In this document: positions 1-64,000 of the stretch, piece by piece
How positions within the stretch are numbered: position 1 is the stretch's first letter
Layout: every line of letters begins with the position of its first letter
Source of the DNA: Candidatus Thiothrix sulfatifontis
Lineage (GTDB): Bacteria > Pseudomonadota > Gammaproteobacteria > Thiotrichales > Thiotrichaceae
Direction: 5' to 3'
Length of the DNA: 64,000 nucleotides
NCBI GenBank assembly: GCA_022828425.1
Contig: CP094685.1
Location: forward strand, 3,016,046-3,080,045
Notes under the pieces: model-generated
Seen by the model: the letters and a program-made list of their open reading frames with translations, nothing else
Databases searched by the model: none
Told to the model about the DNA's origin: nothing
Translations under genes and position numbers: made by a program

Positions 1-1961
1 CAATTCGGAATCAACGCCGCCTGAATCAAGCCATGCCCATCCTGATGCTGCAACCCCTCACCCGCCAGCGTAGTGCGCCCCGCCGTGCCGCCGATCAGGA
101 AACCCCGTGCGCGGCAATCGCCTGCTGCCCAGGCCAAATCCCCAATCCGCTGGAAACCAAACATCGAATAATAAATATAGAACGGCACCATATTCACACC
201 GTGGGTGCTGTATGCCGTTGCCGCCGCAATCCATGAGGAAAACGCGCCCGCTTCGTTAATGCCCTCTTCCAGAATTTGCCCAGTCTTGTCTTCTTTGTAG
301 AACATGACCTGATCTTTATCCTGCGGCTCGTACAATTGCCCGACCGAGGAATAAATCCCCATCTGGCGGAACATGCCTTCCATCCCGAAAGTACGCGCCT
401 CATCCGGCACAATCGGCACAACATTGCGCCCCATGTTTTTGTCACGCGCCAACAATGTCAGCAAGCGCACGAACACCATCGTGGTAGACATTTCACGGTC
501 GCCGGTGCTTTCCAGTAGCGGTTGGAAAATCGAAATATCCGGCACTTTCAGCGGGGTCGCGTGCGTTTGGCGTTGTGGCAAGAAACCACCCAAGGCTTTG
601 CGGCGTTCCAGCATGTACTGCATTTCTTCGCCGTTGGGGTCAGGGCGGTAATATTTGGCTTCTGCCGCATCCGCATCACTCAACGGGATATTGAAACGGT
701 TTTTGTAGGCAATCATTTCATCGCCGGAAAGCTTTTTCTGCGAGTGCGTGCGGTTCTGGCCTTCACCCGCTGAACCCATCCCGTAACCTTTGACGGTATG
801 CGCCAAGATAACGGTCGGTTGCCCGGTATGATTCACGGCAGCGTGGTAAGCAGCGTAAACTTTGTGCGGATCATGACCGCCACGGTTTAAACGCCAAATG
901 TCTGCGTCGCTCATTTTCGCAACCATTTCTTTCAGCTCTGGGTATTTGCCGAAGAAATTTTCGCGGATATACGCGCCATCTTTGGATTTGTAATTTTGGT
1001 ATTCACCATCGACAGCTTCCATCATGCGATCTTTGAGAATGCCGTCTTTGTCTTTAGCGAGGAGTGGATCCCAATACGAACCCCACAGCACTTTGATCAC
1101 ATTCCAACCTGCGCCACGGAATACCGCTTCGAGTTCCTGCACGATTTTGCCGTTGCCGCGCACCGGGCCGTCCAAGCGTTGCAGGTTGCAGTTGACCACC
1201 CACACCAGATTGTCGAGTTTTTCGCGCCCGCCGAGGGAAATCGCGCCGAGGGTTTCCGGCTCATCGGTTTCACCGTCGCCGACAAATGCCCACACCTTAC
1301 GATTAGCGGTTTCTGCCAACTTGCGGTCTTGCAGGTATTTCATGAAACGCGCTTGGTAGATCGACTTAATCGGCCCCAAGCCCATTGAAACGGTGGGGAA
1401 CTGCCAATAATCCGGCATCAACCACGGGTGCGGGTAAGACGACAAGCCGCCGCCATCGACTTCCTGGCGGAAACCATCAAGGTCTTCTTCGGTAAAACGC
1501 CCCTCAAGGAAGGAACGCGCATACATCCCCGGTGCAGCGTGACCCTGGATATACAGCAAGTCGCCGCCGTGTTGCGGGGAAGGCGCGTGCCAGAAATGGT
1601 TCATGCCCACGTCGTACAAGGTCGCGGCAGAGGCGAAGGTGGCAATATGCCCGCCCAATTCGGGGCTTTCGCGGTTGGCGCGTACCACCATGGCTGCCGC
1701 ATTCCAGCGAATGTAGGAGCGCAGGCGTGCCTCAATCGCGGGTTTGCCAGGGGTGTGGCTTTCTTTGTGCGGGGGAATCGTATTAATGTAAGCAGTATTG
1801 GCTGAATACGGCAGATTCGCACCGTTTTGACGGGCAGTCGCAATCATCTCTTGCAATAGAAAGTGCGCACGTTCCACACCTTCGGCTTCGATGACAGCCT
1901 CAAGTGACTCAATCCATTCGTGAGTTTCCTGAGAATCAACATCTTGTAATGATTTATTCAT
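1..1961 (-). CDS. aceE: Pyruvate dehydrogenase E1 component, 5-prime ~653 codons (gene continues past window start)
   Basis: Not in ORF track because it is open to the window edge. Manual minus-strand translation from ATG at 1961-1959 reads MNKSLQDVDSQETHEWIESLEAVIEAEGVERAHFLLQEMI...GGHIATFASAATLYDVGMNHFW...VGDGETDEPETLGAI, colinear with AceE. Confidence 0.9.
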   Translation of the reverse strand, partial: MNKSLQDVDSQETHEWIESLEAVIEAEGVERAHFLLQEMIATARQNGANLPYSANTAYINTIPPHKESHTPGKPAIEARLRSYIRWNAAAMVVRANRESPELGGHIATFASAATLYDVGMNHFWHAPSPQHGGDLLYIQGHAAPGMYARSFLEGRFTEEDLDGFRQEVDGGGLSSYPHPWLMPDYWQFPTVSMGLGPIKSIYQARFMKYLQDRKLAETANRKVWAFVGDGETDEPETLGAISLGGREKLDNLVWVVNCNLQRLDGPVRGNGKIVQELEAVFRGAGWNVIKVLWGSYWDPLLAKDKDGILKDRMMEAVDGEYQNYKSKDGAYIRENFFGKYPELKEMVAKMSDADIWRLNRGGHDPHKVYAAYHAAVNHTGQPTVILAHTVKGYGMGSAGEGQNRTHSQKKLSGDEMIAYKNRFNIPLSDADAAEAKYYRPDPNGEEMQYMLERRKALGGFLPQRQTHATPLKVPDISIFQPLLESTGDREMSTTMVFVRLLTLLARDKNMGRNVVPIVPDEARTFGMEGMFRQMGIYSSVGQLYEPQDKDQVMFYKEDKTGQILEEGINEAGAFSSWIAAATAYSTHGVNMVPFYIYYSMFGFQRIGDLAWAAGDCRARGFLIGGTAGRTTLAGEGLQHQDGHGLIQAALIPN

Positions 1962-2169
1962 TTTTCATCCTCTTTCTTCCAGCAGTAAATCTGGTAAGCC
2001 AAATGGCATGAACACTCCAGATGGACAAGAAAGATAGCACAGACCGACACACTTTTGAAGAAAAAGTTCACACAAAAAATTAAAGTTTAATTTTCAAATA
2101 CTTATGAGATTCAAATAATTTGTAAAATCTTTTGTAGGCATTTTCTATCAGTTCCGTTAAGCTCTCGTT

Positions 2170-2811
2170 ATGACAGATGATATAGATATAATTCCCATTG
2201 CCGGACGTTTCCGTGGCTTTCTCCCCGTGGTCGTGGATGTAGAAACGGGTGGCTTTGATTGCCGCAAGGATGCGTTGCTAGAATTGGCAGCCGTGGTGTT
2301 GCGCATCGACGAAAAAGGTGAGCTATCCCGCCACCGCACCTTTAATTGGCACATCGAACCTTTTCCCAATGCCAATATGGATCCCAAATCGCTGGAAGTG
2401 AACGGCATCAAGCCCTTCAGCCCACTGCGCATGGCAGTACCTGAGCCGAAAGCGATGGAAGAATTTTTCAAAGTGATCCGCAAAGAAGTGAAGGTCAACC
2501 GCTGCAACCGCGCCATTTTGGTGGGACATAACGCGCCGTTCGACTTGAATTTTATCCATGCCGCCTCTGAACGCATCAAAGCCACCCGCAACCCGTTCCA
2601 CCCGTTCAGCACTTTGGATACGGTTTCGCTGGGTGCGGTGATGTACGGGCAGACCGTGTTGGCACGTCTTTCGCAAGCCGCAGGCATGGGCTGGGATGCG
2701 GACTCCGCACACTCAGCCGTGTATGATGCTGAAAAGACAGCGGATTTATTTTGCCATTTCGTGAATACTTGGCAAACGCTGGATGCGGCGTTTAAAGCGG
2801 TCGAGAATTAA
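2170..2811 (+). CDS. rnt: Ribonuclease T
   Basis: 213-aa ORF. RFRGFLPVVVDVETGGF...HNAPFDLNF...HSAVYDAEKTADLF is colinear with E. coli Rnt (DEDDh exonuclease motifs). Confidence 0.9.
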   Translation: MTDDIDIIPIAGRFRGFLPVVVDVETGGFDCRKDALLELAAVVLRIDEKGELSRHRTFNWHIEPFPNANMDPKSLEVNGIKPFSPLRMAVPEPKAMEEFFKVIRKEVKVNRCNRAILVGHNAPFDLNFIHAASERIKATRNPFHPFSTLDTVSLGAVMYGQTVLARLSQAAGMGWDADSAHSAVYDAEKTADLFCHFVNTWQTLDAAFKAVEN

Positions 2812-2829
2812 AGAAACCCCTCACCCCAA

Positions 2830-2854
2830 CCCCTCTCCCGCAAGGGGCGAGGGG
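2830..2854. terminator. GC-rich REP-like hairpin between convergent rnt and potD
   Basis: CCCCTC-N13-GAGGGG stem with inner CCC/GGG pairing. Sits in the 55-nt gap between two convergent stop codons. Confidence 0.45.
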
Positions 2855-2866
2855 CTAAGAGATTGC

Positions 2867-3898
2867 TTACTTCCCCGTCTTCAATTTTTCCCAGTACCCG
2901 TCATACAACTTCATGGCGTCGCCAATGTCGTTCTGGAACTCGCCCTTGGCAACGTCTTCTGCTTTAGGGAAAATCACCGGGTTGCTGCTGGTGTCTTCAT
3001 CCAACAATTCTTTTACCGCGATATTCGGGGTGCTGTAGCCCAGCTCTTCTACCACTTGCTGCCCGACTTCGGGGCGTAACATGTAGTCGATGAATTTGTG
3101 GGCGTTATCGGCATTACTGGCACCTGCCGGAATCACAAAACTGTCCACCCAAAAACCTGCGCCTTCTTTCGGGAAAATGTATTCAATGTCGGGATTTTCC
3201 TGCTGCGCCATTGTGACTTCGCCGCTCCAGATCATGCCGAGATTCACATCACCTGCCAAAAACGGTTCACGGGGTGCATCCGCATTGAAGACCAACACAT
3301 TCGGCATTAGCTTTTGCAGGTCTTCGTAGGCGATTTTGATTTCATCCGGGTTAGTGGAATTGGTGGAAAAGCCGTTCTTTTTCAGCGCCATGTGGAAGAC
3401 TTCGCGCACATCATCGGTCAACAATAACTTGCCCTTCCACTTCTCATCCCACAAATCTGCCCACGAGGTGATGGTCGAGGAGTCGATTTCTTTACCGTTT
3501 ACGCCAATGCCGGTGCTGCCCCACAGGTAAGGAATGCTGTATTCGTTGCCGGGGTCATAGGGCTTATCCAGCAAGTCCGGTGACAAATTTTTCAGGTTAG
3601 TCAGCTTGGTTTTATCGAGTTTTTGCAACAAACCTTCGCGACTCATTTTCGCCACCAAATAACTGGATGGCACTACAATGTCGTAACCTTTACCCTGTTG
3701 CAGCTTCAATTTGGAATACATCACCTCGTTATTTTCGTAGGTGGAATACTCGACCTTGATGCCGGTTTCTTTCTCGAATTCTTCCAGCGCGGTTTCGGGG
3801 ATGTACTCTGCCCAGTTATACACCACAAGTTTTTCTTCAGCGTGCAGCGTGGTTGCCGCCAGCAGCAGCAAGGTTGCGAACAGGGAGGTTGATTTCAT
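2867..3898 (-). CDS. potD: Spermidine/putrescine ABC transporter periplasmic binding protein
   Basis: 343-aa ORF with signal peptide MKSTSLFATLLLLAATTLHA. Last gene of a potA-potB-potC-potD ordered operon. Confidence 0.85.
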   Translation of the reverse strand: MKSTSLFATLLLLAATTLHAEEKLVVYNWAEYIPETALEEFEKETGIKVEYSTYENNEVMYSKLKLQQGKGYDIVVPSSYLVAKMSREGLLQKLDKTKLTNLKNLSPDLLDKPYDPGNEYSIPYLWGSTGIGVNGKEIDSSTITSWADLWDEKWKGKLLLTDDVREVFHMALKKNGFSTNSTNPDEIKIAYEDLQKLMPNVLVFNADAPREPFLAGDVNLGMIWSGEVTMAQQENPDIEYIFPKEGAGFWVDSFVIPAGASNADNAHKFIDYMLRPEVGQQVVEELGYSTPNIAVKELLDEDTSSNPVIFPKAEDVAKGEFQNDIGDAMKLYDGYWEKLKTGK

Positions 3899-3899
3899 T

Positions 3900-4667
3900 T
3901 CAGTGTTTTCTCCTGAGCAATAAAGTAGATAACGTGACCAGACCCAGCGAAATCGCCAGTAACAAGGTCGCTAATACGTTCACTTCGGGTGACACCCCAA
4001 CTTTTACCATTGAAAACACCCGAATCGGTAAAATTTCAAAGCTAGGCCCCGTCACGAATGAACTGATGATTACATCATCAAGCGACAGGGTAAAGCTTAA
4101 TAACCACCCAGCCACAATTGCCGGAAATACCAAGGGCAAAATGATCAACCGAAAAATACGTCCTTCACTTGCGCCCAAGTCTTGCGCGGCTTCCAACAAA
4201 TATTTATCAAAGCCTTTGAGCTGCGCATACACCGTAATCACCACAAACGGCAGGCAAAACGTAATGTGCGCAATTAGCAACGACCAGAAACCCAATTGAA
4301 TCCCCAGCGCAATAAAAATCACCAGAAAGGTAATCGCCAACACAATATCCGGCGACATCATCACGATAAATAATAAGCCGCTGGCAATCGCTTTCAAGGG
4401 AAAACGGTAGCGGTGTAACGCCAATGCCATTAGCGTCCCGATGAACGTGGCAGCGGTTGCCGCCAGACTTGCCACTAGCAAGGAATTCAAAAAAGCTTGG
4501 GTAAGTGCTTCATTTTCAAATAACTTGCCATACCATTTCCACGTGAAGCCTTGCCATTCGTAGCCGTATTTGGAGGCGTTGAAGGAATTGATGACCAGAA
4601 TGACGATAGGTAAATACAGATAAGCGAAAATCGCCGCCATAAAACCCCACTTAAAGACCTTCATCAT
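3900..4667 (-). CDS. potC: Spermidine/putrescine ABC transporter permease
   Basis: ORF 3900-4739. Start placed at ATG 4667 (MMKVFKWGF..., G-rich RBS upstream), overlapping the potB stop. Multi-TM protein with permease signature [16 protein letters not shown]. Confidence 0.8.
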   Translation of the reverse strand: MMKVFKWGFMAAIFAYLYLPIVILVINSFNASKYGYEWQGFTWKWYGKLFENEALTQAFLNSLLVASLAATAATFIGTLMALALHRYRFPLKAIASGLLFIVMMSPDIVLAITFLVIFIALGIQLGFWSLLIAHITFCLPFVVITVYAQLKGFDKYLLEAAQDLGASEGRIFRLIILPLVFPAIVAGWLLSFTLSLDDVIISSFVTGPSFEILPIRVFSMVKVGVSPEVNVLATLLLAISLGLVTLSTLLLRRKH

Positions 4668-5517
4668 CCAACCCCCCTTGCCGATTAATGCGCCGATTTG
4701 CCAACACATACAACCACAATAAACCCGCCATAAGCACAATCAACGCCACGCTAAACGCTGCCCCAAACGGCCAATCGCGCACCACCAAAAACTGATTTTT
4801 AATAATATTCCCCAGCAATAAGTTTTTCGCGCCACCCAGCAAGTCCGCCACGTAAAACATGCCCATCGCAGGCAAAAACACCATCAAGCTACCCGCAATA
4901 ATTCCCGGCATGGTCAGCGGCACAATAATCAACCGAAACCGTGCCCAAAAACTCGCGCCCAAATCTTGCGCCGCCTCCAACAAAGTTCCATCCAACTTGC
5001 CGAAACTCGACACCAACGGCAACACCATAAACGGCAGCAACACGTAAACCAAACCAAACACCACCGCAAACGGCGTGTACAACAATTGCAACGGCTCATC
5101 AATCAGCCCCATGCTCATCAAGGTGCTGTTCACAATGCCTTTATTACCTAAAATCAATTTGATAGCGTAAGTCCGAATCAGGCTATTCGTCCAAAACGGC
5201 ACAATCATCAAAAACAGCAATACCCCGCGCCACACCGTCGGCAATTTCGCCAACAAGTACGCAAACGGATACCCCAACCCCAAGCAAATCAGCGTGGTCA
5301 ACGTCGACAGCCACAAACTGCGCCAAAATACCTCTGCATACACTGGCTCGAATAGCCGTTCCCACGAATTCAAAGTCAGTGGCCATACCGCCAAATGCTG
5401 CGCATCCGGCGACATCACACTGGTCAACAACACCAATACGTGCGGAACCAGCACAAACAAACCCAACCACACCAGCGTTAGCACAATGGCAAACTGCCTG
5501 AAATTCAACAGATTCAT
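4651..5517 (-). CDS. potB: Spermidine/putrescine ABC transporter permease
   Basis: 288-aa multi-TM ORF with permease motif [16 protein letters not shown]. Overlaps the potA stop by 4 nt. Confidence 0.85.
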
Positions 5518-6623
5518 GACTTACCCGCCCTTTCCGCCGGAATCACATGCTCCCAACCCGGAACCCAGTCCACCCCCACTTTTTGATTAATGCTGTAATC
5601 GAAATCGGGGTCATCTTCGTCGAAAAACTCATGCGCCATCACCGTCTGCCCGTTTTCCAGCAAAATATGCGAATTCAGGGTTTGTCCGGTGTAATTGCGC
5701 TCCAACACCACACCGGGGAAACCTTTACGTTCAGCCACTTCCGGGCGACAGTCGATGCGCAAATCTTCCGGGCGCAACATCACATGCACCTTATCACCCA
5801 CCGCAAAACGGTGATTGCCGCGAATTTCCCGTTCTACGCCATTAATCATGGCTTGGTACTGGTATTCGCCCAACGCATGGGTGATTTCGCCGTCAAACAC
5901 GTTGATTTCACCAATGAATTGCGCCACAAACAAGTTGAGTGGCGCTTCGTAAATTTCGCGGGGTGTACCGACTTGCTGCGCTTGCCCGTTGTGCATGACC
6001 AAAATCCGGTCAGACATCGACAACGCTTCCTCCTGATCGTGGGTGACGTACACAAAGGTAATCCCCAACTGACGTTGCAACTGCTTGAGTTCTAGCTGCA
6101 TTTGTTGACGTAACTTATAATCGAGTGCGCTAAGTGATTCATCCAGCAATAAAATTTTCGGACGATTCACCACCGCTCGCGCAATCGCCACGCGCTGCTT
6201 TTGCCCGCCCGAAAGCTGATGCGGTTTGCGCGTCGCAAACTCGGACAAGCGCACAATTGCCAGCGCATCCGCCACGCGCACCGCAATATCCTGCGGATCC
6301 ACGTTTGCCATTTTCAAACCAAACGCCACATTGTCGAACACGCTTAAATGCGGAAACAGCGCATAACTCTGGAAAACGGTATTCACCGGACGCTTTTCCG
6401 CTGGTATTCCGGCAATATCGTCATCATTTAGCAGAATTTGCCCCGCATTCGGCTGCTCAAACCCCGCAATCAGACGCAATACCGTGGTTTTACCGCAACC
6501 CGATGGGCCTAAAATCGTGAAAAATTCGCCGTCGTGGATAGTGAGGTTAAATTCAGAAAGCACTTCCTGAGCGGCAAAGCGTTTGCTGACATTGCTCAGG
6601 GTGAGGATCGGAGGTCGGTTCAA
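5514..6623 (-). CDS. potA: Spermidine/putrescine ABC transporter ATP-binding protein
   Basis: 369 aa. Walker [13 protein letters not shown] signature [14 protein letters not shown], Walker B ILLLDE, and a C-terminal regulatory domain. Confidence 0.9.
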
Positions 6624-6744
6624 TGGCTACTCCTAGCGTAAATTGCCTAGCGTGGCGGGGTGTCATCCATTATATTTCCCACACGCACAGATTCAATGGA
6701 TAATATCCTCGCTAACTGAAGGAATTGGAAGAACTCGACCACCC

Positions 6745-8244
6745 ATGAAAATTACCCGACGCTTACGCTGGCTACTGGCAGGCGGCATCTTATTAATGAC
6801 GCTGCTGTTTTTGCTGTTCCTGTTTTTTGCCACCAAAAATTTCCTCGATTTATGGGACAGGCTGCTATTACTTCCCACCTGGCTGTTTTATACCTACAGC
6901 ACGGTAATCGCAGCGGTCGTGCTCTTTAGCGGCTGGCTCATCGTGAAATTGTTATCGGGTGGGCGTTCAAGCGCAGCACTCAAGCGCCCTGCCCCCAAAC
7001 CTGTCACCGAAGCTTCGCTTGCCCAAGACATTGCGCAAATCAAGGCAGCGGGCATGAATACCGCAACATTAGAAATCGAAATCGCTGAATTACACGAGCG
7101 CAGGACGGCCGGAAACGTGCACATTGCCTTTTTCGGCGACATTAGTACCGGCAAATCGTCCATTATCAAAGCCCTGTTACCGGATGCGGGGGTGGAGATC
7201 AACCTGCGCGGCGGTTCAACCCGCGAGATTCGCGAATACACTTGGCAAACCCTAGCAGGCGATCACCTGTTGCTCACTGATTTACCGGGGCGCAATGAAG
7301 CCGAAGGCACACTCGATGCCGCCGCTCGCGATGAAGCAATTCGGGCGCACATTGTGGTGTACGTGACCGATTCCGATCTGAGCCGCACCCAATTTCAAGA
7401 CCTGCAAGAATTAGCTGCTTTCGGCAAACCGTTATTAATTGCCATCAACAAGCGCGACCAATACACCGCCGCAGAACAGGTACAACTTGCCACACGCATC
7501 CGTACACGCTTCGACGCCCACTCCGTGAAAGGCGTCTTACCGCCAGAAGTGCTATTCATCCAATCCGGTGGTACGGAAGAAATTGTGCGCGTCTACCCCG
7601 ACGGGCGTGAAGAAACCATACAACGCCCCCGCAAAACCGATATTTCCGCCCTCGCCACGCACTTGCAAACCGAAATCGACCAACGTCTGGAAAGCCTGAC
7701 ACAACAACGCGATACCAGCGTCTTGAATCTCGTGCAGGAAAAACTCGACACCACCCGTGAAGATTACCGGCGCACCCAAGCGGAAAAAATCGTGCGCAGT
7801 TCCACCCACAAAGCCATACTGGGCGCATTGGCTTCCGTCAGCCCCGGTACGGATCTGGTGATTCAGGGTGTAATCGGCACGCGCATGGTACAAGAACTCT
7901 GTAAACTGTATGACAGCCCGGTCAGCCAACTCGACATCGACCAATTCCTAAATTTTACGCAAGGGAAGTTGGGAAAAAGCATCCCGCTGCTGCTCGCCGT
8001 CGCCGGAAATGGCTTAAAAGCCTTCCCCGGTGTTGGCACGGTCGCGGGCGGTTTGGTACATGCCGTCGCTTATGGGCTAATTTTTGACGCGCTCGGCAAA
8101 TCCGTCGCGCACACCCTCGAACAACGTGGCGCACTCAACGCCGCGCCCGCCGCCGCAACATTTCAGGAGATGCTCAGTGGAAATCTGGAAGAACGTACAA
8201 AAACATTTGCCAGATTGGTTATTGAACAGTATCGGGGCAAGTAA
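6745..8244 (+). CDS. Membrane-anchored GTP-binding protein (GTPase plus DUF697-like C-terminal domain)
   Basis: ORF 6643-8244. Start set at ATG 6745 (MKITRRLRWLL..., followed by hydrophobic segments). G1 GDISTGKSS, G3 DLPG, G4 NKRD. Hydrophobic C-terminal domain. Confidence 0.6.
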   Translation: MKITRRLRWLLAGGILLMTLLFLLFLFFATKNFLDLWDRLLLLPTWLFYTYSTVIAAVVLFSGWLIVKLLSGGRSSAALKRPAPKPVTEASLAQDIAQIKAAGMNTATLEIEIAELHERRTAGNVHIAFFGDISTGKSSIIKALLPDAGVEINLRGGSTREIREYTWQTLAGDHLLLTDLPGRNEAEGTLDAAARDEAIRAHIVVYVTDSDLSRTQFQDLQELAAFGKPLLIAINKRDQYTAAEQVQLATRIRTRFDAHSVKGVLPPEVLFIQSGGTEEIVRVYPDGREETIQRPRKTDISALATHLQTEIDQRLESLTQQRDTSVLNLVQEKLDTTREDYRRTQAEKIVRSSTHKAILGALASVSPGTDLVIQGVIGTRMVQELCKLYDSPVSQLDIDQFLNFTQGKLGKSIPLLLAVAGNGLKAFPGVGTVAGGLVHAVAYGLIFDALGKSVAHTLEQRGALNAAPAAATFQEMLSGNLEERTKTFARLVIEQYRGK

Positions 8245-9595
8245 GGAAGAAGAAACCAACACCGCTGTCACCGTCATTGCGGACACGCCGCCACCGAGCA
8301 GTGGCGACACGCACTTGCAACTGGCCACCGAAAGCTTGCGGCAATTGCTTGACGACTCGCGCATCCCCGATGATGTGCGCGAAAGCTTACGCAATGACTA
8401 CACTCAAGTGCGCGGAATGCTCGACAAGCTGGAACACGGGCATGTCCACATTGCCGTCTTTGGGCGGGTCAGTGTGGGGAAATCCTCCTTACTGAATGCC
8501 TTACTGGGGCAGTCGGTGTTTAGCGTCAGCGTCTTGCATGGCGAAACCCGCAACGTCAACATGCAGCAATGGCAAGAATACAGCGATGGCGGTATTTTCC
8601 TCATCGACACCCCCGGCATTAACGAAATCGACGGCGAATCCCGCGAAAAAATGGCGCACGAAGTCGCCAGCCGCGCCGATTTGGTGTTATTCGTGGTGGA
8701 CGGCGATTTAACCGACGTGGAATTCCAAGCGCTTAAAACCGTGACCAGTTCGCACCGACCTACCCTGTTGATCGTGAACAAAGCCGACCGTTACACCGAA
8801 AAAGAGCAGCAGCAATTGCGCAGCATTCTGCGTACCCGCACCCAAGGCGTGATTGCCCCGGAAAACCTGATTTTCACCACCGCACAAGCCAGCCGCCAAA
8901 CCATTATTTACGTGGATGAGCACGGCGAAGAAATCGAAGGCATCCGCGAACGTCCGGTGAATATCAGCGCCCTCAAAACCCGTTTGTGGGACATTATCGA
9001 AGCCGAAGGCAAAACCCTTGCCGCCCTCAACGCCACCTTGTTTGCCGGACATCTCAGCAAAGAAGTCGGGCAACGCATTCTGGCCATTAAACGCGAACTC
9101 GGCGAAAAAACCATTAATTTGTATTGCATCGGCAAAGGCGTGGCAGTGGCATTCAACCCGATTCCGGTGGCGGATTTGCTGGCAGCCGCCGCGATTGATG
9201 CCAGCATGATCATTCACCTCTCGAAACTGTACGGCTTACCCATTTCGCGCAATGAAGCCAGCGATTTGATCCGTACCATACTGGGGCAAATGTTGTTACT
9301 CGCCGGAACCGTCTGGGCAGTGCATCTGGTCTCTTCCGCCATGAAATTGGGCACGGGTGGGATTTCTACGATTATCACCGGCGCAGCACAAGGCGCAGTC
9401 GCTTGGTACAGTACCTTAGTCGTTGGGCGGGTTGCCGAAGAATGGCTGGCAAACGGCAAATCATGGGGCGAAGTCGGCCCCAAACTCACGGTAGAACGCA
9501 TTCTGGAATCATTGGATCGGGATTCGGTATTAACCGAAGCGCGTGAAGAAATCCTCACGTACTTGCACAAAACGGTTAAAAATCCACAAAACTAA
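8177..9595 (+). CDS. GTP-binding protein, paralogue of upstream gene (GTPase plus DUF697-like domain)
   Basis: ORF 8084-9595. Best start is GTG 8177, with AGGAGA at 8165-8170. G1 GRVSVGKSS, G3 DTPG, G4 NKAD. C-terminal hydrophobic domain like the upstream gene. Confidence 0.55.
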   Translation: MEIWKNVQKHLPDWLLNSIGASKEEETNTAVTVIADTPPPSSGDTHLQLATESLRQLLDDSRIPDDVRESLRNDYTQVRGMLDKLEHGHVHIAVFGRVSVGKSSLLNALLGQSVFSVSVLHGETRNVNMQQWQEYSDGGIFLIDTPGINEIDGESREKMAHEVASRADLVLFVVDGDLTDVEFQALKTVTSSHRPTLLIVNKADRYTEKEQQQLRSILRTRTQGVIAPENLIFTTAQASRQTIIYVDEHGEEIEGIRERPVNISALKTRLWDIIEAEGKTLAALNATLFAGHLSKEVGQRILAIKRELGEKTINLYCIGKGVAVAFNPIPVADLLAAAAIDASMIIHLSKLYGLPISRNEASDLIRTILGQMLLLAGTVWAVHLVSSAMKLGTGGISTIITGAAQGAVAWYSTLVVGRVAEEWLANGKSWGEVGPKLTVERILESLDRDSVLTEAREEILTYLHKTVKNPQN

Positions 9596-9648
9596 CCCCA
9601 AACAAAAGGCGACCCTCAGGCCGCCTTTTTTCAAACCATCCGCACGAA

Positions 9649-10332
9649 TTAACGCAACAAGCCGAACGGTGACAGCAAGCCACCCACACCGCCGTAGTCT
9701 TGGATCGCTTCTTTGGTCGAAGAAGAATGCACTTGAATCTTGTCGCCCGCCATCACAATCGGGTCGGCGATTTTACCTTGATTCACGTCTTCCAAACGTA
9801 CCGTATACGGTTTGCCGTTGCGGAAAACGGTCACATTGTCCTTGATTGCCAAACGGTTTAAACCTTCTGCCAACGCAATTGCTTGAGTCACGGAAGTATC
9901 ACCCGCTAGTGAGTAAACACCGGGTTTATTCACCGCACCAGACACCGTGATTTTGCTGGCAGTCGCTTCTTTCACCAGCACATTCACTTGCGGGTTGTGC
10001 ATGTAGTCTTTTTCCAAACGGGTCGCAATCTGCTTTTCCAATTGGCTGGCGGATAAACCTTCCGCCCGCACCGTACCAATCAGTGCCAGCGTGATATTGC
10101 CGTTGTCATCGACACGCACTTCTTTGGACAAATCGGGTACTTTGAATACATCAATTTCCAGTAAATCTTGCGGTGCAATGCGGTCACTGCCCGACGTGCC
10201 GGTTGGCAAACTCGCTTCTGCCACACTCGTAGTAGAACCCGGTAACGCGGTGTGTTGCGGCGCATTGTTGGAACAAGCTGCCAACGTCAACGCCGCCAAG
10301 AGAGGAAACAGTAATTTCCAAGTCATTGTCAT
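9649..10332 (-). CDS. Polysaccharide export lipoprotein (Wza-like, Poly_export/SLBB type)
   Basis: ORF 9649-10362. Start at ATG 10332 (GGGAGA RBS). Lipobox LTLAAC. Body resembles polysaccharide biosynthesis/export proteins. Confidence 0.65.
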   Translation of the reverse strand: MTMTWKLLFPLLAALTLAACSNNAPQHTALPGSTTSVAEASLPTGTSGSDRIAPQDLLEIDVFKVPDLSKEVRVDDNGNITLALIGTVRAEGLSASQLEKQIATRLEKDYMHNPQVNVLVKEATASKITVSGAVNKPGVYSLAGDTSVTQAIALAEGLNRLAIKDNVTVFRNGKPYTVRLEDVNQGKIADPIVMAGDKIQVHSSSTKEAIQDYGGVGGLLSPFGLLR

Positions 10333-10525
10333 GAAAAATCTCCCTGGTAATATTTTTAACAATTAAGTGGGATAAGGGGTTAGCCTTGCTAATAAGCACT
10401 AAACCAAATGATAAATTTCCTGCGGCGCTTACGCTAATGCATTCTGAATGAACGTAAGCAATCCACAGACAACAGGAATATAGCCCAAATCAGCGGCGGC
10501 TATCGAAATTTATAACACACAAGAT

Positions 10526-11560
10526 TTAATGATAACCACGCGGGTTAGTGCTTTGCCAATGCCAAGTATCCCGACACATATCCACCAAATTCTTTTCAGC
10601 CTTCCAGTGAAGCAACTGTTCTGCTAACGCTGGGTCAGCGTAACAACTCGCAATATCGCCCGCCCGCCGCGCCACAATACGGTAAGGCACCTCGCGCTCG
10701 CTGGCAGCACTGAAGGCTTTGACCATATCCAATACCGAATAGCCCTGCCCAGTACCGAGATTCACGATCAATAAATTCGGTACGTCACCACGCTGGAAAG
10801 CTTCCAAGGCTTTCACATGCCCTTTCGCCAAATCCACCACATGGATGTAATCGCGCACCCCCGTGCCGTCATGCGTCGGGTAATCGCCACCGAACACTGA
10901 CAGATGCTCGTATTGACCGACCGCTACCCGTGCAATGTAAGGCATCAGATTATTGGGAACACCTTGCGGGTCTTCACCAATTTGCCCGCTGCTGTGCGCT
11001 CCCACCGGATTGAAATAACGCAGCAAGCCAATTTTCCACTCAGGATCAGCCTTGTAAAGATCGCCGAGAATTTCCTCAATCATTAACTTGGAACGCCCGT
11101 AAGGGTTCGTCGCAGACAAGGGGAAATTTTCCTGAATAGGGGTGGTATGCGGGTCGCCATACACCGTGGCCGAAGAGCTGAACACAATGTTTTTCACGCC
11201 GTGTTGTTGCATCGCTTGTAACAGTGTCACCGTGCCTGCGACATTATTATCGTAATACGCCAGCGGCTTTTCGACCGATTCACCCACCGCTTTCAATCCG
11301 GCGAAGTGAATCACGCTGTCAATCGGATACTCGTTAAAAATGCGCCCCAGCAGCGCCGCATCACGAATATCGCCCTCAAAAAAAGGAATGCTATCAATCC
11401 CAGCCAGTGCTGCTGCACGGCGTAACGCTTCGAGGGAGCTGTTACACAGATTATCCAACACCACCACCTGAAAACCGGCGGCAAGCAGCTCAATACACGT
11501 ATGTGAACCAATGTAACCCGCGCCACCCGTCACCAAAATATGTTTCGTCATTTGTTGCAT
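10526..11560 (-). CDS. galE: UDP-glucose 4-epimerase
   Basis: ORF 10526-11572. GGAGYIGSH NAD-binding motif and catalytic YGRSK. Start set at ATG 11560 (GAGGG upstream); 11572 or 11551 are also possible. Confidence 0.85.
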   Translation of the reverse strand: MQQMTKHILVTGGAGYIGSHTCIELLAAGFQVVVLDNLCNSSLEALRRAAALAGIDSIPFFEGDIRDAALLGRIFNEYPIDSVIHFAGLKAVGESVEKPLAYYDNNVAGTVTLLQAMQQHGVKNIVFSSSATVYGDPHTTPIQENFPLSATNPYGRSKLMIEEILGDLYKADPEWKIGLLRYFNPVGAHSSGQIGEDPQGVPNNLMPYIARVAVGQYEHLSVFGGDYPTHDGTGVRDYIHVVDLAKGHVKALEAFQRGDVPNLLIVNLGTGQGYSVLDMVKAFSAASEREVPYRIVARRAGDIASCYADPALAEQLLHWKAEKNLVDMCRDTWHWQSTNPRGYH

Positions 11561-11624
11561 GTTCGCCCTCATTAATCGTCAGGCGCAAATAACACTTGCG
11601 CCTGACGTAGGGTAACAAAATCGC

Positions 11625-12068
11625 TTAGGATTTATCAGCTTTTGCAGTAACTTTATCAGCAGCTTCGGCTTTTTCGTCTTTAACAGCGGTTTTATCCGCT
11701 TTAGCATCGGTTTTTTCGGCAGCCGTTTCCGCTTTGTCAGCTTTTGGCGCATCGGTTTTAGCTGCATCCGTTGTTTTTGCCGTTTTGTCGGTTGTAGCAG
11801 CATCGGCATCCGTCAACGCAACCTGATCCTTGATTTTATCGAACAGTTTATCACCAATACCGGAGACTTCTTTCAGGTCTTCCAAGGTCTTGAATTCACC
11901 GTGTTCGGTGCGGTAGGCCACAATCGCTTCGGCCTTTTTTTCACCAATACCGTCGAGTGTATCCAACGCAGCCGCGTCTGCGGTGTTGATGTTAACGGTT
12001 TCCGCCAACACTACTGGCGATACAAACAAAGAAAACAGCAAAGAGGTGATGGCAAGTGTTTTTTTCAT
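11625..12068 (-). CDS. ComEA-family helix-hairpin-helix DNA-binding protein with Lys/Ala/Asp/Thr-rich tail
   Basis: 147 aa. Signal peptide, then INTADAAALDTLDGIGEKKAEAIVAYRTEHGEFKTLEDLKEVSGIGDKLF (HhH repeats), then a ~65-aa low-complexity KAD/KTD tail. Confidence 0.7.
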   Translation of the reverse strand: MKKTLAITSLLFSLFVSPVVLAETVNINTADAAALDTLDGIGEKKAEAIVAYRTEHGEFKTLEDLKEVSGIGDKLFDKIKDQVALTDADAATTDKTAKTTDAAKTDAPKADKAETAAEKTDAKADKTAVKDEKAEAADKVTAKADKS

Positions 12069-12181
12069 GGTCGATCTCTCATTATCAATGAATTTTTATA
12101 ACTATTGTGTTGATAAGCTCAACCAGTACACTTTGCCACAGCGCATTTACTGAGACAGCCAACTTCTGACGAGTGACTATG

Positions 12182-13156
12182 CTATTGGTCGGAATCCTGA
12201 AAATGACACGCCACCCATCTGCCTTGCGTCACCTCCCGCAACGCTGGCACTTGCGCCCGACACTTCGCCTCTGCCTGTGGGCAGCGCGTATGAAACACAC
12301 ACCCCGACGGCGGATTCAACGGCGAAGGCAACTCCCCTGCCCCCACGCGAATCTGTGCCAATCGCGCCCGTTCCTGCTGTGGGTCAGTCAACGGAATTGC
12401 CGCCAACAACAGGCGCGTATAGGGGTGCAAGGGCGCAGCATACAAACGCGCGGTATCAGCGACTTCCATCATTCGCCCCAGATACAACACCAACACGCGC
12501 TGACTCAAAGTCCTGATCACCCGCAAATCGTGCGAAATAAATAGCAACGTCAGGTGACGCTCACGCCGCAAATCCGCCAGCAGTTTCACAATTTGCCCTT
12601 GAATCGACACATCCAGCGCACTCACCGGCTCATCGCACACGATTAATTGCGGTTCGACACTCAATGCCCGCGCAATCCCAATCCGCTGGCATTGCCCACC
12701 GGAAAATTCGTGCGGGTAACGGTTGTGCATCCCACTCTCCAAGCCTACCGCTTGCAGCAAATCAGCCGCACGTTGACGAATTGCCGCTTTACCCAATTCC
12801 GGGCGCAAGGCAAGGAGCGGTTCTTGCACACACTCCCCCACTGTCATACGCGGATTCAGCGCATCTAACGGGTCTTGAAAAATACATTGCACCGCCCGCC
12901 GATAGGCTTTCATGCTGGCTTTATCTTGCGGATTCAGCGTGTTACCTTGCCATTCGACCGTGCCTTGCGTGGGTGTCACCAATTGCAAGATAGTGCGGGC
13001 AAGCGTGGATTTGCCGCAGCCTGATTCGCCGACAATCCCCAAGGTTTCGCCTGCTGGCACGCTAAACGAAACGTCGGTGAGTGCCTGCAAGGTCTGTCCC
13101 GTTTTGAGCCGGAAACGCACGCTGAGGTTGCGCACTGCCAGTTGGGGCGCGGTCAT
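12182..13156 (-). CDS. ABC transporter ATP-binding protein, oligopeptide/dipeptide (OppF/DppF-like) family
   Basis: 324 aa. Walker A GESGCGKST, signature FSGGQCQRIGIARA, Walker B LIVCDEP. C-terminal PLHPYTRLLL and GCVFHTRCP motifs typical of the Opp/Dpp ATPase tail. Confidence 0.85.
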   Translation of the reverse strand: MTAPQLAVRNLSVRFRLKTGQTLQALTDVSFSVPAGETLGIVGESGCGKSTLARTILQLVTPTQGTVEWQGNTLNPQDKASMKAYRRAVQCIFQDPLDALNPRMTVGECVQEPLLALRPELGKAAIRQRAADLLQAVGLESGMHNRYPHEFSGGQCQRIGIARALSVEPQLIVCDEPVSALDVSIQGQIVKLLADLRRERHLTLLFISHDLRVIRTLSQRVLVLYLGRMMEVADTARLYAAPLHPYTRLLLAAIPLTDPQQERARLAQIRVGAGELPSPLNPPSGCVFHTRCPQAEAKCRAQVPALREVTQGRWVACHFQDSDQ

Positions 13157-13923
13157 TCAGCCATCCAAATCAGGGAAGCCATGCGCCCGGTTTGCCCGTC
13201 GCGGCGGTAGGAAAAAAAGCGTTCTGCATCCGTGTACGTGCAGAGGTCGCCGCCGAAAATGGCGTGAACCCCAACCGCATTCAAACGTTGTCGCGCCAGC
13301 CGGTAGATGTCTGCCAACCACTTGCCGTCATTGCCGGACGGTTGAAAGGCGTTGGCGGCGGCGGAGTCGTGCTGCATGAAAACCTCACGGACTTCTGCGC
13401 CAACTTCAAACGCCGTCGGCCCAATGGCAGGCCCTAGCCACGCCAGCACATCGGCAGGCGGGCATTGCAGAGATTCGACCGTGCGTTCCAATACACCGGC
13501 TTCCAGCCCGCGCCATCCGGCATGAGCGGCGGCAACCCGCGTCCCTGCGTTGTCGCAGAACAGCACGGGTAAGCAATCGGCGGTCATAATGACGCACACT
13601 TGCCCTTTGCCGAACGCGGTGGAGGCATCGCCGGTTGGGTAGCATTCACCCATGTCCATCCCGCAGACATCGACACCGTGGACTTGCTTGAGCCACAAGG
13701 GTTCGGAAGGCAGTTGTAGAGTATCGCCGACAATCATGCGGTTGCGGGCAACGGCGTAGGGATTGTCGCCGACGTGATCGCCGAGGTTGAGGCTGTCAAA
13801 CGGTGCTGCGCTTACGCCGCCGTGACGGGTGGTGCAAACGGCACGGATGTTGGCGGGGGCTGGCCACGCGGGAGTAAGCCACCCTTCGGCTGCGCTCAGG
13901 GTACGGTTCGGGTTCGGGATCAT
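13153..13923 (-). CDS. pgeF: YfiH/PgeF family (DUF152 laccase-domain) protein
   Basis: 256 aa with MTADCLPVLF and AAAHAGWRG motifs. Its stop overlaps the start of the downstream ABC ATPase (ATGA). Position next to rluD matches E. coli rluD-yfiH. Confidence 0.8.
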   Translation of the reverse strand: MIPNPNRTLSAAEGWLTPAWPAPANIRAVCTTRHGGVSAAPFDSLNLGDHVGDNPYAVARNRMIVGDTLQLPSEPLWLKQVHGVDVCGMDMGECYPTGDASTAFGKGQVCVIMTADCLPVLFCDNAGTRVAAAHAGWRGLEAGVLERTVESLQCPPADVLAWLGPAIGPTAFEVGAEVREVFMQHDSAAANAFQPSGNDGKWLADIYRLARQRLNAVGVHAIFGGDLCTYTDAERFFSYRRDGQTGRMASLIWMAE

Positions 13924-14072
13924 GTGTTGTTACGCGGCTCCGCTAAAATCTTGATGTGATCAAGAATAACAAACATTGTGAGTAGCCCCTAATACTGCAA
14001 TTGTACGGTTACATCTGAGCCGTTCATCGTAAACCATCATGGTATTTTGATCACATATGTTATTCTGCTACC

Positions 14073-14390
14073 ATGAAACAAAAGCAATCCAAAGCAGAGC
14101 GGCTCAGCTACTTCAAGATGCGTTATCCCGACGATGCCATTCTTGAGTATGTGGTCTGGAGACTGCCACATCCAACACGGGAAAGACCACATGGCTACAA
14201 ATACCGTTACTACTACGGCAAGAGCGGTGAACGCTTGGTGGGTTACGATAATGAAGCGGGCAAGGGCGACCACAAACACATTGAAGACCGTGAATACCCG
14301 TATGTGTTTGTCAGCCTTGAACAATTAACCCGCGATTTTCTTGCGGACGTACAGGCACACAGAGCCAAAGAGGTATCCGATGACGAATAA
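14073..14390 (+). CDS. TumE-like (DUF6516-type) putative toxin
   Basis: 105 aa. YKYRYYYGKSGERLVGYDNEAGKGDHKHIEDREYPY matches my recollection of the family annotated as TA-system TumE. Overlaps the next gene by 11 nt. Confidence 0.5.
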   Translation: MKQKQSKAERLSYFKMRYPDDAILEYVVWRLPHPTRERPHGYKYRYYYGKSGERLVGYDNEAGKGDHKHIEDREYPYVFVSLEQLTRDFLADVQAHRAKEVSDDE

Positions 14391-14748
14391 TACGCTGATC
14401 ATTACCGTGCTAGACCCTGAAGCCGCCATGCAGCAAATGTTGGCGGATGCCCAACGGCTTGACCAAGGCAAAGCATTGGCTGAACCTAACAAACTCGTTT
14501 TTAGCAGCATGGAACAATTGCTTTCCAACCTGACCCCCAAACGCTGGGAACTGGTGAACCGGCTGGCAAAAGAAGGGATGCTTTCCATCAAAAAACTGGC
14601 TGAATTGCTCAAGCGTGACTACAGCAATGTCCACAGTGATGTGCAGCGTTTGCGGGAAAATGGCTTGATTGAACTCAGTGACGAAGGCAGTGTTTTTGTG
14701 CCTTGGGATGATTTGGACATCAAGCTGCATCTCAAGCGTGCTGCTTAA
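14380..14748 (+). CDS. Winged-helix/HTH putative antitoxin or transcriptional regulator
   Basis: ATG 14380 with AAAGAGG 6 nt upstream (ORF track starts at 14341). 122 aa. KRWELVNRLAKEGMLSIKKLAELLKRDYSNVHSDVQRLRENGLIE looks like a MarR/ArsR-type wHTH. Confidence 0.5.
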   Translation: MTNNTLIITVLDPEAAMQQMLADAQRLDQGKALAEPNKLVFSSMEQLLSNLTPKRWELVNRLAKEGMLSIKKLAELLKRDYSNVHSDVQRLRENGLIELSDEGSVFVPWDDLDIKLHLKRAA

Positions 14749-14910
14749 TGCCCAAAAAAGGGTCATGGACACCCTAACGCACGCTCCGCCTGACCGTAGG
14801 CAGCCGGACTCTGGCAGCAGGGGCGGACTGGCTGAACGCAATACCCGAAATCCCACATTGTTGCCTCGGTAGTCGGTGTAGCTCCTGAAACGCGCGAGAG
14901 ACTGTAAGGA

Positions 14911-15870
14911 TTATGGCACAACAATTACCGATGCGCGAAACAACTCCAACAACGCTTCCATGTCTTCAGGCACAGGCACTTCCCACGCCATCGCCTCACC
15001 CGTTGCCGGATGCGTCAACCCCAAACGGGTCGCGTGCAACGCCTGACGCGGGAACGTCTGAATCGCCGTGCGCAATTCTTCCTTCACCCCCGCAGGCACA
15101 CGCGGACGCCCGCCGTAAGTTTGATCGCCCACAATCGGCATGTGCTTCCAGCTCAGATGCACGCGGATTTGGTGAGTACGCCCCGTTTCCAGCGACACGC
15201 GCAATAAGGTGTGATGCGGGAAACGCTCTTCCACCCGGTAATGCGTAATCGCTTCCTTGCCGCCATCGTGCACCGCTTGGCGCTTGCGGTCGATGTGGTG
15301 ACGCCCGATATTGCCCTCAATCGTTGTCCCCGCCACCACTTGCGCGGATACCAGCGCGAGGTATTCGCGGCTGACATCACGCTCCTGCAACTGTTCGACC
15401 AGTTTGCTGTGCGCATCCAAGGTTTTGGCGACGACCATCAAACCCGTGGTGTCTTTGTCGAGGCGATGCACAATCCCCGCTCGCGGCAACATTTCCAGCG
15501 AACGGTCATGGTGCAATAAGCCATTGACCAGCGTACCCGACCAATTGCCTGCACCGGGGTGGACGACCAGCCCAGCGGGTTTGTTGATAATGATAATGTC
15601 ATCATCTTCGTAGACGATATTGAGCGGAATGTCTTCCGGCTCGAATTCGGTTTGTGGCTCGTGAACGGTCTCTATGGAAATTTCCTCGCCGCCTATTAAG
15701 CGCTCCTTGGGTTTGAGGATTTTATCATCGACGCGCACGCAACCGGCTTTGATCCATTTCTGAATCTGGCTGCGCGAATATTGGGGGCATAAAGTAGCAA
15801 CAGCCTGATCCAGGCGCTGACCTTCCATATTGAGTGGAACTATGCTGACGATCTGTTGATTTAGGGGCAT
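14911..15870 (-). CDS. rluD: 23S rRNA pseudouridine synthase D
   Basis: 319 aa. S4-like N-terminus and catalytic HRLDKDTTGLMVVAK. Divergent from bamD, as in E. coli. Confidence 0.9.
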   Translation of the reverse strand: MPLNQQIVSIVPLNMEGQRLDQAVATLCPQYSRSQIQKWIKAGCVRVDDKILKPKERLIGGEEISIETVHEPQTEFEPEDIPLNIVYEDDDIIIINKPAGLVVHPGAGNWSGTLVNGLLHHDRSLEMLPRAGIVHRLDKDTTGLMVVAKTLDAHSKLVEQLQERDVSREYLALVSAQVVAGTTIEGNIGRHHIDRKRQAVHDGGKEAITHYRVEERFPHHTLLRVSLETGRTHQIRVHLSWKHMPIVGDQTYGGRPRVPAGVKEELRTAIQTFPRQALHATRLGLTHPATGEAMAWEVPVPEDMEALLELFRASVIVVP

Positions 15871-15933
15871 TCTTAATCCGGTTGAATACGCTATACTTGC
15901 AAACTCATTCTATCATCATGTGTTGTTAAGCAA

Positions 15934-16731
15934 ATGTCGATAAATACAAAAAGACGACGTGCCAGCGTTTATCTGGCAAGTGTATTGGTTATGTCGGCGG
16001 CGACCAGCGGCTGCTCGATCTTTTCCCAGACCGAAAAAGACCTTACGGAAGGTTGGTCAGCCAATAAAATTTATACCACTGCGCGTGAAGCAATGAACGC
16101 AGGCGACTACGAACGCGCCATTGGCCTGTACGAGTCACTGGAAGCGCGTTACCCCTTGGGGCGTTTCGCACAACAAGCGCAATTGGAAACCGCTTATGCG
16201 TACTACAAGTTCGATGAGCCGGATTCTGCTTTGGATGCGATTGACCGCTTCCTGCGCATGAACCCTAGCAGCGAAGATGCGGATTATGCCCTGTATTTGC
16301 GCGGCTTGGTAAACTTTAACCGTGGGCACAGCATCGTGGATAAATTATTCCCACGTAGCATTGCCGATTTGGACACAGTACGGCAGAAAGAATCGTTCCA
16401 AGACTTTTCACACCTGCTGACGCGCCACCCCGGTAGCAAATACGCCCCGGATGCCCAAGAACGCATCAAGCACTTGCGCAACAGTTTGGCACAATCCGAG
16501 TTGAATGTGGCGCAATACTACATGACACGCGGCGCATGGCTGGCGGCATTCAATCGTGCGGAATACGCGGTAAAACACTACCAAGGCTCACCCGCGATTG
16601 CGGATGCATTGGAAATCAAGGTCAAAGCCGCTCACAATCTCGGCAAACCGGATTTAGCCGCCGACAACCTGCGGGTATTAGAGCTGAACTTCCCGGAACG
16701 CGCTGCTGCGCTCAAAGCCCAACTGCGCTAA
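15934..16731 (+). CDS. bamD: Outer membrane protein assembly factor BamD
   Basis: 265 aa. Lipobox ATSGCS, TPR-like repeats, and conserved position divergent from rluD. Confidence 0.85.
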   Translation: MSINTKRRRASVYLASVLVMSAATSGCSIFSQTEKDLTEGWSANKIYTTAREAMNAGDYERAIGLYESLEARYPLGRFAQQAQLETAYAYYKFDEPDSALDAIDRFLRMNPSSEDADYALYLRGLVNFNRGHSIVDKLFPRSIADLDTVRQKESFQDFSHLLTRHPGSKYAPDAQERIKHLRNSLAQSELNVAQYYMTRGAWLAAFNRAEYAVKHYQGSPAIADALEIKVKAAHNLGKPDLAADNLRVLELNFPERAAALKAQLR

Positions 16732-16834
16732 GCCCCAAACGCCGATTATCGGTTAATACTGGCAGCTTGCCTGCCAGTCATTTACAGTCGTGATAAAAGC
16801 TACCCAGCAAAATAATAATATCGGGGCTACACAC

Positions 16835-17458
16835 ATGACGATTTCCAACACTGCCGCGCTTGCCGTGTGCCTATTCAGTGTACTGAGCAGTGCTGCGATG
16901 GCAGACAACAGCTCACCTTTTTCCAAAATCAAACCGATGTCACCCATTGGCATGAATTCCAACGCCAAAGCCCCTAATTATTTAGGCGCAAGCATCGGCA
17001 CGACCACCACCGATGGGTTTTGCGATCCACTTAGCGACTGTGACAACGGCGATAAAAGCTGGAAAGCCTTCGCCGGGGTGCGCATGAATGACAATATCGT
17101 GCTGGAAGCAGGCTATGTCGATTTTGGCAAACAAAGCGGCACGGCTACCACGGGCAACATTAGCCAACAAGCCAGCGCTTTCACCACCGCTGCCGTCGCG
17201 GGCATCCCCATGAATGACCAAATCGAACTGTTCGGCAAAGCGGGCATTGCACGCTGGACATTGGAACAAACCGATAGCAGCGGCACGGTAGACAATACCG
17301 GCACTGATGTATTGGTCGGGGTGGGTGCCGACTACAACCTCGGTGACAACATGGGCGTGCGTGCCGAATGGGAACGCTTTAAAGACGTGGGCGACACCGC
17401 TGCTCATGCCAATGACATTGACTTGCTGAGTCTTGGCTTTATTTTCTCATCGTTATAA
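16835..17458 (+). CDS. Outer-membrane beta-barrel protein (OmpA-like N-terminal/OMP_b-brl type), paralogue 1
   Basis: ORF 16790-17458. Start at ATG 16835 before the signal peptide. Alternating beta-strand pattern and C-terminal LLSLGFIFSSL. Confidence 0.65.
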   Translation: MTISNTAALAVCLFSVLSSAAMADNSSPFSKIKPMSPIGMNSNAKAPNYLGASIGTTTTDGFCDPLSDCDNGDKSWKAFAGVRMNDNIVLEAGYVDFGKQSGTATTGNISQQASAFTTAAVAGIPMNDQIELFGKAGIARWTLEQTDSSGTVDNTGTDVLVGVGADYNLGDNMGVRAEWERFKDVGDTAAHANDIDLLSLGFIFSSL

Positions 17459-17499
17459 TAATTCCCTCTTACGTAGAGGGCATACAGAAAGGGGCTTGT

Positions 17500-18192
17500 A
17501 TGAAAATTTTACTTTCCTGCTCAGTAGCAGGCTTGGCGCTATTGGCTAATAGTGTCCATGCGGGCGGTCTGGAAGGCTACGGCGCACCATCCAATGTTTC
17601 ACTATACGGCGGTTTGAGTGCAGGTCTAAGCAGTCATGATGGCGCTTGCGCAACCGACACCACTGACTGCAAAGACGGTGATACCGGGCGCAAAGCCTTT
17701 GTCGGTTTACGCGCTGATCCTAATCAAAATCCGAGCGAATTATGGGCAACGCCAGCCGGTGTCATGCCTGCATCGTCCCTGCCAACCATGGGCGTGGAAC
17801 TTGGTTACATGGATCTGGGCGAAAATACTGCAAAAGGTACCGCAGGGCGTGCCGGTATTTACGAGAGTGAACTCCAGAGCGAACTCTCCGCCAGTTATGT
17901 TGCGGGCGTAGGCTACGTTCCGGTTGCGCCACGCACGGAATTACTGGGCAAAGTCGGCGCCGCCTTTTGGAAACAAAATGGCAGCAAAACCGTCGCCGAA
18001 GATGCTGAACTGGATACCACCAGCACCAACAGCGGCGTTAGCATGTTATTGGGGGCTGGCGCACAAGTTAAGCTTAACCCTAATTTGTCATTGCGCGGCG
18101 AATATGAACGGGTGCTTGGCACCGCTGCTGATACCGATTACGAAGCTGATGCGAGCTTATTGAGCGTCGGTGCGGTTTTTTCCACCTTTTAA
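17500..18192 (+). CDS. Outer-membrane beta-barrel protein, paralogue 2
   Basis: 230 aa. Signal peptide MKILLSCSVAGLALLANSVHA, C-terminal LLSVGAVFSTF. Shares a Cys-x(n)-Cys loop followed by KAF-G with its neighbours. Confidence 0.65.
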   Translation: MKILLSCSVAGLALLANSVHAGGLEGYGAPSNVSLYGGLSAGLSSHDGACATDTTDCKDGDTGRKAFVGLRADPNQNPSELWATPAGVMPASSLPTMGVELGYMDLGENTAKGTAGRAGIYESELQSELSASYVAGVGYVPVAPRTELLGKVGAAFWKQNGSKTVAEDAELDTTSTNSGVSMLLGAGAQVKLNPNLSLRGEYERVLGTAADTDYEADASLLSVGAVFSTF

Positions 18193-18207
18193 ACACGAGG
18201 CAACAGG

Positions 18208-18822
18208 ATGAAACGTCAATTGGCATGGTGCTTGTGCATCGGTTTAATTAGCAATGTGCAAGCGGGTGATTCCATAATGGGCAGTGATTTTAGCAATGGC
18301 CCCAAATTGTATGTCGGCGGCAGTGCGGGCAGCGCTAAACAGGGTGATACCTGCAATGACCCGTTTTTCAGCGGCGAATGCGATAATCAAGCGTTTGCGT
18401 GGAAAGCCTTTGGTGGCGCACGCTTTAACCCGATGTTGGGAGCCGAAATCGGTTATTACGACCTCGGCGATAGCAATATGAATGGCACAACGGGTGGCAG
18501 CACCGCGAAATTAAGCAACAGCACCACCGGCAGTGTCGTGACCGGGGTGGGTTACGTGCCAATTTCCCCGCAGCTAGAGGCGTTTGGCAAAGCGGGAGCG
18601 ATGGCATGGGAAAGCAAGACCAGCAAAACCTCCGGCAGCCAAACCGAAGCAACGGAAAACAGCGGCACCAGCATTCTGGTAGGCGGCGGTGCACAATTCC
18701 AACTCAACAGCAATCTACACCTGCGCGGCGAATGGGAGCACATGCTCAATATTGGTGCCGACTCCGCTTACGAAACCGATGCGGATCTGTATTCACTGGG
18801 CGTGAGTTATTCCACACTCTGA
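18208..18822 (+). CDS. Outer-membrane beta-barrel protein, paralogue 3
   Basis: 204 aa. Signal peptide, C-terminal [11 protein letters not shown], and GEWEHML matching AEWERF and GEYERV in the paralogues. Confidence 0.65.
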
Positions 18823-18920
18823 AAACCTATCTCCCTCGGAAGGGCTGTATTAGCACAGCCTTTCCGGTAAAGTGGCAGCACTTTTGCCTTTTTGATCGCC
18901 ACGTTTTGAGGAGAATAGTT

Positions 18921-19619
18921 ATGGCACGTCAAGCCGATTTCATTGCACCATCCATCCTGTCTGCTGACTTTGCCCGTCTGGGTGAAGAAGTGGTTAACGT
19001 CTTAGCTTCCGGTGCGGACATTGTGCATTTCGACGTAATGGATAACCATTATGTTCCTAACCTAACCATTGGTCCTTTGGTATGCGAAGCGCTGCGCAAG
19101 CACGGCGTAACCGCACCGATTGATGTGCATTTGATGGTTAAGCCGGTTGACCGCATTATTCCTGACTTCGCCAAAGCGGGCGCGTCTTACATCACCTTCC
19201 ACCCGGAAGCGTCTGAACACGTTGACCGCACCCTGCAACTGATCCGCAACGAAGGCTGCAAAGCAGGTCTGGTATTCAACCCGGCTACACCGCTGAATAT
19301 CTTGGAATATTTGATGGACAAGGTGGACATGATCCTGCTGATGTCGGTCAACCCCGGCTTTGGTGGTCAGAGTTTCATCCCCTCCACGCTGACCAAATTG
19401 CGCCAAGTACGCAAGATGATTGACGATTCCGGTCTGGATATTCGTTTGGAAGTCGATGGCGGCGTTAAACCGGGCAATATTCGCGAAATCAAGGAAGCCG
19501 GTGCGGATGCATTCGTGGCAGGTTCTGCGATTTTCAACGTGGCTAACAAAGCTGACCCGAACCATTACAACACTGTTCTGGCTGAATTCCGTAAGGAACT
19601 GGCAGCAGCAAAGGTTTAA
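18921..19619 (+). CDS. rpe: Ribulose-phosphate 3-epimerase
   Basis: ORF track extends to 18606, but GAGGAG plus ATG at 18921 starts [24 protein letters not shown]..., the canonical Rpe N-terminus. Confidence 0.9.
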
Positions 19620-19625
19620 ATCCCC

Positions 19626-20297
19626 ATGTTCAAACCGAAAATGGTATTGATCGACGTGGACGGGACGCTGGTTGACAGCGTTCCCGATCTGACGTTTTGT
19701 GTCGATGAAATGATGCAGCAGTTAGGTATGCCAGCACGCGGCGAAGCGATGGTGCGCCAATGGGTCGGAAACGGGGTGCAACGTTTGGTAGAACGCGCCT
19801 TGACCAACGATTTGGAGGGCTACCCTGACGCAGAATTGTTTGCGCGTGCCATGCCAATTTTCATGGAACTGTACGCGGAAAACACCTCGAAACGCAGCCG
19901 CTTGTACGATGGCGTGCTGGAAGGGCTGGATTTTCTGCAAAGCTGTTCAGGTTTGAAGATTGGCTGTGTCACCAATAAAGCCGAGCAATTCACCCTGCCC
20001 TTGCTGACCGATCTGGGAATTATTGACCGCTTTGAAATCATTGTCAGCGGGGATTCTTTGCCAGAAAAGAAACCGCACCCGATGCCTTTGCTACACGCTG
20101 CCGAAAAGCTGGGTGTAAAACCGGAAGACTCGATGATGATCGGCGATTCCAAGTCTGATGTGAAAGCGGCACGAGCGGCAGGTTTCCAAATCATTTGCAT
20201 GACCTATGGCTACAATCACGGCGAAGACATTCGTAATTATTCGCCGGATGCGGTCATTGATTCCATGACCGAACTCGCCAGCTTGATTAGCGCCTAA
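19626..20297 (+). CDS. gph: Phosphoglycolate phosphatase (HAD family)
   Basis: 223 aa. HAD motif I LIDVDGTLVDS. Follows rpe, as in E. coli rpe-gph. Confidence 0.8.
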   Translation: MFKPKMVLIDVDGTLVDSVPDLTFCVDEMMQQLGMPARGEAMVRQWVGNGVQRLVERALTNDLEGYPDAELFARAMPIFMELYAENTSKRSRLYDGVLEGLDFLQSCSGLKIGCVTNKAEQFTLPLLTDLGIIDRFEIIVSGDSLPEKKPHPMPLLHAAEKLGVKPEDSMMIGDSKSDVKAARAAGFQIICMTYGYNHGEDIRNYSPDAVIDSMTELASLISA

Positions 20298-20320
20298 ACA
20301 CTGAAATCCACCTCTCAATT

Positions 20321-20340
20321 CCTCCCCTGATAAGGGGAGG
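20321..20340. terminator. Hairpin between convergent gph and lysS
   Basis: CCTCCCC-TGATAA-GGGGAGG perfect 7-bp stem. Confidence 0.45.
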
Positions 20341-20357
20341 TCAAGAGGGGTTTCTTC

Positions 20358-21863
20358 CTATTCCGGCCTCATGTGCGGAAAAAGTATCACGTCTCTTATC
20401 GACGGCGCATCCGTAAACAGCATCACCAAGCGATCAATCCCAATCCCCTCACCCGCTGTCGGCGGCATCCCGTATTCCAACGCACGAATGTAATCTGCAT
20501 CAAAATGCATCGCTTCATCGTCGCCCGCGTCTTTATCCGCGACTTGCTGCATGAAACGTTCCGCCTGATCTTCCGCGTCATTCAACTCGGAAAAACCATT
20601 GCCGATTTCACGCCCACCGACAAAGAACTCGAAACGGTCAGTGATGAACGGGTTAGCATCATTGCGCCGCGCCAACGGCGACACTTCCGCCGGGTATTCG
20701 GTGATAAACGTCGGTTGCAGCAAACGGTGTTCGACGGTTTTCTCGAAAATCTCGATTTGCACTTTGCCCAAACCGTAGCCATCTTTGAGCGGAATGCCAA
20801 GCTTGCGAGCCACTTCGCGTGCGCCTTCCAGCGTATCAAGCTGTTCGGCAGACAACTCCGGGTTGAAGTGCAGAATGGAACTGCGCACACTCATCCGCGC
20901 AAACGGTTTGTCGAAATCGAAAGTTTCGCCCTGATACGTAATCTCATGGCTACCGACAACATCGTTGGCAATGCCGCGCATCAAACTTTCGGTCAAATCC
21001 ATCAGATCGTGGTAAGTCGCATACGCCTGATAGAATTCGATCATGGTGAATTCAGGGTTATGCCGCGTGGAAAGCCCCTCGTTGCGAAAGTTGCGGTTGA
21101 TTTCAAACACCCGTTCAAACCCACCGACTACCAGCCGCTTGAGGAACAATTCCGGCGCAATCCGCAAGTACATCGGCAAATCCAGCGCGTTATGGTGCGT
21201 GATAAACGGACGTGCCACAGCACCACCCGGAATCACTTGCAACATCGGCGTTTCGACTTCCAGATAATCGCGTTGCATGAAGAAATTGCGGATATAACCC
21301 ACAATTTTGGAACGCATCACAAACGCTTCACGGCTTTCCTGATTCATAATCAAATCAATGTAACGTTGGCGGTAACGCTGTTCGTGATCGGTCAAGCCGT
21401 GGAATTTTTCCGGCAGCGGGCGCAGCGATTTGGTCAGCAAGCGGATTTCATGCACCTTGACCGACAATTCGCCGGTTTTGGTTTTGAACAACATGCCGGA
21501 TGCCCAAATAATGTCGCCCAAATCCCAATGGCAATAGTCATCGAAAATCTCATCGCCCAGCACGTTTTTCTGCGCGTATAACTGAATACGCCCGGACGCA
21601 TCCGAAATCGTCGCAAAACTCGCCTTGCCCATAATGCGCTGGAGCATCATGCGCCCCGCCACCGTGACGGGAATGGCGTGCTCTTCAAACCATTCCTTAT
21701 CATTTGCGCCGTATTCCTGCTGCAAATCCGCCGCTTTGTGTTCACGCACCACGTCGTTGGGAAACGCCTTGCCCTGTTCGCGCAGTTTTGCCAGCTTGTC
21801 GCGGCGTTGCGTGATCAGTTTATTCTCATCATGCTGGTCGTGATGGTTGTCGTGTTCGCTCAT
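20358..21863 (-). CDS. lysS: Lysine--tRNA ligase (class II)
   Basis: 501 aa, colinear with LysS (OB-fold N-terminus, class II motifs). Downstream of prfB, as in E. coli. Confidence 0.95.
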
Positions 21864-21876
21864 AACAGTCTCGCTT

Positions 21877-22972
21877 TTACAGCCCGCTTTTTAAGCTGGC
21901 TTCAATGAATTTGTCCAGATCGCCGTCCAACACCGCTTGAGTATTCGCCGTTTCCACACCCGTGCGCAAATCCTTGATGCGCGACTGGTCGAGAACATAC
22001 GACCGAATCTGACTGCCCCAACCAATGTCGGATTTGCTGTCTTCCAACGCCTGCTTTTCGACGTTGCGCTTTTGCATTTCCAGCTCGTAGAGTTTGGCAC
22101 GCAATTGCTTCATGGCATTGTCTTTGTTCTGGTGCTGGGAACGCCCGCTCTGGCATTGCACCACCGTATTGGTGGGCGTATGGGTAATCCGCACCGCCGA
22201 TTCGGTTTTGTTGATGTGCTGACCGCCCGCACCGGAAGCACGGTATACGTCGATGCGCAAATCCGCAGGGTTGATGTCGATTTCGATATTGTCATCGACT
22301 TCCGGCGACACGAAAACGCCGCTAAATGAAGTGTGGCGGCGGTTGCCAGAGTCGAACGGTGATTTGCGCACCAGTCGGTGTACGCCCGTTTCGGTACGTA
22401 ACCAGCCGAAAGCGTAAGGGCCTTCAAAGCTGATACTCGCGCCTTTAATGCCCGCCACGTCGCCAGGGCTGGCTTCGAGCAATTCGACTTTGAATCCTTT
22501 GGCTTCACCCCAACGCAAATACATGCGCAATAGGATTTCCGCCCAGTCTTGCGCTTCGGTACCGCCCGAACCGGCTTGGATGTCGAGGAAGGCGTTGTTG
22601 CGATCCATCGGCCCGGAGAACATGCGTTCAAATTCGAGTTGGGCGACGTGTTTGTCGATGCCATCGACATCAGCAATGACGGCATTGGCGCTGTCTTCGT
22701 CGTCTTCCATTTCGGCGAGTTCGAGCAATTCTTTCGCATCGGTAAGGCCGGAGCTGATCTTGTCAATGCCGCCAACAATGCCTTCGAGGATGGCGCGTTC
22801 TTTGCCGAGGTCTTGCGCCCGCTGCGCATTATCCCAGACTTTGGGGTCTTCGAGTTCGCGGCTAACTTCTTCTAAGCGTTCGCTTTTGACTTCGTAGTCA
22901 AAGATACCCCCGCAGAGCGTCCACGCGCCCTTGGAGATCTTTGATTTTGGTGTAGGTGGGGTTGAGTTCCAT
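21877..22972 (-). CDS. prfB: Peptide chain release factor 2, requires programmed +1 frameshift (join 22972..22901 with 22899..21877)
   Basis: Frame 0 is [24 protein letters not shown] followed by TGA. The +1 frame continues [12 protein letters not shown]..., with SPF and GGQ motifs. Confidence 0.9.
22897..22912 (-). promoter_or_regulatory. prfB +1 frameshift site (internal SD-like GGGGG, then CTT TGA C)
   Basis: Minus strand reads CGGGGGTATCTTTGAC, essentially the E. coli RF2 autoregulatory shift site. Confidence 0.85.
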
Positions 22973-23081
22973 GATATTTCGCTAGTACGAGAGAAAGCAG
23001 AGAATGATAGCAACCCCGGTTACAGATTCCTAGGGCGGTGTGCATGTGGAGTGAACGCGGTACTCTGATCCAACAGCGTGA

Positions 23082-23294
23082 ATTAACGCTGCTGCTTCGC
23101 GACTTCTTGCCGACGAACCCACCGCGCCGCTGGATGGCGAACGGGCATTGGCGGTGGTGAAAATCCTCAACGACATGGCGCAACAGCATCAAACCGCGAT
23201 TATTGTGGTCACGCATGATGAGAAGATCATTCCGACCTTTAAGCGGCTGTATCATATTCGCGATGGCAGGACGTATGAGGAAGCAGTTTCTTGA
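23082..23294 (+). pseudogene. 3-prime remnant of an ABC transporter ATP-binding gene (LolD/MacB-like)
   Basis: Translation gives ...RLLLADEPTAPLDGERALAVVKILNDMAQQHQTAIIVVTHDEKIIPTFKRLYHIRDGRTYEEAVS, i.e. Walker B onward only. No Walker A or signature region upstream, and a stop lies at 23079. Confidence 0.6.
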
Positions 23295-23345
23295 TTGTGA
23301 TCATGCTAAAATGACAGTGTTTTCAGGCAAAAAACAGGTGACATC

Positions 23346-23525
23346 GTGCTAACTAATGAACAAAAACTGCGCTATTTCCAAACGCATCGCAACAGCAATT
23401 ACCGTGCCAGCTTGCGTTTGGAGGGATTTAAAGTCGTGCCTGACAAGGAAGTCAACCTTGATACACTGACTCGCCAGCAAATTCTGCAACGAATCGAACG
23501 CATTACTGCCCACTATGCAGGATAA
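23346..23525 (+). CDS. yhfG: YhfG-like class I Fic antitoxin (59 aa)
   Basis: Below the ORF-track size cutoff. GTG 23346 follows AGGTG. MLTNEQKLRYFQTHRNSNYRASLRLEGFKV... contains the inhibitory S-x-x-x-E-G motif. Overlaps the fic start by 11 nt. Confidence 0.6.
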   Translation: MLTNEQKLRYFQTHRNSNYRASLRLEGFKVVPDKEVNLDTLTRQQILQRIERITAHYAG

Positions 23526-24102
23526 GTACGGTGTTGCACACGATCCGGCTTGCTACCCAAACAGCACGGTTTTAATCAATAAGCTCAATATCCGTGACGC
23601 AGAAGAACTTGCCGAAATCGAAAAAGCCTTGACCGAATCCAGAGCGGCATTGTTTGAACCCGATTTTTCAGTCTTTGATTTATCAGCCTTGTGTGGCATC
23701 CACCATTACTTATTTCAAGACATTTACCCGTGGGCGGGAGCGTTGCGAACGGTTGACATCAGTAAAGGTAGTACCCGTTTTTGTACCGCCACTTACGTTG
23801 AAAAAGAAGCCAACAAACTGTTATACAAATTGGCAGGTGAACATTATCTGGTCGGTTGTTCAACTTCCACAGTGGCACGACTGGCGGATTATTACTGCGA
23901 ATTGAATGTAATTCACCCCTTCCGTGAGGGTAACGGACGCACTCAACGCCTCTTTTTTGAACTGCTGGCTATCAACGCTGGGTACGGTTTGGATTGGTCA
24001 CAAGTGGAACAACATGAGTGGATTCAAGCCAACATTGCCGGTTATTTGGGTGATTTGCAGCCTTTAGAAACACTGTTTCAACGCATAATCAGCCGTATTT
24101 AG
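23515..24102 (+). CDS. fic: Fic family protein (adenylyltransferase-type toxin)
   Basis: 195 aa. Canonical HPFREGNGRTQR motif, colinear with E. coli Fic. Confidence 0.85.
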   Translation: MQDKYGVAHDPACYPNSTVLINKLNIRDAEELAEIEKALTESRAALFEPDFSVFDLSALCGIHHYLFQDIYPWAGALRTVDISKGSTRFCTATYVEKEANKLLYKLAGEHYLVGCSTSTVARLADYYCELNVIHPFREGNGRTQRLFFELLAINAGYGLDWSQVEQHEWIQANIAGYLGDLQPLETLFQRIISRI

Positions 24103-24112
24103 CAGCATTTAT

Positions 24113-24970
24113 TCAAGATTGCGATGCCCCTTGCTGCTTCGCCACCTCCCGCAAACCTTGCACCGCCTGTTCCAACACCATGCTCTCCGCTTTTTGCGGG
24201 TAAACCATGTACGCCGGATGGTCGTATTCCGGTGCACCCAACACCGGAAACAATTGCCCCGTCGTCAACAACGGCTGTGCCAAACGCACCGGCAAAAAAC
24301 AGCAGCCGCCATTCGCCAGCACCAGTTGGATTGCCAACCAGCCGATATTTGCCACCAACGCAGGCGTTTCCATCTGCGGGAAACTTTGGCGGTGTTGCGC
24401 ATGAAAACTTGCACCCCAATCAACGTGGACATAACCCGACCCCGGTTCGTGAACATCGGGGCGACTGCTGACCAGAATCAGACGTTCGTCAAACAAATGT
24501 TCAACGATTAAACCCGGCTGATGGCTGGGCGTGTACATCAAACCCATGTCGAGCGTGCCTTCAATCAAGCGGCGCATCAGGTCATCTTCAAAGCCGATTT
24601 CCGTGCGCATCGCCACATCGGGATTGGTGAGGCGCATCCACCCGACCCATTGCGGCAAAAAGCCTTCCCACAAGGCAATGCGCCCTCCGACACGCAGCAT
24701 GGCGCGGTAACGGCTGGATGAACCCACGTCGTGAATCGCCTGTTCAGCGGTGAATACCAGCCGTTTGGCGTATTCCAGAAAACGCCGTCCTGCGGGTGTC
24801 AGGCTCGCGCCGGAACGGTTGCGCACGAATAACCGCGCATTAAGGGTTTCCTCCAGCCGTTGAATCCGCGCACTCACGGTGGATTGCGTGAGGTGTAGCT
24901 GGCTGGCAGCGGCAATAAAACTGCCGTGGGCAGCAATCGCGAGGAAAGTACGGGCTTGTTCGGTATCCAT
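24113..24970 (-). CDS. LysR family transcriptional regulator
   Basis: 285 aa. N-terminal HTH FLAIAAHGSFIAAASQLHLTQSTVSARIQRLE plus a LysR substrate-binding body. Confidence 0.85.
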   Translation of the reverse strand: MDTEQARTFLAIAAHGSFIAAASQLHLTQSTVSARIQRLEETLNARLFVRNRSGASLTPAGRRFLEYAKRLVFTAEQAIHDVGSSSRYRAMLRVGGRIALWEGFLPQWVGWMRLTNPDVAMRTEIGFEDDLMRRLIEGTLDMGLMYTPSHQPGLIVEHLFDERLILVSSRPDVHEPGSGYVHVDWGASFHAQHRQSFPQMETPALVANIGWLAIQLVLANGGCCFLPVRLAQPLLTTGQLFPVLGAPEYDHPAYMVYPQKAESMVLEQAVQGLREVAKQQGASQS

Positions 24971-25088
24971 GCGGTACTCTTTATATCGACAACTCCGATA
25001 TTAGACAGCAAAAAATATCGTTATGTAAGGATTAAGGCTTATCGCTATGCTTGAATTTGAACGCTTTAGTAGGAAAAGGAGATGCACC

Positions 25089-25421
25089 ATGCCCACAGAA
25101 ATAAACGCTGAACGCGATGCCGAAGGCTATCTCGTCAACCCCGAAGACTGGAATCCAGACCTCGCCCACGTTTTAGCCGCCGAAGAAAACATCGCATTGA
25201 CCGATGCGTATTGGGTGGTGTTGAACTTCGTGCGCGATTCGTGGGGCGAGAACCAAATCACGCCCGACATTCGCCACGTCACTGATTTCATGGCAAAACA
25301 GCAAGGCATCGACAAAAAAGCAGCCAAGCAGCAATTGTTCCAGTTGTTCCCGTATGGCTATGTGAAACAAGTGTGCAAGATTGCCGGGATGCAACGCCCA
25401 CGTGCGTGGAGTACGGGCTAA
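25089..25421 (+). CDS. DsrC/TusE-family protein lacking the C-terminal active-site cysteine
   Basis: ATG 25089 after AGGAG (ORF track starts at 25047). 110 aa, colinear with E. coli TusE (EGYL..., LFPYGYVKQVCKIAG...) but ending QRPRAWSTG. Confidence 0.7.
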   Translation: MPTEINAERDAEGYLVNPEDWNPDLAHVLAAEENIALTDAYWVVLNFVRDSWGENQITPDIRHVTDFMAKQQGIDKKAAKQQLFQLFPYGYVKQVCKIAGMQRPRAWSTG

Positions 25422-25564
25422 TTGCAAGCGGCAGTTATACTGGACTTGGCGGCGAAATTTCCACTGTTGCAGTGGATTTCGCTGTTGATCGTGTGGGTGG
25501 CGCACATTATTCCGTCATTAAGCTTTTTTGCATGGCAAATAGGCTTTTGCTAGAGTGTTGTGCT

Positions 25565-25873
25565 ATGCGTAAACACATTATTTTGCTCTTGATTTTGCTC
25601 ATCACTGCCCTGCCCGTCTGGTCAGCGGTGTTGGTGTGCCATCATGTGCAAACGCAACCGATGCAGACGCAAATGCAGATGAGCGACCATCATTGTTGCC
25701 TCGATGAGCAAGCCGATACCTGCCATTGTGATCAACTTCAGCACGCGCAATTTATCCTAAGCTTGCCAACAACAGTGATTGCAGCACCGCGCAGCCACTT
25801 TATACCGCCTACTTTATCACCGCAACGCTTGCCAAAAGGCACTGACGTACCCTACCGCCCGCCCATCGTCTGA
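25565..25873 (+). CDS. Small secreted His/Cys/Met-rich protein (possible periplasmic metal binding)
   Basis: ATG 25565 inside ORF 25373-25873. Signal peptide MRKHIILLLILLITALPVWSA, then CHHVQTQPMQTQMQMSDHHCCLDEQADTCHCD. Confidence 0.4.
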   Translation: MRKHIILLLILLITALPVWSAVLVCHHVQTQPMQTQMQMSDHHCCLDEQADTCHCDQLQHAQFILSLPTTVIAAPRSHFIPPTLSPQRLPKGTDVPYRPPIV

Positions 25874-25930
25874 GCTTGTTCTCGTTATCTCACTTGAATT
25901 TTAACCTCTGAATTAACGGAAGATTTTTCT

Positions 25931-26545
25931 ATGAATAAGCATTTCTATTTTGGCGAAGTGGTGGATGGCTATGCCGTGCGTGTATTGAACGAACGCGAGG
26001 CGCGTGCCGCAGCAGGGTTGTTATTTGTGTTTGCGATCCTGTCGTTTTTGTATGCGTATCGCACGATGGATTTTCGCTACACCAGCATTTTTATCACGTT
26101 TTTTATGGTGGATTTTTTTATCCGCGTCTTAGTGAATCCCAAATACGCGCCCAGCCTGATTATTGGGCGTTTTTTTGTGTCACGGCAACAACCCGAATAC
26201 GTCGGGGCAGCGCAAAAGCGGTTTGCGTGGAGCATTGGCTTGGTGTTGTCGATCATTATGTTCTGGCTGGTAGTGATGGTGGAAATGATGACACCGATTA
26301 AGATCTACATTTGCGTCACTTGCTTGGTTTTGTTGTTTAGCGAAACCGCGTTTGGGATTTGCATTGGCTGTGTGCTGCACAATTGGATTCGCAAAACGCC
26401 GCCGACACTTTGCCCCGGCGGGGTGTGTGAAGTGCGGGAGAAAGCAGCCATTCAGCGCATTGATTGGCTGCAAAGCAGTATCGCGCTGGCAACATTAGCC
26501 GTGGTGGGCATGTTGAGCTATCAGTCATTTCATGCTATACAGTAG
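25931..26545 (+). CDS. DUF4395-like membrane protein
   Basis: 204 aa. N-terminal FGEVVDGYAVRVLNEREARAAAGLLF, 4-5 TM segments, C-terminal CPGGVCEV. Paralogue of 29890-30627. Confidence 0.5.
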   Translation: MNKHFYFGEVVDGYAVRVLNEREARAAAGLLFVFAILSFLYAYRTMDFRYTSIFITFFMVDFFIRVLVNPKYAPSLIIGRFFVSRQQPEYVGAAQKRFAWSIGLVLSIIMFWLVVMVEMMTPIKIYICVTCLVLLFSETAFGICIGCVLHNWIRKTPPTLCPGGVCEVREKAAIQRIDWLQSSIALATLAVVGMLSYQSFHAIQ

Positions 26546-26580
26546 TAACTTTTACAAATTTGTAATATATACTACTTTAT

Positions 26581-27519
26581 ATGAATTGGTTGCTCCTCAT
26601 TCTCTCGCTACCGACTGAAAATGCGACCGCACGGATGCGTATCTGGCGTGCCACCAAAGCTTTGGGGTGCGCCAGTTTGCGTGATGGCGTGTGGTTATTA
26701 CCCAACAGCGACCATACCCGTGTCCGTTTGGAACCCGTGGCGGACGATACCCGCAAATCTGGCGGCGAAGCGTGGGTGTTGGCGATTCAAAGTGACGCGC
26801 CACAAACCGACGTTTTTACGCGCTTATTTGACCGTGGCGTAGACTACAGCGCGTGGCTGGATGATTTGGCGCAATTTGACCCGCTGGCAACCGATCTTGC
26901 CACTACCCGCAAACAACTGAAAAACCTCAGTAAACGGCTCACCGCCATTACCGACACCGATTATTTCCCGCACCCGTTGCAAGCGACCGCACACGAACGC
27001 CTGCACACCGCAGAAACAGCGTTGCGCGGACGACTGCCGACTGCCGAACCCGCGTTCCAGCAAGGCGAACCCGAACGGCTTATCCTTGCCGATTTCCAAG
27101 GTAAAACGTGGGCAACCCGCCGCGATTTGTGGGTAGACCGCCTCGCTTCGGCATGGCTGATCCGGCGTTTTATCGACCTGCAAGCGCAGTTTTGCTGGTT
27201 GGAAAACGGGATGGATTGCCCCGCTGAGGCGCTCGGTTTCGATTTTGACGGGGCGCGTTTTAGCCACATTGGACGCTACGTGACGTTTGAAACCTTGCTG
27301 CACAGTTTCGGGCTGGCGCAAAATGTTGGGCTGCAACGCTTGGCGCATCTGGTGCATACACTGGATGTGGGTGGCAATGCGCCGGAAGCTGCTGGATTTG
27401 CGGTGCTGCTGAAAGGTTTAAAACACCGCGCCTTGAATGATGACGTGCTGCTGGCGGAAGGCGGGCAGCTCCTCGATGATCTTTATTGCGCTTTTTCCCT
27501 ACCGGAGGATTCCCTTTGA
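26581..27519 (+). CDS. chrB: Chromate resistance protein ChrB
   Basis: 312 aa. N-terminal WLLLILSLPTENATARMRIWRATKALGCASLRDGVWLLP is typical of ChrB. Its stop overlaps the chrA start. Confidence 0.75.
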   Translation: MNWLLLILSLPTENATARMRIWRATKALGCASLRDGVWLLPNSDHTRVRLEPVADDTRKSGGEAWVLAIQSDAPQTDVFTRLFDRGVDYSAWLDDLAQFDPLATDLATTRKQLKNLSKRLTAITDTDYFPHPLQATAHERLHTAETALRGRLPTAEPAFQQGEPERLILADFQGKTWATRRDLWVDRLASAWLIRRFIDLQAQFCWLENGMDCPAEALGFDFDGARFSHIGRYVTFETLLHSFGLAQNVGLQRLAHLVHTLDVGGNAPEAAGFAVLLKGLKHRALNDDVLLAEGGQLLDDLYCAFSLPEDSL

Positions 27520-28874
27520 GCGATACACCACAGACTGCACCACAAGCCCCAACCTTGGGTGAAGCATTTTTCTATTGGCTGAAACTCGGTTTCATCAGCT
27601 TTGGCGGCCCGATGGGGCAGATTGCGATGATGCACACCGATCTGGTGGAAAAGAAACGCTGGATTTCGGAACACCGTTTTTTACACGCGCTGAATTTCTG
27701 CATGATCTTGCCGGGGCCGGAAGCGATCCAGTTGGCGATTTACATTAGCTGGTTGATGCACGGCGTGACGGGGGCGGTGATGGCGGGGGTATTGTTCTTT
27801 ATGCCTGCGTTTTTGCTGCTATCGGTATTGGCGGGGGTGTATCTGGCGTGGGGCGATGTGCCGCTGATGCAAGGTTTGTTCTATGGCATAAAACCCGCAG
27901 TCGTGGCGATTGTGCTGTTTGCGGCGTGGCGAATTGGCTCGAAGGCACTGAAAAACAGCGTCCTATGGGGTATTGCAGCAGCGGCTTTTGTTGCCATTTT
28001 TGTGTTTGGGATTGGTTTCCCGTGGATTGTGTTGGCAGCCGCGTTGTTGGGTGTGATTGGCGGCAAAATCATGCCTGACAAGTTCAAAGGCGGCGGCGGG
28101 CATGGCGCATCTGACAAGCAACACGGCGCGGCGGTGATTGATGACCACACCCCAACGCCCGCACACGCCAAGTTTTCATGGGCAAAACTGGGTATCACTG
28201 TCGTCGCTTTTATCGGCATTTGGGCAGTCGCGATGTTCGCGCTGAGTGGCAATCAAGCCTTGAGTGAGATGGGTAACTTCTTCACTAAAGCAGCGTTTTT
28301 GACGATTGGCGGGGCGTATGCGGTGCTGCCGTATGTGTACCAAGGTGGAGTCGAGCAGTACGGCTGGCTGACGGGTGCGCAAATGATGGATGGTCTGGCA
28401 TTGGGTGAAACCACGCCGGGGCCGCTAATCATGGTCGTTACTTGGGTCGGCTATCTGGGCGGTGTGGCAAAAACAGTCGTAGCCAACCCGATTGCAGCAG
28501 GTTTTGCGGGGGCTGCCGTCGCCACCTTTTTCACGTTTTTACCGTCATTCCTGTTCATCCTCGCGGTGGGGCCAGTGGTGGAAAGCTCACGTAATGACCT
28601 CAAATTTACCGCACCTTTGACCGGCGTGACTGCGGCGGTGGTGGGTGTGATTATGAATCTGGCGGTGTTTTTCGCGTGGCATACGTTTTGGCCTAAAGCG
28701 ACGAATACGACCCCGTTTGTCGCACCGTTTGAATGGTTCGCCGTGGTGGTGGCTGTGGGTGCGTTTGTCGCGCTGTGGAAATACAAGGTGGATGTGATGA
28801 AGGTAATCGGCGTGTGTGCCGTGTTGGGATTAGGTTATACACTGGCTATGGGCGCAATAGTCGTCGCCAGATAA
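27516..28874 (+). CDS. chrA: Chromate ion transporter (CHR family)
   Basis: ORF 27486-28874. Likely TTG 27516, with GGAGGA 6 nt upstream and a TTGA overlap with the chrB stop. ~10-12 TM with duplicated CHR halves. Confidence 0.85.
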   Translation: MSDTPQTAPQAPTLGEAFFYWLKLGFISFGGPMGQIAMMHTDLVEKKRWISEHRFLHALNFCMILPGPEAIQLAIYISWLMHGVTGAVMAGVLFFMPAFLLLSVLAGVYLAWGDVPLMQGLFYGIKPAVVAIVLFAAWRIGSKALKNSVLWGIAAAAFVAIFVFGIGFPWIVLAAALLGVIGGKIMPDKFKGGGGHGASDKQHGAAVIDDHTPTPAHAKFSWAKLGITVVAFIGIWAVAMFALSGNQALSEMGNFFTKAAFLTIGGAYAVLPYVYQGGVEQYGWLTGAQMMDGLALGETTPGPLIMVVTWVGYLGGVAKTVVANPIAAGFAGAAVATFFTFLPSFLFILAVGPVVESSRNDLKFTAPLTGVTAAVVGVIMNLAVFFAWHTFWPKATNTTPFVAPFEWFAVVVAVGAFVALWKYKVDVMKVIGVCAVLGLGYTLAMGAIVVAR

Positions 28875-28929
28875 ACTAATGAACGGTGAAACATCAGGTA
28901 GCGCCTGATGTTTCACCTTCGCCTTATGC

Positions 28930-29862
28930 TTACTCCGCCTCTAGCTGCAAGTACGTCTGATGCACATTGCGCCCATGCAAGTCTTTGGACAATTTGAGGA
29001 AGCTGAATTTATCATCTGCTGACAAGCGTTTAACCGCATCGCCCAAATCTTCCATCGCCTCTAGCGACTTGCCGACCTCCGCGACCAGCCAATCGAGGTA
29101 ATCGCCGGTATTTTTCTGCGCGGTAGCCAAATCGCTGGGTGCGCCATGCCCCGCAATGACGTGATCGGGCTTGAGTTCCGCCATTTTCTTGAAGGTTGCT
29201 TGCCAGTGTTTGATCTTGGTAATCTCTGGCAATACACCCAGCATCCGCTCGTTGAACACCATATCACCCGTGAACACCACTTTTTCCTTGGGCAACCACA
29301 GCACTGCATCGCCGGGGAAATGCGCATCGCCAAGGTAACGCAACGCCATTTCCACGCCCCCGATGGTGAGGGTTTTTTCGTCGCTCTCAAAGGTTTCGCT
29401 GGCATATGCCACCTTCAGGTCTTCGGGCTTACCGCCAATCGCGCTGGACAGGCGCATCCGGTTCATGGGTTCTTGTTCGTGCTGGCTTGCCACCGTTTTG
29501 GCTAAGGCACTGACCGGGATTTTTTGCGCGAGGAAATGGCTATTGCCCATCCAGTGGTGGTCTTGCACGCCGATGTTCAGCACTTGCTTGATCGGTTTGT
29601 CGGTGACGCTTTTGACGGCGGCTTCGAGCATTTTTGCGCTGCCTGCGGTTGCGCCAGAACCGACCAATACTACCCTGTCGGCGGTAATAATAAAGCCGGT
29701 GGTATTGTTCAACCCTTGGTTTTCAGCACTGCGCTGATCGAGTTCGCCAATGATGGCGTACACGTTGTCCGTGACTTTTTGGGTGGTGGGTTCAAAAGCG
29801 TGAGCGAGTGGCGCGGCTAATAGCAGCAAGCCGATGAGTCCCGCTGAGAGTTTGCTTAACAT
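28930..29862 (-). CDS. Secreted metallo-beta-lactamase-fold protein
   Basis: 310 aa. Signal peptide. MBL-like layout (..VQDHHWMGN.., ..GDAHFPGD.., ..AGHG..). The first two His of HxHxDH are not evident. Confidence 0.55.
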   Translation of the reverse strand: MLSKLSAGLIGLLLLAAPLAHAFEPTTQKVTDNVYAIIGELDQRSAENQGLNNTTGFIITADRVVLVGSGATAGSAKMLEAAVKSVTDKPIKQVLNIGVQDHHWMGNSHFLAQKIPVSALAKTVASQHEQEPMNRMRLSSAIGGKPEDLKVAYASETFESDEKTLTIGGVEMALRYLGDAHFPGDAVLWLPKEKVVFTGDMVFNERMLGVLPEITKIKHWQATFKKMAELKPDHVIAGHGAPSDLATAQKNTGDYLDWLVAEVGKSLEAMEDLGDAVKRLSADDKFSFLKLSKDLHGRNVHQTYLQLEAE

Positions 29863-29889
29863 GGTGTAGTCCTAACGGTTTCGATTAAT

Positions 29890-30627
29890 TTATTTACAAT
29901 TGTGGTGCAGCTTCCACATCTCGGCATGTCCCATTTTCACGGCGAAATCGGGCGGCGTGCATTCATTGTTAGCCGCTCCATCACTAGCGGCTGCTTCATG
30001 ATACGTCATGGCAGCGGGTGTTGCGCCGTGAAGCTGTTGCCCCACCACGCCGATCAAGCCCAGAAATACCACAAGGCTGGCAACTTGCGCGATGCCAACT
30101 TTTTGGATGTCGTGGCGCGTATTGGCTTCGCACGCATCGCCGGGGCAGAGTTTAGCCTTTTCGCGGAAGAACAGGTTGTAAACCTTGCAGCCCAAGCAAA
30201 TACCAAAAGCCGCTTCAAAAAACATCAACATCATGCAGGCAGAACACACCAGCATATTGATCGGCCCGATCACCCGATTGAGCACCATCAGGTAAAACAT
30301 CAGCAGCGCCAAGGCAAACCCGATAATCCACGCAAAGCGTTTCTGGGGTGCACCGACGTATTCGGGGGTCTGATTGCGCACCGCCAAACGCCCCAGAATC
30401 ATGCTGGGGGCAAACTGCGGGTTGATAAACAGCCGAATCGTGAAATCCACCAAAAACGCGACAATAAACACCTGTGTCGGGTAGAAGTTACCCATCAAAA
30501 ACGCATTCATGAAGGTAATAATCGCGAAGAAAAACAGGATGCCTGCCGCCGCCCGTACTTCACGTTCGTTGAAGACAGGGACTTCGTAGCCCGCAATGGT
30601 TTCGCCGAAACGGAATAATTTGCTCAT
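29890..30627 (-). CDS. DUF4395-like membrane protein (paralogue of 25931-26545)
   Basis: 245 aa. FGETIAGYEVPVFNEREVRAAAGILF, TM segments, CPGDACEA. Confidence 0.5.
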   Translation of the reverse strand: MSKLFRFGETIAGYEVPVFNEREVRAAAGILFFFAIITFMNAFLMGNFYPTQVFIVAFLVDFTIRLFINPQFAPSMILGRLAVRNQTPEYVGAPQKRFAWIIGFALALLMFYLMVLNRVIGPINMLVCSACMMLMFFEAAFGICLGCKVYNLFFREKAKLCPGDACEANTRHDIQKVGIAQVASLVVFLGLIGVVGQQLHGATPAAMTYHEAAASDGAANNECTPPDFAVKMGHAEMWKLHHNCK

Positions 30628-30845
30628 GGTGTGGAGACTCGTTGCTATTGTGATTTCGCAATCTTGCCACGTCTGCCGGGCGTAAGGTAGCGATTATGCC
30701 GGAATCACGCAACATTCGACGCTCAACGCCTTGCACCTCATGTGCTCATGCAAATACTGGCGGATGCGGGTAGTAACGTTCGTGGAGCAACACAAATAAA
30801 AACAGCGAGCCGTTTCAAACGTAACTCGCTGCTTTCATTGCATTT

Positions 30846-30892
30846 ATTGGTGGGCCTACTAGGACTCGAACCTAGAACCAAAGGATTATGAG
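30846..30892 (-). repeat. attL: partial tRNA(CAT) copy (tRNA positions 32-76 plus 2 nt)
   Basis: 47/47 identity to 61338-61384. No 5-prime tRNA half is present. Confidence 0.9.
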
Positions 30893-31003
30893 AACTCGGA
30901 ACATTCAAACCCACAACCACGTAAAAACCCACTGGAAACCGACCGACACAGCACCCCCAAGCCCGCCAAACCCCGCCCAACCGCACCAGACCACGCGCCA
31001 GAA

Positions 31004-31035
31004 CATGACCCCGCGAAAATCGCAAACATGACCCC
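31004..31035 (+). promoter_or_regulatory. Putative integrase arm-type sites (2 x CATGACCCC, 23-bp spacing), element A int side
   Basis: CATGACCCC at 31004 and 31027. The same pair with the same spacing lies upstream of intB, and related pairs lie at both right ends. Confidence 0.5.
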
Positions 31036-31092
31036 GGCGGCGGTTTGCGCTACCATCAAAAACGAACCAAAACCAAACATTCAGGAGGCGGA

Positions 31093-32361
31093 ATGCCCGA
31101 AAAAATCAATTTCACCAAGACCGTGTTGGATGCGCTCGAACCACCCAACAATGGGCGACGTTACGTCTATGACGCAAAAGTGAATGGTTTGCTGCTGATG
31201 ATTACCCCGCCGGGTACGAAGTCGTTTCAAGTGCGGAAACACCTCGACGGCAAGGCGGCGCGTATCACCTTGGGGCGATTCCCTGACATGACCGTGACCC
31301 AAGCGCGGGAAAAAGCCCTAGCAGAACTCTCGCTGATAGCCACCACCCGCCAAACGAGTTACCAGCAAAAGCAAATCAGGGCAGAGGGGCAGCAATTCGC
31401 TAACATGACCTTGGGAAAGGTGTTCAAGGATTATTTGAAATCGCATAAGAATCTGAAGCCCGTCACGATTGCCGATTATGAGCGTGCTGTCAGCGTCGGT
31501 TTTTCCGACTGGGAGTCTCTGCCGTTGATCAGCATCACCCGTGACATGGTAGAGGAACGTCACCGCGAACGTAGCCAACACTCAGAGGCACGGGCAAATA
31601 ACGAGATGCGCGTGTTACGTTGCATCTTCAATTACGCTGCTGAGGAATACTTTGATGACAATCAGCAACCGCTGATCAAATCCAATCCGGTCAAGCGCCT
31701 CTCTCACAGCCGCGCATGGAATCGTGTCGACCGCAAACAGACCATTATCAAAAATGACGAACTCCCGATCTGGTACGAAGCCGTGAACTCACTCCCGGAA
31801 TGGTACGGCGGCGCACTGGCTGAGAAGGCGCGGGTCTATTTCCTGCTAACCCTGTTCAGTGGCTACCGGCGCACGGAGTCCAGCACCTTGCTGTGGGAAA
31901 ATATCGACCTGATCAACAACACGATCAGGCTAGAAGACACCAAAAACCACCAAGCGCACACACTGCCGCTCACCACCTACACCCGCGATCTGTTGACACA
32001 GTGGCAAGCCCGCAGTGGACAGGGCAGCGGCTTAGTATTCCGGGCGACTGACAACACCTCGCCACTGTCCAGCGTGGAGAAAACGATAAAGGCCATTCGC
32101 ACCAGGTCGGGTATTCACTGGGAAATGCACGACCTGAGACGCACGTTCGCAACCACTGCCGAAAACATCGGTATTCGCGGTTACACCCTGAAGCGCCTGA
32201 TCAACCACAAGACCGGCGCGGCGGATGTGACCGGCGGATATATCGTGACCGACGTGGAAAGTCTCAGAGAACCCATGCAAACCATTACCGACAAGCTCTT
32301 AAGCCTGACATCCGGTAAACTATCCGCATCCAAGACCGCACCGGCGGCAATCAATACCTGA
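31093..32361 (+). CDS. int: Tyrosine recombinase, P4-type phage integrase (element A)
   Basis: ATG 31093 after AGGAGG (ORF track starts at 31045). N-terminal arm-binding-like GLLLMITPPGTKSFQVRK. C-terminal HDLRRTFAT...LINHK...GGY catalytic residues. Confidence 0.85.
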   Translation: MPEKINFTKTVLDALEPPNNGRRYVYDAKVNGLLLMITPPGTKSFQVRKHLDGKAARITLGRFPDMTVTQAREKALAELSLIATTRQTSYQQKQIRAEGQQFANMTLGKVFKDYLKSHKNLKPVTIADYERAVSVGFSDWESLPLISITRDMVEERHRERSQHSEARANNEMRVLRCIFNYAAEEYFDDNQQPLIKSNPVKRLSHSRAWNRVDRKQTIIKNDELPIWYEAVNSLPEWYGGALAEKARVYFLLTLFSGYRRTESSTLLWENIDLINNTIRLEDTKNHQAHTLPLTTYTRDLLTQWQARSGQGSGLVFRATDNTSPLSSVEKTIKAIRTRSGIHWEMHDLRRTFATTAENIGIRGYTLKRLINHKTGAADVTGGYIVTDVESLREPMQTITDKLLSLTSGKLSASKTAPAAINT

Positions 32362-32370
32362 GAAGGAAGT

Positions 32371-32916
32371 TTGGACATGACCGACACCCCGAAAAAAACC
32401 TTAAGCATTACGCGCAAACCTGCCAACAGTGGCCCGGTAAATGCCACCGCTGGCACAATCCAACGCAGCGGCAAACGCATCATCAGGCGTGACGAACTGC
32501 CGCAAGTGCAGCGCATCCCCGCACCCAAACCCAAACCAGCCGCCAGCGCCAAACCCAAAAAGCCGCGCAAGCCACCCGCACCTAAGAAGCAAGTCACACC
32601 ACCGTCACAACTGAAAATCCGCGAATTGAACGACCGCCTAAACGCCTTCCGCGTCTGGTTCGACTTCCAACCGCTGGCAATCGGCATTGAAAAGGAAATT
32701 TTCCGACTGGTGAACGAGGAGCACTTCCCCGGCGCAAGCAAAAGGGTTGTGCAAAAGCTGCTGAGGATGCACGTTAATCACGGTGTCTACCTGCAAAACC
32801 TCAAACACGGCACAGACCGCTATCAGCTCGACGGCACACCCGACGGCACGATTGATGACTATCAGCGCCAGCTCGCAACGGACACCCTCACCAAACGACT
32901 ACAGGGCAAAAGCTGA
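32371..32916 (+). CDS. ProQ/FinO-domain RNA-binding protein with basic Lys/Pro-rich N-terminal region
   Basis: 181 aa. PLAIGIEKEIF...SKRVVQKLLRMHVNHGVYLQNLKHGTDRYQLDGTPDGTIDDYQRQLA aligns with E. coli ProQ PLKIGIFQDL...[47 protein letters not shown]. Confidence 0.7.
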   Translation: MDMTDTPKKTLSITRKPANSGPVNATAGTIQRSGKRIIRRDELPQVQRIPAPKPKPAASAKPKKPRKPPAPKKQVTPPSQLKIRELNDRLNAFRVWFDFQPLAIGIEKEIFRLVNEEHFPGASKRVVQKLLRMHVNHGVYLQNLKHGTDRYQLDGTPDGTIDDYQRQLATDTLTKRLQGKS

Positions 32917-33023
32917 ACACTTAGAGCCACCCGAACGCAAACGCCACAACATCCCAAACAATCAAACGCGGGGCGGGTTTTTCGTGTGTACCATACACAC
33001 AACGCAATACAGGAAGTGGGCGC

Positions 33024-33209
33024 ATGAATAGCCGTGAACTGATAAAACTGCTGAAGGCGCACGGCTGGGAACTGGCACGCACGCGGGGCAGTCACCACCA
33101 ATTCAAGCACCCAGACCACGGGCATACCGTCACCGTGCCACACCCAAAGAAAGACTTAGGAGCGGGCATTGTGAAAGCCATTAAACGGCAAGCCGGAATA
33201 GAGGATTAA
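33024..33209 (+). CDS. hicA: HicA mRNA-interferase toxin
   Basis: 61 aa with LIKLLKAHGWELARTRGSHHQFKHP...VPHPKKDLGAGIVKAIKRQAG. Confidence 0.85.
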   Translation: MNSRELIKLLKAHGWELARTRGSHHQFKHPDHGHTVTVPHPKKDLGAGIVKAIKRQAGIED

Positions 33210-33212
33210 GCC

Positions 33213-33620
33213 ATGTATTACCCAGTAGCCATAGAGCAAGGCGACGCTAACCACGCTTACGGCGTGATCGTTCCAGACATTCCGGGCTGTTTTTCAGCGG
33301 GGGATACCTTGGATGAAGCACTGATGCAGGCAGAGGATGCAATCCTATTGCAGCTTGAAGAGTATCTGGATAACGGGAAACCCTTCCCGCAACCCTCACC
33401 AATGGAAGCCTTGCGCCACCAGCAAGCCTATGAAGGGTTCATTTGGTCGATAACCAAAGTGGATGTGAGCAAACTATCAGGCAAGTCCACACGGGTGAAT
33501 ATCAGCCTGCCGGAACGTATCCTTCAACTCATAGACGCGGCGGCGGAACGTGACGGCGAAACCCGTTCAGGATTCATTGCTCGTGCTGCACTAGGGCATA
33601 TCCGGCAATCCGCACACTGA
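33213..33620 (+). CDS. hicB: HicB antitoxin (RHH C-terminus)
   Basis: 135 aa. HicB N-terminal fold motif YGVIVPDIPGCFSAGDTLDEAL and C-terminal RVNISLPERILQLIDAAAERDGETRSGFIA. Confidence 0.85.
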   Translation: MYYPVAIEQGDANHAYGVIVPDIPGCFSAGDTLDEALMQAEDAILLQLEEYLDNGKPFPQPSPMEALRHQQAYEGFIWSITKVDVSKLSGKSTRVNISLPERILQLIDAAAERDGETRSGFIARAALGHIRQSAH

Positions 33621-33639
33621 CACCAACGGAGGGCGCAAC

Positions 33640-34077
33640 ATGGGCGCAATTGCATACAAAACCGACTTTTACGAATGGACGCAAGAGCAAGCGCAACTCT
33701 TGAAAGAGCACCGTTTAGGTGAAATCGACTTGGCAAACCTGATAGAAGAGGTTGAAAGCATGGGCGCAAGTGAACGCAACGAATTCGCCCATCGTCTCGA
33801 AGTGCTGCTGATGCACATGCTCAAGTGGCAGTATCAAGTCGATTACCCCTATCGGCGTAGCTGGCAGCTAACCATTGTGGAGCAACGCAAACGACTAGCG
33901 GCAAGGCTGCGCAAAAGTCCAAGCCTAAAACACCATGCAGGTGAAGAGCTGGCAGACGCTTACGACGTGGCAAAGATCGGCGCGGAACGTGAAACGGGGC
34001 TACCTGAAAGCACCTTTCCAGAGGTTTGCCCGTGGAGCTTTGAGCAAGTGCTAGACCAAGAATTCATGCCAGCCTAA
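33640..34077 (+). CDS. DUF29 domain protein
   Basis: 145 aa. DFYEWTQEQAQLLKEHRLGEIDLANLIEEVESMGASERNEF...LLMHMLKWQYQ is typical of DUF29. Confidence 0.7.
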   Translation: MGAIAYKTDFYEWTQEQAQLLKEHRLGEIDLANLIEEVESMGASERNEFAHRLEVLLMHMLKWQYQVDYPYRRSWQLTIVEQRKRLAARLRKSPSLKHHAGEELADAYDVAKIGAERETGLPESTFPEVCPWSFEQVLDQEFMPA

Positions 34078-34170
34078 GAGCCGCACCTGATGCGGCTTTT
34101 TTGCGTCTTGGATTCTTCATGCCTGCTTGCGTGTCTGCGCATGACCGCACGCTTACAGTGTAAGTGCCGA
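34078..34170 (+). repeat. Cassette-junction repeat R1 (short form, includes intrinsic terminator AGCCGC-N7-GCGGCT-T6)
   Basis: Matches the two ends of R3 (49531-49587 and 49732-49767) but lacks its internal 144 bp. Confidence 0.7.
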
Positions 34171-34262
34171 TCATGAACGTCTTAATGTCCAAAAAAATCA
34201 AACACAGTTACATGATGCGCTTGCTATCCTGTACAACATCTTGAACAACAGGGGGATGGATA

Positions 34263-34385
34263 ATGCAAGCAGTAACCTACAGTGAGGCCAGAAACAACCT
34301 AGCAGCGATGTTAGATAAATTTGCTGAGTTCGCCAGTCAATGCAAAGCGCCTTTTGCAATCATTGGAGAACGTGCGCAAGGGTAA
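34263..34385 (+). pseudogene. Truncated Phd/YefM antitoxin (N-terminal ~19 aa recognisable)
   Basis: MQAVTYSEARNNLAAMLDK... then unrelated sequence and a stop after 40 aa. Confidence 0.55.
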
Positions 34386-34415
34386 GGAGTTGGTGAATAA
34401 AGAGTTGGTAGACGC

Positions 34416-34517
34416 ATGATCTGTTTTGAAGCGCAAGGCTGGGAGGATTACTTGCACTGGCAACAAAATTGGCAAAGCAACACGCGGCAAACAGCGAGAA
34501 GCGGTCAAGAGCACTAA
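34416..34517 (+). pseudogene. Truncated YoeB/Txe toxin (N-terminal fragment)
   Basis: MICFEAQGWEDYLHWQQN... parallels E. coli YoeB LIWSEESWDDYLYWQETDK, then diverges and stops at 33 aa. Confidence 0.55.
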
Positions 34518-34635
34518 CAGCCGCACGGCTCGCCCACTCGCTGCATTGCTGGCGAAATGCGATCCTGATGCACCTACGCCAGAAGAAGCCCGCGAATGGG
34601 AAAGCACACCACCTATCGGTAACGAAATCATCTAA
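34507..34635 (+). pseudogene. C-terminal fragment of a MazE/AbrB-type antitoxin
   Basis: ...KSTNSRTARPLAALLAKCDPDAPTPEEAREWESTPPIGNEII parallels the C-terminus of the intact MazE-like protein at 49838-50104 (KSATRRKKYKLADLLSKCDPSAPIPTAVTEWDNLPATGNEVW). Confidence 0.5.
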
Positions 34636-34639
34636 ACAA

Positions 34640-34835
34640 GAGCCGCACCTGATGCGGCTTTTTTGTGTCTGGGATTCCCCCGGCCTGCTTGCGTGTCAAG
34701 GTCGGGCGTAGCCCGTTCACTTTAACCTTGACTCGCTTTCTGAAAGTAAACTATTGCAAGGGGTACAACATGGTTGCACCCCACTAGCCTGGCGGCAATG
34801 AGCGACAAGAAGAGAAAAACGCCGGTTATCGTCAC
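34640..34835 (+). repeat. Cassette-junction repeat R2 (long form)
   Basis: Near-identical to R3 from the terminator hairpin through GGCGGCAATGAGCGACAA. Nested hairpin GTCAAGGT[CGGGC..GCCCG]..ACCTTGAC (34695-34732) and near-palindrome GGGGTACAAC-ATG-GTTGCACCCC (34760-34782). Confidence 0.7.
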
Positions 34836-34942
34836 CACTGCGCTGAGCCTTCGCAACCTGACCGTCGCAACCTGACCAGCGGCTTTTTTATGCCTGTCTT
34901 TCCTGTTACGTTGGGATTTTTGAAAAACACGGGTAAACCAAA

Positions 34943-35230
34943 GTGGAAGAAACCAAACGATCTAAACGCATAGCCCGCGCAATGTCGGGCGAACATTACG
35001 ACCATCGCGCACAACTGGCAGTTGAAAGACTTGCTGTTTACCATTCGCGGGAACTGGACAGAGGAGAACTACCCGTAGCCCTTTACTATTCCGGCAAAGT
35101 GTCTTTGTGCCTTACCCCGGAGTTACACGCACAAGCAGCAGCAGCGGCTAAGGCATCATCCCGAAGCCTGAATGGTTGGCTCGTTGAAATCATCAAGCGA
35201 GGCGTTGAAAACCCCATAGAAAAGTTATAA
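34943..35230 (+). CDS. Orphan RHH antitoxin-like protein (HicB C-terminal/CopG type)
   Basis: 95 aa. YSGKVSLCLTPELHAQAAAAAKASSRSLNGWLVEIIKRG resembles the YSGKFNLRLP...SLN RHH tail of HicB-family antitoxins. No partner toxin is adjacent. Start uncertain. Confidence 0.4.
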   Translation: MEETKRSKRIARAMSGEHYDHRAQLAVERLAVYHSRELDRGELPVALYYSGKVSLCLTPELHAQAAAAAKASSRSLNGWLVEIIKRGVENPIEKL

Positions 35231-35237
35231 ATAGGGT
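35226..35237 (-). repeat. 12-mer ACCCTATTTATA, inverted copy upstream of the recombinase gene
   Basis: Plus strand reads TATAAATAGGGT. Exact reverse complement of the copies at 36151 and 36201. Confidence 0.7.
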
Positions 35238-35312
35238 TTCTTTGTGGTTTTTTATAGGCTATTATTCTAAATATGTCTTAAGCCTATTTACATGAAACAC
35301 AACGGGGGAACT

Positions 35313-35864
35313 ATGGCACTGGTAGGATATGCACGGGTTAGCACACTTGACCAAGATCACACGGCGCAACTTGAACGCCTGACAGCGGCGGGATGTACCA
35401 AAGTATTCAGCGAGAAGAAAAGCGGCACAACTCAACAGGGCAGAGCCGCGCTTGATGAATGCCTTGGGTGGTTACGTGAAGGGGATACGCTGGTATTCAC
35501 CAAGATAGACCGGCTGGCACGTTCACAGCGTGACCTGCACAACATGGTTCACGACCTTGAAAAGCGCGGCGTGTCGATCATGGCGTTAGATCAAGCGATT
35601 GATACCCGCACGGCGGCGGGTAAGGCATTTCTCGGAATGCTGGCAGTATTCGCAGAGTTTGAAACCAACATCCGCAAAGAGCGGCAACTTGAAGGCATTG
35701 CTAAGGCAAAAACCGAAGGTGTCTACAAGGGGCGCAAGGCAACCGCCAAGGCAAAGCGGGCAGAGGTTGAAGCCTTGCTCACCCAAGGCATGACTAAGCC
35801 GAAGATTGCCGAAACCTTGGGGATCTCTGTTGCCAGCGTTTACAACGTACTGAAAGCCGCTTAA
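35313..35864 (+). CDS. Serine recombinase (resolvase/invertase, Hin/Pin-like)
   Basis: ATG 35313 (ORF track starts at 35292). MALVGYARVSTLDQ catalytic Ser motif and C-terminal HTH KPKIAETLGISVASVYNVLK. Confidence 0.85.
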   Translation: MALVGYARVSTLDQDHTAQLERLTAAGCTKVFSEKKSGTTQQGRAALDECLGWLREGDTLVFTKIDRLARSQRDLHNMVHDLEKRGVSIMALDQAIDTRTAAGKAFLGMLAVFAEFETNIRKERQLEGIAKAKTEGVYKGRKATAKAKRAEVEALLTQGMTKPKIAETLGISVASVYNVLKAA

Positions 35865-35883
35865 CCAATACATCAGCATTCAC

Positions 35884-35909
35884 AGCCCGCCACGATGCGG
35901 GCTTTTTTG
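35884..35909 (+). terminator. Intrinsic terminator after the recombinase gene
   Basis: AGCCCGC-CACGAT-GCGGGCT followed by a T-run. Confidence 0.7.
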
Positions 35910-35970
35910 TGCCTGATGCACGGGGGAAGGGCAAACTAACTTATTTAATCCCGCACTCCCTGAATCCTGA

Positions 35971-36212
35971 ACCCTAGTATCCACGGGGTTTTGAGGGGTT
36001 ATGAATGAGTTTATATAAATGCTTAAAAAACCGGCAATACAGAGGGGCTTAATAACTCAGTGTTTCAGCCATTGCCCACACGATACCCTATGAGCCACTA
36101 TAATTAGACTTAAGACCCTGTTATAAAACCCTCTATTAATTCATAAAACAACCCTATTTATAGGTTTTTTGATAGGTGTTTTGCTCTCTAGCATGGGTTT
36201 ACCCTATTTATA
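35971..36212 (+). repeat. Array of six direct ACCCT-(N)-TAT iterons, the last two exact 12-mers ACCCTATTTATA
   Basis: Copies start at 35971, 36085, 36115, 36128, 36151 and 36201. Copy 36151 lies in a 26-bp imperfect palindrome AAACAACCCTAT-TT-ATAGGTTTTTTG. Confidence 0.6.
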
Positions 36213-36476
36213 GTGGTTGTGGGTAGGGGTGGGGGTCGGCAGAGAAAGCGAATTGCTCTACAGCAAGGTGGGTACTTGGATGTCTGCATGAGTGCTATGC
36301 GGTTTTTCTGGGAATTCTTACCAGTGGCAATAAGAAAAAGATAGATAATCGGTAAATGATAAGATTTTATTATGTTTGTGGATTGCCCGCGAAGGGGTAA
36401 GCGTGGGTTGTTGAATGTCCCTACTGTCACACGATATGGGCTTACAGTGTGCTTTTTTAGGTACGGACTTATCACC

Positions 36477-37883
36477 ATGAGCATGAAACCACTAGATGAC
36501 ATTATCCGGGGCGCATTGCGCCAGACTAGCGCACATCACAACAAGCGTCTGATTGAACCCTCTGGCAGTGAAGGGGCTTTTGCTGCAATGGTCTTGGCAG
36601 AGTTTGACCGGGTTAATGCACAGGCTCTGGTGCGTGAATTCCGCATCTTATCGGGCGCTGAGACGGGCTTCAGCAATGTGGCATTGCCCGCCAGTTATCA
36701 ACGTGAGGTTATCCGCCAAGCCCTGACGGATTTGAATATTCTGAACTTGGTACGGGTCGCTACGGATTCGGCGGCAATGGCAACCACTGAAATTCCTTAC
36801 GAAGAGCGTTCAGCGGCTTCTATCCCGAATGACGGCATTGTGTACGAAGGTCAAGGCATCCCGTTTGCTGGCGTGGGTTTGAAGCGTGATACAGCCTATA
36901 TTCAAGCAATGAAGCTGGCGTTAAAGGTCACTAACGAAGTTATTCACTTCTCGCAGGCAAGCGGCATTAATTGGGATGCGTGGGGCGATAGCATCGCCAC
37001 GAATGCGCGGGTTATTCGCGAATTAATCAGTTTGCGGATTACCAATGAAATGCAGCGGGCGGCGGATTCCTTCAACGCGGTACACGTTACGGGTGAGGCG
37101 TTTACCGCTTCAGCAGATGGCGTGATCAAAACGGCACAATTCCCGATTGTGCGACCGCACCAAGCGCGTGATCTGCAAGGTAATGCCATCGGGAATCCTG
37201 AAAACCCGTTAGTGATCACGATCAATGGCACAGCGATTCCATATTTCATCAATAAGAAAGATTTACCGGCTGGTACTTACTGGACATTCAGCAACATTAA
37301 CCTTGGCTATATCCAGTTGGTTAACCAATTGGGGCAAGTGACGGGCGACGGGTCGGAAGGGACGATTAGCTACAGCACGGCAACCAATCTGTTTAAGTTC
37401 GACATTCAAGCGCCAGTCGGTACGAAATACACCCATCACCTGAATGACTTGCTAACCGCTATCGGTGATCGTAAGGCGGTGTTATCCGGGCAACGTTACG
37501 CACGTCCTGACTACGCTGTAATGTCTTACATGCTGAATAACGAAGTGACCAAGGCGGAGCAGTTCGTGGCATCCATGCGACGTGATGGCACGGCAACCAC
37601 CTTGCAAGGTGATTTGGACATGGTGAAGGGTTTGCCAGTGTTCGACACCAACGCACCGGGCGATTTTGGGGATATGCGTATTTTGCTGGGGCAACGTGGC
37701 TTAACGGGTTACACCATCGCCAAGCCCTACAGTATGGGCGCACCGTTTGAGGCAACCGATAGCAACGGTTATCCGACGGGAGAAAAGATTGCTTATGGTG
37801 AGGAATACAGCGCAATCCATACACCCAAGCCAGTACGCAACCGTTATACATCCGTTTTGGTTTATGACAGTACCACACGTTAA
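36477..37883 (+). CDS. Hypothetical 468-aa protein, tentatively HK97-fold major-capsid-like
   Basis: ORF 36372-37883 with start uncertain (ATG 36477 or 36483). The patterns LNILNLVRVATDS...EIPYEE, VYEGQGIPFAG...AMKLALKVTNEVIHFS and INWDAWGDSIATNARVIRELISLRITNEM recall Phage_capsid-type proteins. Not verified. Confidence 0.4.
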   Translation: MSMKPLDDIIRGALRQTSAHHNKRLIEPSGSEGAFAAMVLAEFDRVNAQALVREFRILSGAETGFSNVALPASYQREVIRQALTDLNILNLVRVATDSAAMATTEIPYEERSAASIPNDGIVYEGQGIPFAGVGLKRDTAYIQAMKLALKVTNEVIHFSQASGINWDAWGDSIATNARVIRELISLRITNEMQRAADSFNAVHVTGEAFTASADGVIKTAQFPIVRPHQARDLQGNAIGNPENPLVITINGTAIPYFINKKDLPAGTYWTFSNINLGYIQLVNQLGQVTGDGSEGTISYSTATNLFKFDIQAPVGTKYTHHLNDLLTAIGDRKAVLSGQRYARPDYAVMSYMLNNEVTKAEQFVASMRRDGTATTLQGDLDMVKGLPVFDTNAPGDFGDMRILLGQRGLTGYTIAKPYSMGAPFEATDSNGYPTGEKIAYGEEYSAIHTPKPVRNRYTSVLVYDSTTR

Positions 37884-37897
37884 TAGGAGGTGTTTCA

Positions 37898-38095
37898 ATG
37901 CCCGCAACGCAAGTTAAAACCAAAGTTGAATTCAAGATGACCAAAGTTCCATTCAAGCTTAATTTGCCTGAAGACATTCATGACTGGCTTGCAAAACGTG
38001 CTGAAGCTAATGGTCGGGCGCGTAGTTCTGAATTGGTGCAAATTCTGAAAGCCGTAAAAAGCCAAGATGCTGAAAACGTACCAAAGGTTTTGTAG
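37898..38095 (+). CDS. Arc/MetJ-type ribbon-helix-helix DNA-binding protein
   Basis: 65 aa with a strong AGGAGG RBS. FKLNLPEDIHDWLAKRAEANGRARSSELVQILK is a typical Arc-family RHH. Confidence 0.7.
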   Translation: MPATQVKTKVEFKMTKVPFKLNLPEDIHDWLAKRAEANGRARSSELVQILKAVKSQDAENVPKVL

Positions 38096-38102
38096 TTGGG
38101 AT

Positions 38103-38140
38103 GGCAAGGGGCTTATTGGTATCTGTTCACCCTTGCCTTT
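38103..38140 (+). terminator. Intrinsic terminator after the Arc-like gene
   Basis: GGCAAGGG-N19-CCCTTGCC followed by TTT. Confidence 0.55.
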
Positions 38141-38390
38141 AGTGGGTTATGTTTTTGAGTTGGAGCATAGCCCGCTCTTTTTATGCTTATGGAATTATGT
38201 ATAAATTCCAATGATTTAACGATTTTTTGTTGTGAGCCGCGCTTTTATACCCTGTGGCGTGGCATTCGGGCGGCGGGTAACGTCATGTGGTGCTAATGAC
38301 CTTAGCACGCAACCCGACCGCCTGCTTTTTATTCCCCATCTGTTGCAATCCCTAACCCCTTCGCATTACCGTCTGCTAAGCCGGGACAAT

Positions 38391-38470
38391 AAAAAAGGGG
38401 AAAGTTAGTGGCTTTCCCCTTTTGCGTGTTCCTGAGTAGAAGTTCTGACGATCTGACAGGAAGGTAAAGT
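38391..38470 (+). promoter_or_regulatory. Conserved hairpin plus leader preceding the element A cargo gene
   Basis: A-run, GGGGAAAG/CTTTCCCC hairpin, T-run, then TGACGATCTGACAGGAAGGTAAAGT-ATG. The counterpart at 52660-52738 has compensatory stem changes. Confidence 0.6.
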
Positions 38471-39133
38471 ATGGGCGAAGGCGCGGGTAACGACAAGAGC
38501 CATTATGTGATTGATGGTGAGGACTGGGCAAAGTGCAATAACCCATTCGATACGGTTATTGATGAACTCGCAGAACACGCGCCGCAACTGCTAGGAAACA
38601 CCGACCATGCAAAGCTAATACGCCAGTCTTTCAGGGCATTCGTGAAGCCAGAAGGCATTATATATTCAGGGATTTTTATTAGAGGAGGCTCGTGCTTTTG
38701 GCTGCATTTACTGAGAGCTGAATTGATGAACGAATTCAAGCACAAGACTGTAAAGACCAAGCCGCAAAGATGGTGTGAAATGAGCAAGGGCGTTAAGCGC
38801 GAACACTATAAAGACCTGCATAAGCAAGTGGTCAAGATGGTGGGTTCGCTGGAAAAAATGCGCCTAAGCGACGATGAACTATTGTTGTCAGCAATTACAA
38901 AAACAGCATCAGAAAACGACACTAGCATCATTGAATTGCTAACCGCGTTAGATGACCACATCAGCAAGTTATCACACCAAAGAAGCACCTTAGAGAAATA
39001 CATTGATAGCGATATTCGCAAGTCAAAGAAATACATTGATAGCGATATTCGCGGGTCAAAACCTGTAAGTTTGCCTGTTGACGTGCGGGTATTTGTTAAA
39101 GTGATGGCGCGGCGATTAGTAAATGGCGAATTC
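38471..39133 (+). pseudogene. Cargo gene of element A, 5-prime part (interrupted by IS30-family element)
   Basis: Reading frame continues in phase at 40244-40396 once the IS is removed (271 aa restored). Internal 33-bp tandem duplication (KYIDSDIR x2 at 38996-39052). No recognisable domain. Confidence 0.6.
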
Positions 39134-40243
39134 GTATCATAAGTGCATAACCCGTTAATCGAGACGGGGTGCGGCTTTCCTCATAAGGTCAGAGGCAAGA
39201 TGTGGTAAAAAGCATCCCGAAAAACCACTAACGGGAGAGCCTTATGGCATACGGACATCTTACCTCTGAAGAGAGGCATTATATCGAAACACGGCACAAG
39301 ATGGAGGATTCCACCACGGCAATAGCGTTAGCACTGGGACGCAGCCAATCGACGATTAGTCGTGAACTGGGTCGTAACCGAGGTCAACGTGGCTACCGTC
39401 ACAAGCAAGCGCACAACAATGCTCAGTGCCGCCATGCAGAGAAGCCGAAAGCGGTCAAGTTAACCCCGGCACTGACGCTCAGCATTGATAGCCTGCTGGA
39501 ACAGCAATGGAGTCCTGAACAGATCAGCGGCAGACTAAAAGGAGAAGGCAAGGTGTGTGTTTGCCATGAAGCCATTTACCAGCATGTCCTGAAGGACAAG
39601 CGTGCGGGCGGCAAGCTGTACCTGAACCTGCGCCGCCATGCGAAGACCTACCGTAAGCGTTATGGCAGCACCACGGGCAGTGTCAAAGGCATCCCCAACC
39701 GGGTGGACATTGACGAACGCCCAGAGGTGGTCAATCAGCGTGAACGGCTAGGCGACTGGGAAGCGGACACCATGATTGGCAAGGGACACCAAGGCGCATT
39801 AGTGACACTGGACGAACGCAAATCCAAGCTACGTCTGGCGTTCCCAGTAGCGAACAAGACTGCTGAAGCGGTGACGTGCAGCATTATCACCTTGCTGTCC
39901 GGCTTCAAGGAGTGGGTACACACGCTCACCTTCGATAACGGCAAAGAGTTTGCCAAACATGAGCAAGTTGCCCAAGCCATTGGGTGCAAAACGTATTTCG
40001 CCAAGCCCTACCATTCGTGGGAGCGCGGGCAAAATGAGAACGCCAATGGGCTGTTACGCCAATACTTCCCCAAAGCAATGGGATTGTTGGACGTGACGAC
40101 TCGACAGGTGTTGGAGGCTGTACATAAACTCAACAACAGACCAAGGAAATGTCTGGGGTTCAAGACACCTTACGAGGTGTTCCGCGAGCTATCCGGCATG
40201 GATGCTGAAAAGTTGGTGGGTTATGCACTTATTACTTGAATTC
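39128..40243 (+). mobile_element. IS30-family insertion sequence
   Basis: Terminal inverted repeats GAATTCGTATCATAAGTGCATAACC (39128-39152) and its partner at 40219-40243 (21/25 match). The transposase stop lies inside the right IR. Confidence 0.8.
39244..40239 (+). CDS. IS30-family transposase
   Basis: 331 aa. N-terminal HTH (LTSEERHYIE...GRSQSTISRELGRN) and DDE region (WEADTM...TFDNGKEF...NENANGLLRQYFPK). Confidence 0.9.
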   Translation: MAYGHLTSEERHYIETRHKMEDSTTAIALALGRSQSTISRELGRNRGQRGYRHKQAHNNAQCRHAEKPKAVKLTPALTLSIDSLLEQQWSPEQISGRLKGEGKVCVCHEAIYQHVLKDKRAGGKLYLNLRRHAKTYRKRYGSTTGSVKGIPNRVDIDERPEVVNQRERLGDWEADTMIGKGHQGALVTLDERKSKLRLAFPVANKTAEAVTCSIITLLSGFKEWVHTLTFDNGKEFAKHEQVAQAIGCKTYFAKPYHSWERGQNENANGLLRQYFPKAMGLLDVTTRQVLEAVHKLNNRPRKCLGFKTPYEVFRELSGMDAEKLVGYALIT

Positions 40244-40396
40244 ACCAATCATTTTTCCCTTGATCGTGTGCCAAACCGTTTGATAGCCAGTATTGCCAGC
40301 CTAAAATATGAAAAATGGCAAGGTGAGGCTGTGGTGATAACAGAGAAACACGTTGAGGATTTAACAATAAATCAAGACCTTAACGCACCTTTTTAG
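40244..40396 (+). pseudogene. Cargo gene of element A, 3-prime part
   Basis: TNHFSLDRVPNRLIASIASLKYEKWQGEAVVITEKHVEDLTINQDLNAPF, in frame with 38471-39127 across the IS. Confidence 0.55.
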
Positions 40397-40639
40397 CCAA
40401 TACCGGATAGACCCCCCTAAAAAACTTGCACTCTATCCGGTCGGTAGAATCGGGGTTGTGTTGTTCAATGTTCCGTGGAGAACGCCAATCGAAACGATAG
40501 GCGAAAAAAAACCCCGAAACCGTATGAAGCGGCGGCGGGGTAGAAACAATTTTACGGAAGCAATTTTATGATACTCACCAGACACACACAACCAAAACCG
40601 AATGATTCCTCGAAATCATCCCAAAAAACAAAACACACC

Positions 40640-40684
40640 TTATCCGCTGATAAGTTGACCGAATCCCCGACTTTCCCCCATACT
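40640..40684 (+). promoter_or_regulatory. Conserved sigma70-like promoter with adjacent TTATC-N4-GATAA inverted repeat (element A)
   Basis: TTATCCGCTGATAA (40640-40653), -35 TTGACC (40655-40660), 18-nt spacer, -10 CATACT (40679-40684). Identical block at 53752-53796. Confidence 0.5.
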
Positions 40685-40690
40685 GCCCCT

Positions 40691-40784
40691 GTCGATGCAA
40701 AGCACCGGCAAACAGCAAAATTCTGGGACTATCATCCCTATATCTGGCGGCAAACCCGCCTTGACGACGCAGCGGGATTTTTTA
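40691..40784 (+). ncRNA. Candidate ~90-nt leader or small RNA ending in an intrinsic terminator with a competing upstream hairpin (element A)
   Basis: Hairpin 1 is GGCGG(40746-50)/CCGCC(40756-60). Hairpin 2 is CCCGC(40755-59)/GCGGG(40772-76) plus T6. The two share bases, so they are mutually exclusive. Confidence 0.4.
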
Positions 40785-40936
40785 TGCCCGTAGACTTCGC
40801 ACACAGCGGCTTTATGCCGGGTATGCGTGGAATACAACATGGTGTAAACCGAAACAAGCGCGTCGTGCTCCAGATAGACGATGATAGTACCCGGCAATTT
40901 TTGCCAAATATCAAAACTAAATCTGGAGCGGTCATC

Positions 40937-41284
40937 ATGACAGCAATCACTATGGGCAACACTGCCCGCACTCTATCGGCGTACCTGCCACACCTCCCTA
41001 TTGCACTGCCCAAAGCAGGCAAAAAACGCACCCCGATCACCGACCTTGTGTATGAGTCGACGCAAACCGGCCTGATCGTGTATCAGGACAACATCCCCGT
41101 CGCATGGGTATACCCCGGATACCACAAAGGTCAAATCGCCAACCAACCCGCAACGTGCAACTTTGTCGACGTCGCCTTTCACCGTCGCACCGAACACGGG
41201 GTGAACCTCGAAACACACGATTTTCTCACCCTGCAAGAAGCCCTCGACTTCGTGCGCACCACCTTCGGCGGAGGTGTGCAATGA
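40937..41284 (+). CDS. Conserved hypothetical protein (115 aa)
   Basis: ATG 40937 after GGAG. ORF track extends to 40568 across the promoter/terminator region. 5 differences from the B copy over 115 aa. Confidence 0.5.
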   Translation: MTAITMGNTARTLSAYLPHLPIALPKAGKKRTPITDLVYESTQTGLIVYQDNIPVAWVYPGYHKGQIANQPATCNFVDVAFHRRTEHGVNLETHDFLTLQEALDFVRTTFGGGVQ

Positions 41285-41514
41285 TCAGTTCGATAGACCG
41301 TGTTATCAGCATTGGGAAAGTGTACGAAGACCTCGAAAACCTACACAACGTGATGCAAGTGTGTGTGGATTCGATGCAATACCACAACGTCCTAGAGCTG
41401 GACAGTGTTAAGCAGGTGTTGATCAGCGCAACCGAAAAAGCCTATGCCGCCTACAACGCCGCGAAAGAAATTCATGATGAGATGCTGGCGGAATTAAAGG
41501 ACGGTGAAAAATGA
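41281..41514 (+). CDS. Hypothetical protein (77 aa), element A specific
   Basis: ATG overlaps the upstream stop (ATGA), with a GGAGGTG RBS. Position equivalent to the non-homologous 54390-54620. Confidence 0.45.
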   Translation: MISSIDRVISIGKVYEDLENLHNVMQVCVDSMQYHNVLELDSVKQVLISATEKAYAAYNAAKEIHDEMLAELKDGEK

Positions 41515-41822
41515 GCACGAAACTCGACACCAGCCCCAACCGCGCAACCCGTCGCATCCGTCGCAACCGTGACGCCATCCGCCGGGCGCAAATCATTGAG
41601 CAAATCCCGTCCTACACCGTCAACGGCGATCCGCTGCTAACCGAAAAAGAGTCGGCGGCCTATCTCGCAGTCGGCGCCCGCACGCTCGAAGCATGGCGTC
41701 ACCGCCACCCCGACCGCCTGCCCCACATCCGTGTCGGGCGCAACGTGCGTTATCGCCGCTCGGTGCTCGATAACTACCTGCAAGCCCAAACCGTCACCGA
41801 CGGGCGCGGGGTACGCAAATGA
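41511..41822 (+). CDS. AlpA/excisionase-type HTH DNA-binding protein with basic N-terminal extension
   Basis: 103 aa. LLTEKESAAYLAVGARTLEAWRHRHPDRLPHIRVGRNVRYRRSVLDNYL is an HTH_17/AlpA-like pattern. 4 substitutions from the B copy. Confidence 0.7.
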   Translation: MSTKLDTSPNRATRRIRRNRDAIRRAQIIEQIPSYTVNGDPLLTEKESAAYLAVGARTLEAWRHRHPDRLPHIRVGRNVRYRRSVLDNYLQAQTVTDGRGVRK

Positions 41823-42022
41823 GCCACCCACAAACCAACCTGACCCCGGCACTCGATTTGCACCCCGATCACATCGCCCTGACAGATGCGGAATGGATAG
41901 AGCGCCTAAGCAAAACCCATGCAGAAATCAAGCGCCGCCAGCAACTGGCGCAACCCGACAACAGTTATGCATTTTCTGCATACCACTATGTGCGTTGGAT
42001 TAACCGGAGCGTAGGACTATGA
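41819..42022 (+). CDS. Hypothetical protein (67 aa), homologue of 54925-55128
   Basis: Translationally coupled. Shared motifs include KRRQQLA-PDN-Y-FSA and RWINRSV. Confidence 0.45.
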   Translation: MSHPQTNLTPALDLHPDHIALTDAEWIERLSKTHAEIKRRQQLAQPDNSYAFSAYHYVRWINRSVGL

Positions 42023-42363
42023 ACGAACCAACATTATCACTAGTCAAGCTCGCACAAGAGCTTTGCAACAGCGGGCGCACCCCACAAGAGGCCGTCAGTG
42101 GTTTGCTGGTGGCAGCGCTCAATAATAAGAGCCTCGAATACCTGCAAGGTGCAGACGTTAATCAAGCCATTGCGGAACTGGAGCGCCGTTTCAGCGGCTA
42201 CCTGATCAAGCCATGGGAAAGCGCTCTACAAGAATTAGGCTATGCCCTCGAATGCATCCGCCAATTAGTAGCACTGGCAGAAGAGCACGAAACCGACGCG
42301 GCGGTGTGTGTACGCGTCGCGCAACGTTTCTTGAAAAAGTTTGAGGGCAACAACCATGGCTAA
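42019..42363 (+). CDS. Hypothetical protein (114 aa)
   Basis: Coupled ORF between the 67-aa gene and rep. Its stop overlaps the rep start. Confidence 0.4.
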   Translation: MNEPTLSLVKLAQELCNSGRTPQEAVSGLLVAALNNKSLEYLQGADVNQAIAELERRFSGYLIKPWESALQELGYALECIRQLVALAEEHETDAAVCVRVAQRFLKKFEGNNHG

Positions 42364-43639
42364 GCGTTTCGACCGTGACGAATGGGAAGATTCCCTCACC
42401 CGCATTAACCGCATTCTGGCAGAGAAACACGCCCGCGAAAGCGGCGCGTTTTCCGCTGTTTCTGGCGACGCTGGCGGCGCTGAATATCCCCCGTACTGTA
42501 ATACGGGGGGTTATGACGATTCCCACAAAATCAGCAAGTTACAAAAAACCGAAAAATCCTATGACCTGAATGTGACGGCTGTTGACTGGTTGCGCCTAAC
42601 CACTACCGACCTTGATGCATACGCGCAAACCATGGGCGATTTGCTGGCAGATGGCGGCCTTTTCAACCATGCCGATATGGATGTTAAATGGACAGATAAA
42701 GGAATGCACGGCTATGACTCTTCAGCCGCTATCCTGATATGGAAGGACAACGACTACCTGACAGTAGGCCACATTGCCAAGGCTGAATCAGGCCGCAATA
42801 AAGGCGGATTGCTGGAGCTAACCGGAACAGGTTGCAAAGTGCTGCAACTCGAACACCCTGCTTTGTGGCTGGAATTGTTCAACTTGTTGCAGTACCACGA
42901 CTGGCGAATTTCCCGCGTTGACGTGGCGTTAGACCTGCATGGCGAATACGCCCGCGAAATGGGCTACACCGTGCCAAGCCTGCTACTGCAAGCCAAGAAT
43001 AGCGGCCTGTTCCAGTCCGACCGCCTACGCAATCCCAACATGAAGCAATCATTTAGCATGGCGGGCGATTGGTCGGATTTAGCCATTGGCAACATTACCC
43101 CGCACACCTATGACCCGTTAGAGCATTGCCCGGCGGGTTTGACTGCCTATGTCGGCAACCGTAAAACAGCCGATGATTTTTTTCGGGTATACGAAAAAGG
43201 CAAAGAGCTATTAGGTGGCATGGCGGAACCCGAAAGCATAGATCGGGGCTGGATCCGCATTGAGCACGAAATGAGCCGCAAAGCCACCGGGCGCAATATC
43301 CCGCTTGAAGTCATGTTACGGCCTGATGCGTACTTTTGTGAAAGCCGATCAGGTGTGCGCACAATTCTCGATGCAGTCCGTGAACGCCAGTCATTAGAGG
43401 CCGCGCTTCAGTACCAGCGTGAACAATTCAAACGTGAGAAAGGCTTGCTGCTATTCAAAAAGCTGCATTGGGCGCGTCATTCTTACGGGCGCTTAGTGCG
43501 CACGCTGGTTGAACAAGGCATGGAAGCGAGCGAAATTGTCGATATGCTTTCTCGCATCAGCGGCTTAAAAGAATTCGTATTCGATCTGGCAGACCCACCA
43601 CAAGAATACGCGCGGTTTCGGGTAGAGGTGGCTGTATGA
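42356..43639 (+). CDS. Rolling-circle replication initiation protein, Rep_trans-like family
   Basis: ATG 42356. VDWLRLTT, HGYDSS, LELTGTGC, ISRVDVALD, GLTAYVGNRKTADDFFRVYEKGKE and WIRIEHEMSRKA fit the replication initiation factor (pT181 RepC/CTX RstA-type) pattern. Confidence 0.7.
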   Translation: MAKRFDRDEWEDSLTRINRILAEKHARESGAFSAVSGDAGGAEYPPYCNTGGYDDSHKISKLQKTEKSYDLNVTAVDWLRLTTTDLDAYAQTMGDLLADGGLFNHADMDVKWTDKGMHGYDSSAAILIWKDNDYLTVGHIAKAESGRNKGGLLELTGTGCKVLQLEHPALWLELFNLLQYHDWRISRVDVALDLHGEYAREMGYTVPSLLLQAKNSGLFQSDRLRNPNMKQSFSMAGDWSDLAIGNITPHTYDPLEHCPAGLTAYVGNRKTADDFFRVYEKGKELLGGMAEPESIDRGWIRIEHEMSRKATGRNIPLEVMLRPDAYFCESRSGVRTILDAVRERQSLEAALQYQREQFKREKGLLLFKKLHWARHSYGRLVRTLVEQGMEASEIVDMLSRISGLKEFVFDLADPPQEYARFRVEVAV

Positions 43640-43712
43640 GCAAGATATTAAAATTTACCTTTAGACTCGTTGGAACAACTTCCCACGCTCAAAAAACCGG
43701 AGGTGATGCGGT

Positions 43713-43925
43713 ATGAAAACCGATTATTACATCAACCTAGATAACGAAGTTGTACAGGTAGAAATGCTCGAATGGCTCGAAGATGGTACGTACTTTGACG
43801 AAGATCAAAACGATGATGAAAGCATTCTTGTGGAACTGCCATGTTCTCGTTATTGCATTGGTGATGAAGATGGCGACGGCATCAGCGTATGGCTAAATGA
43901 GGATATGCAGGAGGTGATTCTGTGA
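43713..43925 (+). CDS. Hyper-acidic 70-aa protein
   Basis: 21 Asp/Glu versus 2 Lys/Arg. GGAGGTGAT RBS. 10 differences from the B copy at 57643-57855. Confidence 0.55.
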   Translation: MKTDYYINLDNEVVQVEMLEWLEDGTYFDEDQNDDESILVELPCSRYCIGDEDGDGISVWLNEDMQEVIL

Positions 43926-44305
43926 ATCCACTACTTTCACCCGCTGAGCAAACGCACCTCGACACCGTGCGCAACCGTCAGCACTTCCCTGATGACCTTG
44001 ACCGCACCCCGGCAAAAGCAGGCGTAAGCGATTTTGCCCACTGGTTAGCGCGTCTCGATTATCACGCGGCGTTTGTCCGTGTGGTGCAATTGCTGGTGCT
44101 GCTGAGCATCGCTTTCGCCATCTATAAGCTGGTGCTGATCTGGGCTGAATACCCCGGCGTCGCATTCCTGCCATTCCTCAATATGCACACCCCGCTGATG
44201 ATTTTCAGCGGATTATTCACAGCAACTTACATTCAGCATCGGGAATCCGAAGTTGTGGCAATTATCGCCCTGCTTTCCACGATGATGAATTCATTACTGG
44301 TTTAA
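43922..44305 (+). CDS. Small membrane protein (127 aa)
   Basis: GTG start after AGGAGG. 2-3 TM segments. N-terminus NPLLSPAEQTHLDTVR is homologous to 58067-58423 (NPLLTPREQAHVASVR). Confidence 0.5.
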   Translation: MNPLLSPAEQTHLDTVRNRQHFPDDLDRTPAKAGVSDFAHWLARLDYHAAFVRVVQLLVLLSIAFAIYKLVLIWAEYPGVAFLPFLNMHTPLMIFSGLFTATYIQHRESEVVAIIALLSTMMNSLLV

Positions 44306-44315
44306 GGAGAAGATC

Positions 44316-46014
44316 ATGAGACAACAGCAAAATCGAAGCCAAGAAAAAGAAATCATGGAAAAGCAATTAGAAGTACACAAAAAGCAAGACCGGCGCGGCG
44401 GTATGCTGCTGAGTTTGGGCGGTGTGTTGACCGCGTTAATGTACTTCATGTTCGAGAAGCACCTGTTTTTGGGTGAAGCAATCACGTGGTCGGCCTATTT
44501 CAACGAATGGCATTCGGCACTGGATTTTATCCTGATGTTTGTCATCGTGGTGATGAGCGCAATATTTTTGGCATGGGTAAAACATCATGCATACCTGCAC
44601 TTCGGTCTATACGGTTCCATCGGCCTGATCGTGTTCACCGTCATCGGGTTTGCCCTGTTCGCGGAATTCTTCAGTAGCAGCGCCAGCCAAGACACCAAAA
44701 GCCGGGTACTGCTGCAAAATGATCAAGCCTATCAGTCGACGCTCGCACCCGTCGCCAGCATCGCCCCTGCCCTGCCCACTGAGCAGCAACGCGGCGGCAA
44801 TTGCCAAGGCCGAACAGATGTATGCTCGCTGCATGGCGAACCTAGGCAAGCCGGGTTACAAGCATTGCGATGGCGACAAAGCCACCTTGAGCAGCCTCAA
44901 AGCCTCTGATGCAGCGGCGCTACAGGCAGCAAAAGAAATTGCAATACAGACCAACGCCGCCACCACCAAAATGAACCACGACCGTCAGGACAAGCTCAAA
45001 GCCGATTCATACAACGCGGTCATCGTCTCGATTGCGCAAGCGATCGGCTCACTCACTGTCACCGACTACAAGGACAACATCAAAGCCGCAACCGTGCTCA
45101 CCATGTTGATCGTGGCAATTGCTTTTGAAATCCTCCACCACTTCTTAGCTCACGCGAAAGAACGCGCTCAAAATGCCGTCTATGCAATTGAACTAGAACT
45201 AGCCAAGTACGAAGGCTCGGCACTGCCCCCAACATCCGACAACGTGACACCTGACAATGACGGCGCATTCAAACAGACCGGCGTCGGGTTCACTGCCAAC
45301 CTCGGCAAATCGCCAGCCGCGAACCACTCACCTACCCCGGCGGAAACGGACAAGCCCCTGTTCAAATACCAGCAAAAACCACCAGCCGATCACAGTGGTT
45401 TCGTTGGCTTCGTTAATACCAACAACCTGAAAAAATCCGCCAGTGACGAACGCCCATTCTACGGATTCAAGGATGCAAAAAAGCAATCAGCACTCGATGT
45501 GCTTAACCTTGCTCACGGATCCGAAGACCGGAAAACCCGCGAAAATCGCACCGTCAACAAAGAGCACTTGCCTACCCTGCCAGCCACTCAGAAAACAGGT
45601 TTGACCGGCATCAGAAATCCGGCATTAGGCAAAAATGAAGCGGTTTATGAGCTACCTCTCGCTGCTGAAAATCCACGTGTAATTACACGTGTACCGGATG
45701 GCGAAACCACGCTCGATAACGGCCTACAGGCGGCGCAAAAAGCACGTGTAATTACACGTGTACCCGACAACGAATCCACACTCGATAGCGACCTGTACGA
45801 AGAACTGAAAGCACGTGTAATTACACGTGAAATCAGTCCAACATTCAGACCTATCATTCAGTGGTTAGCGGGTAAGGCCGTCGGCAAAAACACCCAGCAT
45901 CGGCAACTGCTGGCAGCGGCGGCGCTCGACCGGATGCACCGTGAAAACGTGTTGACCCTGAACCCAGCGAACGACGGTTCGGGCATCAAAAAAGCCAAGT
46001 ACATTGTGGTCTAG
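44316..46014 (+). pseudogene. Large membrane-anchored protein, apparent +1 frameshift near 44778 (homologue of 58435-60744)
   Basis: ORFs 44316-44909 and 44650-46014 together are colinear with the intact B protein. The frame switch falls within about 44700-44790, with the single base A at 44778 the best-fitting point. Confidence 0.6.
45674..45829. repeat. Three perfect 18-bp palindromes CACGTGTAATTACACGTG at 69-bp period inside the coding sequence
   Basis: Copies at 45674-45691, 45743-45760 and 45812-45829. Each encodes RVITR within a 23-aa protein repeat. Confidence 0.9.
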
Positions 46015-46028
46015 CCGCAATCACCAGA

Positions 46029-46053
46029 GCGGGCAGGGTAGCACCTGACCCGC
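46029..46053 (+). other. Conserved strong hairpin GCGGGCAGG-GTAGCA-CCTGACCCGC downstream of the large gene
   Basis: The same 25 nt occur at 60753-60777 while the flanks differ. No T-run follows directly. Confidence 0.6.
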
Positions 46054-46137
46054 TCCAACCTGACCACCAATCGAACCGGGCAAGCCCCGGTTTTTTCATG
46101 CCAGAATAGGCAACAACTCACCAACGGAGAAAACGAC

Positions 46138-46344
46138 GTGTATCAAGACTGGAAACAATGGGCGCGGCTAACCTATGCCGCGATTCTGCTGCTATTGGTG
46201 TGGAATCTGCTACAGCCGGAAATGATTCAGCAAGCATTGCACTGGGAAGGCCAGCGCGAAATGGGAAAGAATGCCGCGATGTTTCAGACCATCGTGCTAG
46301 TGGTAGCGGCTGGCTTGATGATACCCAAAGGCAAAGCGACTTGA
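46138..46344 (+). CDS. Small membrane protein, probably truncated relative to 60860-61156
   Basis: GTG start after GGAG. YQDWKQWAR... is homologous to the B copy, but a stop comes after 68 aa. The tail IIGFTIAML is recoverable in another frame. Confidence 0.35.
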   Translation: MYQDWKQWARLTYAAILLLLVWNLLQPEMIQQALHWEGQREMGKNAAMFQTIVLVVAAGLMIPKGKAT

Positions 46345-46474
46345 ACCGCTCGACACTGACAAACCGCTTAATGATTCTATGCAGTTCGCGCTCGGACTGG
46401 TTGTGTCGATAATCGGGTTCACCATCGCCATGCTGTGATGTTTCCGCATCGCGAATCAAAACCTGATCAAGCAA

Positions 46475-46502
46475 AGCCGTGTCATCTGATGCGGCTTTTT
46501 TT
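46475..46502 (+). terminator. Intrinsic terminator near the element A right end
   Basis: AGCCG-N11-GCGGCT followed by T7. Same family as the terminators at 34079, 34641, 49532 and 61181. Confidence 0.65.
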
Positions 46503-46556
46503 GCCCATAGGGTAGGGCGGTAATCTCTTGCGGCTTGTCCCTGCAAAAATCGCAGG

Positions 46557-46576
46557 GATGACCCCAACATGACCCC
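46557..46576 (+). promoter_or_regulatory. Putative arm-type sites (GATGACCCC, CATGACCCC), element A right end
   Basis: Two motifs 11 bp apart, 57 bp before the tRNA-Leu-like core. Same geometry at 61264-61283 before the tRNA(CAT). Confidence 0.5.
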
Positions 46577-46633
46577 GACCAAAACGGGCAAAAATAATGC
46601 AGCGGGTAAAATGGCGTAACGCCTTGAAAGAAT

Positions 46634-46689
46634 TGGTGCCCGGAGCCGGACTCGAACCGGCACGCTGTTACCAGCGAGAGATTTTAAGG
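46634..46689 (-). other. 3-prime fragment of a tRNA-Leu(TAA)-like gene (anticodon loop to CCA), candidate attP core at the A/B junction
   Basis: Minus strand reads CCTTAAAATCTCTCGCTGGTAACAGCGTGCCGGTTCGAGTCCGGCTCCGGGCACCA: long variable arm, T arm, acceptor 3-prime strand. No 5-prime half is present. Confidence 0.75.
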
Positions 46690-46809
46690 GCATAAGTAGA
46701 CTGATAACCGCATAGAACCCATATATTAACTCGCTGAAAGCCAGATCGAGACCAGCCAAGCACCAAACCCGCTACACCCCGACCAACACCGCAAAAGTAC
46801 GCGCCACAA

Positions 46810-46841
46810 CATGACCCCGAAAAAAACGCAAACATGACCCC
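46810..46841 (+). promoter_or_regulatory. Putative integrase arm-type sites (2 x CATGACCCC, 23-bp spacing), element B int side
   Basis: CATGACCCC at 46810 and 46833, same arrangement as 31004-31035. Confidence 0.5.
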
Positions 46842-46898
46842 GGCGGCGGTTTGCGCTACCATCAAAACCGAACCAAAACCAAACATTCAGGAATTAGC

Positions 46899-48180
46899 AT
46901 GGCTAAAAAAACGGCTGAAAAAATCAACTTCACCAAGACAGTGCTAGATGCGCTCGAACCACCCAGCAATGGGCGACGTTACGTATACGACTCAAAAGTG
47001 AATGGTTTGCTGCTGATGATCACCCCACCGGGTACAAAATCGTTTCAGGTGCGGAAACACCTCGAAGGCAGGGCGGCGCGTATCACCTTTGGGCGGTTCC
47101 CTGACATGACCGTGACGCAAGCGCGGGAAAAAGCCCTCGCAGAACTCTCGCTGATAGCCACCACCCGCCAAACCAGTTACCAGCAAAAGCAGGGCAGGGC
47201 AGAGGTACAGCAATTCGCCAACATGACATTGGGGAAAGTGTTCAAGGACTATCTCACCTCACACAAGAATCTGAAGCCCGCTACCATTGCCGATTATGAG
47301 CGTTCTATCCGCGTCGGCTTTCCCGACTGGGAGTCACTGCCGCTGAACAGCATCAGCCGCGATATGGTCGAAGAGCGTCACCGCGAACGCAGCCAACACT
47401 CCGAAGCACGGGCGAATAACGAAATGCGCGTGTTACGTAGCATTTTCAATTATGCCGCTGAGGAATACTTTGATGACAGCGGGCAACCGCTGATTAAGTC
47501 CAACCCGGTCAAGCGCCTCTCGCATAGCCGCGCATGGAACCGGGTAGACCGCAAACAGACCATTATCAAAAATGACGAACTCCCGATCTGGTACGAAGCC
47601 GTGAACTCACTCCCGGAATGGTACGGCGGCGCACTGGCTGAGAAGGCGCGGGTCTATTTCCTGCTAACCCTGTTCAGTGGCTACCGGCGCACGCGAGTCC
47701 AGCACCTTGCTGTGGGAAAATATCGACCTGATCAACAACACGATCAGGCTGGAAGACACCAAAAACCACCAAGCGCACACACTGCCGCTCACCACCTACA
47801 CCCGCGATCTGTTGACACAGTGGCAAGCCCGCAGCGGGCAGGGCAGCGGCTTAGTATTCCGGGCGACTGACAACACCTCGCCCCTGTCCAGCGTGGAAGA
47901 AGTGATTAAAGCCATCCGTGCCAGGACAAACATTCAATGGGCAATGCACGACCTGCGGCGCACGTTCGCCACCACTGCCGAAAACATCGGTGTTCGCGGT
48001 TACACCCTGAAGCGCCTGATCAACCACAAGACCGGCGCGGCGGACGTGACCGGCGGTTACATCGTGACCGACGTGGAAAGCCTCAGAGAACCCATGCAAA
48101 CCATCACCGACAAGCTCTTAAGCCTGACATCCGGTAAACTATCCGCATCCAAGACCGCACCGGCGGCAATCAATACCTGA
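46899..48180 (+). pseudogene. int: P4-type tyrosine integrase with a 1-nt insertion (about 47694)
   Basis: ORFs 46851-47870 and 47677-48180 are together colinear with intA. B reads GCGCACGCGAGTCC where A reads GCGCACGGAGTCC. Confidence 0.75.
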
Positions 48181-48189
48181 AAAGGAAGT

Positions 48190-48735
48190 TTGGAAATGAC
48201 CGACACCCCGAAAAAAACCTTAAGCATTACGCGCAAACCTGCTAACAGTGGCCCGGTAAATGCCACCGCTGGCACAATCCAACGCAGCGGCAAACGCATC
48301 ATCAGGCGTGACGAACTGCCGCAAGTGCAGCGCATCCCCGCACCCAAACCCAAACCAGCCGCCACCGCCAAACCCAAAAAGCCGCGCAAGCCACCCGCAC
48401 CTAAGAAGCAAGTCACACCACCGTCACAACTGAAAATCCGCGAATTGAACGACCGCCTAAACGCCTTCCGCGTCTGGTTCGACTTCCAACCGCTGGCAAT
48501 CGGCATTGAAAAGGAAATTTTCCGACTGGTGAACGAGGAGCACTTCCCCGGCGCAAGCAAAAGGGTTGTGCAAAAGCTGCTGAGGATGCACGTTAATCAC
48601 GGTGTCTACCTGCAAAACCTCAAACACGGCACAGACCGCTATCAGCTCGACGGCACACCCGACGGCACGATTGATGACTATCAGCGCCAGCTCGCAACCG
48701 ACACCCTGACAACACGCTTGCAGGGTAAGTGCTGA
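48190..48735 (+). CDS. ProQ/FinO-domain RNA-binding protein (element B copy)
   Basis: 181 aa, 4 substitutions relative to 32371-32916. Confidence 0.7.
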   Translation: MEMTDTPKKTLSITRKPANSGPVNATAGTIQRSGKRIIRRDELPQVQRIPAPKPKPAATAKPKKPRKPPAPKKQVTPPSQLKIRELNDRLNAFRVWFDFQPLAIGIEKEIFRLVNEEHFPGASKRVVQKLLRMHVNHGVYLQNLKHGTDRYQLDGTPDGTIDDYQRQLATDTLTTRLQGKC

Positions 48736-48804
48736 ATATTGATTGTTGACAGATTCAGGATAACGGCGCGTAATGTGCATACTGAATACATACAAGGCGA
48801 ACGT

Positions 48805-49095
48805 ATGAGCGTTGAATGGGACAAGGAAAAGACGAATAAGAACAACAAGGAAAAGTTGAATGAAGCCAAACACAGCATCAGGTTGTCAGATGTTGAACCC
48901 GTGCTGTATGACCCCATGGGCGTTACATCCGAAGACGTGACGGCTGAGGGAGAGCATCGCTTTATTACTGTAGGTGCTGATATGTTTGGACGTGTATTGA
49001 CAGTTGTTTACACATGGCGCGGCGACAACATCCGGCTTATATCGGCACGTAAAGCAACCAACAAGGAGAAACGACATTATGAAAGCGGAATATGA
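48805..49095 (+). CDS. brnT: BrnT-like (DUF497) toxin
   Basis: ATG 48805 within ORF 48739-49095. VEWDKEK...NEAKHSIRLSDVEPVLYD...RFITVG...VLTVVYTWRGDNIRLISARKATNKEKRHY fits the BrnT pattern. Confidence 0.65.
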   Translation: MSVEWDKEKTNKNNKEKLNEAKHSIRLSDVEPVLYDPMGVTSEDVTAEGEHRFITVGADMFGRVLTVVYTWRGDNIRLISARKATNKEKRHYESGI

Positions 49096-49342
49096 TTTAA
49101 CAGACGGCAAACGCGGCGCGGTGATTCCCGCGAACGGAAAAACACGCATCACCATTTGGATTGATGACGATATTATCGAAGCATTCCGCCAACGTGCTGA
49201 AGAGGAGGGTATAGGGTATCAGACGCTAGTGAATCAAACCCTGAGAGCCAGCATGACCACGGGTAAGGCACTGGATGAAGTTGTTTTGCGTCGTATCATT
49301 CGTGAAGAGATGCAGGCAGGGAACTTGCAACACGCGGCATAG
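49079..49342 (+). CDS. brnA: BrnA-like antitoxin
   Basis: ATG 49079 overlaps the brnT end by 17 nt. KTRITIWIDDDIIEAFRQRAEEEGIGYQTLVNQTLR is the typical BrnA motif. Confidence 0.7.
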   Translation: MKAEYDLTDGKRGAVIPANGKTRITIWIDDDIIEAFRQRAEEEGIGYQTLVNQTLRASMTTGKALDEVVLRRIIREEMQAGNLQHAA

Positions 49343-49353
49343 GTTAGGTAACG

Positions 49354-49677
49354 ATGAGCCTAGACAAAGCCGTTAAGCACGGCAAAGAGCGACGCAAGCC
49401 GCATACAGGCGGCAAACTCATTGCTAATTCATGCAGGAATCACGGCGGTTGTCCGTGGTGCGAAGGCAACCGCCTACACAAGCACAAGCGCCGCGAACCC
49501 ATACCAGACGATCACATCATTGACCCCGAAGAGCCGCACCTGATGCGGCTTTTTTTTGCCTGCTATTCCCCGGCCTGCTTGCGTGTCAAGGTCGGGCGAA
49601 GCCCGTTCACTTTAACCTTGACTCGCTTTCTGAAAGTAAACTACTGCAAGGGGTGCAACATGGTTGCACCCCACTAG
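49354..49677 (+). CDS. Small Cys-rich basic protein whose 3-prime end reads into repeat R3
   Basis: N-terminal 55-60 aa (KHGKERRKPHTGGKLIANSCRNHGGCPWCEGNRLHKHKRRE) look genuine. From 49531 the ORF translates the terminator hairpin and repeat. Confidence 0.4.
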   Translation: MSLDKAVKHGKERRKPHTGGKLIANSCRNHGGCPWCEGNRLHKHKRREPIPDDHIIDPEEPHLMRLFFACYSPACLRVKVGRSPFTLTLTRFLKVNYCKGCNMVAPH

Positions 49678-49767
49678 CCTAGCGGCAATGAGCGACAAAA
49701 AGAACACTGCCGATTATCGTTGCCCAAGATATGCGCATGACCGCACGGTTACAGGGCAAGTGCTGAA
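49531..49767 (+). repeat. Cassette-junction repeat R3 (long form)
   Basis: Terminator AGCCGC-N7-GCGGCT-T8, nested hairpin 49585-49622, and perfect palindrome GGGGTGCAAC-ATG-GTTGCACCCC at 49650-49672. Its ends match R1. Confidence 0.7.
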
Positions 49768-49837
49768 TGAAATAGAATTTTCTTTATGGAAAATACAACT
49801 ATAATGGATGCTATCAACCCACTAAGGAGGATGCAGA

Positions 49838-50104
49838 ATGACCACCGCAACATTACGCACCGTCGGTAATTCCGTCGCTGTGGTAATCCCTAAGCAATGG
49901 CTATCCATGTTAGGGCTGGAAGCAGGCGCAAAAGTAGAAATGAGCATCGAAGGCGGCAAGCTCACATTACAGCCAAAATCAGCGACTAGACGCAAAAAAT
50001 ACAAATTAGCAGACCTGCTAAGTAAGTGTGACCCATCCGCACCTATCCCAACAGCCGTAACCGAATGGGACAACCTACCAGCGACGGGGAATGAAGTATG
50101 GTAA
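49838..50104 (+). CDS. MazE/ChpBI-like AbrB-fold antitoxin
   Basis: 88 aa with an AAGGAGG RBS. LRTVGNSVAVVIPKQWLSMLGLEAGAKVEMSIEGGKLTLQP is a SpoVT/AbrB swapped-hairpin motif. Confidence 0.75.
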   Translation: MTTATLRTVGNSVAVVIPKQWLSMLGLEAGAKVEMSIEGGKLTLQPKSATRRKKYKLADLLSKCDPSAPIPTAVTEWDNLPATGNEVW

Positions 50105-50449
50105 AGCGCGGCGGGTTTGAGCGTGGCGATATTGTGAGGGTGAGTTTTAACCCAACTGTGGGGCGTGAGATGCAAGGCGATATGCGCCCCGCATTGGTGC
50201 TTTCGACCCGTGAGTTCAATAACACTGTCGGAACTGCTTTCGTTGCCGATTACCCAAGGCGGCAATCTTGCACGGGTAGCAGGGTTCGCCGTGCCATTAA
50301 TGGGCAGTGGAACGGAAACACAAGGCGTTATTCTGGTTAGCGCAGTAAGAACCCTTGATCTAGTGGGCAGAGGGGCGAAACGAATAGAAATCGCACCTGA
50401 TAGCATTGTCGATGAAGTGCTTGAAATACTCGCCGGTATCATCGAATAA
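50098..50449 (+). pseudogene. MazF/ChpBK-like toxin with a frameshift near 50245
   Basis: ORFs 50098-50340 and 50165-50449 together are colinear with E. coli ChpB (MVKRGGFERGDIVRVSFNP...RPALVLS... / ...PITQGGNLARVAGFAVPL...). One base is missing around GTTGCCGATT. Confidence 0.75.
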
Positions 50450-50591
50450 ATATGACAAAAGCCGCCAACATGCTGATCAGGCAGAACTGATGCACAAGTT
50501 GACGAAGGTATTACAAGCCCGCTTTGACACCTAATGTGAGGCGACAAGAGGCGGCATGTTATCCACTCGCTGAATAGTAAAACCTGAACAG

Positions 50592-50619
50592 AAAAAAGCC
50601 GGAGTTTATCCGGCTTTTT
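50592..50619. terminator. Bidirectional intrinsic terminator
   Basis: A6-GCCGG-AGTTTAT-CCGGC-T5. Confidence 0.7.
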
Positions 50620-50644
50620 GTTCTGTCAGTGGTCAGAAAATAGC

Positions 50645-50869
50645 TTATAAAAAGCCGCGTTTTCTGTTCGTGTCGGGGTGTGAAACCATTTTATTAGCAG
50701 TATTGCCCCGGAATTTCATGGATTCGGTTTTTCCGTCTACCAAGTGCTTTATGTCGGTAAGCAATTCTATGGCGGATTTCTCAGAGCAGCGGGTATGCAT
50801 CTGGATGATCTGCAACAGTTCAGTTTCTTGGTTGTTAAAGGTGTGTGTTGTCATTTTGGAAGATGGCAC
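50645..50869 (-). CDS. Small hypothetical protein (74 aa), copy 1 of a tandem duplication
   Basis: GTG 50869 after GGAG (an ATG 15 nt downstream is also possible). Predicted helical. No recognised domain. Confidence 0.4.
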   Translation of the reverse strand: MPSSKMTTHTFNNQETELLQIIQMHTRCSEKSAIELLTDIKHLVDGKTESMKFRGNTANKMVSHPDTNRKRGFL

Positions 50870-51149
50870 GTTATATGCTCCTGTTTTGGTTGAGTTGACA
50901 GTTAAAAAAAGCCACAGTCTTTCTGTCCGTGTCGGGGTGTGAAACCATTTTATTAGCAGTATTGCCTCGGAATTTCATGGATTCGGTTTTTCCGTCTACC
51001 AAGTGCTTTATGTCGGTAAGCAATTCTATGGCGGATTTCTCAGAGCAGCGGGTATGCATCTGGATGATCTGCAACAGTTCAGTTTCTTGGTTGTTAAAGG
51101 TGTGTGTTGTCATTTTGGAAGATGGCACGTTATATGCTCCTGTTTTGGT
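50649..51149. repeat. Tandem direct duplication, ~243-bp units with 259-bp period
   Basis: 50672-50890 matches 50931-51149, and I saw only one mismatch by eye (CCCCGG versus CCTCGG). Confidence 0.85.
50871..51128 (-). CDS. Small hypothetical protein (85 aa), copy 2 of a tandem duplication
   Basis: Identical to copy 1 over the first 67 aa except N68D, then a different tail. A perfect TATAAT lies upstream on the minus strand at 51160-51165. Confidence 0.4.
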   Translation of the reverse strand: MPSSKMTTHTFNNQETELLQIIQMHTRCSEKSAIELLTDIKHLVDGKTESMKFRGNTANKMVSHPDTDRKTVAFFNCQLNQNRSI

Positions 51150-51196
51150 TAAGGTTTTTATTATATCGCTTATTGTTAATAATGGATATGAATCTA

Positions 51197-51228
51197 ATTA
51201 GTGATATAATAAAATCTTTATAACTAAT
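51197..51228 (+). promoter_or_regulatory. Extended -10 promoter (TGATATAAT, 51202-51210) embedded in an imperfect inverted repeat, upstream of the 325-aa gene
   Basis: ATTAGTGATATAA...TTATAACTAAT arms. Lies in the 112-bp AT-rich divergent intergenic region. Confidence 0.45.
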
Positions 51229-51240
51229 GGATTTTAAACA

Positions 51241-52218
51241 ATGGAAAGGCTACAAGATTCTATCAATCTGATTGAAGAAAAAATTATCGGCATGGCGCAT
51301 ATTCAAGAATTGCCTCATGATTTATTTAGGAACGAAGGTGAGTTTTCAGTTATTAAGCGTGGGTTGATAATCTCAAACCATCCAGAGCTTGCAATACTTA
51401 ACAAAGAATTGGATAAAGCGGAGGTGGTGGCTATGGGCATATTCAGCAAAGCCGATAACAAACCGGCGGCTTATCAGTTTATAGCGGCATGTATAACAAA
51501 AGCAGAAATGCAAATCAAAAAAGCGGAAAATGCACGGCATGAAGCAGAGTTGGATATAAAGCGCAATGAAGCAGCGTATCAGGAAACCATAAGAAATCAC
51601 TCAGTTGCATTGTTAAGTGATTTTGAAATGAATGTGCAAGATATTGACCTTGCCGCGATCAACCAAACCGCAGCCCAGCAACGCCTAAAAAATGCGATTA
51701 ATGCCGTTAGCTTGCTAACGCTTAAGCTCAATATGTTTAAGAAGATCAAAGCAACAATATTCAAACAGGCATTAAAAGATTACTACGCTGAATTGTATGG
51801 CGAAGTAGAAGCAGAATTGAAGGTTTTCTCTGCAAGGTTTGATCAACTCAAAGCGGCGGCATTGTTGGCATTTCCCCAAGCATCAGCATTAGATGGTGGC
51901 GCACGGATTAACAGCGAAGTCGCTAACATGGTGGAAAGCCTACGCCATTTCCCCCCAAGTGATTACAAAACTATCTTGAATCGTACCATTGCGGAAAGCC
52001 TGACATCTGATCCTGATGAAAACGCTTTGCTTGACAAGATCGGCATCACCTACCAAGCCAAGTTGGATGAATGGAACACTAGCGGTCGTGAAGAACCAGC
52101 GAGTGACAATTTCCCAACGGCACAACAACGGGCGAAAGCGGAAAAGGTGAGTTCTGAAATACGTCAACAGAAGTACGGTGCAGACGCTCCACTGAGTCCA
52201 AGACCTTACGGCATTTAA
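51241..52218 (+). CDS. Hypothetical 325-aa protein, predicted largely alpha-helical/coiled-coil
   Basis: Long AT-rich ORF with heptad-like Ala/Lys/Glu-rich stretches. No domain recognised. Confidence 0.5.
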   Translation: MERLQDSINLIEEKIIGMAHIQELPHDLFRNEGEFSVIKRGLIISNHPELAILNKELDKAEVVAMGIFSKADNKPAAYQFIAACITKAEMQIKKAENARHEAELDIKRNEAAYQETIRNHSVALLSDFEMNVQDIDLAAINQTAAQQRLKNAINAVSLLTLKLNMFKKIKATIFKQALKDYYAELYGEVEAELKVFSARFDQLKAAALLAFPQASALDGGARINSEVANMVESLRHFPPSDYKTILNRTIAESLTSDPDENALLDKIGITYQAKLDEWNTSGREEPASDNFPTAQQRAKAEKVSSEIRQQKYGADAPLSPRPYGI

Positions 52219-52272
52219 CGCGGTTAGCGACTGCCTGACAGCTTGAAAATCATCCTGATTCACCGTCATCTG

Positions 52273-52303
52273 ACCGGCTTGCACGTACCAAGCCGGTTTT
52301 TTT
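52273..52303 (+). terminator. Intrinsic terminator after the 325-aa gene
   Basis: ACCGGCTTG-CACGTAC-CAAGCCGGT followed by T7. Confidence 0.75.
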
Positions 52304-52659
52304 GCTTTTGCAAGTAGCTGCATGGTTTTGCATAGAAACTGCAAGTGACAAAAACCGCATCCAGCCCTATACCGACAAGGGCTAGGGGTGCGTGACCCAG
52401 TGCATATTTTTCGTATAGACAATTTACGCGGGTGCGGTGGGGCAAGTGGGCGACGGTGCGGCGGGGAACATAACGGGGGGAAATGGGGAATGTTCACGGT
52501 ATTGAGAGGCGGAGTTCATCATTCAGAGCACGCTGGTTCATACATCGTGCAACCGATGACCCCAAGCAACCAGGTTGAGCGGATATTAAGCCCCGTTCAA
52601 ATCAACGGGCGACTTGATCTATACAGCCGATTGACAGACAGTCGACAACCTAGCGGCAT

Positions 52660-52738
52660 AAAAAAAGGGGAACTGTTGAGAGTTCCCCTTTTTACTTGTC
52701 CCCGTGGATGTTATGACGATCTGACAGGAGATAGAAGT
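52660..52738 (+). promoter_or_regulatory. Conserved hairpin plus leader preceding the element B cargo gene
   Basis: A-run, GGGGAAC/GTTCCCC hairpin, T-run, then TGACGATCTGACAGGAGATAGAAGT-ATG. Counterpart of 38391-38470. Confidence 0.6.
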
Positions 52739-53542
52739 ATGGTGCAACAGCAAGCAGGGTGCAACCAATGGGGTGGAGAACTTGGAGCAAAAGAGCGTGA
52801 GGATTTTCTAACGCTCCCCGAATGGCATAGAAAAATGTTTTTAAACTTTCCTTGTCCTTTGGATACAACAAATATAGAGCGAATCAGAAAAAGCTTGTCT
52901 GCTATGAACAATGGCAATGATGAAGCTAATATTTTATGGTCAAGAGCAATTCTTGCACGTCGGAACGCTTCAGAAGAAATGAGTATATTAATGCTTGCCT
53001 GCATGGTTTTTCCGATGCTCGAATATAGTGAGAGTAGGGTTACATTTGAGCATAACTTGTTGGAATCTTTAGGCGTTGAGTTAGTAATTTGGCAAGAAGA
53101 GCATCCGTACTTTGTCTTTGCATTTTCAGACGAAGAGTACGAACAAATAATTAGGAAACCGGTAAATGTAAACGATGTAAATAAGTTTGCCGAAACAAGA
53201 CCGCAAGGCTATGAAATTATTTTGGGTCTTACCGTGTGGCAAAATTATATTAAGGAAAGAAAAGAGGAATCAGAAAAATATAGGAAGTATTTATTAGGTG
53301 AGATTTTTGGAGACGATCAACAGTTATCACCCGAACTGCTACCAGAGCCAGCACCAGCAGCACCACCACAAAAAAAGAGCGCCTACCAACTCGAAAAAGA
53401 AAAATATCGCAGAGCTGTTTATCAGGAAGTAATGAACGAAATGGGCGTTTCAACCAAGAAAGGCATATTGGTAGAGGAGGCGGCGAAACGTGCGGAATGT
53501 AGCGAGAAAATGATTAGAGAAGCGCTAAAAGCTGGTGAGTAA
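52739..53542 (+). CDS. Cargo gene of element B: hypothetical 267-aa protein with C-terminal HTH-like segment
   Basis: ATG 52739 after AGGAG. ORF track extends to 52388 through a terminator hairpin. C-terminus GILVEEAAKRAECSEKMIREALKAGE resembles an excisionase/MerR-type HTH. Confidence 0.55.
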   Translation: MVQQQAGCNQWGGELGAKEREDFLTLPEWHRKMFLNFPCPLDTTNIERIRKSLSAMNNGNDEANILWSRAILARRNASEEMSILMLACMVFPMLEYSESRVTFEHNLLESLGVELVIWQEEHPYFVFAFSDEEYEQIIRKPVNVNDVNKFAETRPQGYEIILGLTVWQNYIKERKEESEKYRKYLLGEIFGDDQQLSPELLPEPAPAAPPQKKSAYQLEKEKYRRAVYQEVMNEMGVSTKKGILVEEAAKRAECSEKMIREALKAGE

Positions 53543-53751
53543 TCGTTTGGAGGTTTTTGGTAATTTTTGGTAGTTTTTGGTGATTTACGCGACTATAAGT
53601 AAAAAATCGGCACAATAAAAAAAGGCCAGCAATGCCGCTGGCCTTGGAAAAAAGTACAGCCGATATGATAACCAGACACCAACAAGCATTCAATCACCAA
53701 AACACGAAACCGAATGATTCCTCGAAATCATCCAAAAAAACCAAACACATC

Positions 53752-53796
53752 TTATCCGCTGATAAGTTGACCGAATCCCCGACTTTCCCCCATACT
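53752..53796 (+). promoter_or_regulatory. Conserved sigma70-like promoter with TTATC-N4-GATAA repeat (element B)
   Basis: Same 45-bp block as 40640-40684. Confidence 0.5.
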
Positions 53797-53802
53797 GTCC
53801 CT

Positions 53803-53896
53803 GTCGATGCAAATCATCGGCAAACAGCAAAATTCTGGGACTCTTATCCCGACACTAGGCGGCAACACCGCCAACACGATGCAGGCGGTTTTTTTT
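53803..53896 (+). ncRNA. Candidate ~90-nt leader or small RNA with competing hairpins and terminator (element B)
   Basis: GGCGG(53858-62)/CCGCC(53868-72) versus CCGCC(53868-72)/GGCGG(53884-88) plus T8. Confidence 0.4.
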
Positions 53897-54045
53897 CGTC
53901 TGTAGACTACGCAAGCGGTTTTATGCCGGGTATGCGTGGACTACCAGAGGAAGCAATTCCGAATAAGCGCGTCGTGTTCCTAGTGAGCGATAAGAGTACC
54001 CGGCAATTTTTGCCAAATCTTAAAACTCAATTAGGAGCGGTCAAC

Positions 54046-54393
54046 ATGACAGCACTCACTATGGGCAACACTGCCCGCACTCTATCGGCGTACTTGCCAC
54101 ACCTCCCTATTGCACTGCCCAAAGCAGGCAAAAAACGCACCCCGATCACCGACCTTGTGTATGAGTCGACGCAAACCGGCCTGATCGTGTATCAGGACAA
54201 CACCCCTGTTGCATGGGTTTATCCCGGATACCACCAAGGCCAAATCGCCAACCAACCCGCAACGTGCAACTTTGTCGACGTCGCCTTTCACCGTCGCACT
54301 GAGCACGGCGTGAACCTCGAAACACACGATTTTCTCACCCTGCAAGAAGCCCTCGACTTCGTGCGCACCACCTTCGGCGGAGGTGCAAAATGA
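54046..54393 (+). CDS. Conserved hypothetical protein (115 aa), B copy
   Basis: ATG 54046 after AGGAG. ORF track extends to 53632. Confidence 0.5.
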   Translation: MTALTMGNTARTLSAYLPHLPIALPKAGKKRTPITDLVYESTQTGLIVYQDNTPVAWVYPGYHQGQIANQPATCNFVDVAFHRRTEHGVNLETHDFLTLQEALDFVRTTFGGGAK

Positions 54394-54620
54394 TCAGCCT
54401 GCAAGACACTATCCTAGGCACAAGCAAGGAACTGTGGGCGCTGCAATGCCTTGCCAGCATTGGCAAAAAGGCCGCGTTTGACGAATGCGAACCCGCAGAA
54501 CTGGCACACCTGTTTGAAGCCATCGAGAAGCGCCTCGAAGCCGTGCAAACCACCATGTATAACCTCGGTTATTCCGATCTGATCAAGGCCGCAACTGCCA
54601 TGCAAGGCGGTGCTGCATGA
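54390..54620 (+). CDS. Hypothetical protein (76 aa), element B specific
   Basis: ATGA-coupled ORF, not homologous to 41281-41514. Confidence 0.45.
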   Translation: MISLQDTILGTSKELWALQCLASIGKKAAFDECEPAELAHLFEAIEKRLEAVQTTMYNLGYSDLIKAATAMQGGAA

Positions 54621-54928
54621 GCATGAAAGTCGACACCAGCCCCAACCGCGCAACCCGTCGCATCCGTCGCAACCGTGACGCCATCCGCCGGGCGCAAATC
54701 ATTGAGCAAATCCCGTCCTACACCATCAACGGCGACCCGCTGCTAACCGAAAAAGAGTCGGCGGCCTATCTCGCAGTCGGCGCTCGAACGCTCGAAGCAT
54801 GGCGTCACCGCCACCCCGACCGCCTGCCCCACATCCGTGTCGGGCGCAACGTGCGCTATCGCCGCTCGGTGCTCGATAACTACCTGCAAGCCCAAACCGT
54901 CACCGACGGGCGCGGGGTGAAAAAATGA
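54617..54928 (+). CDS. AlpA/excisionase-type HTH DNA-binding protein (B copy)
   Basis: 103 aa, 4 substitutions from 41511-41822. Confidence 0.7.
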   Translation: MSMKVDTSPNRATRRIRRNRDAIRRAQIIEQIPSYTINGDPLLTEKESAAYLAVGARTLEAWRHRHPDRLPHIRVGRNVRYRRSVLDNYLQAQTVTDGRGVKK

Positions 54929-55128
54929 TGTTCCCTAACGCAATTGTCGTGGATGGGCTAACCCTCCACCGCGATCACATCACCCTGATAGACCCCGACT
55001 GGATAGCGCGTCTTCCAAAAACAGATGCAGAGGTAAAGCGCCGCCAACAACTGGCGAAACCCGACAACACCTATGAGTTTTCAGCCGCGCAGTGGATGCG
55101 GTGGATTAACCGGAGCGTAAGTCTATGA
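54925..55128 (+). CDS. Hypothetical protein (67 aa), homologue of 41819-42022
   Basis: Coupled ORF with shared C-terminal motifs. Confidence 0.45.
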   Translation: MMFPNAIVVDGLTLHRDHITLIDPDWIARLPKTDAEVKRRQQLAKPDNTYEFSAAQWMRWINRSVSL

Positions 55129-55331
55129 GTCAGCAAATTATCGCCCTATTAGCGCAACTGAAAGGAAGTGGCGCGTCATCGTTGAATGTATTCGCCAAGT
55201 GCGCCACCGACGATTACAGCACCGATCTACGCAAGCAAGACATGCTCACCACCATCATGCTGATCTTGGATGAACTCGATGAAATCCGCACCGGCCTGAA
55301 ACGCGAAACGGAGGGTAGCACTCATGGCTAA
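55125..55331 (+). CDS. Hypothetical protein (68 aa)
   Basis: Coupled ORF. Its stop overlaps the rep start exactly as in element A (..CATGGCTAAG..). Confidence 0.4.
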   Translation: MSQQIIALLAQLKGSGASSLNVFAKCATDDYSTDLRKQDMLTTIMLILDELDEIRTGLKRETEGSTHG

Positions 55332-57519
55332 GCAAAACGTCAATGGCTATACGCTCGACTGCGACAAGCTGGACACTGCCACCATCGGTTACAAGATCAT
55401 GGGCTTGCCCTTCGTTATGCGCGATCTGGTAGCGTCGCAATACTCCAACCTGTACCGCACCACCCTCACCACCTATCCCGAAACCGTCGGTGATGACAAT
55501 CCGGTGATTCAACGCCTCGCCAAAATCGAAGCGCGTACCCGTGCGAATACCTACCTCGCCAGCGTCATGCAGCAAGTCAAAGATCACGTCGGCAAAGAAA
55601 CCTATCTCGAAACCCACGACCGCCTCAAACTGCAATTTCTGATGCTGTGGGAACAGCACGCGCCAGATTCTATTCTGCTGGACAAAGAGCAAGACGGAGC
55701 GCTCGACGACGAATCAGCCAAGGAACTGAAGCGCCAACGACTGGCACGTCGTAACGCGATCAAAGCATTTTTAGCGGCTGAGAACATCACCTACCCCGGC
55801 GGCACGAACGACGATAAAAACGGCAATGGCAGCCGCTACAATCGCCTTGTGAATCGCAAATGGTTGCAAGATCAAGTGCGGGTTCGCGGTGGGCGTAGCA
55901 CCTACGAACGCGCCAGACAAGCCGGGCGCATCGGCAAACACAAACAAGCCGAACTCTACATAACCGAAGAGGATTATCAAAAGTACCTAGACAGCAAAGC
56001 CAGTGCCATGCAGTACATGAAGGACACCGTTTTCATCTCGCACGAAGATGACGAAGTGGAAATGCTCGATGTGTACAACAGCACCACCGCCAACCCTCGC
56101 AACCGCAAAACCCAACTCATGACTCAAGTAGCGGGCATGGTCAAATATGCCGACAAACACGGCTACGCTTTCGTCATGATCACCCCCACGGCGGCAAGTG
56201 AGCACCACCCCGCCCCACGGCTGGAAGATGGCGAAATCCGCGTGAATCCGCGTTATCTCGCTGTAAAACCCAACTGGACAGCCAAAAAAACCCACGAACA
56301 CCTTAACGCCATTGCTGAGCGCGTATTCAGTGCGCTTGATCGTGAAGGCGTGGAATTTTACGGATTCAAAGGCATTGAGGCACACAAGGACGGCACACCT
56401 CACCATCACTATGGATTTTTCTATAAGGACGTACCCGGCAATAAGCGCAAAGTTCACAGCGCGTTTGCATGGTATTTTCAAGAACTCGACAAGGTAGTCA
56501 GTGACGGCGTGGTGTTGGGCGACGTTGGCAAATACAAGCACCGTCGCAAAATGTCCCGCGAACAGCAAGCCGCGATCAAGCAGCATTTGCACGACACCCA
56601 GCCCGGCGCGTTAAAAGTTCGCGTCACCTTCGTGTATCCAGATACGGCAATAAGCAAGTTAAGCACTTACATCCTAAAAAGCCTGCTGAACTACGTGGTC
56701 AAGGACGTTGCTGATAAAGATGCAGACGGTGATGCAATCGACCTCACCGAAAAGCAGCAAGAGGCGGCGGCGCGTCAACAGCGCATTGCAGCATGGGCGT
56801 CGCTGAACGGCATCCGCCAATTCTCGACCATCCGCACCGGGGCAAGCATGGGTGTCTATCAGGAATTGCGGCGCATCCACTCCCCTGTGGAAGGCTCGAC
56901 GCAACTCGAACAAGAGCGCCTCGCTTGCGTGGGCAGTTACGGCACGGAACAGCACGAAGACCCGGAAACCCGCCTCAATGCCGATTTTTGCCGTTACATG
57001 GAATTACGCCGGAATCCGCTCGACGATGCAGAACCCGTAGAACTCTGGAAAGTGACCGACACCGAAAGCGACAACATCACCATTAAATTCAATGAATTCA
57101 GTGATGAAGTTGGGCGCGTACAGGGCGTGCGCTGCAACGAAGATGCAAACACCCTCCTCGAAATCAATACCCGCCCCATCAGATGGCGTGCAATCAACCT
57201 GCCCATGCTGATTGATGACCTCGCAGAAACGGAGTTACCCCCAACCCAACCGGGCGACCTGATCGACCCCGATTACCGCGCAGCGGTTACGAAAGTATGG
57301 TCGGACATCGTGACCACCGCTCGCACTGACAAAACGGTTCACGAACTGGCGCGTGGTGTCTATCACCACCCACTCTCCCCCGCCGTAGGCGTCTCTTTTC
57401 GTGATCGGGCGAAGCCCATCACCACTTGGAAGATTAGAAATAATCCCACGGTTTCCGGCGAACGCTCAAAAAATGGGCAAATGCAGCAAGGAGGCGATCA
57501 TGTTCAGGTCACAGCCTAA
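55324..57519 (+). CDS. HUH replication endonuclease, phage P2 gpA-like
   Basis: 731 aa. GYAFVMITPT...YGFKGIEAHKDGTPHHHYGFFY parallels the P2 A-protein pattern ..TLT...GfRvaEPHhDGtPHwH.. . Tyr-containing STYILKSLLNYVVKD lies downstream. Confidence 0.65.
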   Translation: MAKQNVNGYTLDCDKLDTATIGYKIMGLPFVMRDLVASQYSNLYRTTLTTYPETVGDDNPVIQRLAKIEARTRANTYLASVMQQVKDHVGKETYLETHDRLKLQFLMLWEQHAPDSILLDKEQDGALDDESAKELKRQRLARRNAIKAFLAAENITYPGGTNDDKNGNGSRYNRLVNRKWLQDQVRVRGGRSTYERARQAGRIGKHKQAELYITEEDYQKYLDSKASAMQYMKDTVFISHEDDEVEMLDVYNSTTANPRNRKTQLMTQVAGMVKYADKHGYAFVMITPTAASEHHPAPRLEDGEIRVNPRYLAVKPNWTAKKTHEHLNAIAERVFSALDREGVEFYGFKGIEAHKDGTPHHHYGFFYKDVPGNKRKVHSAFAWYFQELDKVVSDGVVLGDVGKYKHRRKMSREQQAAIKQHLHDTQPGALKVRVTFVYPDTAISKLSTYILKSLLNYVVKDVADKDADGDAIDLTEKQQEAAARQQRIAAWASLNGIRQFSTIRTGASMGVYQELRRIHSPVEGSTQLEQERLACVGSYGTEQHEDPETRLNADFCRYMELRRNPLDDAEPVELWKVTDTESDNITIKFNEFSDEVGRVQGVRCNEDANTLLEINTRPIRWRAINLPMLIDDLAETELPPTQPGDLIDPDYRAAVTKVWSDIVTTARTDKTVHELARGVYHHPLSPAVGVSFRDRAKPITTWKIRNNPTVSGERSKNGQMQQGGDHVQVTA

Positions 57520-57642
57520 CAATCGACAATTTGACCGCCCAAAAATGGAAAAAATGGGTTTTTCACGGGAAACGTCTATGCAGATGAAACTCGGACTCGT
57601 TGGAGCAACTTCCCACGCCCAAAAAACCGGAGGTGATGCGGT

Positions 57643-57855
57643 ATGAACACAAACTATTACACCGACCTGAGCGGCGAAATCGTGCAAGTGGAAATGCTCG
57701 AATGGCTCGAAGATGGTACGTACTTTGACGAAGATCAAAACGATGATGAAAGCATTCTTGTGGAACTGCCATGTTCTCGTTATTGCATTGGTCACGAAGA
57801 TGGCGACGGCATCAGCGTATGGCTAAATGAGGATATGCAGGAGGTGGAGGCATGA
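57643..57855 (+). CDS. Hyper-acidic 70-aa protein (B copy)
   Basis: Homologue of 43713-43925 with the same conserved upstream leader and RBS. Confidence 0.55.
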   Translation: MNTNYYTDLSGEIVQVEMLEWLEDGTYFDEDQNDDESILVELPCSRYCIGHEDGDGISVWLNEDMQEVEA

Positions 57856-58070
57856 GCAATAAATACACCATCGAAAGCCGTTATGCCAGTGACCTAATGA
57901 TAGTTGTCCGTAATCTTGAAGGGGTTTCAAGCGGTTACGATATTGTTCCGGCGCATTGGGGGCAAGCGTACCGTTTCACCAATCGCAAGCAGGCGGAAAT
58001 GCTCCTGTTCACCCTGAAAAAGAAGCACGACCTACACGGCGGTTTCAAGATTCATGAGGTGCAGTCATGA
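57852..58070 (+). CDS. Hypothetical protein (72 aa), B specific
   Basis: Coupled ORF inserted between the acidic protein and the membrane protein. No counterpart in A. Confidence 0.4.
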   Translation: MSNKYTIESRYASDLMIVVRNLEGVSSGYDIVPAHWGQAYRFTNRKQAEMLLFTLKKKHDLHGGFKIHEVQS

Positions 58071-58423
58071 GCAACCCACTACTGACACCCCGCGAACAAG
58101 CGCATGTTGCCTCTGTGAGAGCGTTACAGCACTTTGACACCCCTACGCTATCCGATAGCACCCCGAACAACTGGGAACGCCTCCACGCACTCATTCCGTG
58201 GATGGCCTTTCTATTTGCCGTGATCGTGTGGGCAATGTTCCTGCTGATTCCGACGGCATTCGGCCTGCATTACGCGGGCATGTTCCCCGCTGCAAACAAT
58301 TGGCTATACGTGCTAATGGGCTTGACGCTCTGCATGGCCTGTTTCGTCGCTGCACAAGTCAAACACGGCGCACGGGCTATCCTGTTCGCATTTGCCGTAC
58401 TCCTTTTAAGCTATTGGTTCTGA
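58067..58423 (+). CDS. Small membrane protein (118 aa)
   Basis: 3 TM segments. N-terminus homologous to 43922-44305. Confidence 0.5.
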   Translation: MSNPLLTPREQAHVASVRALQHFDTPTLSDSTPNNWERLHALIPWMAFLFAVIVWAMFLLIPTAFGLHYAGMFPAANNWLYVLMGLTLCMACFVAAQVKHGARAILFAFAVLLLSYWF

Positions 58424-58434
58424 GGTAAAAGATT

Positions 58435-60744
58435 ATGAAAAACGACAACAACTTCAACGCGGGTTTGGCCTACAGCGATTACAAAACCCGCAAACTGTTC
58501 TACATGCTGGCGGCCTTTGTCGCTTTTGCCATGAGTTCCTACTTTGTGGTCGGCTACCTTGCCGGGCATTTGCGCGTATTAGAATGGGATGGCTCGCAGT
58601 GGATGAATGGCTTAGTTGCCATTGGCATTACAGCGGTTATGACCGGCTACCAATTTATCCTTTACGGCGCGGGCAACGTCGCAGGCGGCAAAAAAGCGAC
58701 CATTCTAGCGGTCGTGGTGGCGGTGTCCTTCTCAATGCTCTCTGAGGTCGGGCAAGGCATGGAACGCGACAACATTCGCATGGAAACCAAAAGCCAAGAA
58801 TCCCCGACCTACAAGGCGATTGTGGGCGCGATTAGTACCCCTGCCGGTGCAAACCCCTATTCGGCTGATATGCAAGCCGCTGAAGTGAAGTTAGCGCAAT
58901 GCGAAACCCGCTTAGCGCAAGGCAAGGAAAAGCACTGTGAGGGCAGCAAAGCGCGTGTGGAGGCCGTCAATAAAATGATAGCCAACCATGCAGCGACCAG
59001 CCAACAGCAAGCCCTAGCCCTCGCTGCAACCGCTAAAACCATGGAAAAGGACGAAAGCAACTACCATCCCCTAGTGAACCTGTTACGCGAAACCTTCGGC
59101 GCATCCGGTACAGTTGGCTCGTTTCTGGTTTCCCTCACCCTGATAGCCTTTTTCGAGTACGCGTTTCACTATCTGGGTGGGCAGTTCGCGGCGGCGCGTG
59201 AATACCTCATGGCACATGGCTATGACGTTACCCGCAACCTACGCCAACCACCGCGCAAATTTGATGGCAGCATCAGCACCTACTCCGATAAATCCGAATC
59301 CGCACCCATGGCAGCGCTTAACGGAGCCGCGAACTCTGCCAAACAAACCGTGGGCGAATACGCAGCGAAAATTGAGGAAGGTTTAAAGGCATCCCCTGAA
59401 GTCATCGCCACCGAGTATGCGCGTGCGCAACATGCCCGCGAACAATCAGCCGCAATGATGGGCGACAAATTGCAGGCCGTTGGGGACAAGATCGAAGCCG
59501 CGATTAACCCGCAAGTCAGCTTTTTAAAACTGCTGATTGCCGAAAATCAAGCGCGTGTTAATCACGGCATGGAAGCAAATCATGAGAATGTGAGAAATAC
59601 GATTGAATATGTATTAAAACGTCACCAACAAACAACTGGCAACGATACCAGTCATGCCGACGTAAACAAACTGACTGATTTAGTCATGAAGCACTTGAAG
59701 CCGTCAAAACCTGAAGTTGCTGAACGTCATCACCTGTATTGCACGCTGGCAAATGGGCGAAAAATGGATAAAGTTTTTAAAGCACACGAAGCCGATGCAG
59801 CGCTCAAAGAATGGCAGCGTTTAAATAAAACTGGCATTGGTGAAGATGGCAACCCCATAACCATGCTGGGATTACATCAAACCCATTTTGAAACTGAAAA
59901 GGAGGCTGAAGCGTTTGAAAAAAAGATCGAAGCCGAGAATCTAAAATGGCAATCCGACGCGCCAGTGATTAAATCGGTAACAGGCTTTAAACAATCAGCC
60001 GATCAAGCCGCGAATGTCAGCCGATTGTATCAGGCAGAAACGGCAAAGCATGAAGCGGGCGAAGTATTTAACCAATCCCCTACCCCGGCAATCAAGCGCC
60101 AGTCCGTGGCGGAAACTATCCATGCGCTAGTGGATGCGGTTAAAAAATCCGGCGCAACAACTGAGGCCGATATTCAGGCGGCGGTATTCGATGGCTATTC
60201 AAAGCTCTTTAATCCGGCTGACTTGGATGATGGCGACTTGCTCAAAGTAGCGGCTAAGATTGCCAAGAGTTCGGCATCTGCTACCCCTGCCCCGGTCATG
60301 CCATTGCAGCAACGCACTGGTGCAACTGGCCTGCACAACCCCGCGTTAGGCACGGCTGAAGCGGTCTACCCGCTACCATTGCCAACTGCCCTACACGCGC
60401 GTGTAGAGGGGTTACACGCACCCAACACGCAACCCTTGCCAACTGCCCTACACGCGCGTGTAGAGGGGTTACACGCACCCAACACGCAACCCGTGTTACA
60501 CGCACCACACGCGCGTGTGGGGGGTGAAGTAGGGCGGTTTGAAGTGGGCAGTATCGAAGCCTATGAAGCGGCGGATTCTGCCAATATAGGAAGTCGTGTA
60601 GGTTGCCCACAGTGTGGTGCTGAGTTCGTTAAGCGCAATCAACAACACCGTTTTTGCTGCAAAGATCACCGTTTTGCATGGCACAACGAACGCGACCCGA
60701 AACGGCAAGAGTTCATTAACAGTCGCAAGCCGAAAGCGATATAA
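58435..60744 (+). CDS. Large membrane-anchored protein (769 aa) with coiled-coil middle, 19-aa repeats and C-terminal Cys-rich zinc-ribbon-like tail
   Basis: N-terminal TM cluster. Region TG-TG..NPALG..EAVY-LPL is shared with the A homologue. C-terminus CPQCGAEFVKRNQQHRFCCKDHRFAWHNE. Confidence 0.55.
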   Translation: MKNDNNFNAGLAYSDYKTRKLFYMLAAFVAFAMSSYFVVGYLAGHLRVLEWDGSQWMNGLVAIGITAVMTGYQFILYGAGNVAGGKKATILAVVVAVSFSMLSEVGQGMERDNIRMETKSQESPTYKAIVGAISTPAGANPYSADMQAAEVKLAQCETRLAQGKEKHCEGSKARVEAVNKMIANHAATSQQQALALAATAKTMEKDESNYHPLVNLLRETFGASGTVGSFLVSLTLIAFFEYAFHYLGGQFAAAREYLMAHGYDVTRNLRQPPRKFDGSISTYSDKSESAPMAALNGAANSAKQTVGEYAAKIEEGLKASPEVIATEYARAQHAREQSAAMMGDKLQAVGDKIEAAINPQVSFLKLLIAENQARVNHGMEANHENVRNTIEYVLKRHQQTTGNDTSHADVNKLTDLVMKHLKPSKPEVAERHHLYCTLANGRKMDKVFKAHEADAALKEWQRLNKTGIGEDGNPITMLGLHQTHFETEKEAEAFEKKIEAENLKWQSDAPVIKSVTGFKQSADQAANVSRLYQAETAKHEAGEVFNQSPTPAIKRQSVAETIHALVDAVKKSGATTEADIQAAVFDGYSKLFNPADLDDGDLLKVAAKIAKSSASATPAPVMPLQQRTGATGLHNPALGTAEAVYPLPLPTALHARVEGLHAPNTQPLPTALHARVEGLHAPNTQPVLHAPHARVGGEVGRFEVGSIEAYEAADSANIGSRVGCPQCGAEFVKRNQQHRFCCKDHRFAWHNERDPKRQEFINSRKPKAI
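60379..60520. repeat. 2.5 x 57-bp in-frame repeats carrying three perfect 16-bp palindromes (CTACACGCGCGTGTAG x2, CCACACGCGCGTGTGG)
   Basis: Palindromes at 60391-60406, 60448-60463 and 60505-60520. Additional ACACG motifs occur in each unit. Confidence 0.9.
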
Positions 60745-60752
60745 TTGATCAA

Positions 60753-60777
60753 GCGGGCAGGGTAGCACCTGACCCGC
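60753..60777 (+). other. Conserved strong hairpin, identical to 46029-46053
   Basis: GCGGGCAGGGTAGCACCTGACCCGC. Confidence 0.6.
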
Positions 60778-60859
60778 ATTAGTGACCATCAAAGAGCCGG
60801 GATTATTCTCGGCTTTTTTGTATTAGCATTTTTATTAATCTGTCAGTGAGGTAACTATT

Positions 60860-61156
60860 TTGTATCAAGACTGGAAGCAATGGGCACGGGCGGTTTATGC
60901 CATTCTCATTTTATTAATGGTGGCGTGGCTGATAAAACCTGAGCAACTAATACAGTTTGCCTCTTGGCAAGAGATAAACAATTTAGGTGAGAGCATAGGT
61001 TTTGTTCAAGTCGTTATGTTTACCGTATCCGCTGGGTTGATATTCCCAAAAGCAAAGAAATTTGAGGAGGGTTTTTGTAACGTTGGTGATGATTTTTGGC
61101 AGTTCATTATCGGAATGTTACTAGCAGGGGTTGCATGGTTCATCGCCATACTCTAG
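60860..61156 (+). CDS. Small membrane protein (98 aa)
   Basis: TTG start after GAGG. 3 TM segments. Full-length version of 46138-46344. Confidence 0.45.
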   Translation: MYQDWKQWARAVYAILILLMVAWLIKPEQLIQFASWQEINNLGESIGFVQVVMFTVSAGLIFPKAKKFEEGFCNVGDDFWQFIIGMLLAGVAWFIAIL

Positions 61157-61180
61157 GGCGCATCAAAACCTGATCAGCAA

Positions 61181-61209
61181 AGCCGTGTCATCTGATGCGG
61201 CTTTTTTTT
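61181..61209 (+). terminator. Intrinsic terminator near the element B right end
   Basis: AGCCG-N11-GCGGCT followed by T8. Confidence 0.65.
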
Positions 61210-61263
61210 GACCATAGGGTAGGGTGCTAATCCCTTGCGACTTGTCCCGGCAAAAATCGCAGG

Positions 61264-61283
61264 GATGACCCTATCATGACCCC
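61264..61283 (+). promoter_or_regulatory. Putative arm-type sites (GATGACCCT, CATGACCCC), element B right end
   Basis: Same spacing and same distance to the tRNA 3-prime end as 46557-46576. Confidence 0.5.
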
Positions 61284-61337
61284 GACCAAAACGGTGGGGA
61301 ATCATCGGGCGGCAAAACAACGCAACACCTTGATAAA

Positions 61338-61384
61338 ATTGGTGGGCCTACTAGGACTCGAACCTAGAACCAAAGGATTATGAG
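61338..61384 (-). repeat. attR: direct-repeat copy within the intact tRNA(CAT)
   Basis: Identical to 30846-30892. Confidence 0.9.
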
Positions 61385-61415
61385 TCCTCTGCGCTAACCA
61401 TTGCGCCATAGGCCC
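61340..61415 (-). tRNA. tRNA with anticodon CAT: probably tRNA-Ile2 (ileX-like), alternatively elongator tRNA-Met
   Basis: 76-nt cloverleaf: acceptor GGGCCTA/TAGGCCC, D arm GCGC-AATGGTTA-GCGC, anticodon arm GAGGA-CTCATAA-TCCTT, T arm CTAGG-TTCGAGT-CCTAG, encoded CCA. G1-C72 excludes an initiator. Confidence 0.9.
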
Positions 61416-61429
61416 TAAAAGCGCTACGC

Positions 61430-63304
61430 TCAGTTTGTCGGTAAGACACCCGGCTCGTATTCTAAGAAGCTGCGAAGCATATCCGAACGGCTCGGATGAC
61501 GCAACTTGCGCAAGGCTTTGGCTTCAATCTGACGGATACGTTCACGGGTTACGTCAAACTGCTTGCCCACTTCTTCCAGCGTATGGTCGGTGTTCATGTC
61601 GATACCAAAACGCATCCGCAACACTTTAGCTTCGCGGGAAGTCAAACTGGACAAAACATCGCGAGTGACTTCCGACAAACTGGATGTGGTCGCAGACTCA
61701 ATAGGTGACAAAATATTGCCATCTTCGATAAAGTCACCCAAGTGCGAATCTTCATCGTCACCGATCGGCGTTTCCATCGAAATCGGCTCTTTGGCAATTT
61801 TCAGCACTTTACGAATTTTATCTTCCGGCATATCCATTGCTTCAGCCAATTCTTCCGGCGTGGCCTCGCGACCTTTTTCCTGCAACAGTTTGCGCGAAAT
61901 GCGGTTAAGCTTGTTGATGGTTTCGATCATATGTACCGGAATGCGGATAGTGCGTGCCTGATCCGCAATCGAACGGGTAATCGCCTGACGTATCCACCAA
62001 GTGGCATAAGTCGAGAACTTGTAACCACGGCGGTATTCAAACTTGTCCACCGCTTTCATCAAACCGATATTACCTTCCTGAATCAAATCAAGGAATTGCA
62101 AACCACGGTTGGTGTACTTCTTCGCAATGGAAATCACCAAACGCAGGTTGGCTTCGACCATTTCTTTTTTCGCCCGTCGCGCCTTGGCTTCACCGACTGA
62201 CATGCTGCGGTTAATGTCTTTGATTTGCGAAATGGATAAATTACAGTCGCGTTGAATGACTAATAATTCTTGCTGGGCTTCGTGAATTTTTGGCAAGAAG
62301 CTCTTCAAACGGGTATGGTCGCCGCGTTTATCGACACAATAACGGTCTAACCAAGTCAAATCGGTTTCATTTTGCGGGAAACTGTCGATGAAATCCTGAC
62401 GCGCCATGCCGCCTTTTTGGACGCACAATTTCATAATGTGGCGTTCATTTTGGCGAATCTGATCCACGATTTCATTTAACTGCACCGTCAACTGTTCGAT
62501 GATCGGTTGCGCTAAACGGAATTCCATGAATTTGAGTGCCACCGCCTCACGCGCCGCTGTGTAAGCCGCTTGGTTATTGCTGGCGCAAGCTGTTTTGGAC
62601 GCTTCGTACAATTCGCGCAGTTCAGCAAACTTAATCCGCGCTTCTTCAGGATCAGGGCCGGTATCGACCGGATCAGCCGCGTCTTCGTCATCTTCTTCTT
62701 CGACGACCGCTACCGCCTCTTCTTCCGCAATAGCGGCTTCTTCTAACTCTTCCGGCACGGCAACCTGAAACGCTGTTAGATCTTCATCCGGGTTCACAAA
62801 ACCGTTAATGATGTCGGTTAAACGAATTTCTTCGGAATCAATCAAGCTGGCTTTTTCCAACAACACTTCTGTCGACGCTGGGTATTGCGCCAATGCTCGC
62901 AAAATTTCGTTTAAACCCTCTTCAATGCGAATCGCAATCTGGATTTCGCCTTCACGGGTCAACAGCTCCACCGTCCCCATTTCACGCATGTACATGCGCA
63001 CCGGGTCAGTGGTGCGCCCGAAATCGCCATCCACATTGGCTAAGGCGGCAGCGGCTTCTTCTGCGGCTTCATCGTCGGCCTGCACCGCTTCATCGTTTAG
63101 CAACAGGGAATCGGCATCCGGGGCATGTTCATACACCGTTATACCCATATCGTTGATCATCGCAACAATATCTTCAATCTGCTCCGGGTCAACGATGGTA
63201 TCGGGAAGGTGGTCGTTGACCTCAGCATAGGTGAGGTAGCCCTGCTCCTTACCTTTGGCAATTAACTCTTTCAAGCTGGACTGCTGCTGCTCTTCTTGAC
63301 TCAT
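61430..63304 (-). CDS. rpoD: RNA polymerase sigma factor RpoD (sigma70)
   Basis: 624 aa. Acidic region 1, [12 protein letters not shown] (region 2) and [32 protein letters not shown] (region 4.2). Confidence 0.95.
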
Positions 63305-63372
63305 GCCCTAAAACTCTCTGGAAAAAAGGTCAATAACTATATCACATTTTTCTAAAATGCAACCCTATGCGC

Positions 63373-64000
63373 TCACTCACGCCCCGGACTTTTGTAGTCT
63401 TGGAGCAGTAAATAAGCTAAATCACTGCGCTCTTGCTCGCTCAAGGCGTGGGTTTGACCCCGATGCAACAAAGCTTCAAGCTGGTTTTGACGCACCTGCC
63501 GCCTGATTTGTTGCAGACAGTCGGCAAATTCACGCCGTATAACGGTTTCATCGTCCGTTTCGGGTCGCCAATTGGTGAGGCGTTGGATAACAGCCTCGTG
63601 TTCGGTCTGGCGAAAGCGTTCTAGCAAACCCGCCAAATGTATATGGGGGTTCTCCTCGATGTTTTCAATGATAGCTGCCAGCAATGCGGTACCGGGCAGG
63701 TCATAGCCAAGAATCTGTTCAGAACTGCCAGCAATTTCCACCAATGCCGGGTGATGCAATAACAGCGCAATCGCGTGCCGGATAGGGGTGCGCCGCACGT
63801 CTTGGTCGCCCAAGCGCGTTTGATTATAGGCGAGTGGCGCATCACCCGTTGAACTTTTTTTCAGGTGACGGCGCACCAGCTCCAAAGGCGTGTTGGTAAG
63901 TGTAGACAATTCTCCGAGAATTTGCTCGCGCAGCAAAATAACCGGCATGGTCACGAGTAATTTCACCCCGTCATTTAACAAGCGCGACTTGCCTTCCTTG
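63373..64000 (-). CDS. dnaG: DNA primase, C-terminal part (gene continues past window end)
   Basis: ORF is open to the window edge. The C-terminal helicase-interaction-type sequence and the position upstream of rpoD match the rpsU-dnaG-rpoD operon. Confidence 0.8.
   Translation of the reverse strand, partial: KEGKSRLLNDGVKLLVTMPVILLREQILGELSTLTNTPLELVRRHLKKSSTGDAPLAYNQTRLGDQDVRRTPIRHAIALLLHHPALVEIAGSSEQILGYDLPGTALLAAIIENIEENPHIHLAGLLERFRQTEHEAVIQRLTNWRPETDDETVIRREFADCLQQIRRQVRQNQLEALLHRGQTHALSEQERSDLAYLLLQDYKSPGRE

Follow-up and report, generated by a model that had tools for sequence, protein, structure and literature searches.

The window, by which we mean the whole 64-kb stretch of DNA analysed, contains two adjacent small mobile elements, A and B. 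They belong to a family of ~15-kb integrative elements in Thiothrix and Thiolinea, which insert at tRNA-Met, are related to P2-type phages and look like phage satellites. In both elements a short unit, consisting of an A-run, a GC hairpin (hairpin 1), a T-run and a leader ending at an ATG, opens a gene of variable identity, referred to here as the slot gene. A set of repeats, another hairpin (hairpin 2) and an anchor gene follow (Table 1). The anchor gene is the first of a conserved operon running via an HTH_17 gene to Rep. The slot is located 6-7 kb from int, between an accessory/capsid module and this anchor-Rep operon. Accessory genes (BrnT/BrnA, HicB, resolvase; toxin-antitoxin) cluster away from the slot, beside int and a ProQ/FinO-domain gene. 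The ProQ/FinO block is 92% identical in A and B, and the domain (PF04352; E=3.7e-12 in A, 8.5e-12 in B) was also found in the related locus L001. This gene is mentioned as context, and would be a partner of the slot solely under the antisense-RNA explanation considered below.

Table 1. Features of the slot region and its surroundings in elements A and B (window coordinates).
Element	Feature	Position	Strand	Details
A	ProQ/FinO-domain gene	32371..32916	+	copy in B at 48190-48735
A	hairpin-leader-ATG unit	38388..38473	+	alignment, terminator scan, profile
A	unit, A-run	38391-38396
A	unit, stem	38397-38404 / 38412-38419		GGGGAAAG / CTTTCCCC
A	unit, T-run	38420-38423
A	unit, tandem TCTGAC	38444-38457
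A	unit, Shine-Dalgarno	38458-38464		AGGAAGG
A	unit, ATG	38471-38473
A	slot gene, N-terminal part	38471..39124	+	218 codons
A	slot gene, internal tandem duplication	38994-39060		33 bp
A	IS30 target duplication	39122-39124 and 40247-40249		AAT
A	IS30-family insertion sequence splitting slot gene	39125..40246	+	NF033563, E=1.9e-88
A	IS30 transposase gene	39244-40239
A	IS30 terminal inverted repeats			imperfect, GG(C/T)GAATTC..ATAAGTGCATAACCC
A	slot gene, C-terminal part	40250..40396	+	48 codons + stop
A	perfect inverted repeat	40402..40441	.	ACCGGATAGA-20 nt-TCTATCCGGT; 6 nt past slot gene stop, without T-run
A	hairpin 2	40504..40540	-	A8 run, then CCCCG...CGGGG, directly before anchor gene
A	anchor gene	40568..41284	+	238 aa, family unknown to databases; right flank of slot
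B	hairpin-leader-ATG unit	52657..52741	+	alignment, profile
B	unit, A-run	52660-52666
B	unit, stem	52667-52674 / 52681-52688		GGGGAACT / AGTTCCCC
B	unit, T-run	52689-52693
B	unit, TATGACGATCTGAC	52712-52725
B	unit, ATG	52739-52741
B	slot gene	52739..53542	+	267 aa
B	tandem direct repeats	53554..53586	.	TTTTTGGTAA x3.3, 10-bp period; start 12 nt past slot gene stop
B	hairpin 2	53617..53645	-	A7 run, then GGCCAGC...GCTGGCC; minus-strand terminator by scan
B	anchor gene	53665..54393	+	about 90% identical to that of A from 53707 on

An earlier sequence-only reading had proposed that the unit is conserved between A and B, and this was confirmed by a blastn comparison of the two elements. Positions 38391-38474 aligned to 52661-52742 with 75% identity over 85 columns (E=2e-7), and every feature listed by that reading is present. 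The T-run is followed by TCTGACGATCTGACAGGA, then by AAGTATGG. The tandem TCTGAC motif occurs at two places in the 64 kb, both in these units, for a chance expectation of 0.11. The compensatory stem changes claimed earlier are also real, as detailed below. The DNA on either side of the aligned unit is unrelated between A and B. Homology was said to resume near 40568 and 53665; the ATGATA starts at these two positions do correspond, but the first ~30-40 nt past them differ, and blastn homology resumes only at 40595/53707.

A profile search detected exactly one copy of the unit per element, always at the same position, in the window and in five independent outside loci, namely L001 (with its near-identical copies L002/L003), L009, L028, L029 and L030. 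Between elements, the unit is 76-82% identical as compared to 62-88% for the anchor genes and to about 50%, the alignment baseline, for the gene bodies and for the 200 nt preceding the unit. Conservation of the unit is at least that of the neighbouring core gene. Over seven sequences, three of the eight stem pairs (1, 7 and 8) vary on both sides and none is broken, and the folding energy of the hairpin is between -17.5 and -19.8 kcal/mol. The U-tract directly 3' of the stem is longer on the minus strand (U6-7) than on the plus strand (U4-5), and a terminator scan scored hairpin 1 of element A as a minus-strand terminator (38423->38393). These features suggest an intrinsic terminator able to act both ways. 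In L009 and L030 the hairpin is located directly 3' of a gpO or ClpP-like gene belonging to a gpN-gpM-gpO capsid module. A second conserved terminator block (34076, 34638, 49529) was noticed in the window, and it also adjoins different genes.

The longest invariant stretches of the unit are found outside the terminator, in the leader between hairpin and ATG. AAGTATG is invariant in eight out of eight leaders, though the adjoining spacer varies. In the unit, RNAalifold recovered only the terminator; neither leader type matched an Rfam family, and the leader pattern gave 0 matches in IMG/VR. Several candidate functions of the leader were considered and rejected. A promoter scan found no sigma-70-like promoter in it, and no sigma-70, sigma-E or sigma-54 promoter was convincing by scan or by eye. 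A stem occluding the Shine-Dalgarno sequence recurred in minimum-free-energy folds, with one compensatory change between element B and L001, but its z-score against shuffled sequences was weak (+0.6 to -2.1). Assigning a strand by G·U versus A·C asymmetry also failed, as folding energies displayed no bias (plus -11.0, minus -9.8 kcal/mol). Finally, TGT-N12-ACA is present in four of seven leader copies, centred ~21 nt before the ATG. The geometry is wrong for an Ogr/Delta-type activator site, which was rejected because a promoter lying 55 nt further on would place the transcription start within the slot gene.

In element A, the slot gene is split by an IS30-family insertion sequence, whose boundaries were fixed by alignment to three intact homologues (P0028-P0030). 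The restored protein is continuous with these homologues over the junction ..ARRLVN/HFSLDR.. and is 266 aa long, not 271 aa as first proposed. It belongs to a family of six members (family A), the window copy being the IS30-split one, with amino-acid identity down to 36-48%; the occupant of L009 (start 9050) is a distant member. Sister loci of this family also carry inverted repeats at the position equivalent to that in element A, with different, lineage-specific arms. The inverted repeats after A-type genes could be plain RNA hairpins.

The length of 267 aa given earlier for the slot B protein was correct. In this protein, a Pro-rich linker joins a variable body to a conserved C-terminal helical module of ~57 aa (from about 53351), predicted to form three helices. 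The C-terminus had been described as HTH-like, but no significant family or PDB match was obtained for it (PerC 0.025, HTH_28 0.059, phrog_836 0.005). Weak matches to phage transcription regulators were seen. Within family B, N-terminal bodies are swapped and the last 57 aa are 95% identical. Immediately past the stop codon of B-type genes come 3-5 repeats of 10-11 bp in tandem, and the TTTTTGGTAA array is the only array of this period in the window. In all five B-type lineages, a distinct C-terminal variant is paired with a distinct 10-11-bp array. This co-variation of the module with adjacent repeats, over five lineages only, supports the putative DNA binding of B-type proteins.

The two slot families are unrelated (hhalign probability 0.1%). 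Pfam, PHROG, PADLOC, NCBIfam and PDB sequence searches returned nothing significant for slot proteins, and AlphaFold2 models built from shallow alignments were unreliable (pLDDT 48 and 42 for the two proteins). The composition of slot genes is foreign: their GC content is 38-44%, against ~51% for the elements, and their GC3 is 35-47%, against 54-66% for core genes. Among the loci found, only families A and B, distant variants counted, occur behind the hairpin-leader unit. Tabulating related elements, as the sequence-only reading had advised, revealed diversity beyond these genes, so that the lack of further diversity named by that reading as refuting it did not occur. At the slot position, sister elements have small RHH genes, another type of structured leader or next to nothing. 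Elements that are more distantly related have RHH proteins in the slot, or occupants with AlpA-like HTH genes beside them. In L031-L033, gpM/HTH_17 is followed by a single hairpin and the anchor gene, and the slot gene is absent. Slot genes are IS-split in two of about nine copies, and the gene is therefore dispensable in the integrated state. The idea of an exchangeable gene slot is thus borne out, with one unit heading two unrelated families, swapped B bodies, other or near-empty occupants and foreign composition. The conserved promoter-operator that the same reading had placed just downstream of the slot is not shared by A and B, and the cis element present there is specific to the family. 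The slot appears to be an exchange point where each element has its own, probably DNA-binding, gene together with its own nearby repeat sites.

With slightly more confidence than doubt, we interpret the unit as a terminator combined with a translation-initiation leader. It would form the left-hand junction of a cassette, located upstream of the replication operon, in which a regulator and its operator can be exchanged. The GC hairpin, with its A-run and T-run, would act as a bidirectional intrinsic terminator, which in sister elements would close the P2-type capsid operon located just upstream. The leader, of ~50 nt, would provide the ribosome-binding site (CAGGA), the invariant AAGTATG start context and the tandem TCTGAC; being common to all elements, it is presumably read by a shared factor. 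Replacement of the AT-rich, fast-diverging gene and its accompanying cis element could proceed through homology in the conserved sequences that flank them, the unit to the left and the anchor gene to the right. The slot protein would bind its own repeats and control the downstream anchor/replication operon. Such control is suggested because the repeats sit before this operon and hairpin 2, in both elements, has a T-run on the minus strand only; in element A, where it lacks a 3' T-run, it could terminate only minus-strand transcription. The slot protein may be a regulator of the immunity or switch type, and its variable part would then sense a signal. Several points go against the cassette: no promoter was identified in the leader, no database family supports DNA binding of either protein, both structure models are unreliable, the repeats after A-type genes could be RNA hairpins and the co-variation covers five lineages only. 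In addition, IS-split copies sit poorly with an essential master repressor.

A different function for the unit, compatible with the cassette but in our opinion rather unlikely, would be to encode a FinP-like cis-antisense RNA on the minus strand, repressing translation of whichever slot gene is present. Its -10 box would be CATACT, the reverse complement of the invariant AGTATG, and the RNA would span the slot ribosome-binding site, end at hairpin 1 and be stabilised by the ProQ/FinO-domain protein of the element; a similar set-up may exist at the anchor gene. This would fit with the presence of such a protein in every element, with the longer minus-strand U-tract and minus-strand terminator score of hairpin 1, and with the invariance of AAGTATG next to a variable spacer. 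Moreover, the plus-strand genes upstream in A and B already have their own terminators, the A, B/L001 and L009 lineages have -35-like hexamers at a distance of 17-18 nt upstream of CATACT, and hairpin 2 could terminate only on the minus strand, with a TTGAAT-17-TATCAT promoter-like site overlapping the anchor start codon in B. However, these candidate -35 boxes lie in non-conserved coding sequence, score under the scan threshold and are absent in L004. The lack of strand bias in folding, a second stem no more stable than shuffled sequences and the absence of an Rfam match also argue against an RNA. FinP/FinO exerts antisense control of traJ in F-like plasmids. Both systems share an element-encoded FinO/ProQ-domain protein, a leader over the ribosome-binding site of a putative regulator and a terminator hairpin with an opposite-strand U-tail, but promoter-like hexamers in the Thiothrix leader are all sub-threshold and there is no structural strand bias.

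The slot could instead be a hotspot for defence or anti-phage cargo as in P4-like satellites, its proteins being novel single-gene immunity or interference factors, as the sequence-only reading had suggested. AT-rich, fast-diverging orphans replaced between conserved flanks would be expected in this case, IS hits would suit a costly cargo gene, and the elements look like phage satellites, which carry defence hotspots (PMC9122126; PMC13586616). We nevertheless find this explanation highly doubtful: slot A, slot B and their neighbours gave no PADLOC match, nor was there a Pfam or NCBIfam match, and the slot invariably holds a single small helical protein with lineage-specific repeat sites, replaced by RHH or HTH regulators in distant elements. 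The position is also different, and accessory genes cluster beside int and ProQ. Indeed, P4 has its hotspot between int and psu-delta-sid, and P2 has one between gpA and gpQ (PMC13586616). No match to the psu, delta and sid families was found among the genes scanned. These hotspots and the slot share variable regions, conserved flanks and small integrative elements of the P2/P4 world, but the slot is placed elsewhere and holds a single small gene and no recognisable defence gene. It is very improbable that the unit has no function, as leftover homology of recent recombination with a hairpin that terminated former upstream content. The elements are highly mosaic, and the second terminator block likewise borders different genes. 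But the unit is still 76-82% identical where anchor genes fell to 62-69% and family A slot genes to 36-48% amino-acid identity, its conservation stops exactly at the ATG, its stem changes are compensatory, and its longest invariant stretches are in the leader, not in the terminator.

The regulator-plus-operator cassette resembles phage immunity modules. Temperate phages swap immunity regions made of a repressor and its operator, as in lambdoid imm regions and P2-like immunity classes, and P2-like C repressors bind direct repeats. There, as would be the case here, a regulator gene and its cognate repeated sites are replaced together between conserved flanks, and relatives carry unrelated or highly divergent versions. 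In the Thiothrix elements, the lineage-specific repeated sites change with the B-type C-terminal variant (five lineages) and A-type genes have distinct inverted repeats. In contrast to these modules, the left boundary in Thiothrix is a terminator plus leader that reaches exactly as far as the start codon, the gene has the orientation of the operon that it would control, and the slot proteins, as putative DNA-binding regulators, fall outside known repressor families. Morons, in the concept of Hendrix and colleagues, are accessory transcription units, complete in themselves, that have inserted between genes conserved among phages. Like them, the slot gene is present or absent among relatives (L031-L033), has foreign composition and is bracketed by hairpins. 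However, its downstream hairpin has no coding-strand T-run, an own promoter was not found, and the occupants carry cis sites, which suggests that they serve the element itself and are not cargo directed at the host.

A variable Stl-like repressor had also been put forward. Stl proteins are master repressors of SaPI/PICI satellites, and the slot shares with them a highly variable protein at a fixed satellite position and, for the B type, a two-part logic in which a conserved region would bind DNA and a variable one could detect a signal from a helper phage. The functional analogy is partly supported, by the B module co-varying with repeats before the operon. Membership of the Stl family is not: there is no sequence relationship, and the slot gene is set apart because it is co-directional with the operon instead of divergent, is not beside int and tolerates IS disruption (two elements).

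The locus is an example of module swapping, and not a new kind of system. If the cassette interpretation is true, it illustrates a way in which control circuits become diverse among small mobile elements, with regulator and binding sites swapped as one piece and with the sensing body and DNA-binding module shuffled within the regulator too. The five natural pairs of protein module and repeat would then be of use for the study of DNA-recognition specificity. The locus also points to a family of P2-related elements, so far uncharacterised, in the sulfur oxidiser Thiothrix; these may be capsid-encoding satellites. A P2-type major capsid protein, scaffold/protease and small terminase are encoded by many of the elements themselves. 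A broader proposal, that this is an undescribed P2-dependent satellite family in which the slot is a helper-sensing modular switch and the leader the target of a ProQ/FinO-assisted antisense RNA, appears decidedly unlikely as a whole. Such a switch would combine a variable sensor body, a portable DNA-binding module and an operator array to match, exchanged as a regulator between the leader and the replication operon.

To the left of the tRNA-Met gene, two related elements, A and B, of roughly 15 kb each are arranged in tandem. Both possess a backbone made of a tyrosine integrase, a ProQ/FinO-domain gene, an unannotated gene used here as anchor, and an HTH_17 gene with small genes behind it. 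The replication initiators differ (Rep_trans in A versus P2 gpA-like in B), as does almost all the DNA from ProQ to the anchor gene. The integrase gene of element A is intact; that of element B is probably a frameshifted pseudogene, because it is broken into two reading frames that overlap.

Coordinates of the features discussed. Loci labelled L are related loci outside the window; positions in elements A and B are those of the window.
Feature	Locus	Position	Remarks
tRNA-Met gene	window	61340-61415	minus strand; adjoins rpoD
Element A	window	~30898 to 46610	
Element B	window	~46650 to 61338	
att-like repeats bounding elements	window	30846-30892; 61338-61384	third copy near 46451-46658
Integrase gene	A	31045-32361	
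Integrase gene	B	46851-48180	Arm/SAM-like part 46851-47870; catalytic part 47677-48180
503-aa and 65-aa proteins	A	36372-38095	
Terminators of genes upstream of unit	A; B	38141-38176; 52272-52298	plus strand
Unit	A; B	38391-38474; 52661-52742	
33-bp duplication in slot gene	A	38994-39060	
IS30-family element	A	39125-40246	
Slot gene start	B	52739	
Slot-B homologue	L001	8686-9945	CP133217
Direct-repeat array	B (also L001, L004)		TTTTTGGTAA, 3.3 copies
Direct-repeat array	L010		TTAGGGCATC, 3.2 copies
Direct-repeat array	L012		TGACATCTTC, 3.0 copies
Direct-repeat array	L008		GGCAATGTTC, 5.0 copies
Direct-repeat array	L011		GAAAAAAAGCT, 3.3 copies
Inverted repeat	A	40402-40441	ACCGGATAGA-20-TCTATCCGGT
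Inverted repeat	L015		TCAACATA-24-TATGTTGA
Inverted repeat	L030		CATCATAAG-19-CTTATGATG
Inverted repeat	L009		GCGGCCTTAAGTCC-11-GGACTTAAGGCCGC
Direct repeat at anchor start	A; L009	40543-40568; 9976-10001	
Promoter-like site	B	53665-53693	minus strand
Second terminator block	A; B	34076-34135, 34638-34832; 49529-49720	
Second leader type	L010; L012; L011; L014	9320-9412; 9352-9442; 4692-4786; 8908-8999	
Capsid trio	L009; L010; L011; L012; L014	6241-8919; 6630-9096; 1628-4189; 6516-8937; 5372-8301	
Capsid trio	L031-L033		
Tandem repeat, right end	A	45674-45829	69 bp x2.3; palindromic core CACGTGTAATTACACGTG
Tandem repeat, right end	B	60371-60525	57 bp x2.7; palindromic core CTACACGCGCGTGTAG
Tandem duplication	B	50645-51150	

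Within some 5-7 kb of sequence unrelated between A and B, one block forms an island of similarity (75% identity, E=2e-7, blastn of element A versus B). This unit consists of a hairpin (hairpin 1), a leader and the ATG of the gene behind it, the slot gene. All the features listed for the block in the sequence-only reading (A-run, GC hairpin, T-run, ribosome-binding site and start codon) were found at both window copies. A profile of the unit detected exactly one copy per element, and within the 64 kb the tandem TCTGAC motif is confined to the unit.

Relatives of the slot proteins were collected by an exhaustive HMMER search and a word-indexed search, and the encoding contigs were then looked up. 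A profile of the anchor gene, with 22 database clusters of exclusively Thiothrix-like source, gave 23 related loci in genomes, metagenomes and viral contigs; independent lineages are few and many related loci are short contigs. Thiothrix subterranea carries the unit (L001; copies L002 and L003 are near-identical), as do an uncultured Thiothrix MAG (L009), three metagenome contigs (L028, L029 and L030) and, in degenerate form, L004. Hairpin 1 exists in three stem versions (GGGGAAAG/CTTTCCCC, GGGGAACT/AGTTCCCC and AGGGAACC/GGTTCCCT), with three of the eight pairs changed on both sides and none broken, and the leader has invariant AAGTATG and CAGGA. Compared pair by pair, the units are 76-82% identical and the corresponding anchor genes 62-88%; gene bodies and the 200 nt upstream stay at the baseline of the alignment method, about 50%. 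In family A of the slot genes, the proteins are just 36-48% identical while the leaders are at about 80%. Judged from these comparisons, the unit is evidently constrained, and more than just the scar of a recent recombination.

Two families were found behind the unit. Besides the window copy, family A includes the homologous proteins P0028, P0029 and P0030, a fragment of the C-terminus in L015 and, as a distant member, the occupant of L009, which is related through the ~120 N-terminal residues (profile E=2e-8). The members of family B are the window copy (267 aa), the T. subterranea copy and P0003-P0005, in which the last 57 aa remain 95% identical whereas the body is only ~20-25% alike. The two window genes had been described from sequence as unrelated, and profile-profile comparison indeed gave no relation between the families (probability 0.1%). 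The slot A protein had been put at 271 aa after removal of an IS; the split by an IS was correct, but the restored protein has 266 aa. The inserted IS30-family element (NF033563, E=1.9e-88), with an AAT target duplication, was placed by alignment to three intact homologues. Slot A also carries a 33-bp in-frame tandem duplication (KYIDSDIRKSK/KYIDSDIRGSK) absent from the homologues. In T. subterranea, an IS3-family element interrupts the slot-B homologue, so that slot genes have been hit by an IS twice independently; this second hit may not be slot-specific, given several other IS copies in the T. subterranea element. The slot proteins had no match in Pfam, PHROGs, PADLOC or NCBIfam. Their genes are AT-rich, with a GC content of 38-44% versus ~51% for the elements, and a GC3 of 35-47% versus 54-66% in int, ProQ, gpN and the anchor gene.

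Tandem direct repeats of 10- or 11-bp period come after each B-type gene, beginning anywhere from an overlap with its stop codon to 20 nt 3' of it. The repeat unit varies with the C-terminal variant of the protein (five lineages), and just one such array exists in the whole window. L004 retains both the window-B module and the window-B repeats despite a different N-terminal body. Behind family A genes stand perfect inverted repeats instead, which lack a T-run and whose arms are lineage-specific. A further hairpin (hairpin 2) immediately precedes the anchor gene in every element, introduced each time by the same ACA(A)TAAAAAAAG motif. It has no plus-strand T-run and could stop minus-strand transcription only; thus plus-strand transcription from the slot gene should be able to reach the anchor operon. 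No promoter was identified for the slot gene itself. The anchor gene starts with ATGATA in at least eight elements. In element B, a promoter-like TTGAAT-17-TATCAT, whose -10 box is the reverse complement of this ATGATA, points to hairpin 2. Element A and L009, not B, have two 14-bp-spaced copies of GAA(A/G)CAATTTTA ending on the anchor start codon.

The unit is best read as a terminator plus translation-initiation leader: a putative bidirectional intrinsic terminator would precede the leader from which the slot gene is translated. It would form the conserved left edge of a cassette, with the anchor gene as right edge, and the content would be a compositionally foreign, fast-evolving gene with its own repeat sites. 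B-type proteins display a variable body, a Pro-rich linker and three predicted helices, and their C-terminal module has sub-threshold similarity to phage transcription regulators. Because of this layout, this similarity and the five-fold co-variation with the arrays, the B-type protein is a putative DNA-binding regulator and the adjacent array its candidate operator. By its location immediately ahead of the replication operon, the array suggests control of this operon by the protein. The same logic may hold, more weakly, for family A. Conserved terminators seem generally to mark the junctions between modules in these elements, because a second conserved block, a terminator hairpin plus ~35 nt (AAGAGCCGCACCTGATGCGGCTTTTTT..GCCTGCTTGCGTGTC), also borders different genes; its two copies in A flank a 560-bp insert.

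Pure recombination residue is an unlikely origin for the unit, in view of its conservation profile and the compensatory stem changes. A FinP/FinO-like antisense RNA from the minus strand of the unit would account for three features: AAGTATG is invariant, the U-tract of hairpin 1 is longer on the minus strand, and the ProQ/FinO gene is conserved. However, folding of the unit displays no strand bias, it contains no supported second stem, and no promoter is established. As for the slot itself, the sequence-only reading had considered a defence hotspot. The composition and turnover of the slot genes agree with this, but it does not fit the absence of defence matches in PADLOC, the single small gene as occupant, the cis sites attached to it or the position of the slot.

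Tabulating the slot occupants, as had been proposed from sequence, revealed further arrangements beyond the two genes. L010 (T. lacustris) and L012 (T. fructosivorans) encode short proteins with a B-type C-terminal module, which recurs in divergent form in the 378-aa protein of L011; the 142-aa protein of L014 is unrelated. The occupants in more distant Thiothrix and Thiolinea elements are small RHH genes, close to an AlpA-like HTH gene, and in three IMG/VR contigs (L031-L033) a single hairpin separates gpM/HTH_17 from the anchor gene. A second type of conserved structured leader occupies the same position in L010, L011, L012 and L014. Its long hairpin, GxCGGG..GGCTGATCACCGAA..CCCTTTGCAG..CCCGxC, shows compensatory changes in two pairs and contains an inner stem that also covaries; a repeated AAGGG motif and the ATG come next. 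This leader had no match in Rfam.

Just upstream of the slot, L009, L010, L011, L012, L014 and L031-L033 carry P2-family genes for the major capsid protein gpN (PF05125, E down to 1e-116), the small terminase gpM (PF05944), often with an HTH_17 tail, and the scaffold/protease gpO (PF05929) or a ClpP-like protease instead. These sisters keep the int, ProQ, anchor gene, HTH_17 and Rep backbone. In L009 and L030, hairpin 1 lies immediately 3' of the last capsid-module gene. Elements A and B have lost the capsid trio, and other genes stand at that place. The sister elements, of only ~15 kb, have no room for tail genes. From their gene content, these elements possibly represent capsid-encoding satellites of P2-like phages; we found no description of this type.

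The genes immediately upstream of unit A encode a 503-aa protein, which resembles phrog_22848 (E=2e-14) and has no Pfam match, and then an Arc-like ribbon-helix-helix protein of 65 aa. Near the right end of each element, the 3' part of a large unannotated ORF contains tandem repeats that may be origin, packaging or protein-binding sites. Finally, in the accessory region of element B, a 259-bp sequence is duplicated in tandem (2.0 copies at 97% identity).

Follow-up and report, generated by a model that had tools for sequence, protein, structure and literature searches.

A candidate variant of P4-type RNA immunity in integrative satellite-like elements of Thiothrix

The comparative observations presented here are consistent with a model in which integrative satellite-like elements of Thiothrix carry an immunity and early-control region laid out on the plan of satellite P4 (PLE, seqA-CI-seqC and eta-kil), and thus with a new variant of P4-type RNA immunity; we put the probability of this reading at roughly 60%. 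The window, by which we mean the whole 64,000-nt stretch of Candidatus Thiothrix sulfatifontis DNA that was analysed, holds the region in two tandem elements, A and B (Table 1). As predicted from the sequence, a promoter lying inside a long open reading frame (ORF) would start a structured leader of 246 nt at about 40691, which extends to the ATG at 40937 (11 homologues, 9 complete). Read in the same way, the order of parts within this leader is a 5' hairpin, a seqA-like segment, the P3 hairpin and a terminator with its U-run, a conserved central domain, a seqB-like segment, and a seqC-like segment that includes the SD of orf115.

P4-type RNA immunity is found in enterobacterial satellites and in P1-type phages, and its relatives have been found by two or three Rfam models. 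A case in the Thiotrichales, with the P4 layout in an element that is invisible to these models, would mean that the strategy may be far more widespread than model-based surveys suggest.

Table 1. Positions of the features discussed, numbered within the window (a point in the strand column marks features listed for neither strand)
Feature	Element	Position	Strand	Details and basis
Long ORF, 238 aa, eta-like	A	40568-41284	+	Conserved ATGATA start upstream of promoter; in frame through promoter, leader and orf115
Upstream inverted repeat GAATGATTCCTCGAAATCATCC	A	40600-40621	.	Arms ATGATT/AATCAT; possible protein-binding site
Palindrome TTATC-N4-GATAA (TTATCCGCTGATAA)	A	40640-40653	.	Candidate operator; abuts -35 hexamer
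Sigma-70-type promoter TTGACC-18 nt-CATACT, PLE-like	A	40655-40684	+	Promoter scan: -35 TTGACC 40655-40660, 18-nt spacer, CATACT 40679-40684; inside long ORF
P1, 5'-terminal hairpin	A	40691-40709	+	At predicted transcription start; 4/6 pairs compensatory, 100% of cells paired
X, near-invariant GCAAAAUUCUGGG plus variable 9-mer (ACUAUCAUC in A)	A	40715-40736	+	5' strand of Px (with 40880-40904); part of seqA-like segment
Y, SD mimic UAUCUGG	A	40741-40747	+	Direct repeat of SD side 40921-40926; 5' strand of Py (with 40868-40876)
P3 hairpin GGCGG-CAAAC-CCGCC	A	40746-40760	+	Candidate anti-terminator; -8.2 to -9.4 kcal/mol
Terminator-like hairpin and T-run	A	40755-40783	+	CCCGC 40755-40759 with GCGGG 40772-40776, A, T6 40778-40783
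Central domain	A	40765-40865	+	Closing helix 40765-40770 with 40860-40865, long arm, short hairpin 40840-40851
seqB-like segment	A	40868-40904	+	Anti-SD CUCCAGAUA 40868-40876 and X' GAUGAUAGUACCCGGCAAUUUUUGC 40880-40904; pairing, covariation
seqC-like segment	A	40909-40928	+	P9 3' arm 40909-40913 and SD side AUCUGGAG 40921-40928; SD GGAG 40925-40928
orf115, nested in-frame short ORF	A	40937-41284	+	kil-like in position only; GGAG 9 nt before ATG
Copy of the region, palindrome to SD	B	53752-54045	+	Alignment with A; ATG 54046
Palindrome (TTATCCGCTGATAA)	B	53752-53765	+	
Promoter	B	53767-53796	+	
X	B	53827-53848	+	
Y	B	53853-53859	+	
P3	B	53858-53872	+	
T8 run	B	53889-53896	+	
seqB-like segment	B	53977-54013	+	
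SD	B	54034-54037	+	

A conserved promoter and terminator-like unit

The preliminary description, made from the sequence of the window, had singled out a palindrome, a promoter, a GGCGG/CCGCC hairpin and an overlapping terminator with a T-run, and all of these lie where it had placed them, in both tandem elements. Its remark that the terminator pairing is kept with different bases holds as well (CCCGC..GCGGG-T6 in A and CCGCC..GGCGG-T8 in B). The motifs were thus correctly read, but they cover only the first third of the 246-nt leader, and their partner segments lie downstream.

Copies A and B are homologous (87% identical over 207 nt), so what they share cannot count as independent evidence; such evidence is provided by further homologues, found in Thiothrix genomes and metagenomes. 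The leader set comprises 11 homologues, 9 of them complete, and the counts given throughout vary with the recovered length of each leader. The flagged motifs recur in up to nine further Thiothrix-type homologues, depending on leader recovery, and covariation analysis over this larger set, which had been proposed as a check, supports both of the leader folds described below (11 homologues, 9 complete). Leader lengths differ by just 3 nt, and two leaders, L004 and L017, carry compensated frameshifts. A metagenome scan returned 13 loci, among which L004 is the sole true homologue; the remaining loci were discarded as unrelated eukaryote-like repeats. No match was found when 40560-43640 was compared by BLAST with phage and plasmid collections or when viral contigs were scanned with the invariant 19-mer.

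In the eight loci that reach the promoter, the hexamer positions, the 18-nt spacing and the 5-nt gap to P1 are constant (8/8); the sequence of the spacer and the palindromes differ among loci while position and spacing stay the same. The candidate operator, joined to TTGACC, gives exactly two matches, compared with 0.06 expected. It is doubly changed in L002 (TTATG-N4-CATAA), and L004 and L018 have different palindromes that overlap the promoter. The inverted repeat farther upstream has just two occurrences within the window, at 40600 and 53712; L002 and L024 retain it, L001 has an altered form, and other palindromes stand in its place in L004 and L018.

Preservation of the two hairpins in additional homologues, which the preliminary description had named as decisive for its reading, was found for both. 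P3 (GGCGG-N5-CCGCC) is identical in 10/10 homologues and, because it never varies, comes without covariation evidence for or against it. Its 3' arm also serves as the 5' arm of the terminator, the stem of which is intact in 9/10 homologues in two register classes (CCCGC/GCGGG and CCGCC/GGCGG), with one mismatch in L019, and the T-run is 6 to 8 T long in all of them. The two hairpins are near iso-energetic, at -8.2 to -9.4 kcal/mol for P3 and -7.7 to -9.5 kcal/mol for the terminator, with the exception of L019 (-2.3). By usual standards the terminator is weak, having a 5-bp stem and a loop of 10 to 12 nt, and the L019 version is impaired; a loop of this length exceeds the limit of 8 in the terminator scan, which for this reason did not report the site. 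The predicted terminator-like site falls at +85 to +93 from the leader start. Searches for RNA-seq of the organism turned up nothing beyond metagenome and metatranscriptome contigs; the metatranscriptome contigs, of low depth and from relatives, span the T-run and may stem from RNA that reads through it or equally from DNA carried over. We set aside another possible pairing, in which the invariant stretch joins the 3' arm and U-run of the terminator, as it exists in the A-type class only and is not conserved.

Two mutually exclusive folds of the leader

Based on covariation among the homologues, we conclude that the leader has two mutually exclusive folds, each maintained by compensatory changes, with the SD hidden in one and free in the other. 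The seqB-like segment pairs either with X and Y (the ON fold) or with the SD side and the P9 3' arm (the OFF fold), and compensatory changes total 28 base pairs over the two folds.

The OFF fold, in which the anti-SD pairs with the SD of orf115, has 56 pairs by RNAalifold, 18 of them compensatory versus 9.0 +/- 1.8 in shuffles (0/500), and 96% of its cells are paired versus 36-43% when the partners are slid. Four compensatory pairs fall in helix 8 (anti-SD:SD) and likewise four in helix 9, and in L022 the SD variant GGAA is matched by UUCC. The central domain corresponds to RNAalifold helices 4-7; helix 7 covaries in 4/4 pairs, helix 4 shows one double change, and the short hairpin has a GNRA-like loop.

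In the ON fold, X and X' form the 22-bp helix Px, Y and the anti-SD form the 7-bp helix Py, and the SD is left free. Over the 22 pairs of Px, paired cells amount to 96.5% and compensatory changes occur in 5 pairs, a level reached by 0-1 of 500 shuffles, and the duplex amounts to -21 to -28 kcal/mol in 9/9 leaders. For Py, 97% of cells are paired, 5/7 pairs are compensatory, and the covariation score is 0.556 versus 0.164 in shuffles (0/500). Y also covers the first two G of P3. The minimum free energy (MFE) structure of the whole leader includes both Px and Py in 7/9 homologues. Taken alone against its own leader, the invariant stretch is unremarkable (-13.5 to -15.7, the 5% shuffle level being -16.0), and the Px signal emerges only once the adjoining variable 9-mer is included.

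The supported helices contain 53 G.U versus 7 A.C, and the structure therefore belongs to the + strand. Strand-specific structure would also fit single-stranded DNA, for example a single-strand origin for the rolling-circle Rep or a packaging site, and the elements do encode rolling-circle initiators, either Rep_trans or gpA-type. We give a DNA element of this kind very little credence, however, given that the best-supported helices pair the orf115 SD with the anti-SD and the anti-SD with the SD mimic, that the region begins exactly at the conserved promoter and ends at the start codon, that G.U-type pairs are frequent, and that P4 has the same plan at the RNA level.

Hypervariable addresses and specificity

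The address columns of the alignment are 48% identical, versus 82% in the remaining leader. From these alignments we conclude that the pairing nucleotides change in concert at three sites, so that each element has its own address, including the tandem pair A and B: in element B, the variable 9-mer of X is ACUCUUAUC and Y is CACUAGG, both different from A. Duplexes of seqB with the cognate X and Y average -34.1 kcal/mol and non-cognate duplexes -21.0 kcal/mol. For A with B, the value is -21, against -36.6 and -37.0 for the self pairs; cross-pairing is thus about 15 kcal/mol weaker.

Could a purely cis-acting translational riboregulator, with no trans RNA and no immunity, account for the leader? 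The change of fold, during or after transcription, might then depend, for example, on how fast the RNA folds, on temperature, on a bound protein or on cutting of the 22-bp Px by RNase III, and the terminator-like hairpin would have a small attenuating role or none. In favour of this, the covariation behind both folds holds regardless of whether pairing occurs in cis or in trans, the MFE structure corresponds to the ON fold in 7/9 leaders, and the elements yielded no other target (the best site for the invariant stretch, with both elements scanned, is at -18.8 kcal/mol, inside the shuffled-seed range). We nevertheless consider this explanation rather unlikely. The pairing segments vary far more than the remaining leader does (0.48 versus 0.82 identity), and each change in them requires matches at three sites; with A/B cross-pairing weaker by some 15 kcal/mol, such variability is more easily explained by selection for distinct specificities among co-resident elements. 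Moreover, the invariant U-run and the two-register terminator stem suggest a real 3' end, and the layout closely matches that of P4, which acts in trans.

If the reading as P4-type immunity is taken further, we can speculate, tentatively and with more doubt than conviction, that immunity in these Thiothrix elements may be written as a programmable RNA code. A shared scaffold would carry addresses of a 9-mer and a 5- to 7-mer, in three co-varying copies each, and these addresses would decide whose RNA terminates or silences which early operon, such that related satellites stacked at the same tRNA site would confer no immunity on one another. A ProQ/FinO protein encoded by the element itself would act as matchmaker, and beyond the Enterobacterales the system would represent either a distant relative of P4 immunity or its convergent counterpart, with an intrinsic terminator replacing Rho. 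Nine complete leaders share one scaffold but differ in address, each address being matched in triplicate, and a single genome holds two of the nine in tandem; together they amount to a natural experiment on specificity.

The long ORF, orf115 and their element context

The preliminary description had held that full translation of the long ORF would argue against its reading. We conclude from the alignment that this ORF (40568-41284) is under selection to stay open, its translation being a prediction, but the reading stands, as P4 nests eta and kil in the same manner (PMC10111431). The orf115 frame has 0 in-frame stops in 11/11 homologues, whereas stop trinucleotides number 41 and 39 in the other two phases (31 distinct alignment columns), and the ATGATA is in frame in 6/6 homologues. 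The predicted arrangement is thus that of a promoter, 87 nt inside a long ORF, with a shorter ORF nested in frame. Conservation of ATGATA has a second possible cause, because on the opposite strand it reads TATCAT, a good -10 hexamer. No promoter was identified upstream of the long ORF, where element A has an IS30-family insertion just upstream. A minus-strand ORF was rejected, with stops in nearly all minus-strand frames.

The open frame and the in-frame ATG would also be expected if the region simply encoded the N-terminal half of a normal protein of 238 aa, with the promoter, hairpins and helices arising by chance or as by-products of recent recombination. We regard this as highly improbable. 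The extension has a dN/dS of 0.5-1.4, versus 0.15-0.5 in full-length comparisons of orf115; L004 runs for about 18 codons in another frame with its nucleotides kept; and a 19-nt stretch is invariant, would-be third positions included. The 28 compensatory base pairs and the conserved GGAG before the internal ATG argue in the same direction, as do the gene callers, which never chose the long form at the homologue loci.

As the first gene of the orf115-orf77-alpA-rep operon, orf115 has 11 homologues, none bearing a name. Pfam and PHROGs gave no match for orf115 or for the N-terminal extension, and the AlphaFold model of orf115 (pLDDT 75) had no significant match in PDB or BFVD. Based on Pfam and PHROG assignments, the element genes include an integrase, a ProQ protein, an alpA-like HTH protein and a rolling-circle Rep, and relatives carry P2-type gpO, gpN and gpM. 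The ProQ domain (PF04352) was detected in element A with an E value of 3.7e-12; element B has a near-identical ORF in the same position (48190-48735), assigned by its likeness to the ORF of A, on which the domain scan was made. ProQ is also present in L024 and L025/L026, and its co-occurrence with the leader is 4/4 among elements with enough context. The leader RNA is a candidate partner for the ProQ/FinO proteins of mobile elements.

A proposed mechanism

In the P4-type model that we favour, transcripts from the internal promoter would either stop at the U-run, as an RNA of about 93 nt bearing X and Y, or read through. An RNA bearing seqB, in cis or in trans, would pair at X and Y; the anti-terminator would thereby lose two pairs, and termination would be favoured. 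Pairing of seqB with seqC would keep orf115 from being translated, and the alpA-rep operon along with it. Transcripts from farther upstream would instead be translated from the ATG at 40568 through the leader, and this would melt the terminator and both folds and leave expression insensitive to control, as with Eta translation in P4. A trans effect could go either way, towards repression (the P4 case) or towards activation (the IsrK case), and a role for ProQ/FinO is possible; because the ON fold in cis is favoured or equal in energy, we infer a repressing trans RNA rather than reading it off the folds.

IsrK of the Salmonella Gifsy-1 prophage is a dual small RNA and mRNA that activates translation in trans (PMC4825925), and its layout, a short terminated RNA together with a read-through mRNA of two structures (PMC4825925), has a predicted counterpart here. 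The Thiothrix leader would likewise yield a promoter-proximal small RNA with a candidate intrinsic terminator, and transcripts reading past it would form an mRNA that can be inactive or active in structure, its 5' part pairing with segments far downstream near the RBS; alternative structures of this type, using the 5' small-RNA part, are what covariation supports as OFF and ON. We can therefore imagine that the RNA of about 93 nt, through X and Y, pairs in trans with seqB on read-through mRNAs, exposes their SD and so acts as an activator and not as an immunity factor. That X and Y free the SD by pairing with seqB is in keeping with such a role. Yet a trans copy seems redundant when each read-through mRNA has its own favourable cis X and Y, the isrK model has no match, and the nesting in a long ORF, which is not described for IsrK, is explained by the P4 scheme and not by the IsrK scheme; we judge activation of this kind improbable. 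The leader offers a tidy example of a single RNA that has two folds backed by covariation and yet keeps a translatable frame, and in it the interplay of termination, translation and pairing is directly testable.

Comparison with P4 and other known systems

The sequence of satellite P4, run as a control, shows how far the parallel extends. In P4, a long ORF (8812-8168) contains the promoter, with the kil ATG at 8365 in frame; an isrK-type unit (8692-8615) consists of a 5' hairpin, seqA and a terminator with U7; CI lies at 8507-8420; and seqC overlaps the SD of kil. The order is the same in both systems: long ORF start, internal promoter, 5' hairpin, SD mimic (seqA), hairpin with U-run, a gap of 85-110 nt, anti-SD (seqB), a gap of about 45 nt, the SD of the nested ORF (seqC) and its ATG. 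Both regions stand upstream of alpA-type and replication genes in an integrase-bearing satellite-like element, and in each of them seqB is complementary to seqA and to seqC, which are direct repeats of each other. All three segments are present on the same strand in the Thiothrix leader, where the central one (40868-40904) is complementary to the upstream one (40715-40747) and to the RBS-overlapping one (40909-40928), with compensatory changes throughout. The nesting of kil within eta, which the long ORF and orf115 parallel, is part of the P4 immunity mechanism (PMC10111431).

The preliminary description had compared the unit with the CI RNA of P4. The layout does parallel the seqA/IsrK-like 5' unit of the P4 leader, but the flagged unit is not CI-like and has no Rfam match. 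The C4 (RF01695), isrK (RF01394) and c4-a1b1 (RF03163) models gave no match over the whole window at the gathering score, none in 40300-41100 at E <= 10, and none in the two elements at E <= 5, while the P4 positive control scored 74.9, 60.8 and 44.1 bits, respectively (E 1e-9 to 1e-14). The Thiothrix leader thus differs from P4 in having no detectable sequence or covariance-model similarity to it. It differs further in that its seqB lies in a stem pairing in cis with seqC or seqA, whereas seqB of P4 lies in the loop of the excised CI RNA, and in that complementarity extends over 22 + 7 bp with hypervariable addresses, compared with about 9 nt in P4. The candidate stop is an intrinsic terminator-like hairpin that would compete with an anti-terminator, whereas termination at P4 timm is Rho-dependent (PMC10111431). 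Finally, the replication proteins are gpA or Rep_trans in place of the alpha primase, the hosts are Thiotrichales and not Enterobacterales, and the Thiothrix elements encode a ProQ/FinO protein.

A trp-type attenuator likewise has an overlapping anti-terminator and terminator followed by a U-run, and translation across the leader probably matters in Thiothrix too. In contrast, the Thiothrix leader lacks both a short leader peptide and regulatory codons; its frame, free of stops throughout, opens ahead of the promoter and continues into the gene that follows.

FinO-domain chaperones bind 3' ends made of a GC hairpin and a U-tail. The predicted short Thiothrix RNA would end in such a structure, and, as in FinP/FinO and RocR/RocC, a FinO/ProQ-domain gene lies on the same mobile element (4/4); the complementary partners of the Thiothrix system, however, lie on the same strand and not on opposite strands. 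In this last respect the leader resembles c4/icd-ant of P1 and P7, where antisense RNA and targets are on the same strand under one promoter and the target covers the RBS, although c4/icd-ant has another structure, belongs to a phage and not to a satellite-like island, and finds no model match in Thiothrix. A few nucleotide differences set heteroimmunity in that system, and the addresses of the Thiothrix leaders would set specificity as those differences do.

A leader with two conserved, mutually exclusive folds

The preliminary description had placed a TTATC-N4-GATAA palindrome, a promoter, a hairpin, and a terminator within 40640-40784, and each is found at that place in element A and at its counterpart in element B, the two tandem integrative elements. 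Because the A and B leaders are homologues with 87% identity across 207 nt, agreement between them is by itself weak proof. Further complete leaders come from genomic loci (L001 and L002/L025), T. winogradskyi (L024), a metagenome contig (L004), and assembly contigs (L017-L019), and partial leaders come from L016, L020, L022, and L023. The -35/-10 position, the 18-nt spacer, and the 5-nt gap to the first hairpin are constant across these leaders, even though L004 and L018 differ in the sequence of the spacer and palindromes. In L002 the palindrome carries a double change, to TTATG-N4-CATAA; these palindromes are plausible candidate operators. The GGCGG-N5-CCGCC hairpin (P3, a candidate anti-terminator) is without any sequence variation among homologues, and the terminator stem that shares its arm, also proposed previously, keeps its pairing in 9 of 10 (registers CCCGC/GCGGG or CCGCC/GGCGG), which represents one or two evolutionary events. 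The two hairpins are nearly iso-energetic, and 6 to 8 T follow the terminator stem in all homologues. The only transcript data, low-depth metatranscriptome contigs of relatives, cross this T-run.

Conservation and structure extend past the unit first described, running throughout from the predicted RNA start to the ATG of orf115. RNAalifold applied to 11 sequences gives a fold of 56 pairs (the OFF fold) with 18 compensatory pairs, compared with 9.0 +/- 1.8 in shuffles (0 of 500 reaching 18), a control that ignores relatedness among homologues and so does not provide a probability. Sliding the partners by 1 to 3 columns preserves relatedness, and the outcome is equally clear (96% of cells paired versus 36 to 43%). 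In the OFF fold as modeled, the Shine-Dalgarno (SD) sequence of orf115 is sequestered.

A second set of pairings (the ON fold) is incompatible with the first and equally well supported. Segment X is complementary to X', which contains the P9 5' arm and the P10 region, and the resulting helix, Px, comprises 22 bp at -21 to -28 kcal/mol in 9 of 9 complete leaders, with 96.5% of cells paired and 5 compensatory pairs, values reached by 0 to 1 of 500 shuffles when relatedness is uncorrected. Segment Y copies the SD-adjacent sequence (in A, UAUCUGG versus AUCUGGAG) and pairs with the anti-SD to give Py, in which 97% of cells are paired, compensatory pairs number 5/7, and the covariation score is 0.556 versus 0.164 in shuffles (0 of 500, relatedness again uncorrected). 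Formation of Px and Py is predicted to leave the SD free. When the whole leader is folded for minimum energy, the ON fold is predicted for 7 of 9 homologues; for the remaining 2 it lies within ~4 kcal/mol of the minimum. G.U pairs outnumber A.C in the supported helices (53 versus 7); thus, the leader structure belongs to the plus strand. X and Y upstream are repeated directly by the P9 3' arm and SD downstream, with the central segment (anti-SD and X') complementary to both.

Within a leader that is otherwise conserved, the pairing nucleotides vary most (mean pairwise identity of 0.48, versus 0.82 for the rest and 0.99 for the invariant stretch), and their combinations all differ among the 9 complete leaders. 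Duplexes of X and Y with the central segment average -34.1 kcal/mol when cognate and -21.0 kcal/mol when non-cognate; for A and B, the self duplexes have -36.6 and -37.0 and the cross duplexes -21.1 and -21.7. Given that one change of such an address requires matching changes at three sites, specificity between molecules would appear to matter, and we infer, from this indirect evidence, that some pairing occurs in trans. Many metagenome contigs among L016-L023 end within the leader (from approximately column 3 to column 247 of the alignment), and L016 combines an L024-type 5' anti-SD arm with a B-type 3' SD side, a pattern compatible with collapsed assembly, or chimeras, of co-existing elements that have a common scaffold.

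An open frame through the leader

Translation of the long ORF had been expected to speak against an RNA reading. The frame is indeed kept open: in-frame stop trinucleotides are absent from the leader in 11 of 11 sequences, versus 41 and 39 in the other two phases, which fall in 14 and 17 separate columns of the alignment; the random-phase chance of 31 columns all avoiding one phase is ~(2/3)^31. The 84 to 138 nt upstream of the leader also hold 0 in-frame stops, versus 2-4 and 0-3 in the other phases, and in 6 of 6 loci a conserved ATGATA ahead of the promoter shares the frame, its six distances all being divisible by three. The leaders measure either 258 or 261 nt, and in L004 and L017 frameshifts are corrected over at most a few tens of bases. 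Yet the peptide is barely constrained, with a dN/dS of 0.5-1.4 for the extension versus 0.15-0.5 in full-length orf115 comparisons. L004 reads ~18 codons in another frame with its nucleotides retained, and gene callers always place the start at 40937, after a conserved GGAG. We conclude from these comparisons that the translatability of the leader probably matters and that its protein sequence probably matters little.

Upstream of the long-ORF start are 3 or 4 direct repeats per element, spaced by 9-11 nt and element specific in sequence, followed in B and T. lacustris by a -10-like hexamer (TATAAG or TATTAT); the region could be an upstream PLL-like regulated promoter or an iteron array. The GC-rich stem-loops next to ATGATA have an A-run before them and only 1-2 U after, and thus resemble minus-strand terminators. 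On the opposite strand ATGATA reads TATCAT, which in B is preceded by TTGAAT 17 nt upstream, and a very short leftward RNA from this region is possible; alternatively, the stem-loop is possibly the 5' hairpin of an upstream transcript.

Table. Positions of the features discussed (window positions unless a locus or sequence is named)
Feature	Position	Remarks
Element A	~30.9-46.5 kb	
Element B	~46.5-61.3 kb	
tRNA-Met gene	61340-61415, minus	adjoins tandem A + B
Repeat of tRNA-Met 3' part	30846-30897	
Integrase gene, A	31045-32361	intact
Integrase gene, B	46851-47870 and 47677-48180	seemingly frameshift-split
IS30-family transposase gene	39244-40239 (flanks to ~40440)	inserted in A, directly upstream of control region
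Tandem 69-nt and 57-nt repeats	45661-45798 and 60368-60481	in large ORFs near each element's right end
259-bp tandem duplication	50661-51153	99% identical, accessory region of B
Direct repeats, B	53549-53598	TTTTTGGTAAT / TTTTGGTAGT / TTTTGGTGAT
Direct repeats, T. lacustris L025	9519-9565	TTAGGGCATC x3
Direct repeats, T. winogradskyi L024	5513-5550	AAAAACCGG-type x4
GC-rich stem-loops	40505-40545 and 53617-53646	immediately upstream of ATGATA
Long ORF	40568-41284	
Leader, A	~40691-40937	predicted RNA start to ATG of orf115
Start of invariant stretch (A-R-N triplets)	40710-40722	
X	40715-40736	near-invariant GCAAAAUUCUGGG + variable 9-mer
Y	40741-40747	SD mimic
U-run	40778-40783	
P1	RNA start	OFF 5' hairpin, well supported
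P7		small OFF hairpin, GNRA-like loop, well supported
P8	40868-40875 : 40921-40928	OFF, CUCC/UUCC with SD region, well supported
Anti-SD in Py	40870-40876	
X'	40880-40904	
P9		inner variable OFF stem enclosing P10, well supported
P10		GGCAA/UUGCC hairpin within P9
Related elements	L024 1-12414, L025 2965-15847	integrase, ProQ, toxin-antitoxin modules, gpO/gpN/gpM, leader, orf115, alpA-like gene, gpA-like rep
P4 long ORF (X51522)	8812-8168, minus	contains promoter TTGCCT..TATAGT
P4 isrK-type unit	8692-8615, minus	5'-end hairpin, seqA AAUUCACAGGCGA, GC hairpin + U7 at end
P4 CI	8507-8420, minus	seqB CCUGUGAAG
P4 seqC	minus	UAUUCACAGGAGG, kil SD region
P4 kil ATG	8365, minus	in frame with 8812, 65 codons to stop

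Elements that carry the leader

A and B alike encode an integrase, directly followed by a ProQ/FinO-domain protein and then by accessory genes that include toxin-antitoxin pairs. Downstream of the leader, both have orf115 (115 aa), a 76-77-aa ORF, an AlpA-like HTH_17 protein, small ORFs, and a rolling-circle replication initiator (Rep_trans in A, gpA-like in B). Homologues of orf115 are confined to Thiothrix genomes and to assemblies from wastewater, sludge, or biofilm. Elements of the same type in T. lacustris and T. winogradskyi carry P2-type scaffold (gpO, with no match in T. winogradskyi), capsid (gpN), and small-terminase (gpM) genes and have no portal, large terminase, or tail genes; judged by this gene content, the Thiothrix family therefore looks like a phage satellite, and the L024/L025-type elements may belong to a previously undescribed family of satellites of P2-like phages, one that lies outside Enterobacterales. 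ProQ co-occurs with the leader in each of the 4 elements whose context is sufficient, which makes ProQ a candidate partner of the leader RNA.

Where A has the IS30-family insertion, B and relatives instead contain a gene that encodes a C-terminal HTH-like tail, together with direct repeats; a similar CCCCCCTAAAAAA(C/G)TTGC end occurs at this place in L001, which suggests a repeated insertion target. Each of the tandem 69-nt and 57-nt repeats holds a perfect palindrome (CACGTGTAATTACACGTG; CTACACGCGCGTGTAG); these repeats could function as an origin or a pac site, or could encode a protein repeat.

Proposed mechanism and comparison with P4

We posit that transcripts from the internal promoter would be untranslated up to 40937. 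Because the GGCGG arm shares its first two G with Y, pairing of X and Y with central-segment RNA should weaken the anti-terminator, upon which CCGCC would base-pair with the GGCGG/GCGGG that lies downstream, ahead of the U-run. Transcripts that read through would hide or expose the SD of orf115, the head gene of the alpA-rep operon, while transcripts initiated farther upstream would escape both controls, with translation beginning at 40568 and crossing the leader. By analogy, the trans-acting species could be either the ~93-nt terminated 5' RNA (IsrK-like and activating) or the central-segment RNA (CI-like and repressing). Three A-R-N triplets, AAC AGC AAA, open the invariant stretch, and the U-run forms the 3' end of the predicted short RNA; such triplets and a U-run end are features of Hfq distal-face and proximal-face ligands, respectively.

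In satellite P4, a constitutive promoter lies within gene eta, and its transcript soon terminates owing to interactions between RNA segments at CI and seqA; Kil corresponds to a truncated Eta, and full-length Eta is made only from the upstream late promoter, its translation blocking termination (PMC10111431). Relatives of CI and seqA are detectable by the Rfam models C4 and isrK (PMC10111431). We subjected the P4 sequence X51522 (minus strand) to the same analysis as a control. Order, spacing, and nesting agree part for part with the Thiothrix leader, including seqA as an SD mimic. C4/isrK-type models give 44-75 bits on P4 and no match on the Thiothrix leader, even at permissive thresholds. 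Of the likeness to P4 CI RNA suggested in the preliminary description, the P4-type plan stands; membership in the C4 or isrK RNA families is not detectable. The details also differ: the central segment is a stem in the Thiothrix leader and the loop of an excised cloverleaf-like RNA in P4; the complementarity is far longer in Thiothrix and partly hypervariable; and the predicted early stop site, unlike that of P4, is an intrinsic terminator competing with a candidate anti-terminator hairpin. Given a matching plan, silent models, and different details, we file the Thiothrix leader, by analogy, as P4-immunity-like in its working.

Follow-up and report, generated by a model that had tools for sequence, protein, structure and literature searches.

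Two arrays of short perfect palindromes, each lying in frame within the gene of a large membrane-anchored protein carried by integrative elements of Thiothrix, are conserved as DNA on top of their coding function. In each case the array is linked to the C-terminal domain encoded by the same gene, is independent of the type of replicase found nearby, and is the only such site cluster of its element. The arrays are probably in-gene cis-acting DNA sites, putatively read by the C-terminal domain encoded just downstream, namely a predicted winged helix in element A and a predicted zinc ribbon in element B.

The elements and their arrays

The window, i.e. the whole stretch of 64,000 nucleotides that was analysed, contains two tandem elements of Ca. 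Thiothrix sulfatifontis, A (~30.9-46.65 kb) and B (~46.66-61.34 kb), which lie at a tRNA(CAT) gene (61340-61415, minus strand) and are bounded by a 47-bp repeat (30846-30892 = 61338-61384). The features on which the following is based are:

30846..61384, no strand: two tandem integrative elements, ~15 kb each
42341..43639, plus strand: replicase of element A, Rep_trans
43922..44305, plus strand: small 3-TM partner ORF directly 5' of gene A, conserved
44316..46014, plus strand: gene A, large membrane-anchored protein of the A-type subfamily (ORFs 44316-44909 and 44650-46014)
45589..45660, plus strand: conserved peptide of A, QKTGLTGIRNPALGKNEAVYELPL, directly 5' of array A, conserved at the protein level
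45674-45691, 45743-45760 and 45812-45829, no strand: array A, CACGTGTAATTACACGTG, a perfect palindrome of 18 bp in three copies (period 69 bp)
45775..46011, plus strand: predicted winged-helix domain, C-terminal in A, 79 aa (AF2 pLDDT 93.2)
55324..57519, plus strand: replicase of element B, Phage_GPA
58067..58423, plus strand: small 3-TM partner ORF directly 5' of gene B, conserved
58435..60744, plus strand: gene B, large membrane-anchored protein of 769 aa (NCBI L3K52_15380)
60310..60381, plus strand: conserved peptide of B, QRTGATGLHNPALGTAEAVYPLPL, counterpart of the A peptide
60391-60406, 60448-60463 and 60505-60520, no strand: array B, perfect palindromes of 16 bp in three copies (core ACACGCGCGTGT, period 57 bp)
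60538..60741, plus strand: predicted zinc-ribbon domain, C-terminal in B, CPQCG...HRFCCKDHRFAWHN (PHROGs/DUF7564 matches)
60802..60841, no strand: AT-rich stretch (GC 0.23), 58 bp past the stop codon of gene B
60860..61156, plus strand: small membrane ORF 3' of gene B, conserved in L018, L019 and L020

The palindrome of array A starts at 45674, 45743 and 45812 and nowhere else, with a period of exactly 69 bp, and its first two copies extend into an overlapping 10-bp palindrome, TACACGTGTA; 100 dinucleotide shuffles gave no match with up to two mismatches allowed. The copies of array B follow the consensus C[T/C]ACACGCGCGTGT[A/G]G (n=3, span 60391-60520), with CTACACGCGCGTGTAG at 60391 and 60448 and CCACACGCGCGTGTGG at 60505, at a period of exactly 57 bp, and shuffles gave a mean of 0.08 matches and never three or more. 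Both triplets had been pointed out, with these spacings, in a preliminary description of this DNA, and both stand. So do the additional ACACG motifs that it had mentioned in array B, which can be placed as five lone ACACGC(A) half-sites (60414, 60425, 60471, 60482 and 60498) that use two translation frames (HA and NTQ). Array A is read in frame within ORF 44650-46014 as (A/P)RVITR(V/E), part of a 23-aa repeat, and array B within ORF 58435-60744 as (L/P)HARV(E/G), part of a 19-aa repeat. Of the TACACG half-site proposed as common to the two arrays, ACACG is retained; the outer T is missing from the third copy of array B and from four of the eight B-type copies (WB, L013 and L014).

The AT-rich stretch that follows gene B is among the most AT-rich 0.6% of 40-bp windows in the element. 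Most related loci have an equivalent past the large gene; it lies at a distance of 250-350 bp from the array and overlaps promoter-like intergenic sequence; a sigma-70-like promoter (11/12 match) is found at 60716-60745. In every locus examined, a homologue of the small 3-TM ORF sits directly 5' of the large gene. The elements carry a conserved block of membrane-protein genes and lack capsid, portal and terminase genes, as well as T4SS and Par genes; no relaxase is encoded by the window elements. A Pfam search of the ORFs scanned in the window and of the precomputed lists for L013-L016, L024 and L025 found no ParB-family or RHH centromere binder, ParA, ParM or TubZ; several small ORFs are without annotation. 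Related Thiothrix elements exist in integrated, circular and protelomerase-linked forms; the DNA of relatives was obtained mostly through exact-protein look-ups, scans of genomes, metagenomes and viral contigs having yielded only 13 loci, and a literature search on Thiothrix mobile elements returned nothing relevant.

A family of membrane-anchored predicted DNA binders

The product of gene B consists, in order, of four TM helices, a variable middle part, a conserved peptide, the repeat-encoded linker and the zinc-ribbon tail, its 4-TM part including a loop of ~110 aa with two invariant Cys residues. Genes A and B had been described as homologous; they are so, distantly, through TM3 and the Cys loop (24% identity over 91 aa, E=2e-6) and through a 30-aa peptide just 5' of the arrays (60% identity, E=1e-8). 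The assembly has an extra G at 44781 that shifts the frame of gene A, as judged from intact 565-aa orthologues (intact orthologues range from 561 to 565 aa), so that array A may at present be without its reader.

No annotation of the large protein was obtained from Pfam (strict and lax), PHROGs or profile searches of PDB sequences, the N-terminal and middle parts having no significant match in any of these, nor did tblastn against a phage collection give any match; a search of Pfam found no NTPase domain. For the N-terminal 280 aa, AF2 gave a model of no more than moderate quality (pLDDT 73), and the TM helices of ABC transporters that Foldseek returned for it are meaningless matches (TM ~0.2). 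The tail of A, modelled as H-H-H-beta-wing-beta, is confidently predicted to be a winged helix. Its top Foldseek matches are all winged-helix DNA binders (GntR, PadR, MCM and H1-type), at a weak level (best E=0.15, TM 0.4-0.6); a profile search against the PDB was not significant, and BFVD gave no useful neighbour. The third palindrome of array A, encoding ARVITRE, falls inside the first helix of this predicted domain. The zinc ribbon of B matches PHROGs of unknown function (E=4e-8) and, weakly, DUF7564; a characterised relative was not found in PHROGs or Pfam, and among orthologues with the same motif the domain is 82-90% conserved.

The peptide upstream of the arrays has the family consensus LGTxExQLxLP and resembles a beta-clamp-binding motif, the variants at this position being QLSLP, QLPLP, QLSMPL, QLDLF and QFDMF. 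It agrees with the published clamp-binding consensus QL[SD]LF / QLSLPL (PMC12309361), from which the window copies diverge, being degenerate and lacking the Gln (VYELPL and VYPLPL). Among 241 proteins, 24 have a peptide of the LGTxExQLxLP / QLDLF type, where shuffles give 2.4; it is limited to part of the family. The family of membrane-anchored predicted DNA binders, which comprises at least 224 clusters at 50% identity, is without prior annotation.

Constraint on the arrays at the DNA level

The preliminary description had taken the perfect symmetry of the palindromes, which coding does not require, as a sign of a function exerted by the DNA itself, and had proposed that orthologues be examined for loss of the dyads with retention of the peptide. 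The comparison bears out a constraint on the DNA beyond coding: the dyads are kept, synonymous sites within them are frozen, the spacers diverge and the half-site is used independently of the reading frame. Among codons for identical amino acids, none of 11 palindrome codons differs synonymously between WA and L018 as compared with 37 of 75 outside (p=0.001), none of 10 between L019 and L018 as compared with 98 of 168 (p=2e-4), and 1 of 14 between WB and L013 as compared with 219 of 548 (p=0.009), each comparison resting on few palindrome codons (10-14) and on copies and orthologues with some dependence on one another. Within array A the palindromes are identical at 18/18 positions and the spacers at 34/51 (Fisher p=0.0025), and in L018 both 18-mers are exact and the spacers unrelated.

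Across elements with an A-type domain the half-site TACACG is kept while peptides, frames and arrangements vary (e.g. RVITR as opposed to PCTVHA, the latter encoded by three copies of CGTGTAC-A-GTACACG in L022). The sites of L016 are CCGTGTACGTACACGG, GATACACGTGTATC and TACACGggcaCGTGTA; L004 repeats AACCCTATGCACAGGGTT in two frames, L001 has a direct repeat of 11-bp period, GGTGAAGCAGC, and L002 a fourth 16-mer copy in another frame. A compensatory change of a dyad is seen between AATGAaCGCGcTCATT (L002) and AATGTaCGCGcACATT (L025), the right-hand change being synonymous. More generally, perfect inverted repeats in the linker exceed expectation from synonymous resampling in 12 of 20 genes (P<=0.03). 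The DYQKG and NERAHS subfamilies have imperfect dyads or direct repeats only, so that a scheme of dimers on palindromes is not universal.

What the array motif follows

The motif co-varies with the C-terminal domain of the same gene. P0087 and P0049 are 89% identical in the N-terminus and carry unrelated cassettes; conversely, P0087 and P0057 share 29% identity in the N-terminus, 76% in the domain, and identical palindromes. The pairs P0001/P0003, P0001/P0034, P0099/P0034 and P0099/P0059 repeat this pattern and, on backbones that are 89-95% identical, the motif changes completely whenever the C-terminal domain changes. The B motif ACACGCGCGTGT is unchanged whether the replicase is Phage_GPA (window), Toprim_3+DUF3987 (L013) or DUF927 (L014), three types without relation to one another. 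It was therefore not borne out that the arrays are iterons or an origin cognate to the different Reps, since the motif is constant across replicase types and tracks the C-terminal domain. The companion suggestion, that they are sites for a dimeric binder with the C-terminal domains among the candidates, fits what the sequence comparisons indicate. The full motif is confined to the array, with one cluster per element, including the complete 9.7-kb circular L014; no extra copies that might serve as operators near promoters or other genes were found in the elements. Co-resident elements have different cassettes.

Alternative readings

A reader other than the protein's own tail, such as Rep, the AlpA-like HTH protein, an integrase or resolvase, an Arc-like protein or a host factor, is improbable. 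Such a reader would account for the ACACG common to the arrays, the two elements sharing near-identical genes for the AlpA-like protein, a 238/253-aa protein and the integrase; ACACG is common to A and B despite unrelated tail folds and could reflect a different reader for both, or may be a coincidence, the presumed readers of A and B being two unrelated folds. Three spaced dyads also look like the sites of recombinases (res-type or arm-type), and both element A and L014 have a resolvase. However, the B motif is constant across the three replicase types and whether the element has a resolvase, a tyrosine recombinase or neither, and it is replaced together with the C-terminal domain on nearly identical backbones; copies near other genes or promoters are lacking. 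Recombinase sites of the res or arm type were rejected, as the motif does not track the recombinase. As for the AlpA-like protein, the A and B versions are near-identical (86% DNA identity) and the full sites differ, which argues against it as the reader.

Hairpins or cruciforms, acting in single-stranded DNA as an origin (rolling-circle or single-strand) or as the nick site of an oriT, or in mRNA through processing, pausing or attenuation, are given a similarly low probability. Each palindrome can form a stem of 6-7 bp with a 4-nt loop (-8.9 to -10 kcal/mol), the Reps of both window elements are of the HUH rolling-circle type, and compensatory change is expected equally for a stem. Against this, the palindromes fold only modestly better than shuffles (z -1.4 to -2.3), with no such gain for the DYQKG-type array (z -0.29), and an A/C mismatch is conserved in one dyad in two subfamilies; the motif also occurs beside replicases that are not of the rolling-circle type. 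The lone half-sites, overlapping arrangements and spacers of 2, 3 or 4 bp suit a half-site recognized by a protein rather than one stem, and an Rfam scan detected the tRNA only, with no family for the arrays. As lone half-sites and unstructured arrays exist, RNA or single-stranded DNA hairpins fail as an explanation for the whole family.

It is very unlikely that the arrays are a diversity-generating device, i.e. hot spots for recombination or slippage that vary the linker or aid cassette exchange and are not binding sites. Copy number does range from 2 to 6 among orthologues, the middle copy of L019 is half lost through a deletion between CGTGTA repeats, and cassette junctions lie near the arrays; but iteron and centromere arrays also vary in copy number, and the dyad symmetry, frozen synonymous sites, frame-independent half-sites and strict pairing of motif and domain would be left unexplained.

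Least credible is that the flexible linker simply contains a tandem repeat at the peptide level, its palindromes reflecting codon choice and recent duplication with no function as DNA: each array is a tandem duplication in frame, copies 1 and 2 of B agree at 50/57 positions, pointing to a recent event, and synonymous resampling yields arms of 9 bp or more in ~5% of trials, but the confinement of the synonymous freeze to the palindromes, the divergence of the spacers around palindromes identical at every position, the use of one DNA half-site for several peptides and frames, direct repeats of 11-bp period that are incompatible with a peptide repeat, and the compensatory dyad of L002 and L025 largely refute this reading as far as sequence comparison goes.

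A proposed mechanism

For the favoured reading, that of in-gene sites recognized by the adjacent domain, we infer the binding itself, the dimer stoichiometry, the membrane topology, the contact with the clamp and the biological role as follows. The N-terminal 4-TM domain would anchor the protein in the inner membrane, with a cytoplasmic tail in which the clamp-like peptide is followed by the flexible, site-encoding linker and by the putative DNA-binding domain. Dimers of this domain might sit on each palindrome, the lone half-sites adding monomer contacts, and the contact between tail and array would hold the single site cluster of the element at the membrane. Array and domain would form one specificity cassette, swapped as a unit among Thiothrix mobile elements; exchange of the cassette, and the presence of different cassettes within one cell, are what a determinant of self-recognition or incompatibility would show. 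The cassette would most probably serve to mark and tether the element's own DNA for replisome organization or segregation. Within this proposal, a role as origin or replisome organizer is plausible if far from assured, and partition or retention is possible; packaging or transfer appears rather unlikely, and transcriptional control is improbable.

A more speculative extension, which we regard as doubtful, is a hitherto unrecognized, NTPase-free mode in which small mobile replicons handle their DNA: an inner-membrane protein would read a private 'barcode' within its own gene and fix the element to the membrane. Helped by the small membrane partners, and perhaps by the beta clamp, it would then either segregate the DNA, as in the replicon model of Jacob taken literally, or load it selectively into a membrane-bounded, capsid-less transfer vehicle. 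Such a lifestyle would suit elements that have a conserved block of membrane proteins, have neither capsid nor T4SS nor Par genes, and occur in circular, integrated and protelomerase-linked forms.

Comparison with known systems

Among lambdoid phages, the sites and the cognate domain vary between relatives. The O sites of lambda lie inside the gene of O itself and are translated in frame, each being an imperfect inverted repeat of ~19 bp; extra sites in ori-lambda amount to extra residues outside the DNA-binding part, and an AT-rich region is nearby (PMC7466680). The Thiothrix dyads similarly lie in frame in the gene of their putative binder, in a linker beside the predicted DNA-binding domain. 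However, no homology to Phage_rep_O or other initiators was found in searches of Pfam, PHROG and PDB, the presumed reader domain is C-terminal rather than N-terminal as in O, the protein is membrane-anchored, and the AT-rich stretch, past the stop codon and at the distance given above, does not abut the sites. An initiator role is not required, as the Thiothrix elements carry separate replicases of several kinds.

In the SopB/sopC system of the F plasmid and in ParB/parS systems, tandem units, each with a palindrome of ~16 bp, are bound by a dimeric protein encoded beside or around the sites (the spo0J gene of B. subtilis contains parS), with one cluster per replicon and a specificity that differs between co-resident replicons, so that incompatibility is avoided. 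The Thiothrix elements also have one palindrome cluster per replicon, in the gene of the candidate binder, but the scanned ORFs and lists gave none of the Par families named above, and the proposed tether is direct, through the protein's own TM domain.

Other systems share single traits. Protein p16.7 of phage phi29 is a membrane anchor for replicating phage DNA, with one TM helix and non-specific DNA binding; TrfA is a clamp-binding plasmid initiator, not an integral membrane protein, with iterons outside its gene. The Thiothrix protein combines a membrane anchor and a putative DNA-binding part, like the former, and a short clamp-binding-like peptide with putative site-specific DNA binding, like the latter; it differs in its four TM helices, and homology to either was not detected. 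Streptomyces TraB, a membrane-associated, FtsK-like ATPase, selects the element's DNA for transfer through a C-terminal winged helix that recognizes 8-bp direct repeats (clt) at or near the 3' end of traB itself. The A protein is likewise a membrane protein with a predicted C-terminal winged helix and repeats towards the 3' end of its own gene, but without an NTPase domain. Finally, the pac sites of P1, P22 and SPP1 lie inside the terS or pacA coding sequence, as the Thiothrix cluster is embedded in the gene of a presumed DNA-handling protein; terminase, capsid and portal genes are, however, absent from the Thiothrix elements, where the gene in question encodes a membrane protein.

Significance

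The arrays offer a clean natural case of overlapping codes, in which DNA coding for a linker doubles as a candidate site array for the adjacent domain. Dozens of such site/domain pairs are spread across the family, and those of the winged-helix and zinc-ribbon types provide a set for studying the evolution of DNA recognition and for developing orthogonal tethering parts. The analysis also flags an unannotated family as the core conserved among Thiothrix elements of integrative, plasmid and possibly linear type. If the proposed tethering is true, these elements would have a partition or replication-organizing mechanism that works without a dedicated NTPase.

Genomic setting of the arrays

The large genes that carry the palindrome arrays belong to two related tandem integrative elements of Candidatus Thiothrix sulfatifontis, A and B, of about 15 kb each, which occupy 30.85-61.4 kb (window 30846-61415) at a tRNA(CAT) gene beside rpoD. 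In both, genes for an integrase and a ProQ/FinO protein are followed by cargo, an AlpA-like HTH gene, a replicase gene (Rep_trans in A, Phage_GPA in B), two small ORFs and the large gene, with an extra small membrane ORF after the latter in element B. The relevant features are:

30846-30892 and 61338-61384: 47-bp att-like direct repeat bounding the element pair
46451-46658: internal junction between the elements, 83% identical to 61158-61364
43922-44305, 58067-58423 and 60860-61156: small multi-TM ORFs next to the large genes, conserved across all related loci
44316-46014 (+): large gene A
58435-60744 (+): large gene B, its product 100% identical to L3K52_15380

Conservation of the small multi-TM ORFs suggests a membrane complex. 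Among the window ORFs scanned and in the Pfam annotations of L013-L016, L024 and L025, genes for an NTPase, a capsid, a T4SS or a Par system were not found. Gene A is interrupted by a +1 G frameshift at 44781 relative to intact orthologues and the element-B integrase ORF (46851-48180, 339 aa) is devoid of the catalytic domain, which means either that the elements are decaying or that the MAG assembly contains indel errors. Element A carries as cargo (39244-40239, 33213-34077, 35292-35864), among others, genes for an IS30-like transposase (HTH_38 + rve), a HicB-like antitoxin, a DUF29 protein and a serine resolvase, and a low-GC stretch of element B (50645-51150) contains a 259-bp unit in tandem duplicate (97% identity).

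Selection on the array DNA

A motif scan of the window reproduced the arrays of the preliminary description in copy number, exact spacing and in-frame position; the observation is genuine and not trivial. In 64 kb the 18-bp palindrome CACGTGTAATTACACGTG is present at just three positions (45674, 45743 and 45812; period 69 bp), within a 23-aa repeat in which it is read as (A/P)RVITR(V/E), while dinucleotide shuffles gave no match, even at ≤2 mismatches. Array B (60391-60520; period 57 bp) consists of the 16-bp palindromes CTACACGCGCGTGTAG, at 60391 and 60448, and CCACACGCGCGTGTGG, at 60505, unique in the window and translated as (L/P)HARV(E/G) within a 19-aa repeat, with five additional lone ACACGC(A) half-sites in two reading frames, namely CAC GCA (His-Ala) and AAC ACG CAA (Asn-Thr-Gln).

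Five lines of evidence, drawn from 21 family genes for which the DNA was fetched, show selection on DNA and identify the linker repeats as DNA motifs. At codons for identical residues, synonymous changes are depleted inside the palindromes when gene A is compared with the related locus L018 (0/11 inside versus 37/75 outside, p=0.001), L019 with L018 (0/10 versus 98/168, p=2e-4) and gene B with L013 (1/14 versus 219/548, p=0.009); L018 keeps both 18-mers exactly, and its spacers are unrelated. The preliminary description had proposed such a comparison of homologous genes, and its DNA-level constraint is borne out, dyad loss with the peptide kept not being observed. Within array A the copies are identical at 18/18 palindrome positions and at 34/51 spacer positions (p=0.0025). 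In relatives with an A-type tail the half-site TACACG persists although its frame and arrangement differ: three copies of CGTGTAC-A-GTACACG, read as PCTVHA, are present in L022, and L016 carries the variants CCGTGTACGTACACGG, GATACACGTGTATC and TACACGggcaCGTGTA. Elsewhere, AACCCTATGCACAGGGTT occurs twice in L004, translated as KPYAQGL and NPMHRVL, GGTGAAGCAGC repeats at an 11-bp period in L001, and the 16-mer of L002 has a fourth copy in a different frame. A compensatory change relates AATGAaCGCGcTCATT of L002 to AATGTaCGCGcACATT of L025, its right-hand change being synonymous. Finally, in 12 of 20 genes perfect inverted repeat is more extensive in the linker zone than when its peptide is resampled with synonymous codons (P≤0.03); in other subfamilies the dyads are imperfect or the repeats direct. 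In the A-type array at L019:2983-3156, the middle copy lacks ATTACACGT, which was apparently deleted between CGTGTA direct repeats, and the lone half-site left behind shows how arrays gain and lose copies.

A modular protein family

Searches of Pfam, PHROG and PDB sequences with the large proteins found no relatives. Direct searches returned 133 homologues, every named one from Thiothrix or Thiolinea, and an N-terminal-domain profile gave 224 clusters at 50% identity, the A and B proteins being distant members of the same family. The N-terminal domain comprises four TM helices and a helical loop of ~110 aa with two invariant cysteines, probably periplasmic. It is followed by a variable middle, a conserved peptide (TGxTGhxNPxLGTxEExYxLPL in about one-third of members), a hypervariable short-repeat linker and a C-terminal domain of ~80-90 aa, which is a zinc ribbon in the B type and, in the A type and others, an alpha/beta domain with the ending NPxYxxGxxKxKYLLA. 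For the A tail the predicted order (pLDDT 93.2) is helix-helix-helix-hairpin, i.e. a winged-helix topology, and its top Foldseek matches are all winged-helix DNA binders, but every match is weak. The third array A palindrome falls within helix 1 of this tail, which means that the array grew by duplication of the domain boundary.

The reader of the sites

That the sites might be cognate to the different Reps, as first proposed, is not supported: the same ACACGCGCGTGT accompanies Phage_GPA (window), Toprim_3+DUF3987 (L013) and DUF927 (L014), so that the motif is independent of the replicase. Region-wise identities show instead a motif that follows the tail of its own gene, with repeated exchange of the array and C-terminal domain as a cassette.

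Region-wise comparison of family proteins
P0087 / P0049: N-terminus / middle 89% / 84% identical; arrays and tails unrelated
P0087 / P0057: N-terminus/middle 29% identical; tails 76%, palindromes identical
P0001 / P0003 (one genome): N-terminus/middle 90-95% identical; cassettes unrelated
P0099 / P0034: N-terminus/middle 94% identical; cassettes unrelated
P0099 / P0059: N-terminus/middle 30% identical; tails 83%, array the same

Elements sharing a genome carry different cassettes, and no element has the full motif outside its array, the complete circle of 9,693 bp in L014 included. The contig of the latter repeats itself after 9,693 bp, which indicates a free circular 9.7-kb element; it has a B-type cassette, DUF927 replicase, resolvase, Arc and AlpA-like genes, and is without integrase. 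At L016:106-1656 a member with an A-like cassette adjoins a ResT/TelK protelomerase gene, a hint of linear, hairpin-ended replicons among the family elements.

Recognition by a different protein, such as AlpA, Rep or a recombinase, is unlikely in view of its poor fit with the cassette data, although the ACACG common to A and B would be in its favour. Hairpins in RNA or single-stranded DNA are possible for single palindromes, which fold at -9 to -10 kcal/mol; however, they leave lone half-sites, varied half-site arrangements and a conserved mismatch unexplained, and unstructured arrays exist (L001, z -0.29). On the DNA-level tests, a plain peptide repeat can be set aside.

Possible role of the large protein

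Two further features bear on function:

45589-45660 (A) and 60310-60381 (B): clamp-motif-like peptide directly upstream of the linker, family-wide LGTxExQLxLP
60802-60841: AT-rich intergenic stretch after the large gene, with equivalents in L001, L014, L016, L018, L024 and L025; with a GC of 0.15-0.30, these 40-bp windows rank with the most AT-rich of each locus

Of 241 proteins, 24 have the peptide as QLSLP, QLPLP, QLSMPL, QLDLF (P0186) or QFDMF (P0187), where shuffles give 2.4, and Thiolinea-type members have a similar motif at the extreme C-terminus instead. It matches the beta-clamp-binding consensus QL[S/D]LF and the QLSLPL of Hda (PMC12309361), the window copies being degenerate (VYELPL, VYPLPL). 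At most loci few stretches are as AT-rich as this one just 3′ of the large gene; it may serve as an unwinding element or be no more than a promoter region, a sigma-70-like site being present at 60716-60745.

We favour the inference that the large protein would act as a self-recognition tether, keeping the DNA of its own element at the membrane for replisome organization or segregation, on the basis of the membrane anchor with its Cys loop, the small membrane partners, the lack of NTPase, capsid, T4SS and Par genes, the differing cassettes, the AT-rich stretch and the clamp-like peptide. Packaging or transfer is less likely, as is transcriptional control.

Relation to known systems

The architecture resembles that of sopC/SopB, parS within parB-type genes, TraB/clt and pac sites in terS genes. 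The Thiothrix protein belongs to none of the families compared, SopB, ParB, TraB and TerS types included: no homology to them was found, a partner NTPase is lacking and the protein is anchored in the membrane. The arrays are best filed as cis sites within the gene of their putative reader, a known principle, in a protein family that is new, membrane-anchored and highly modular.
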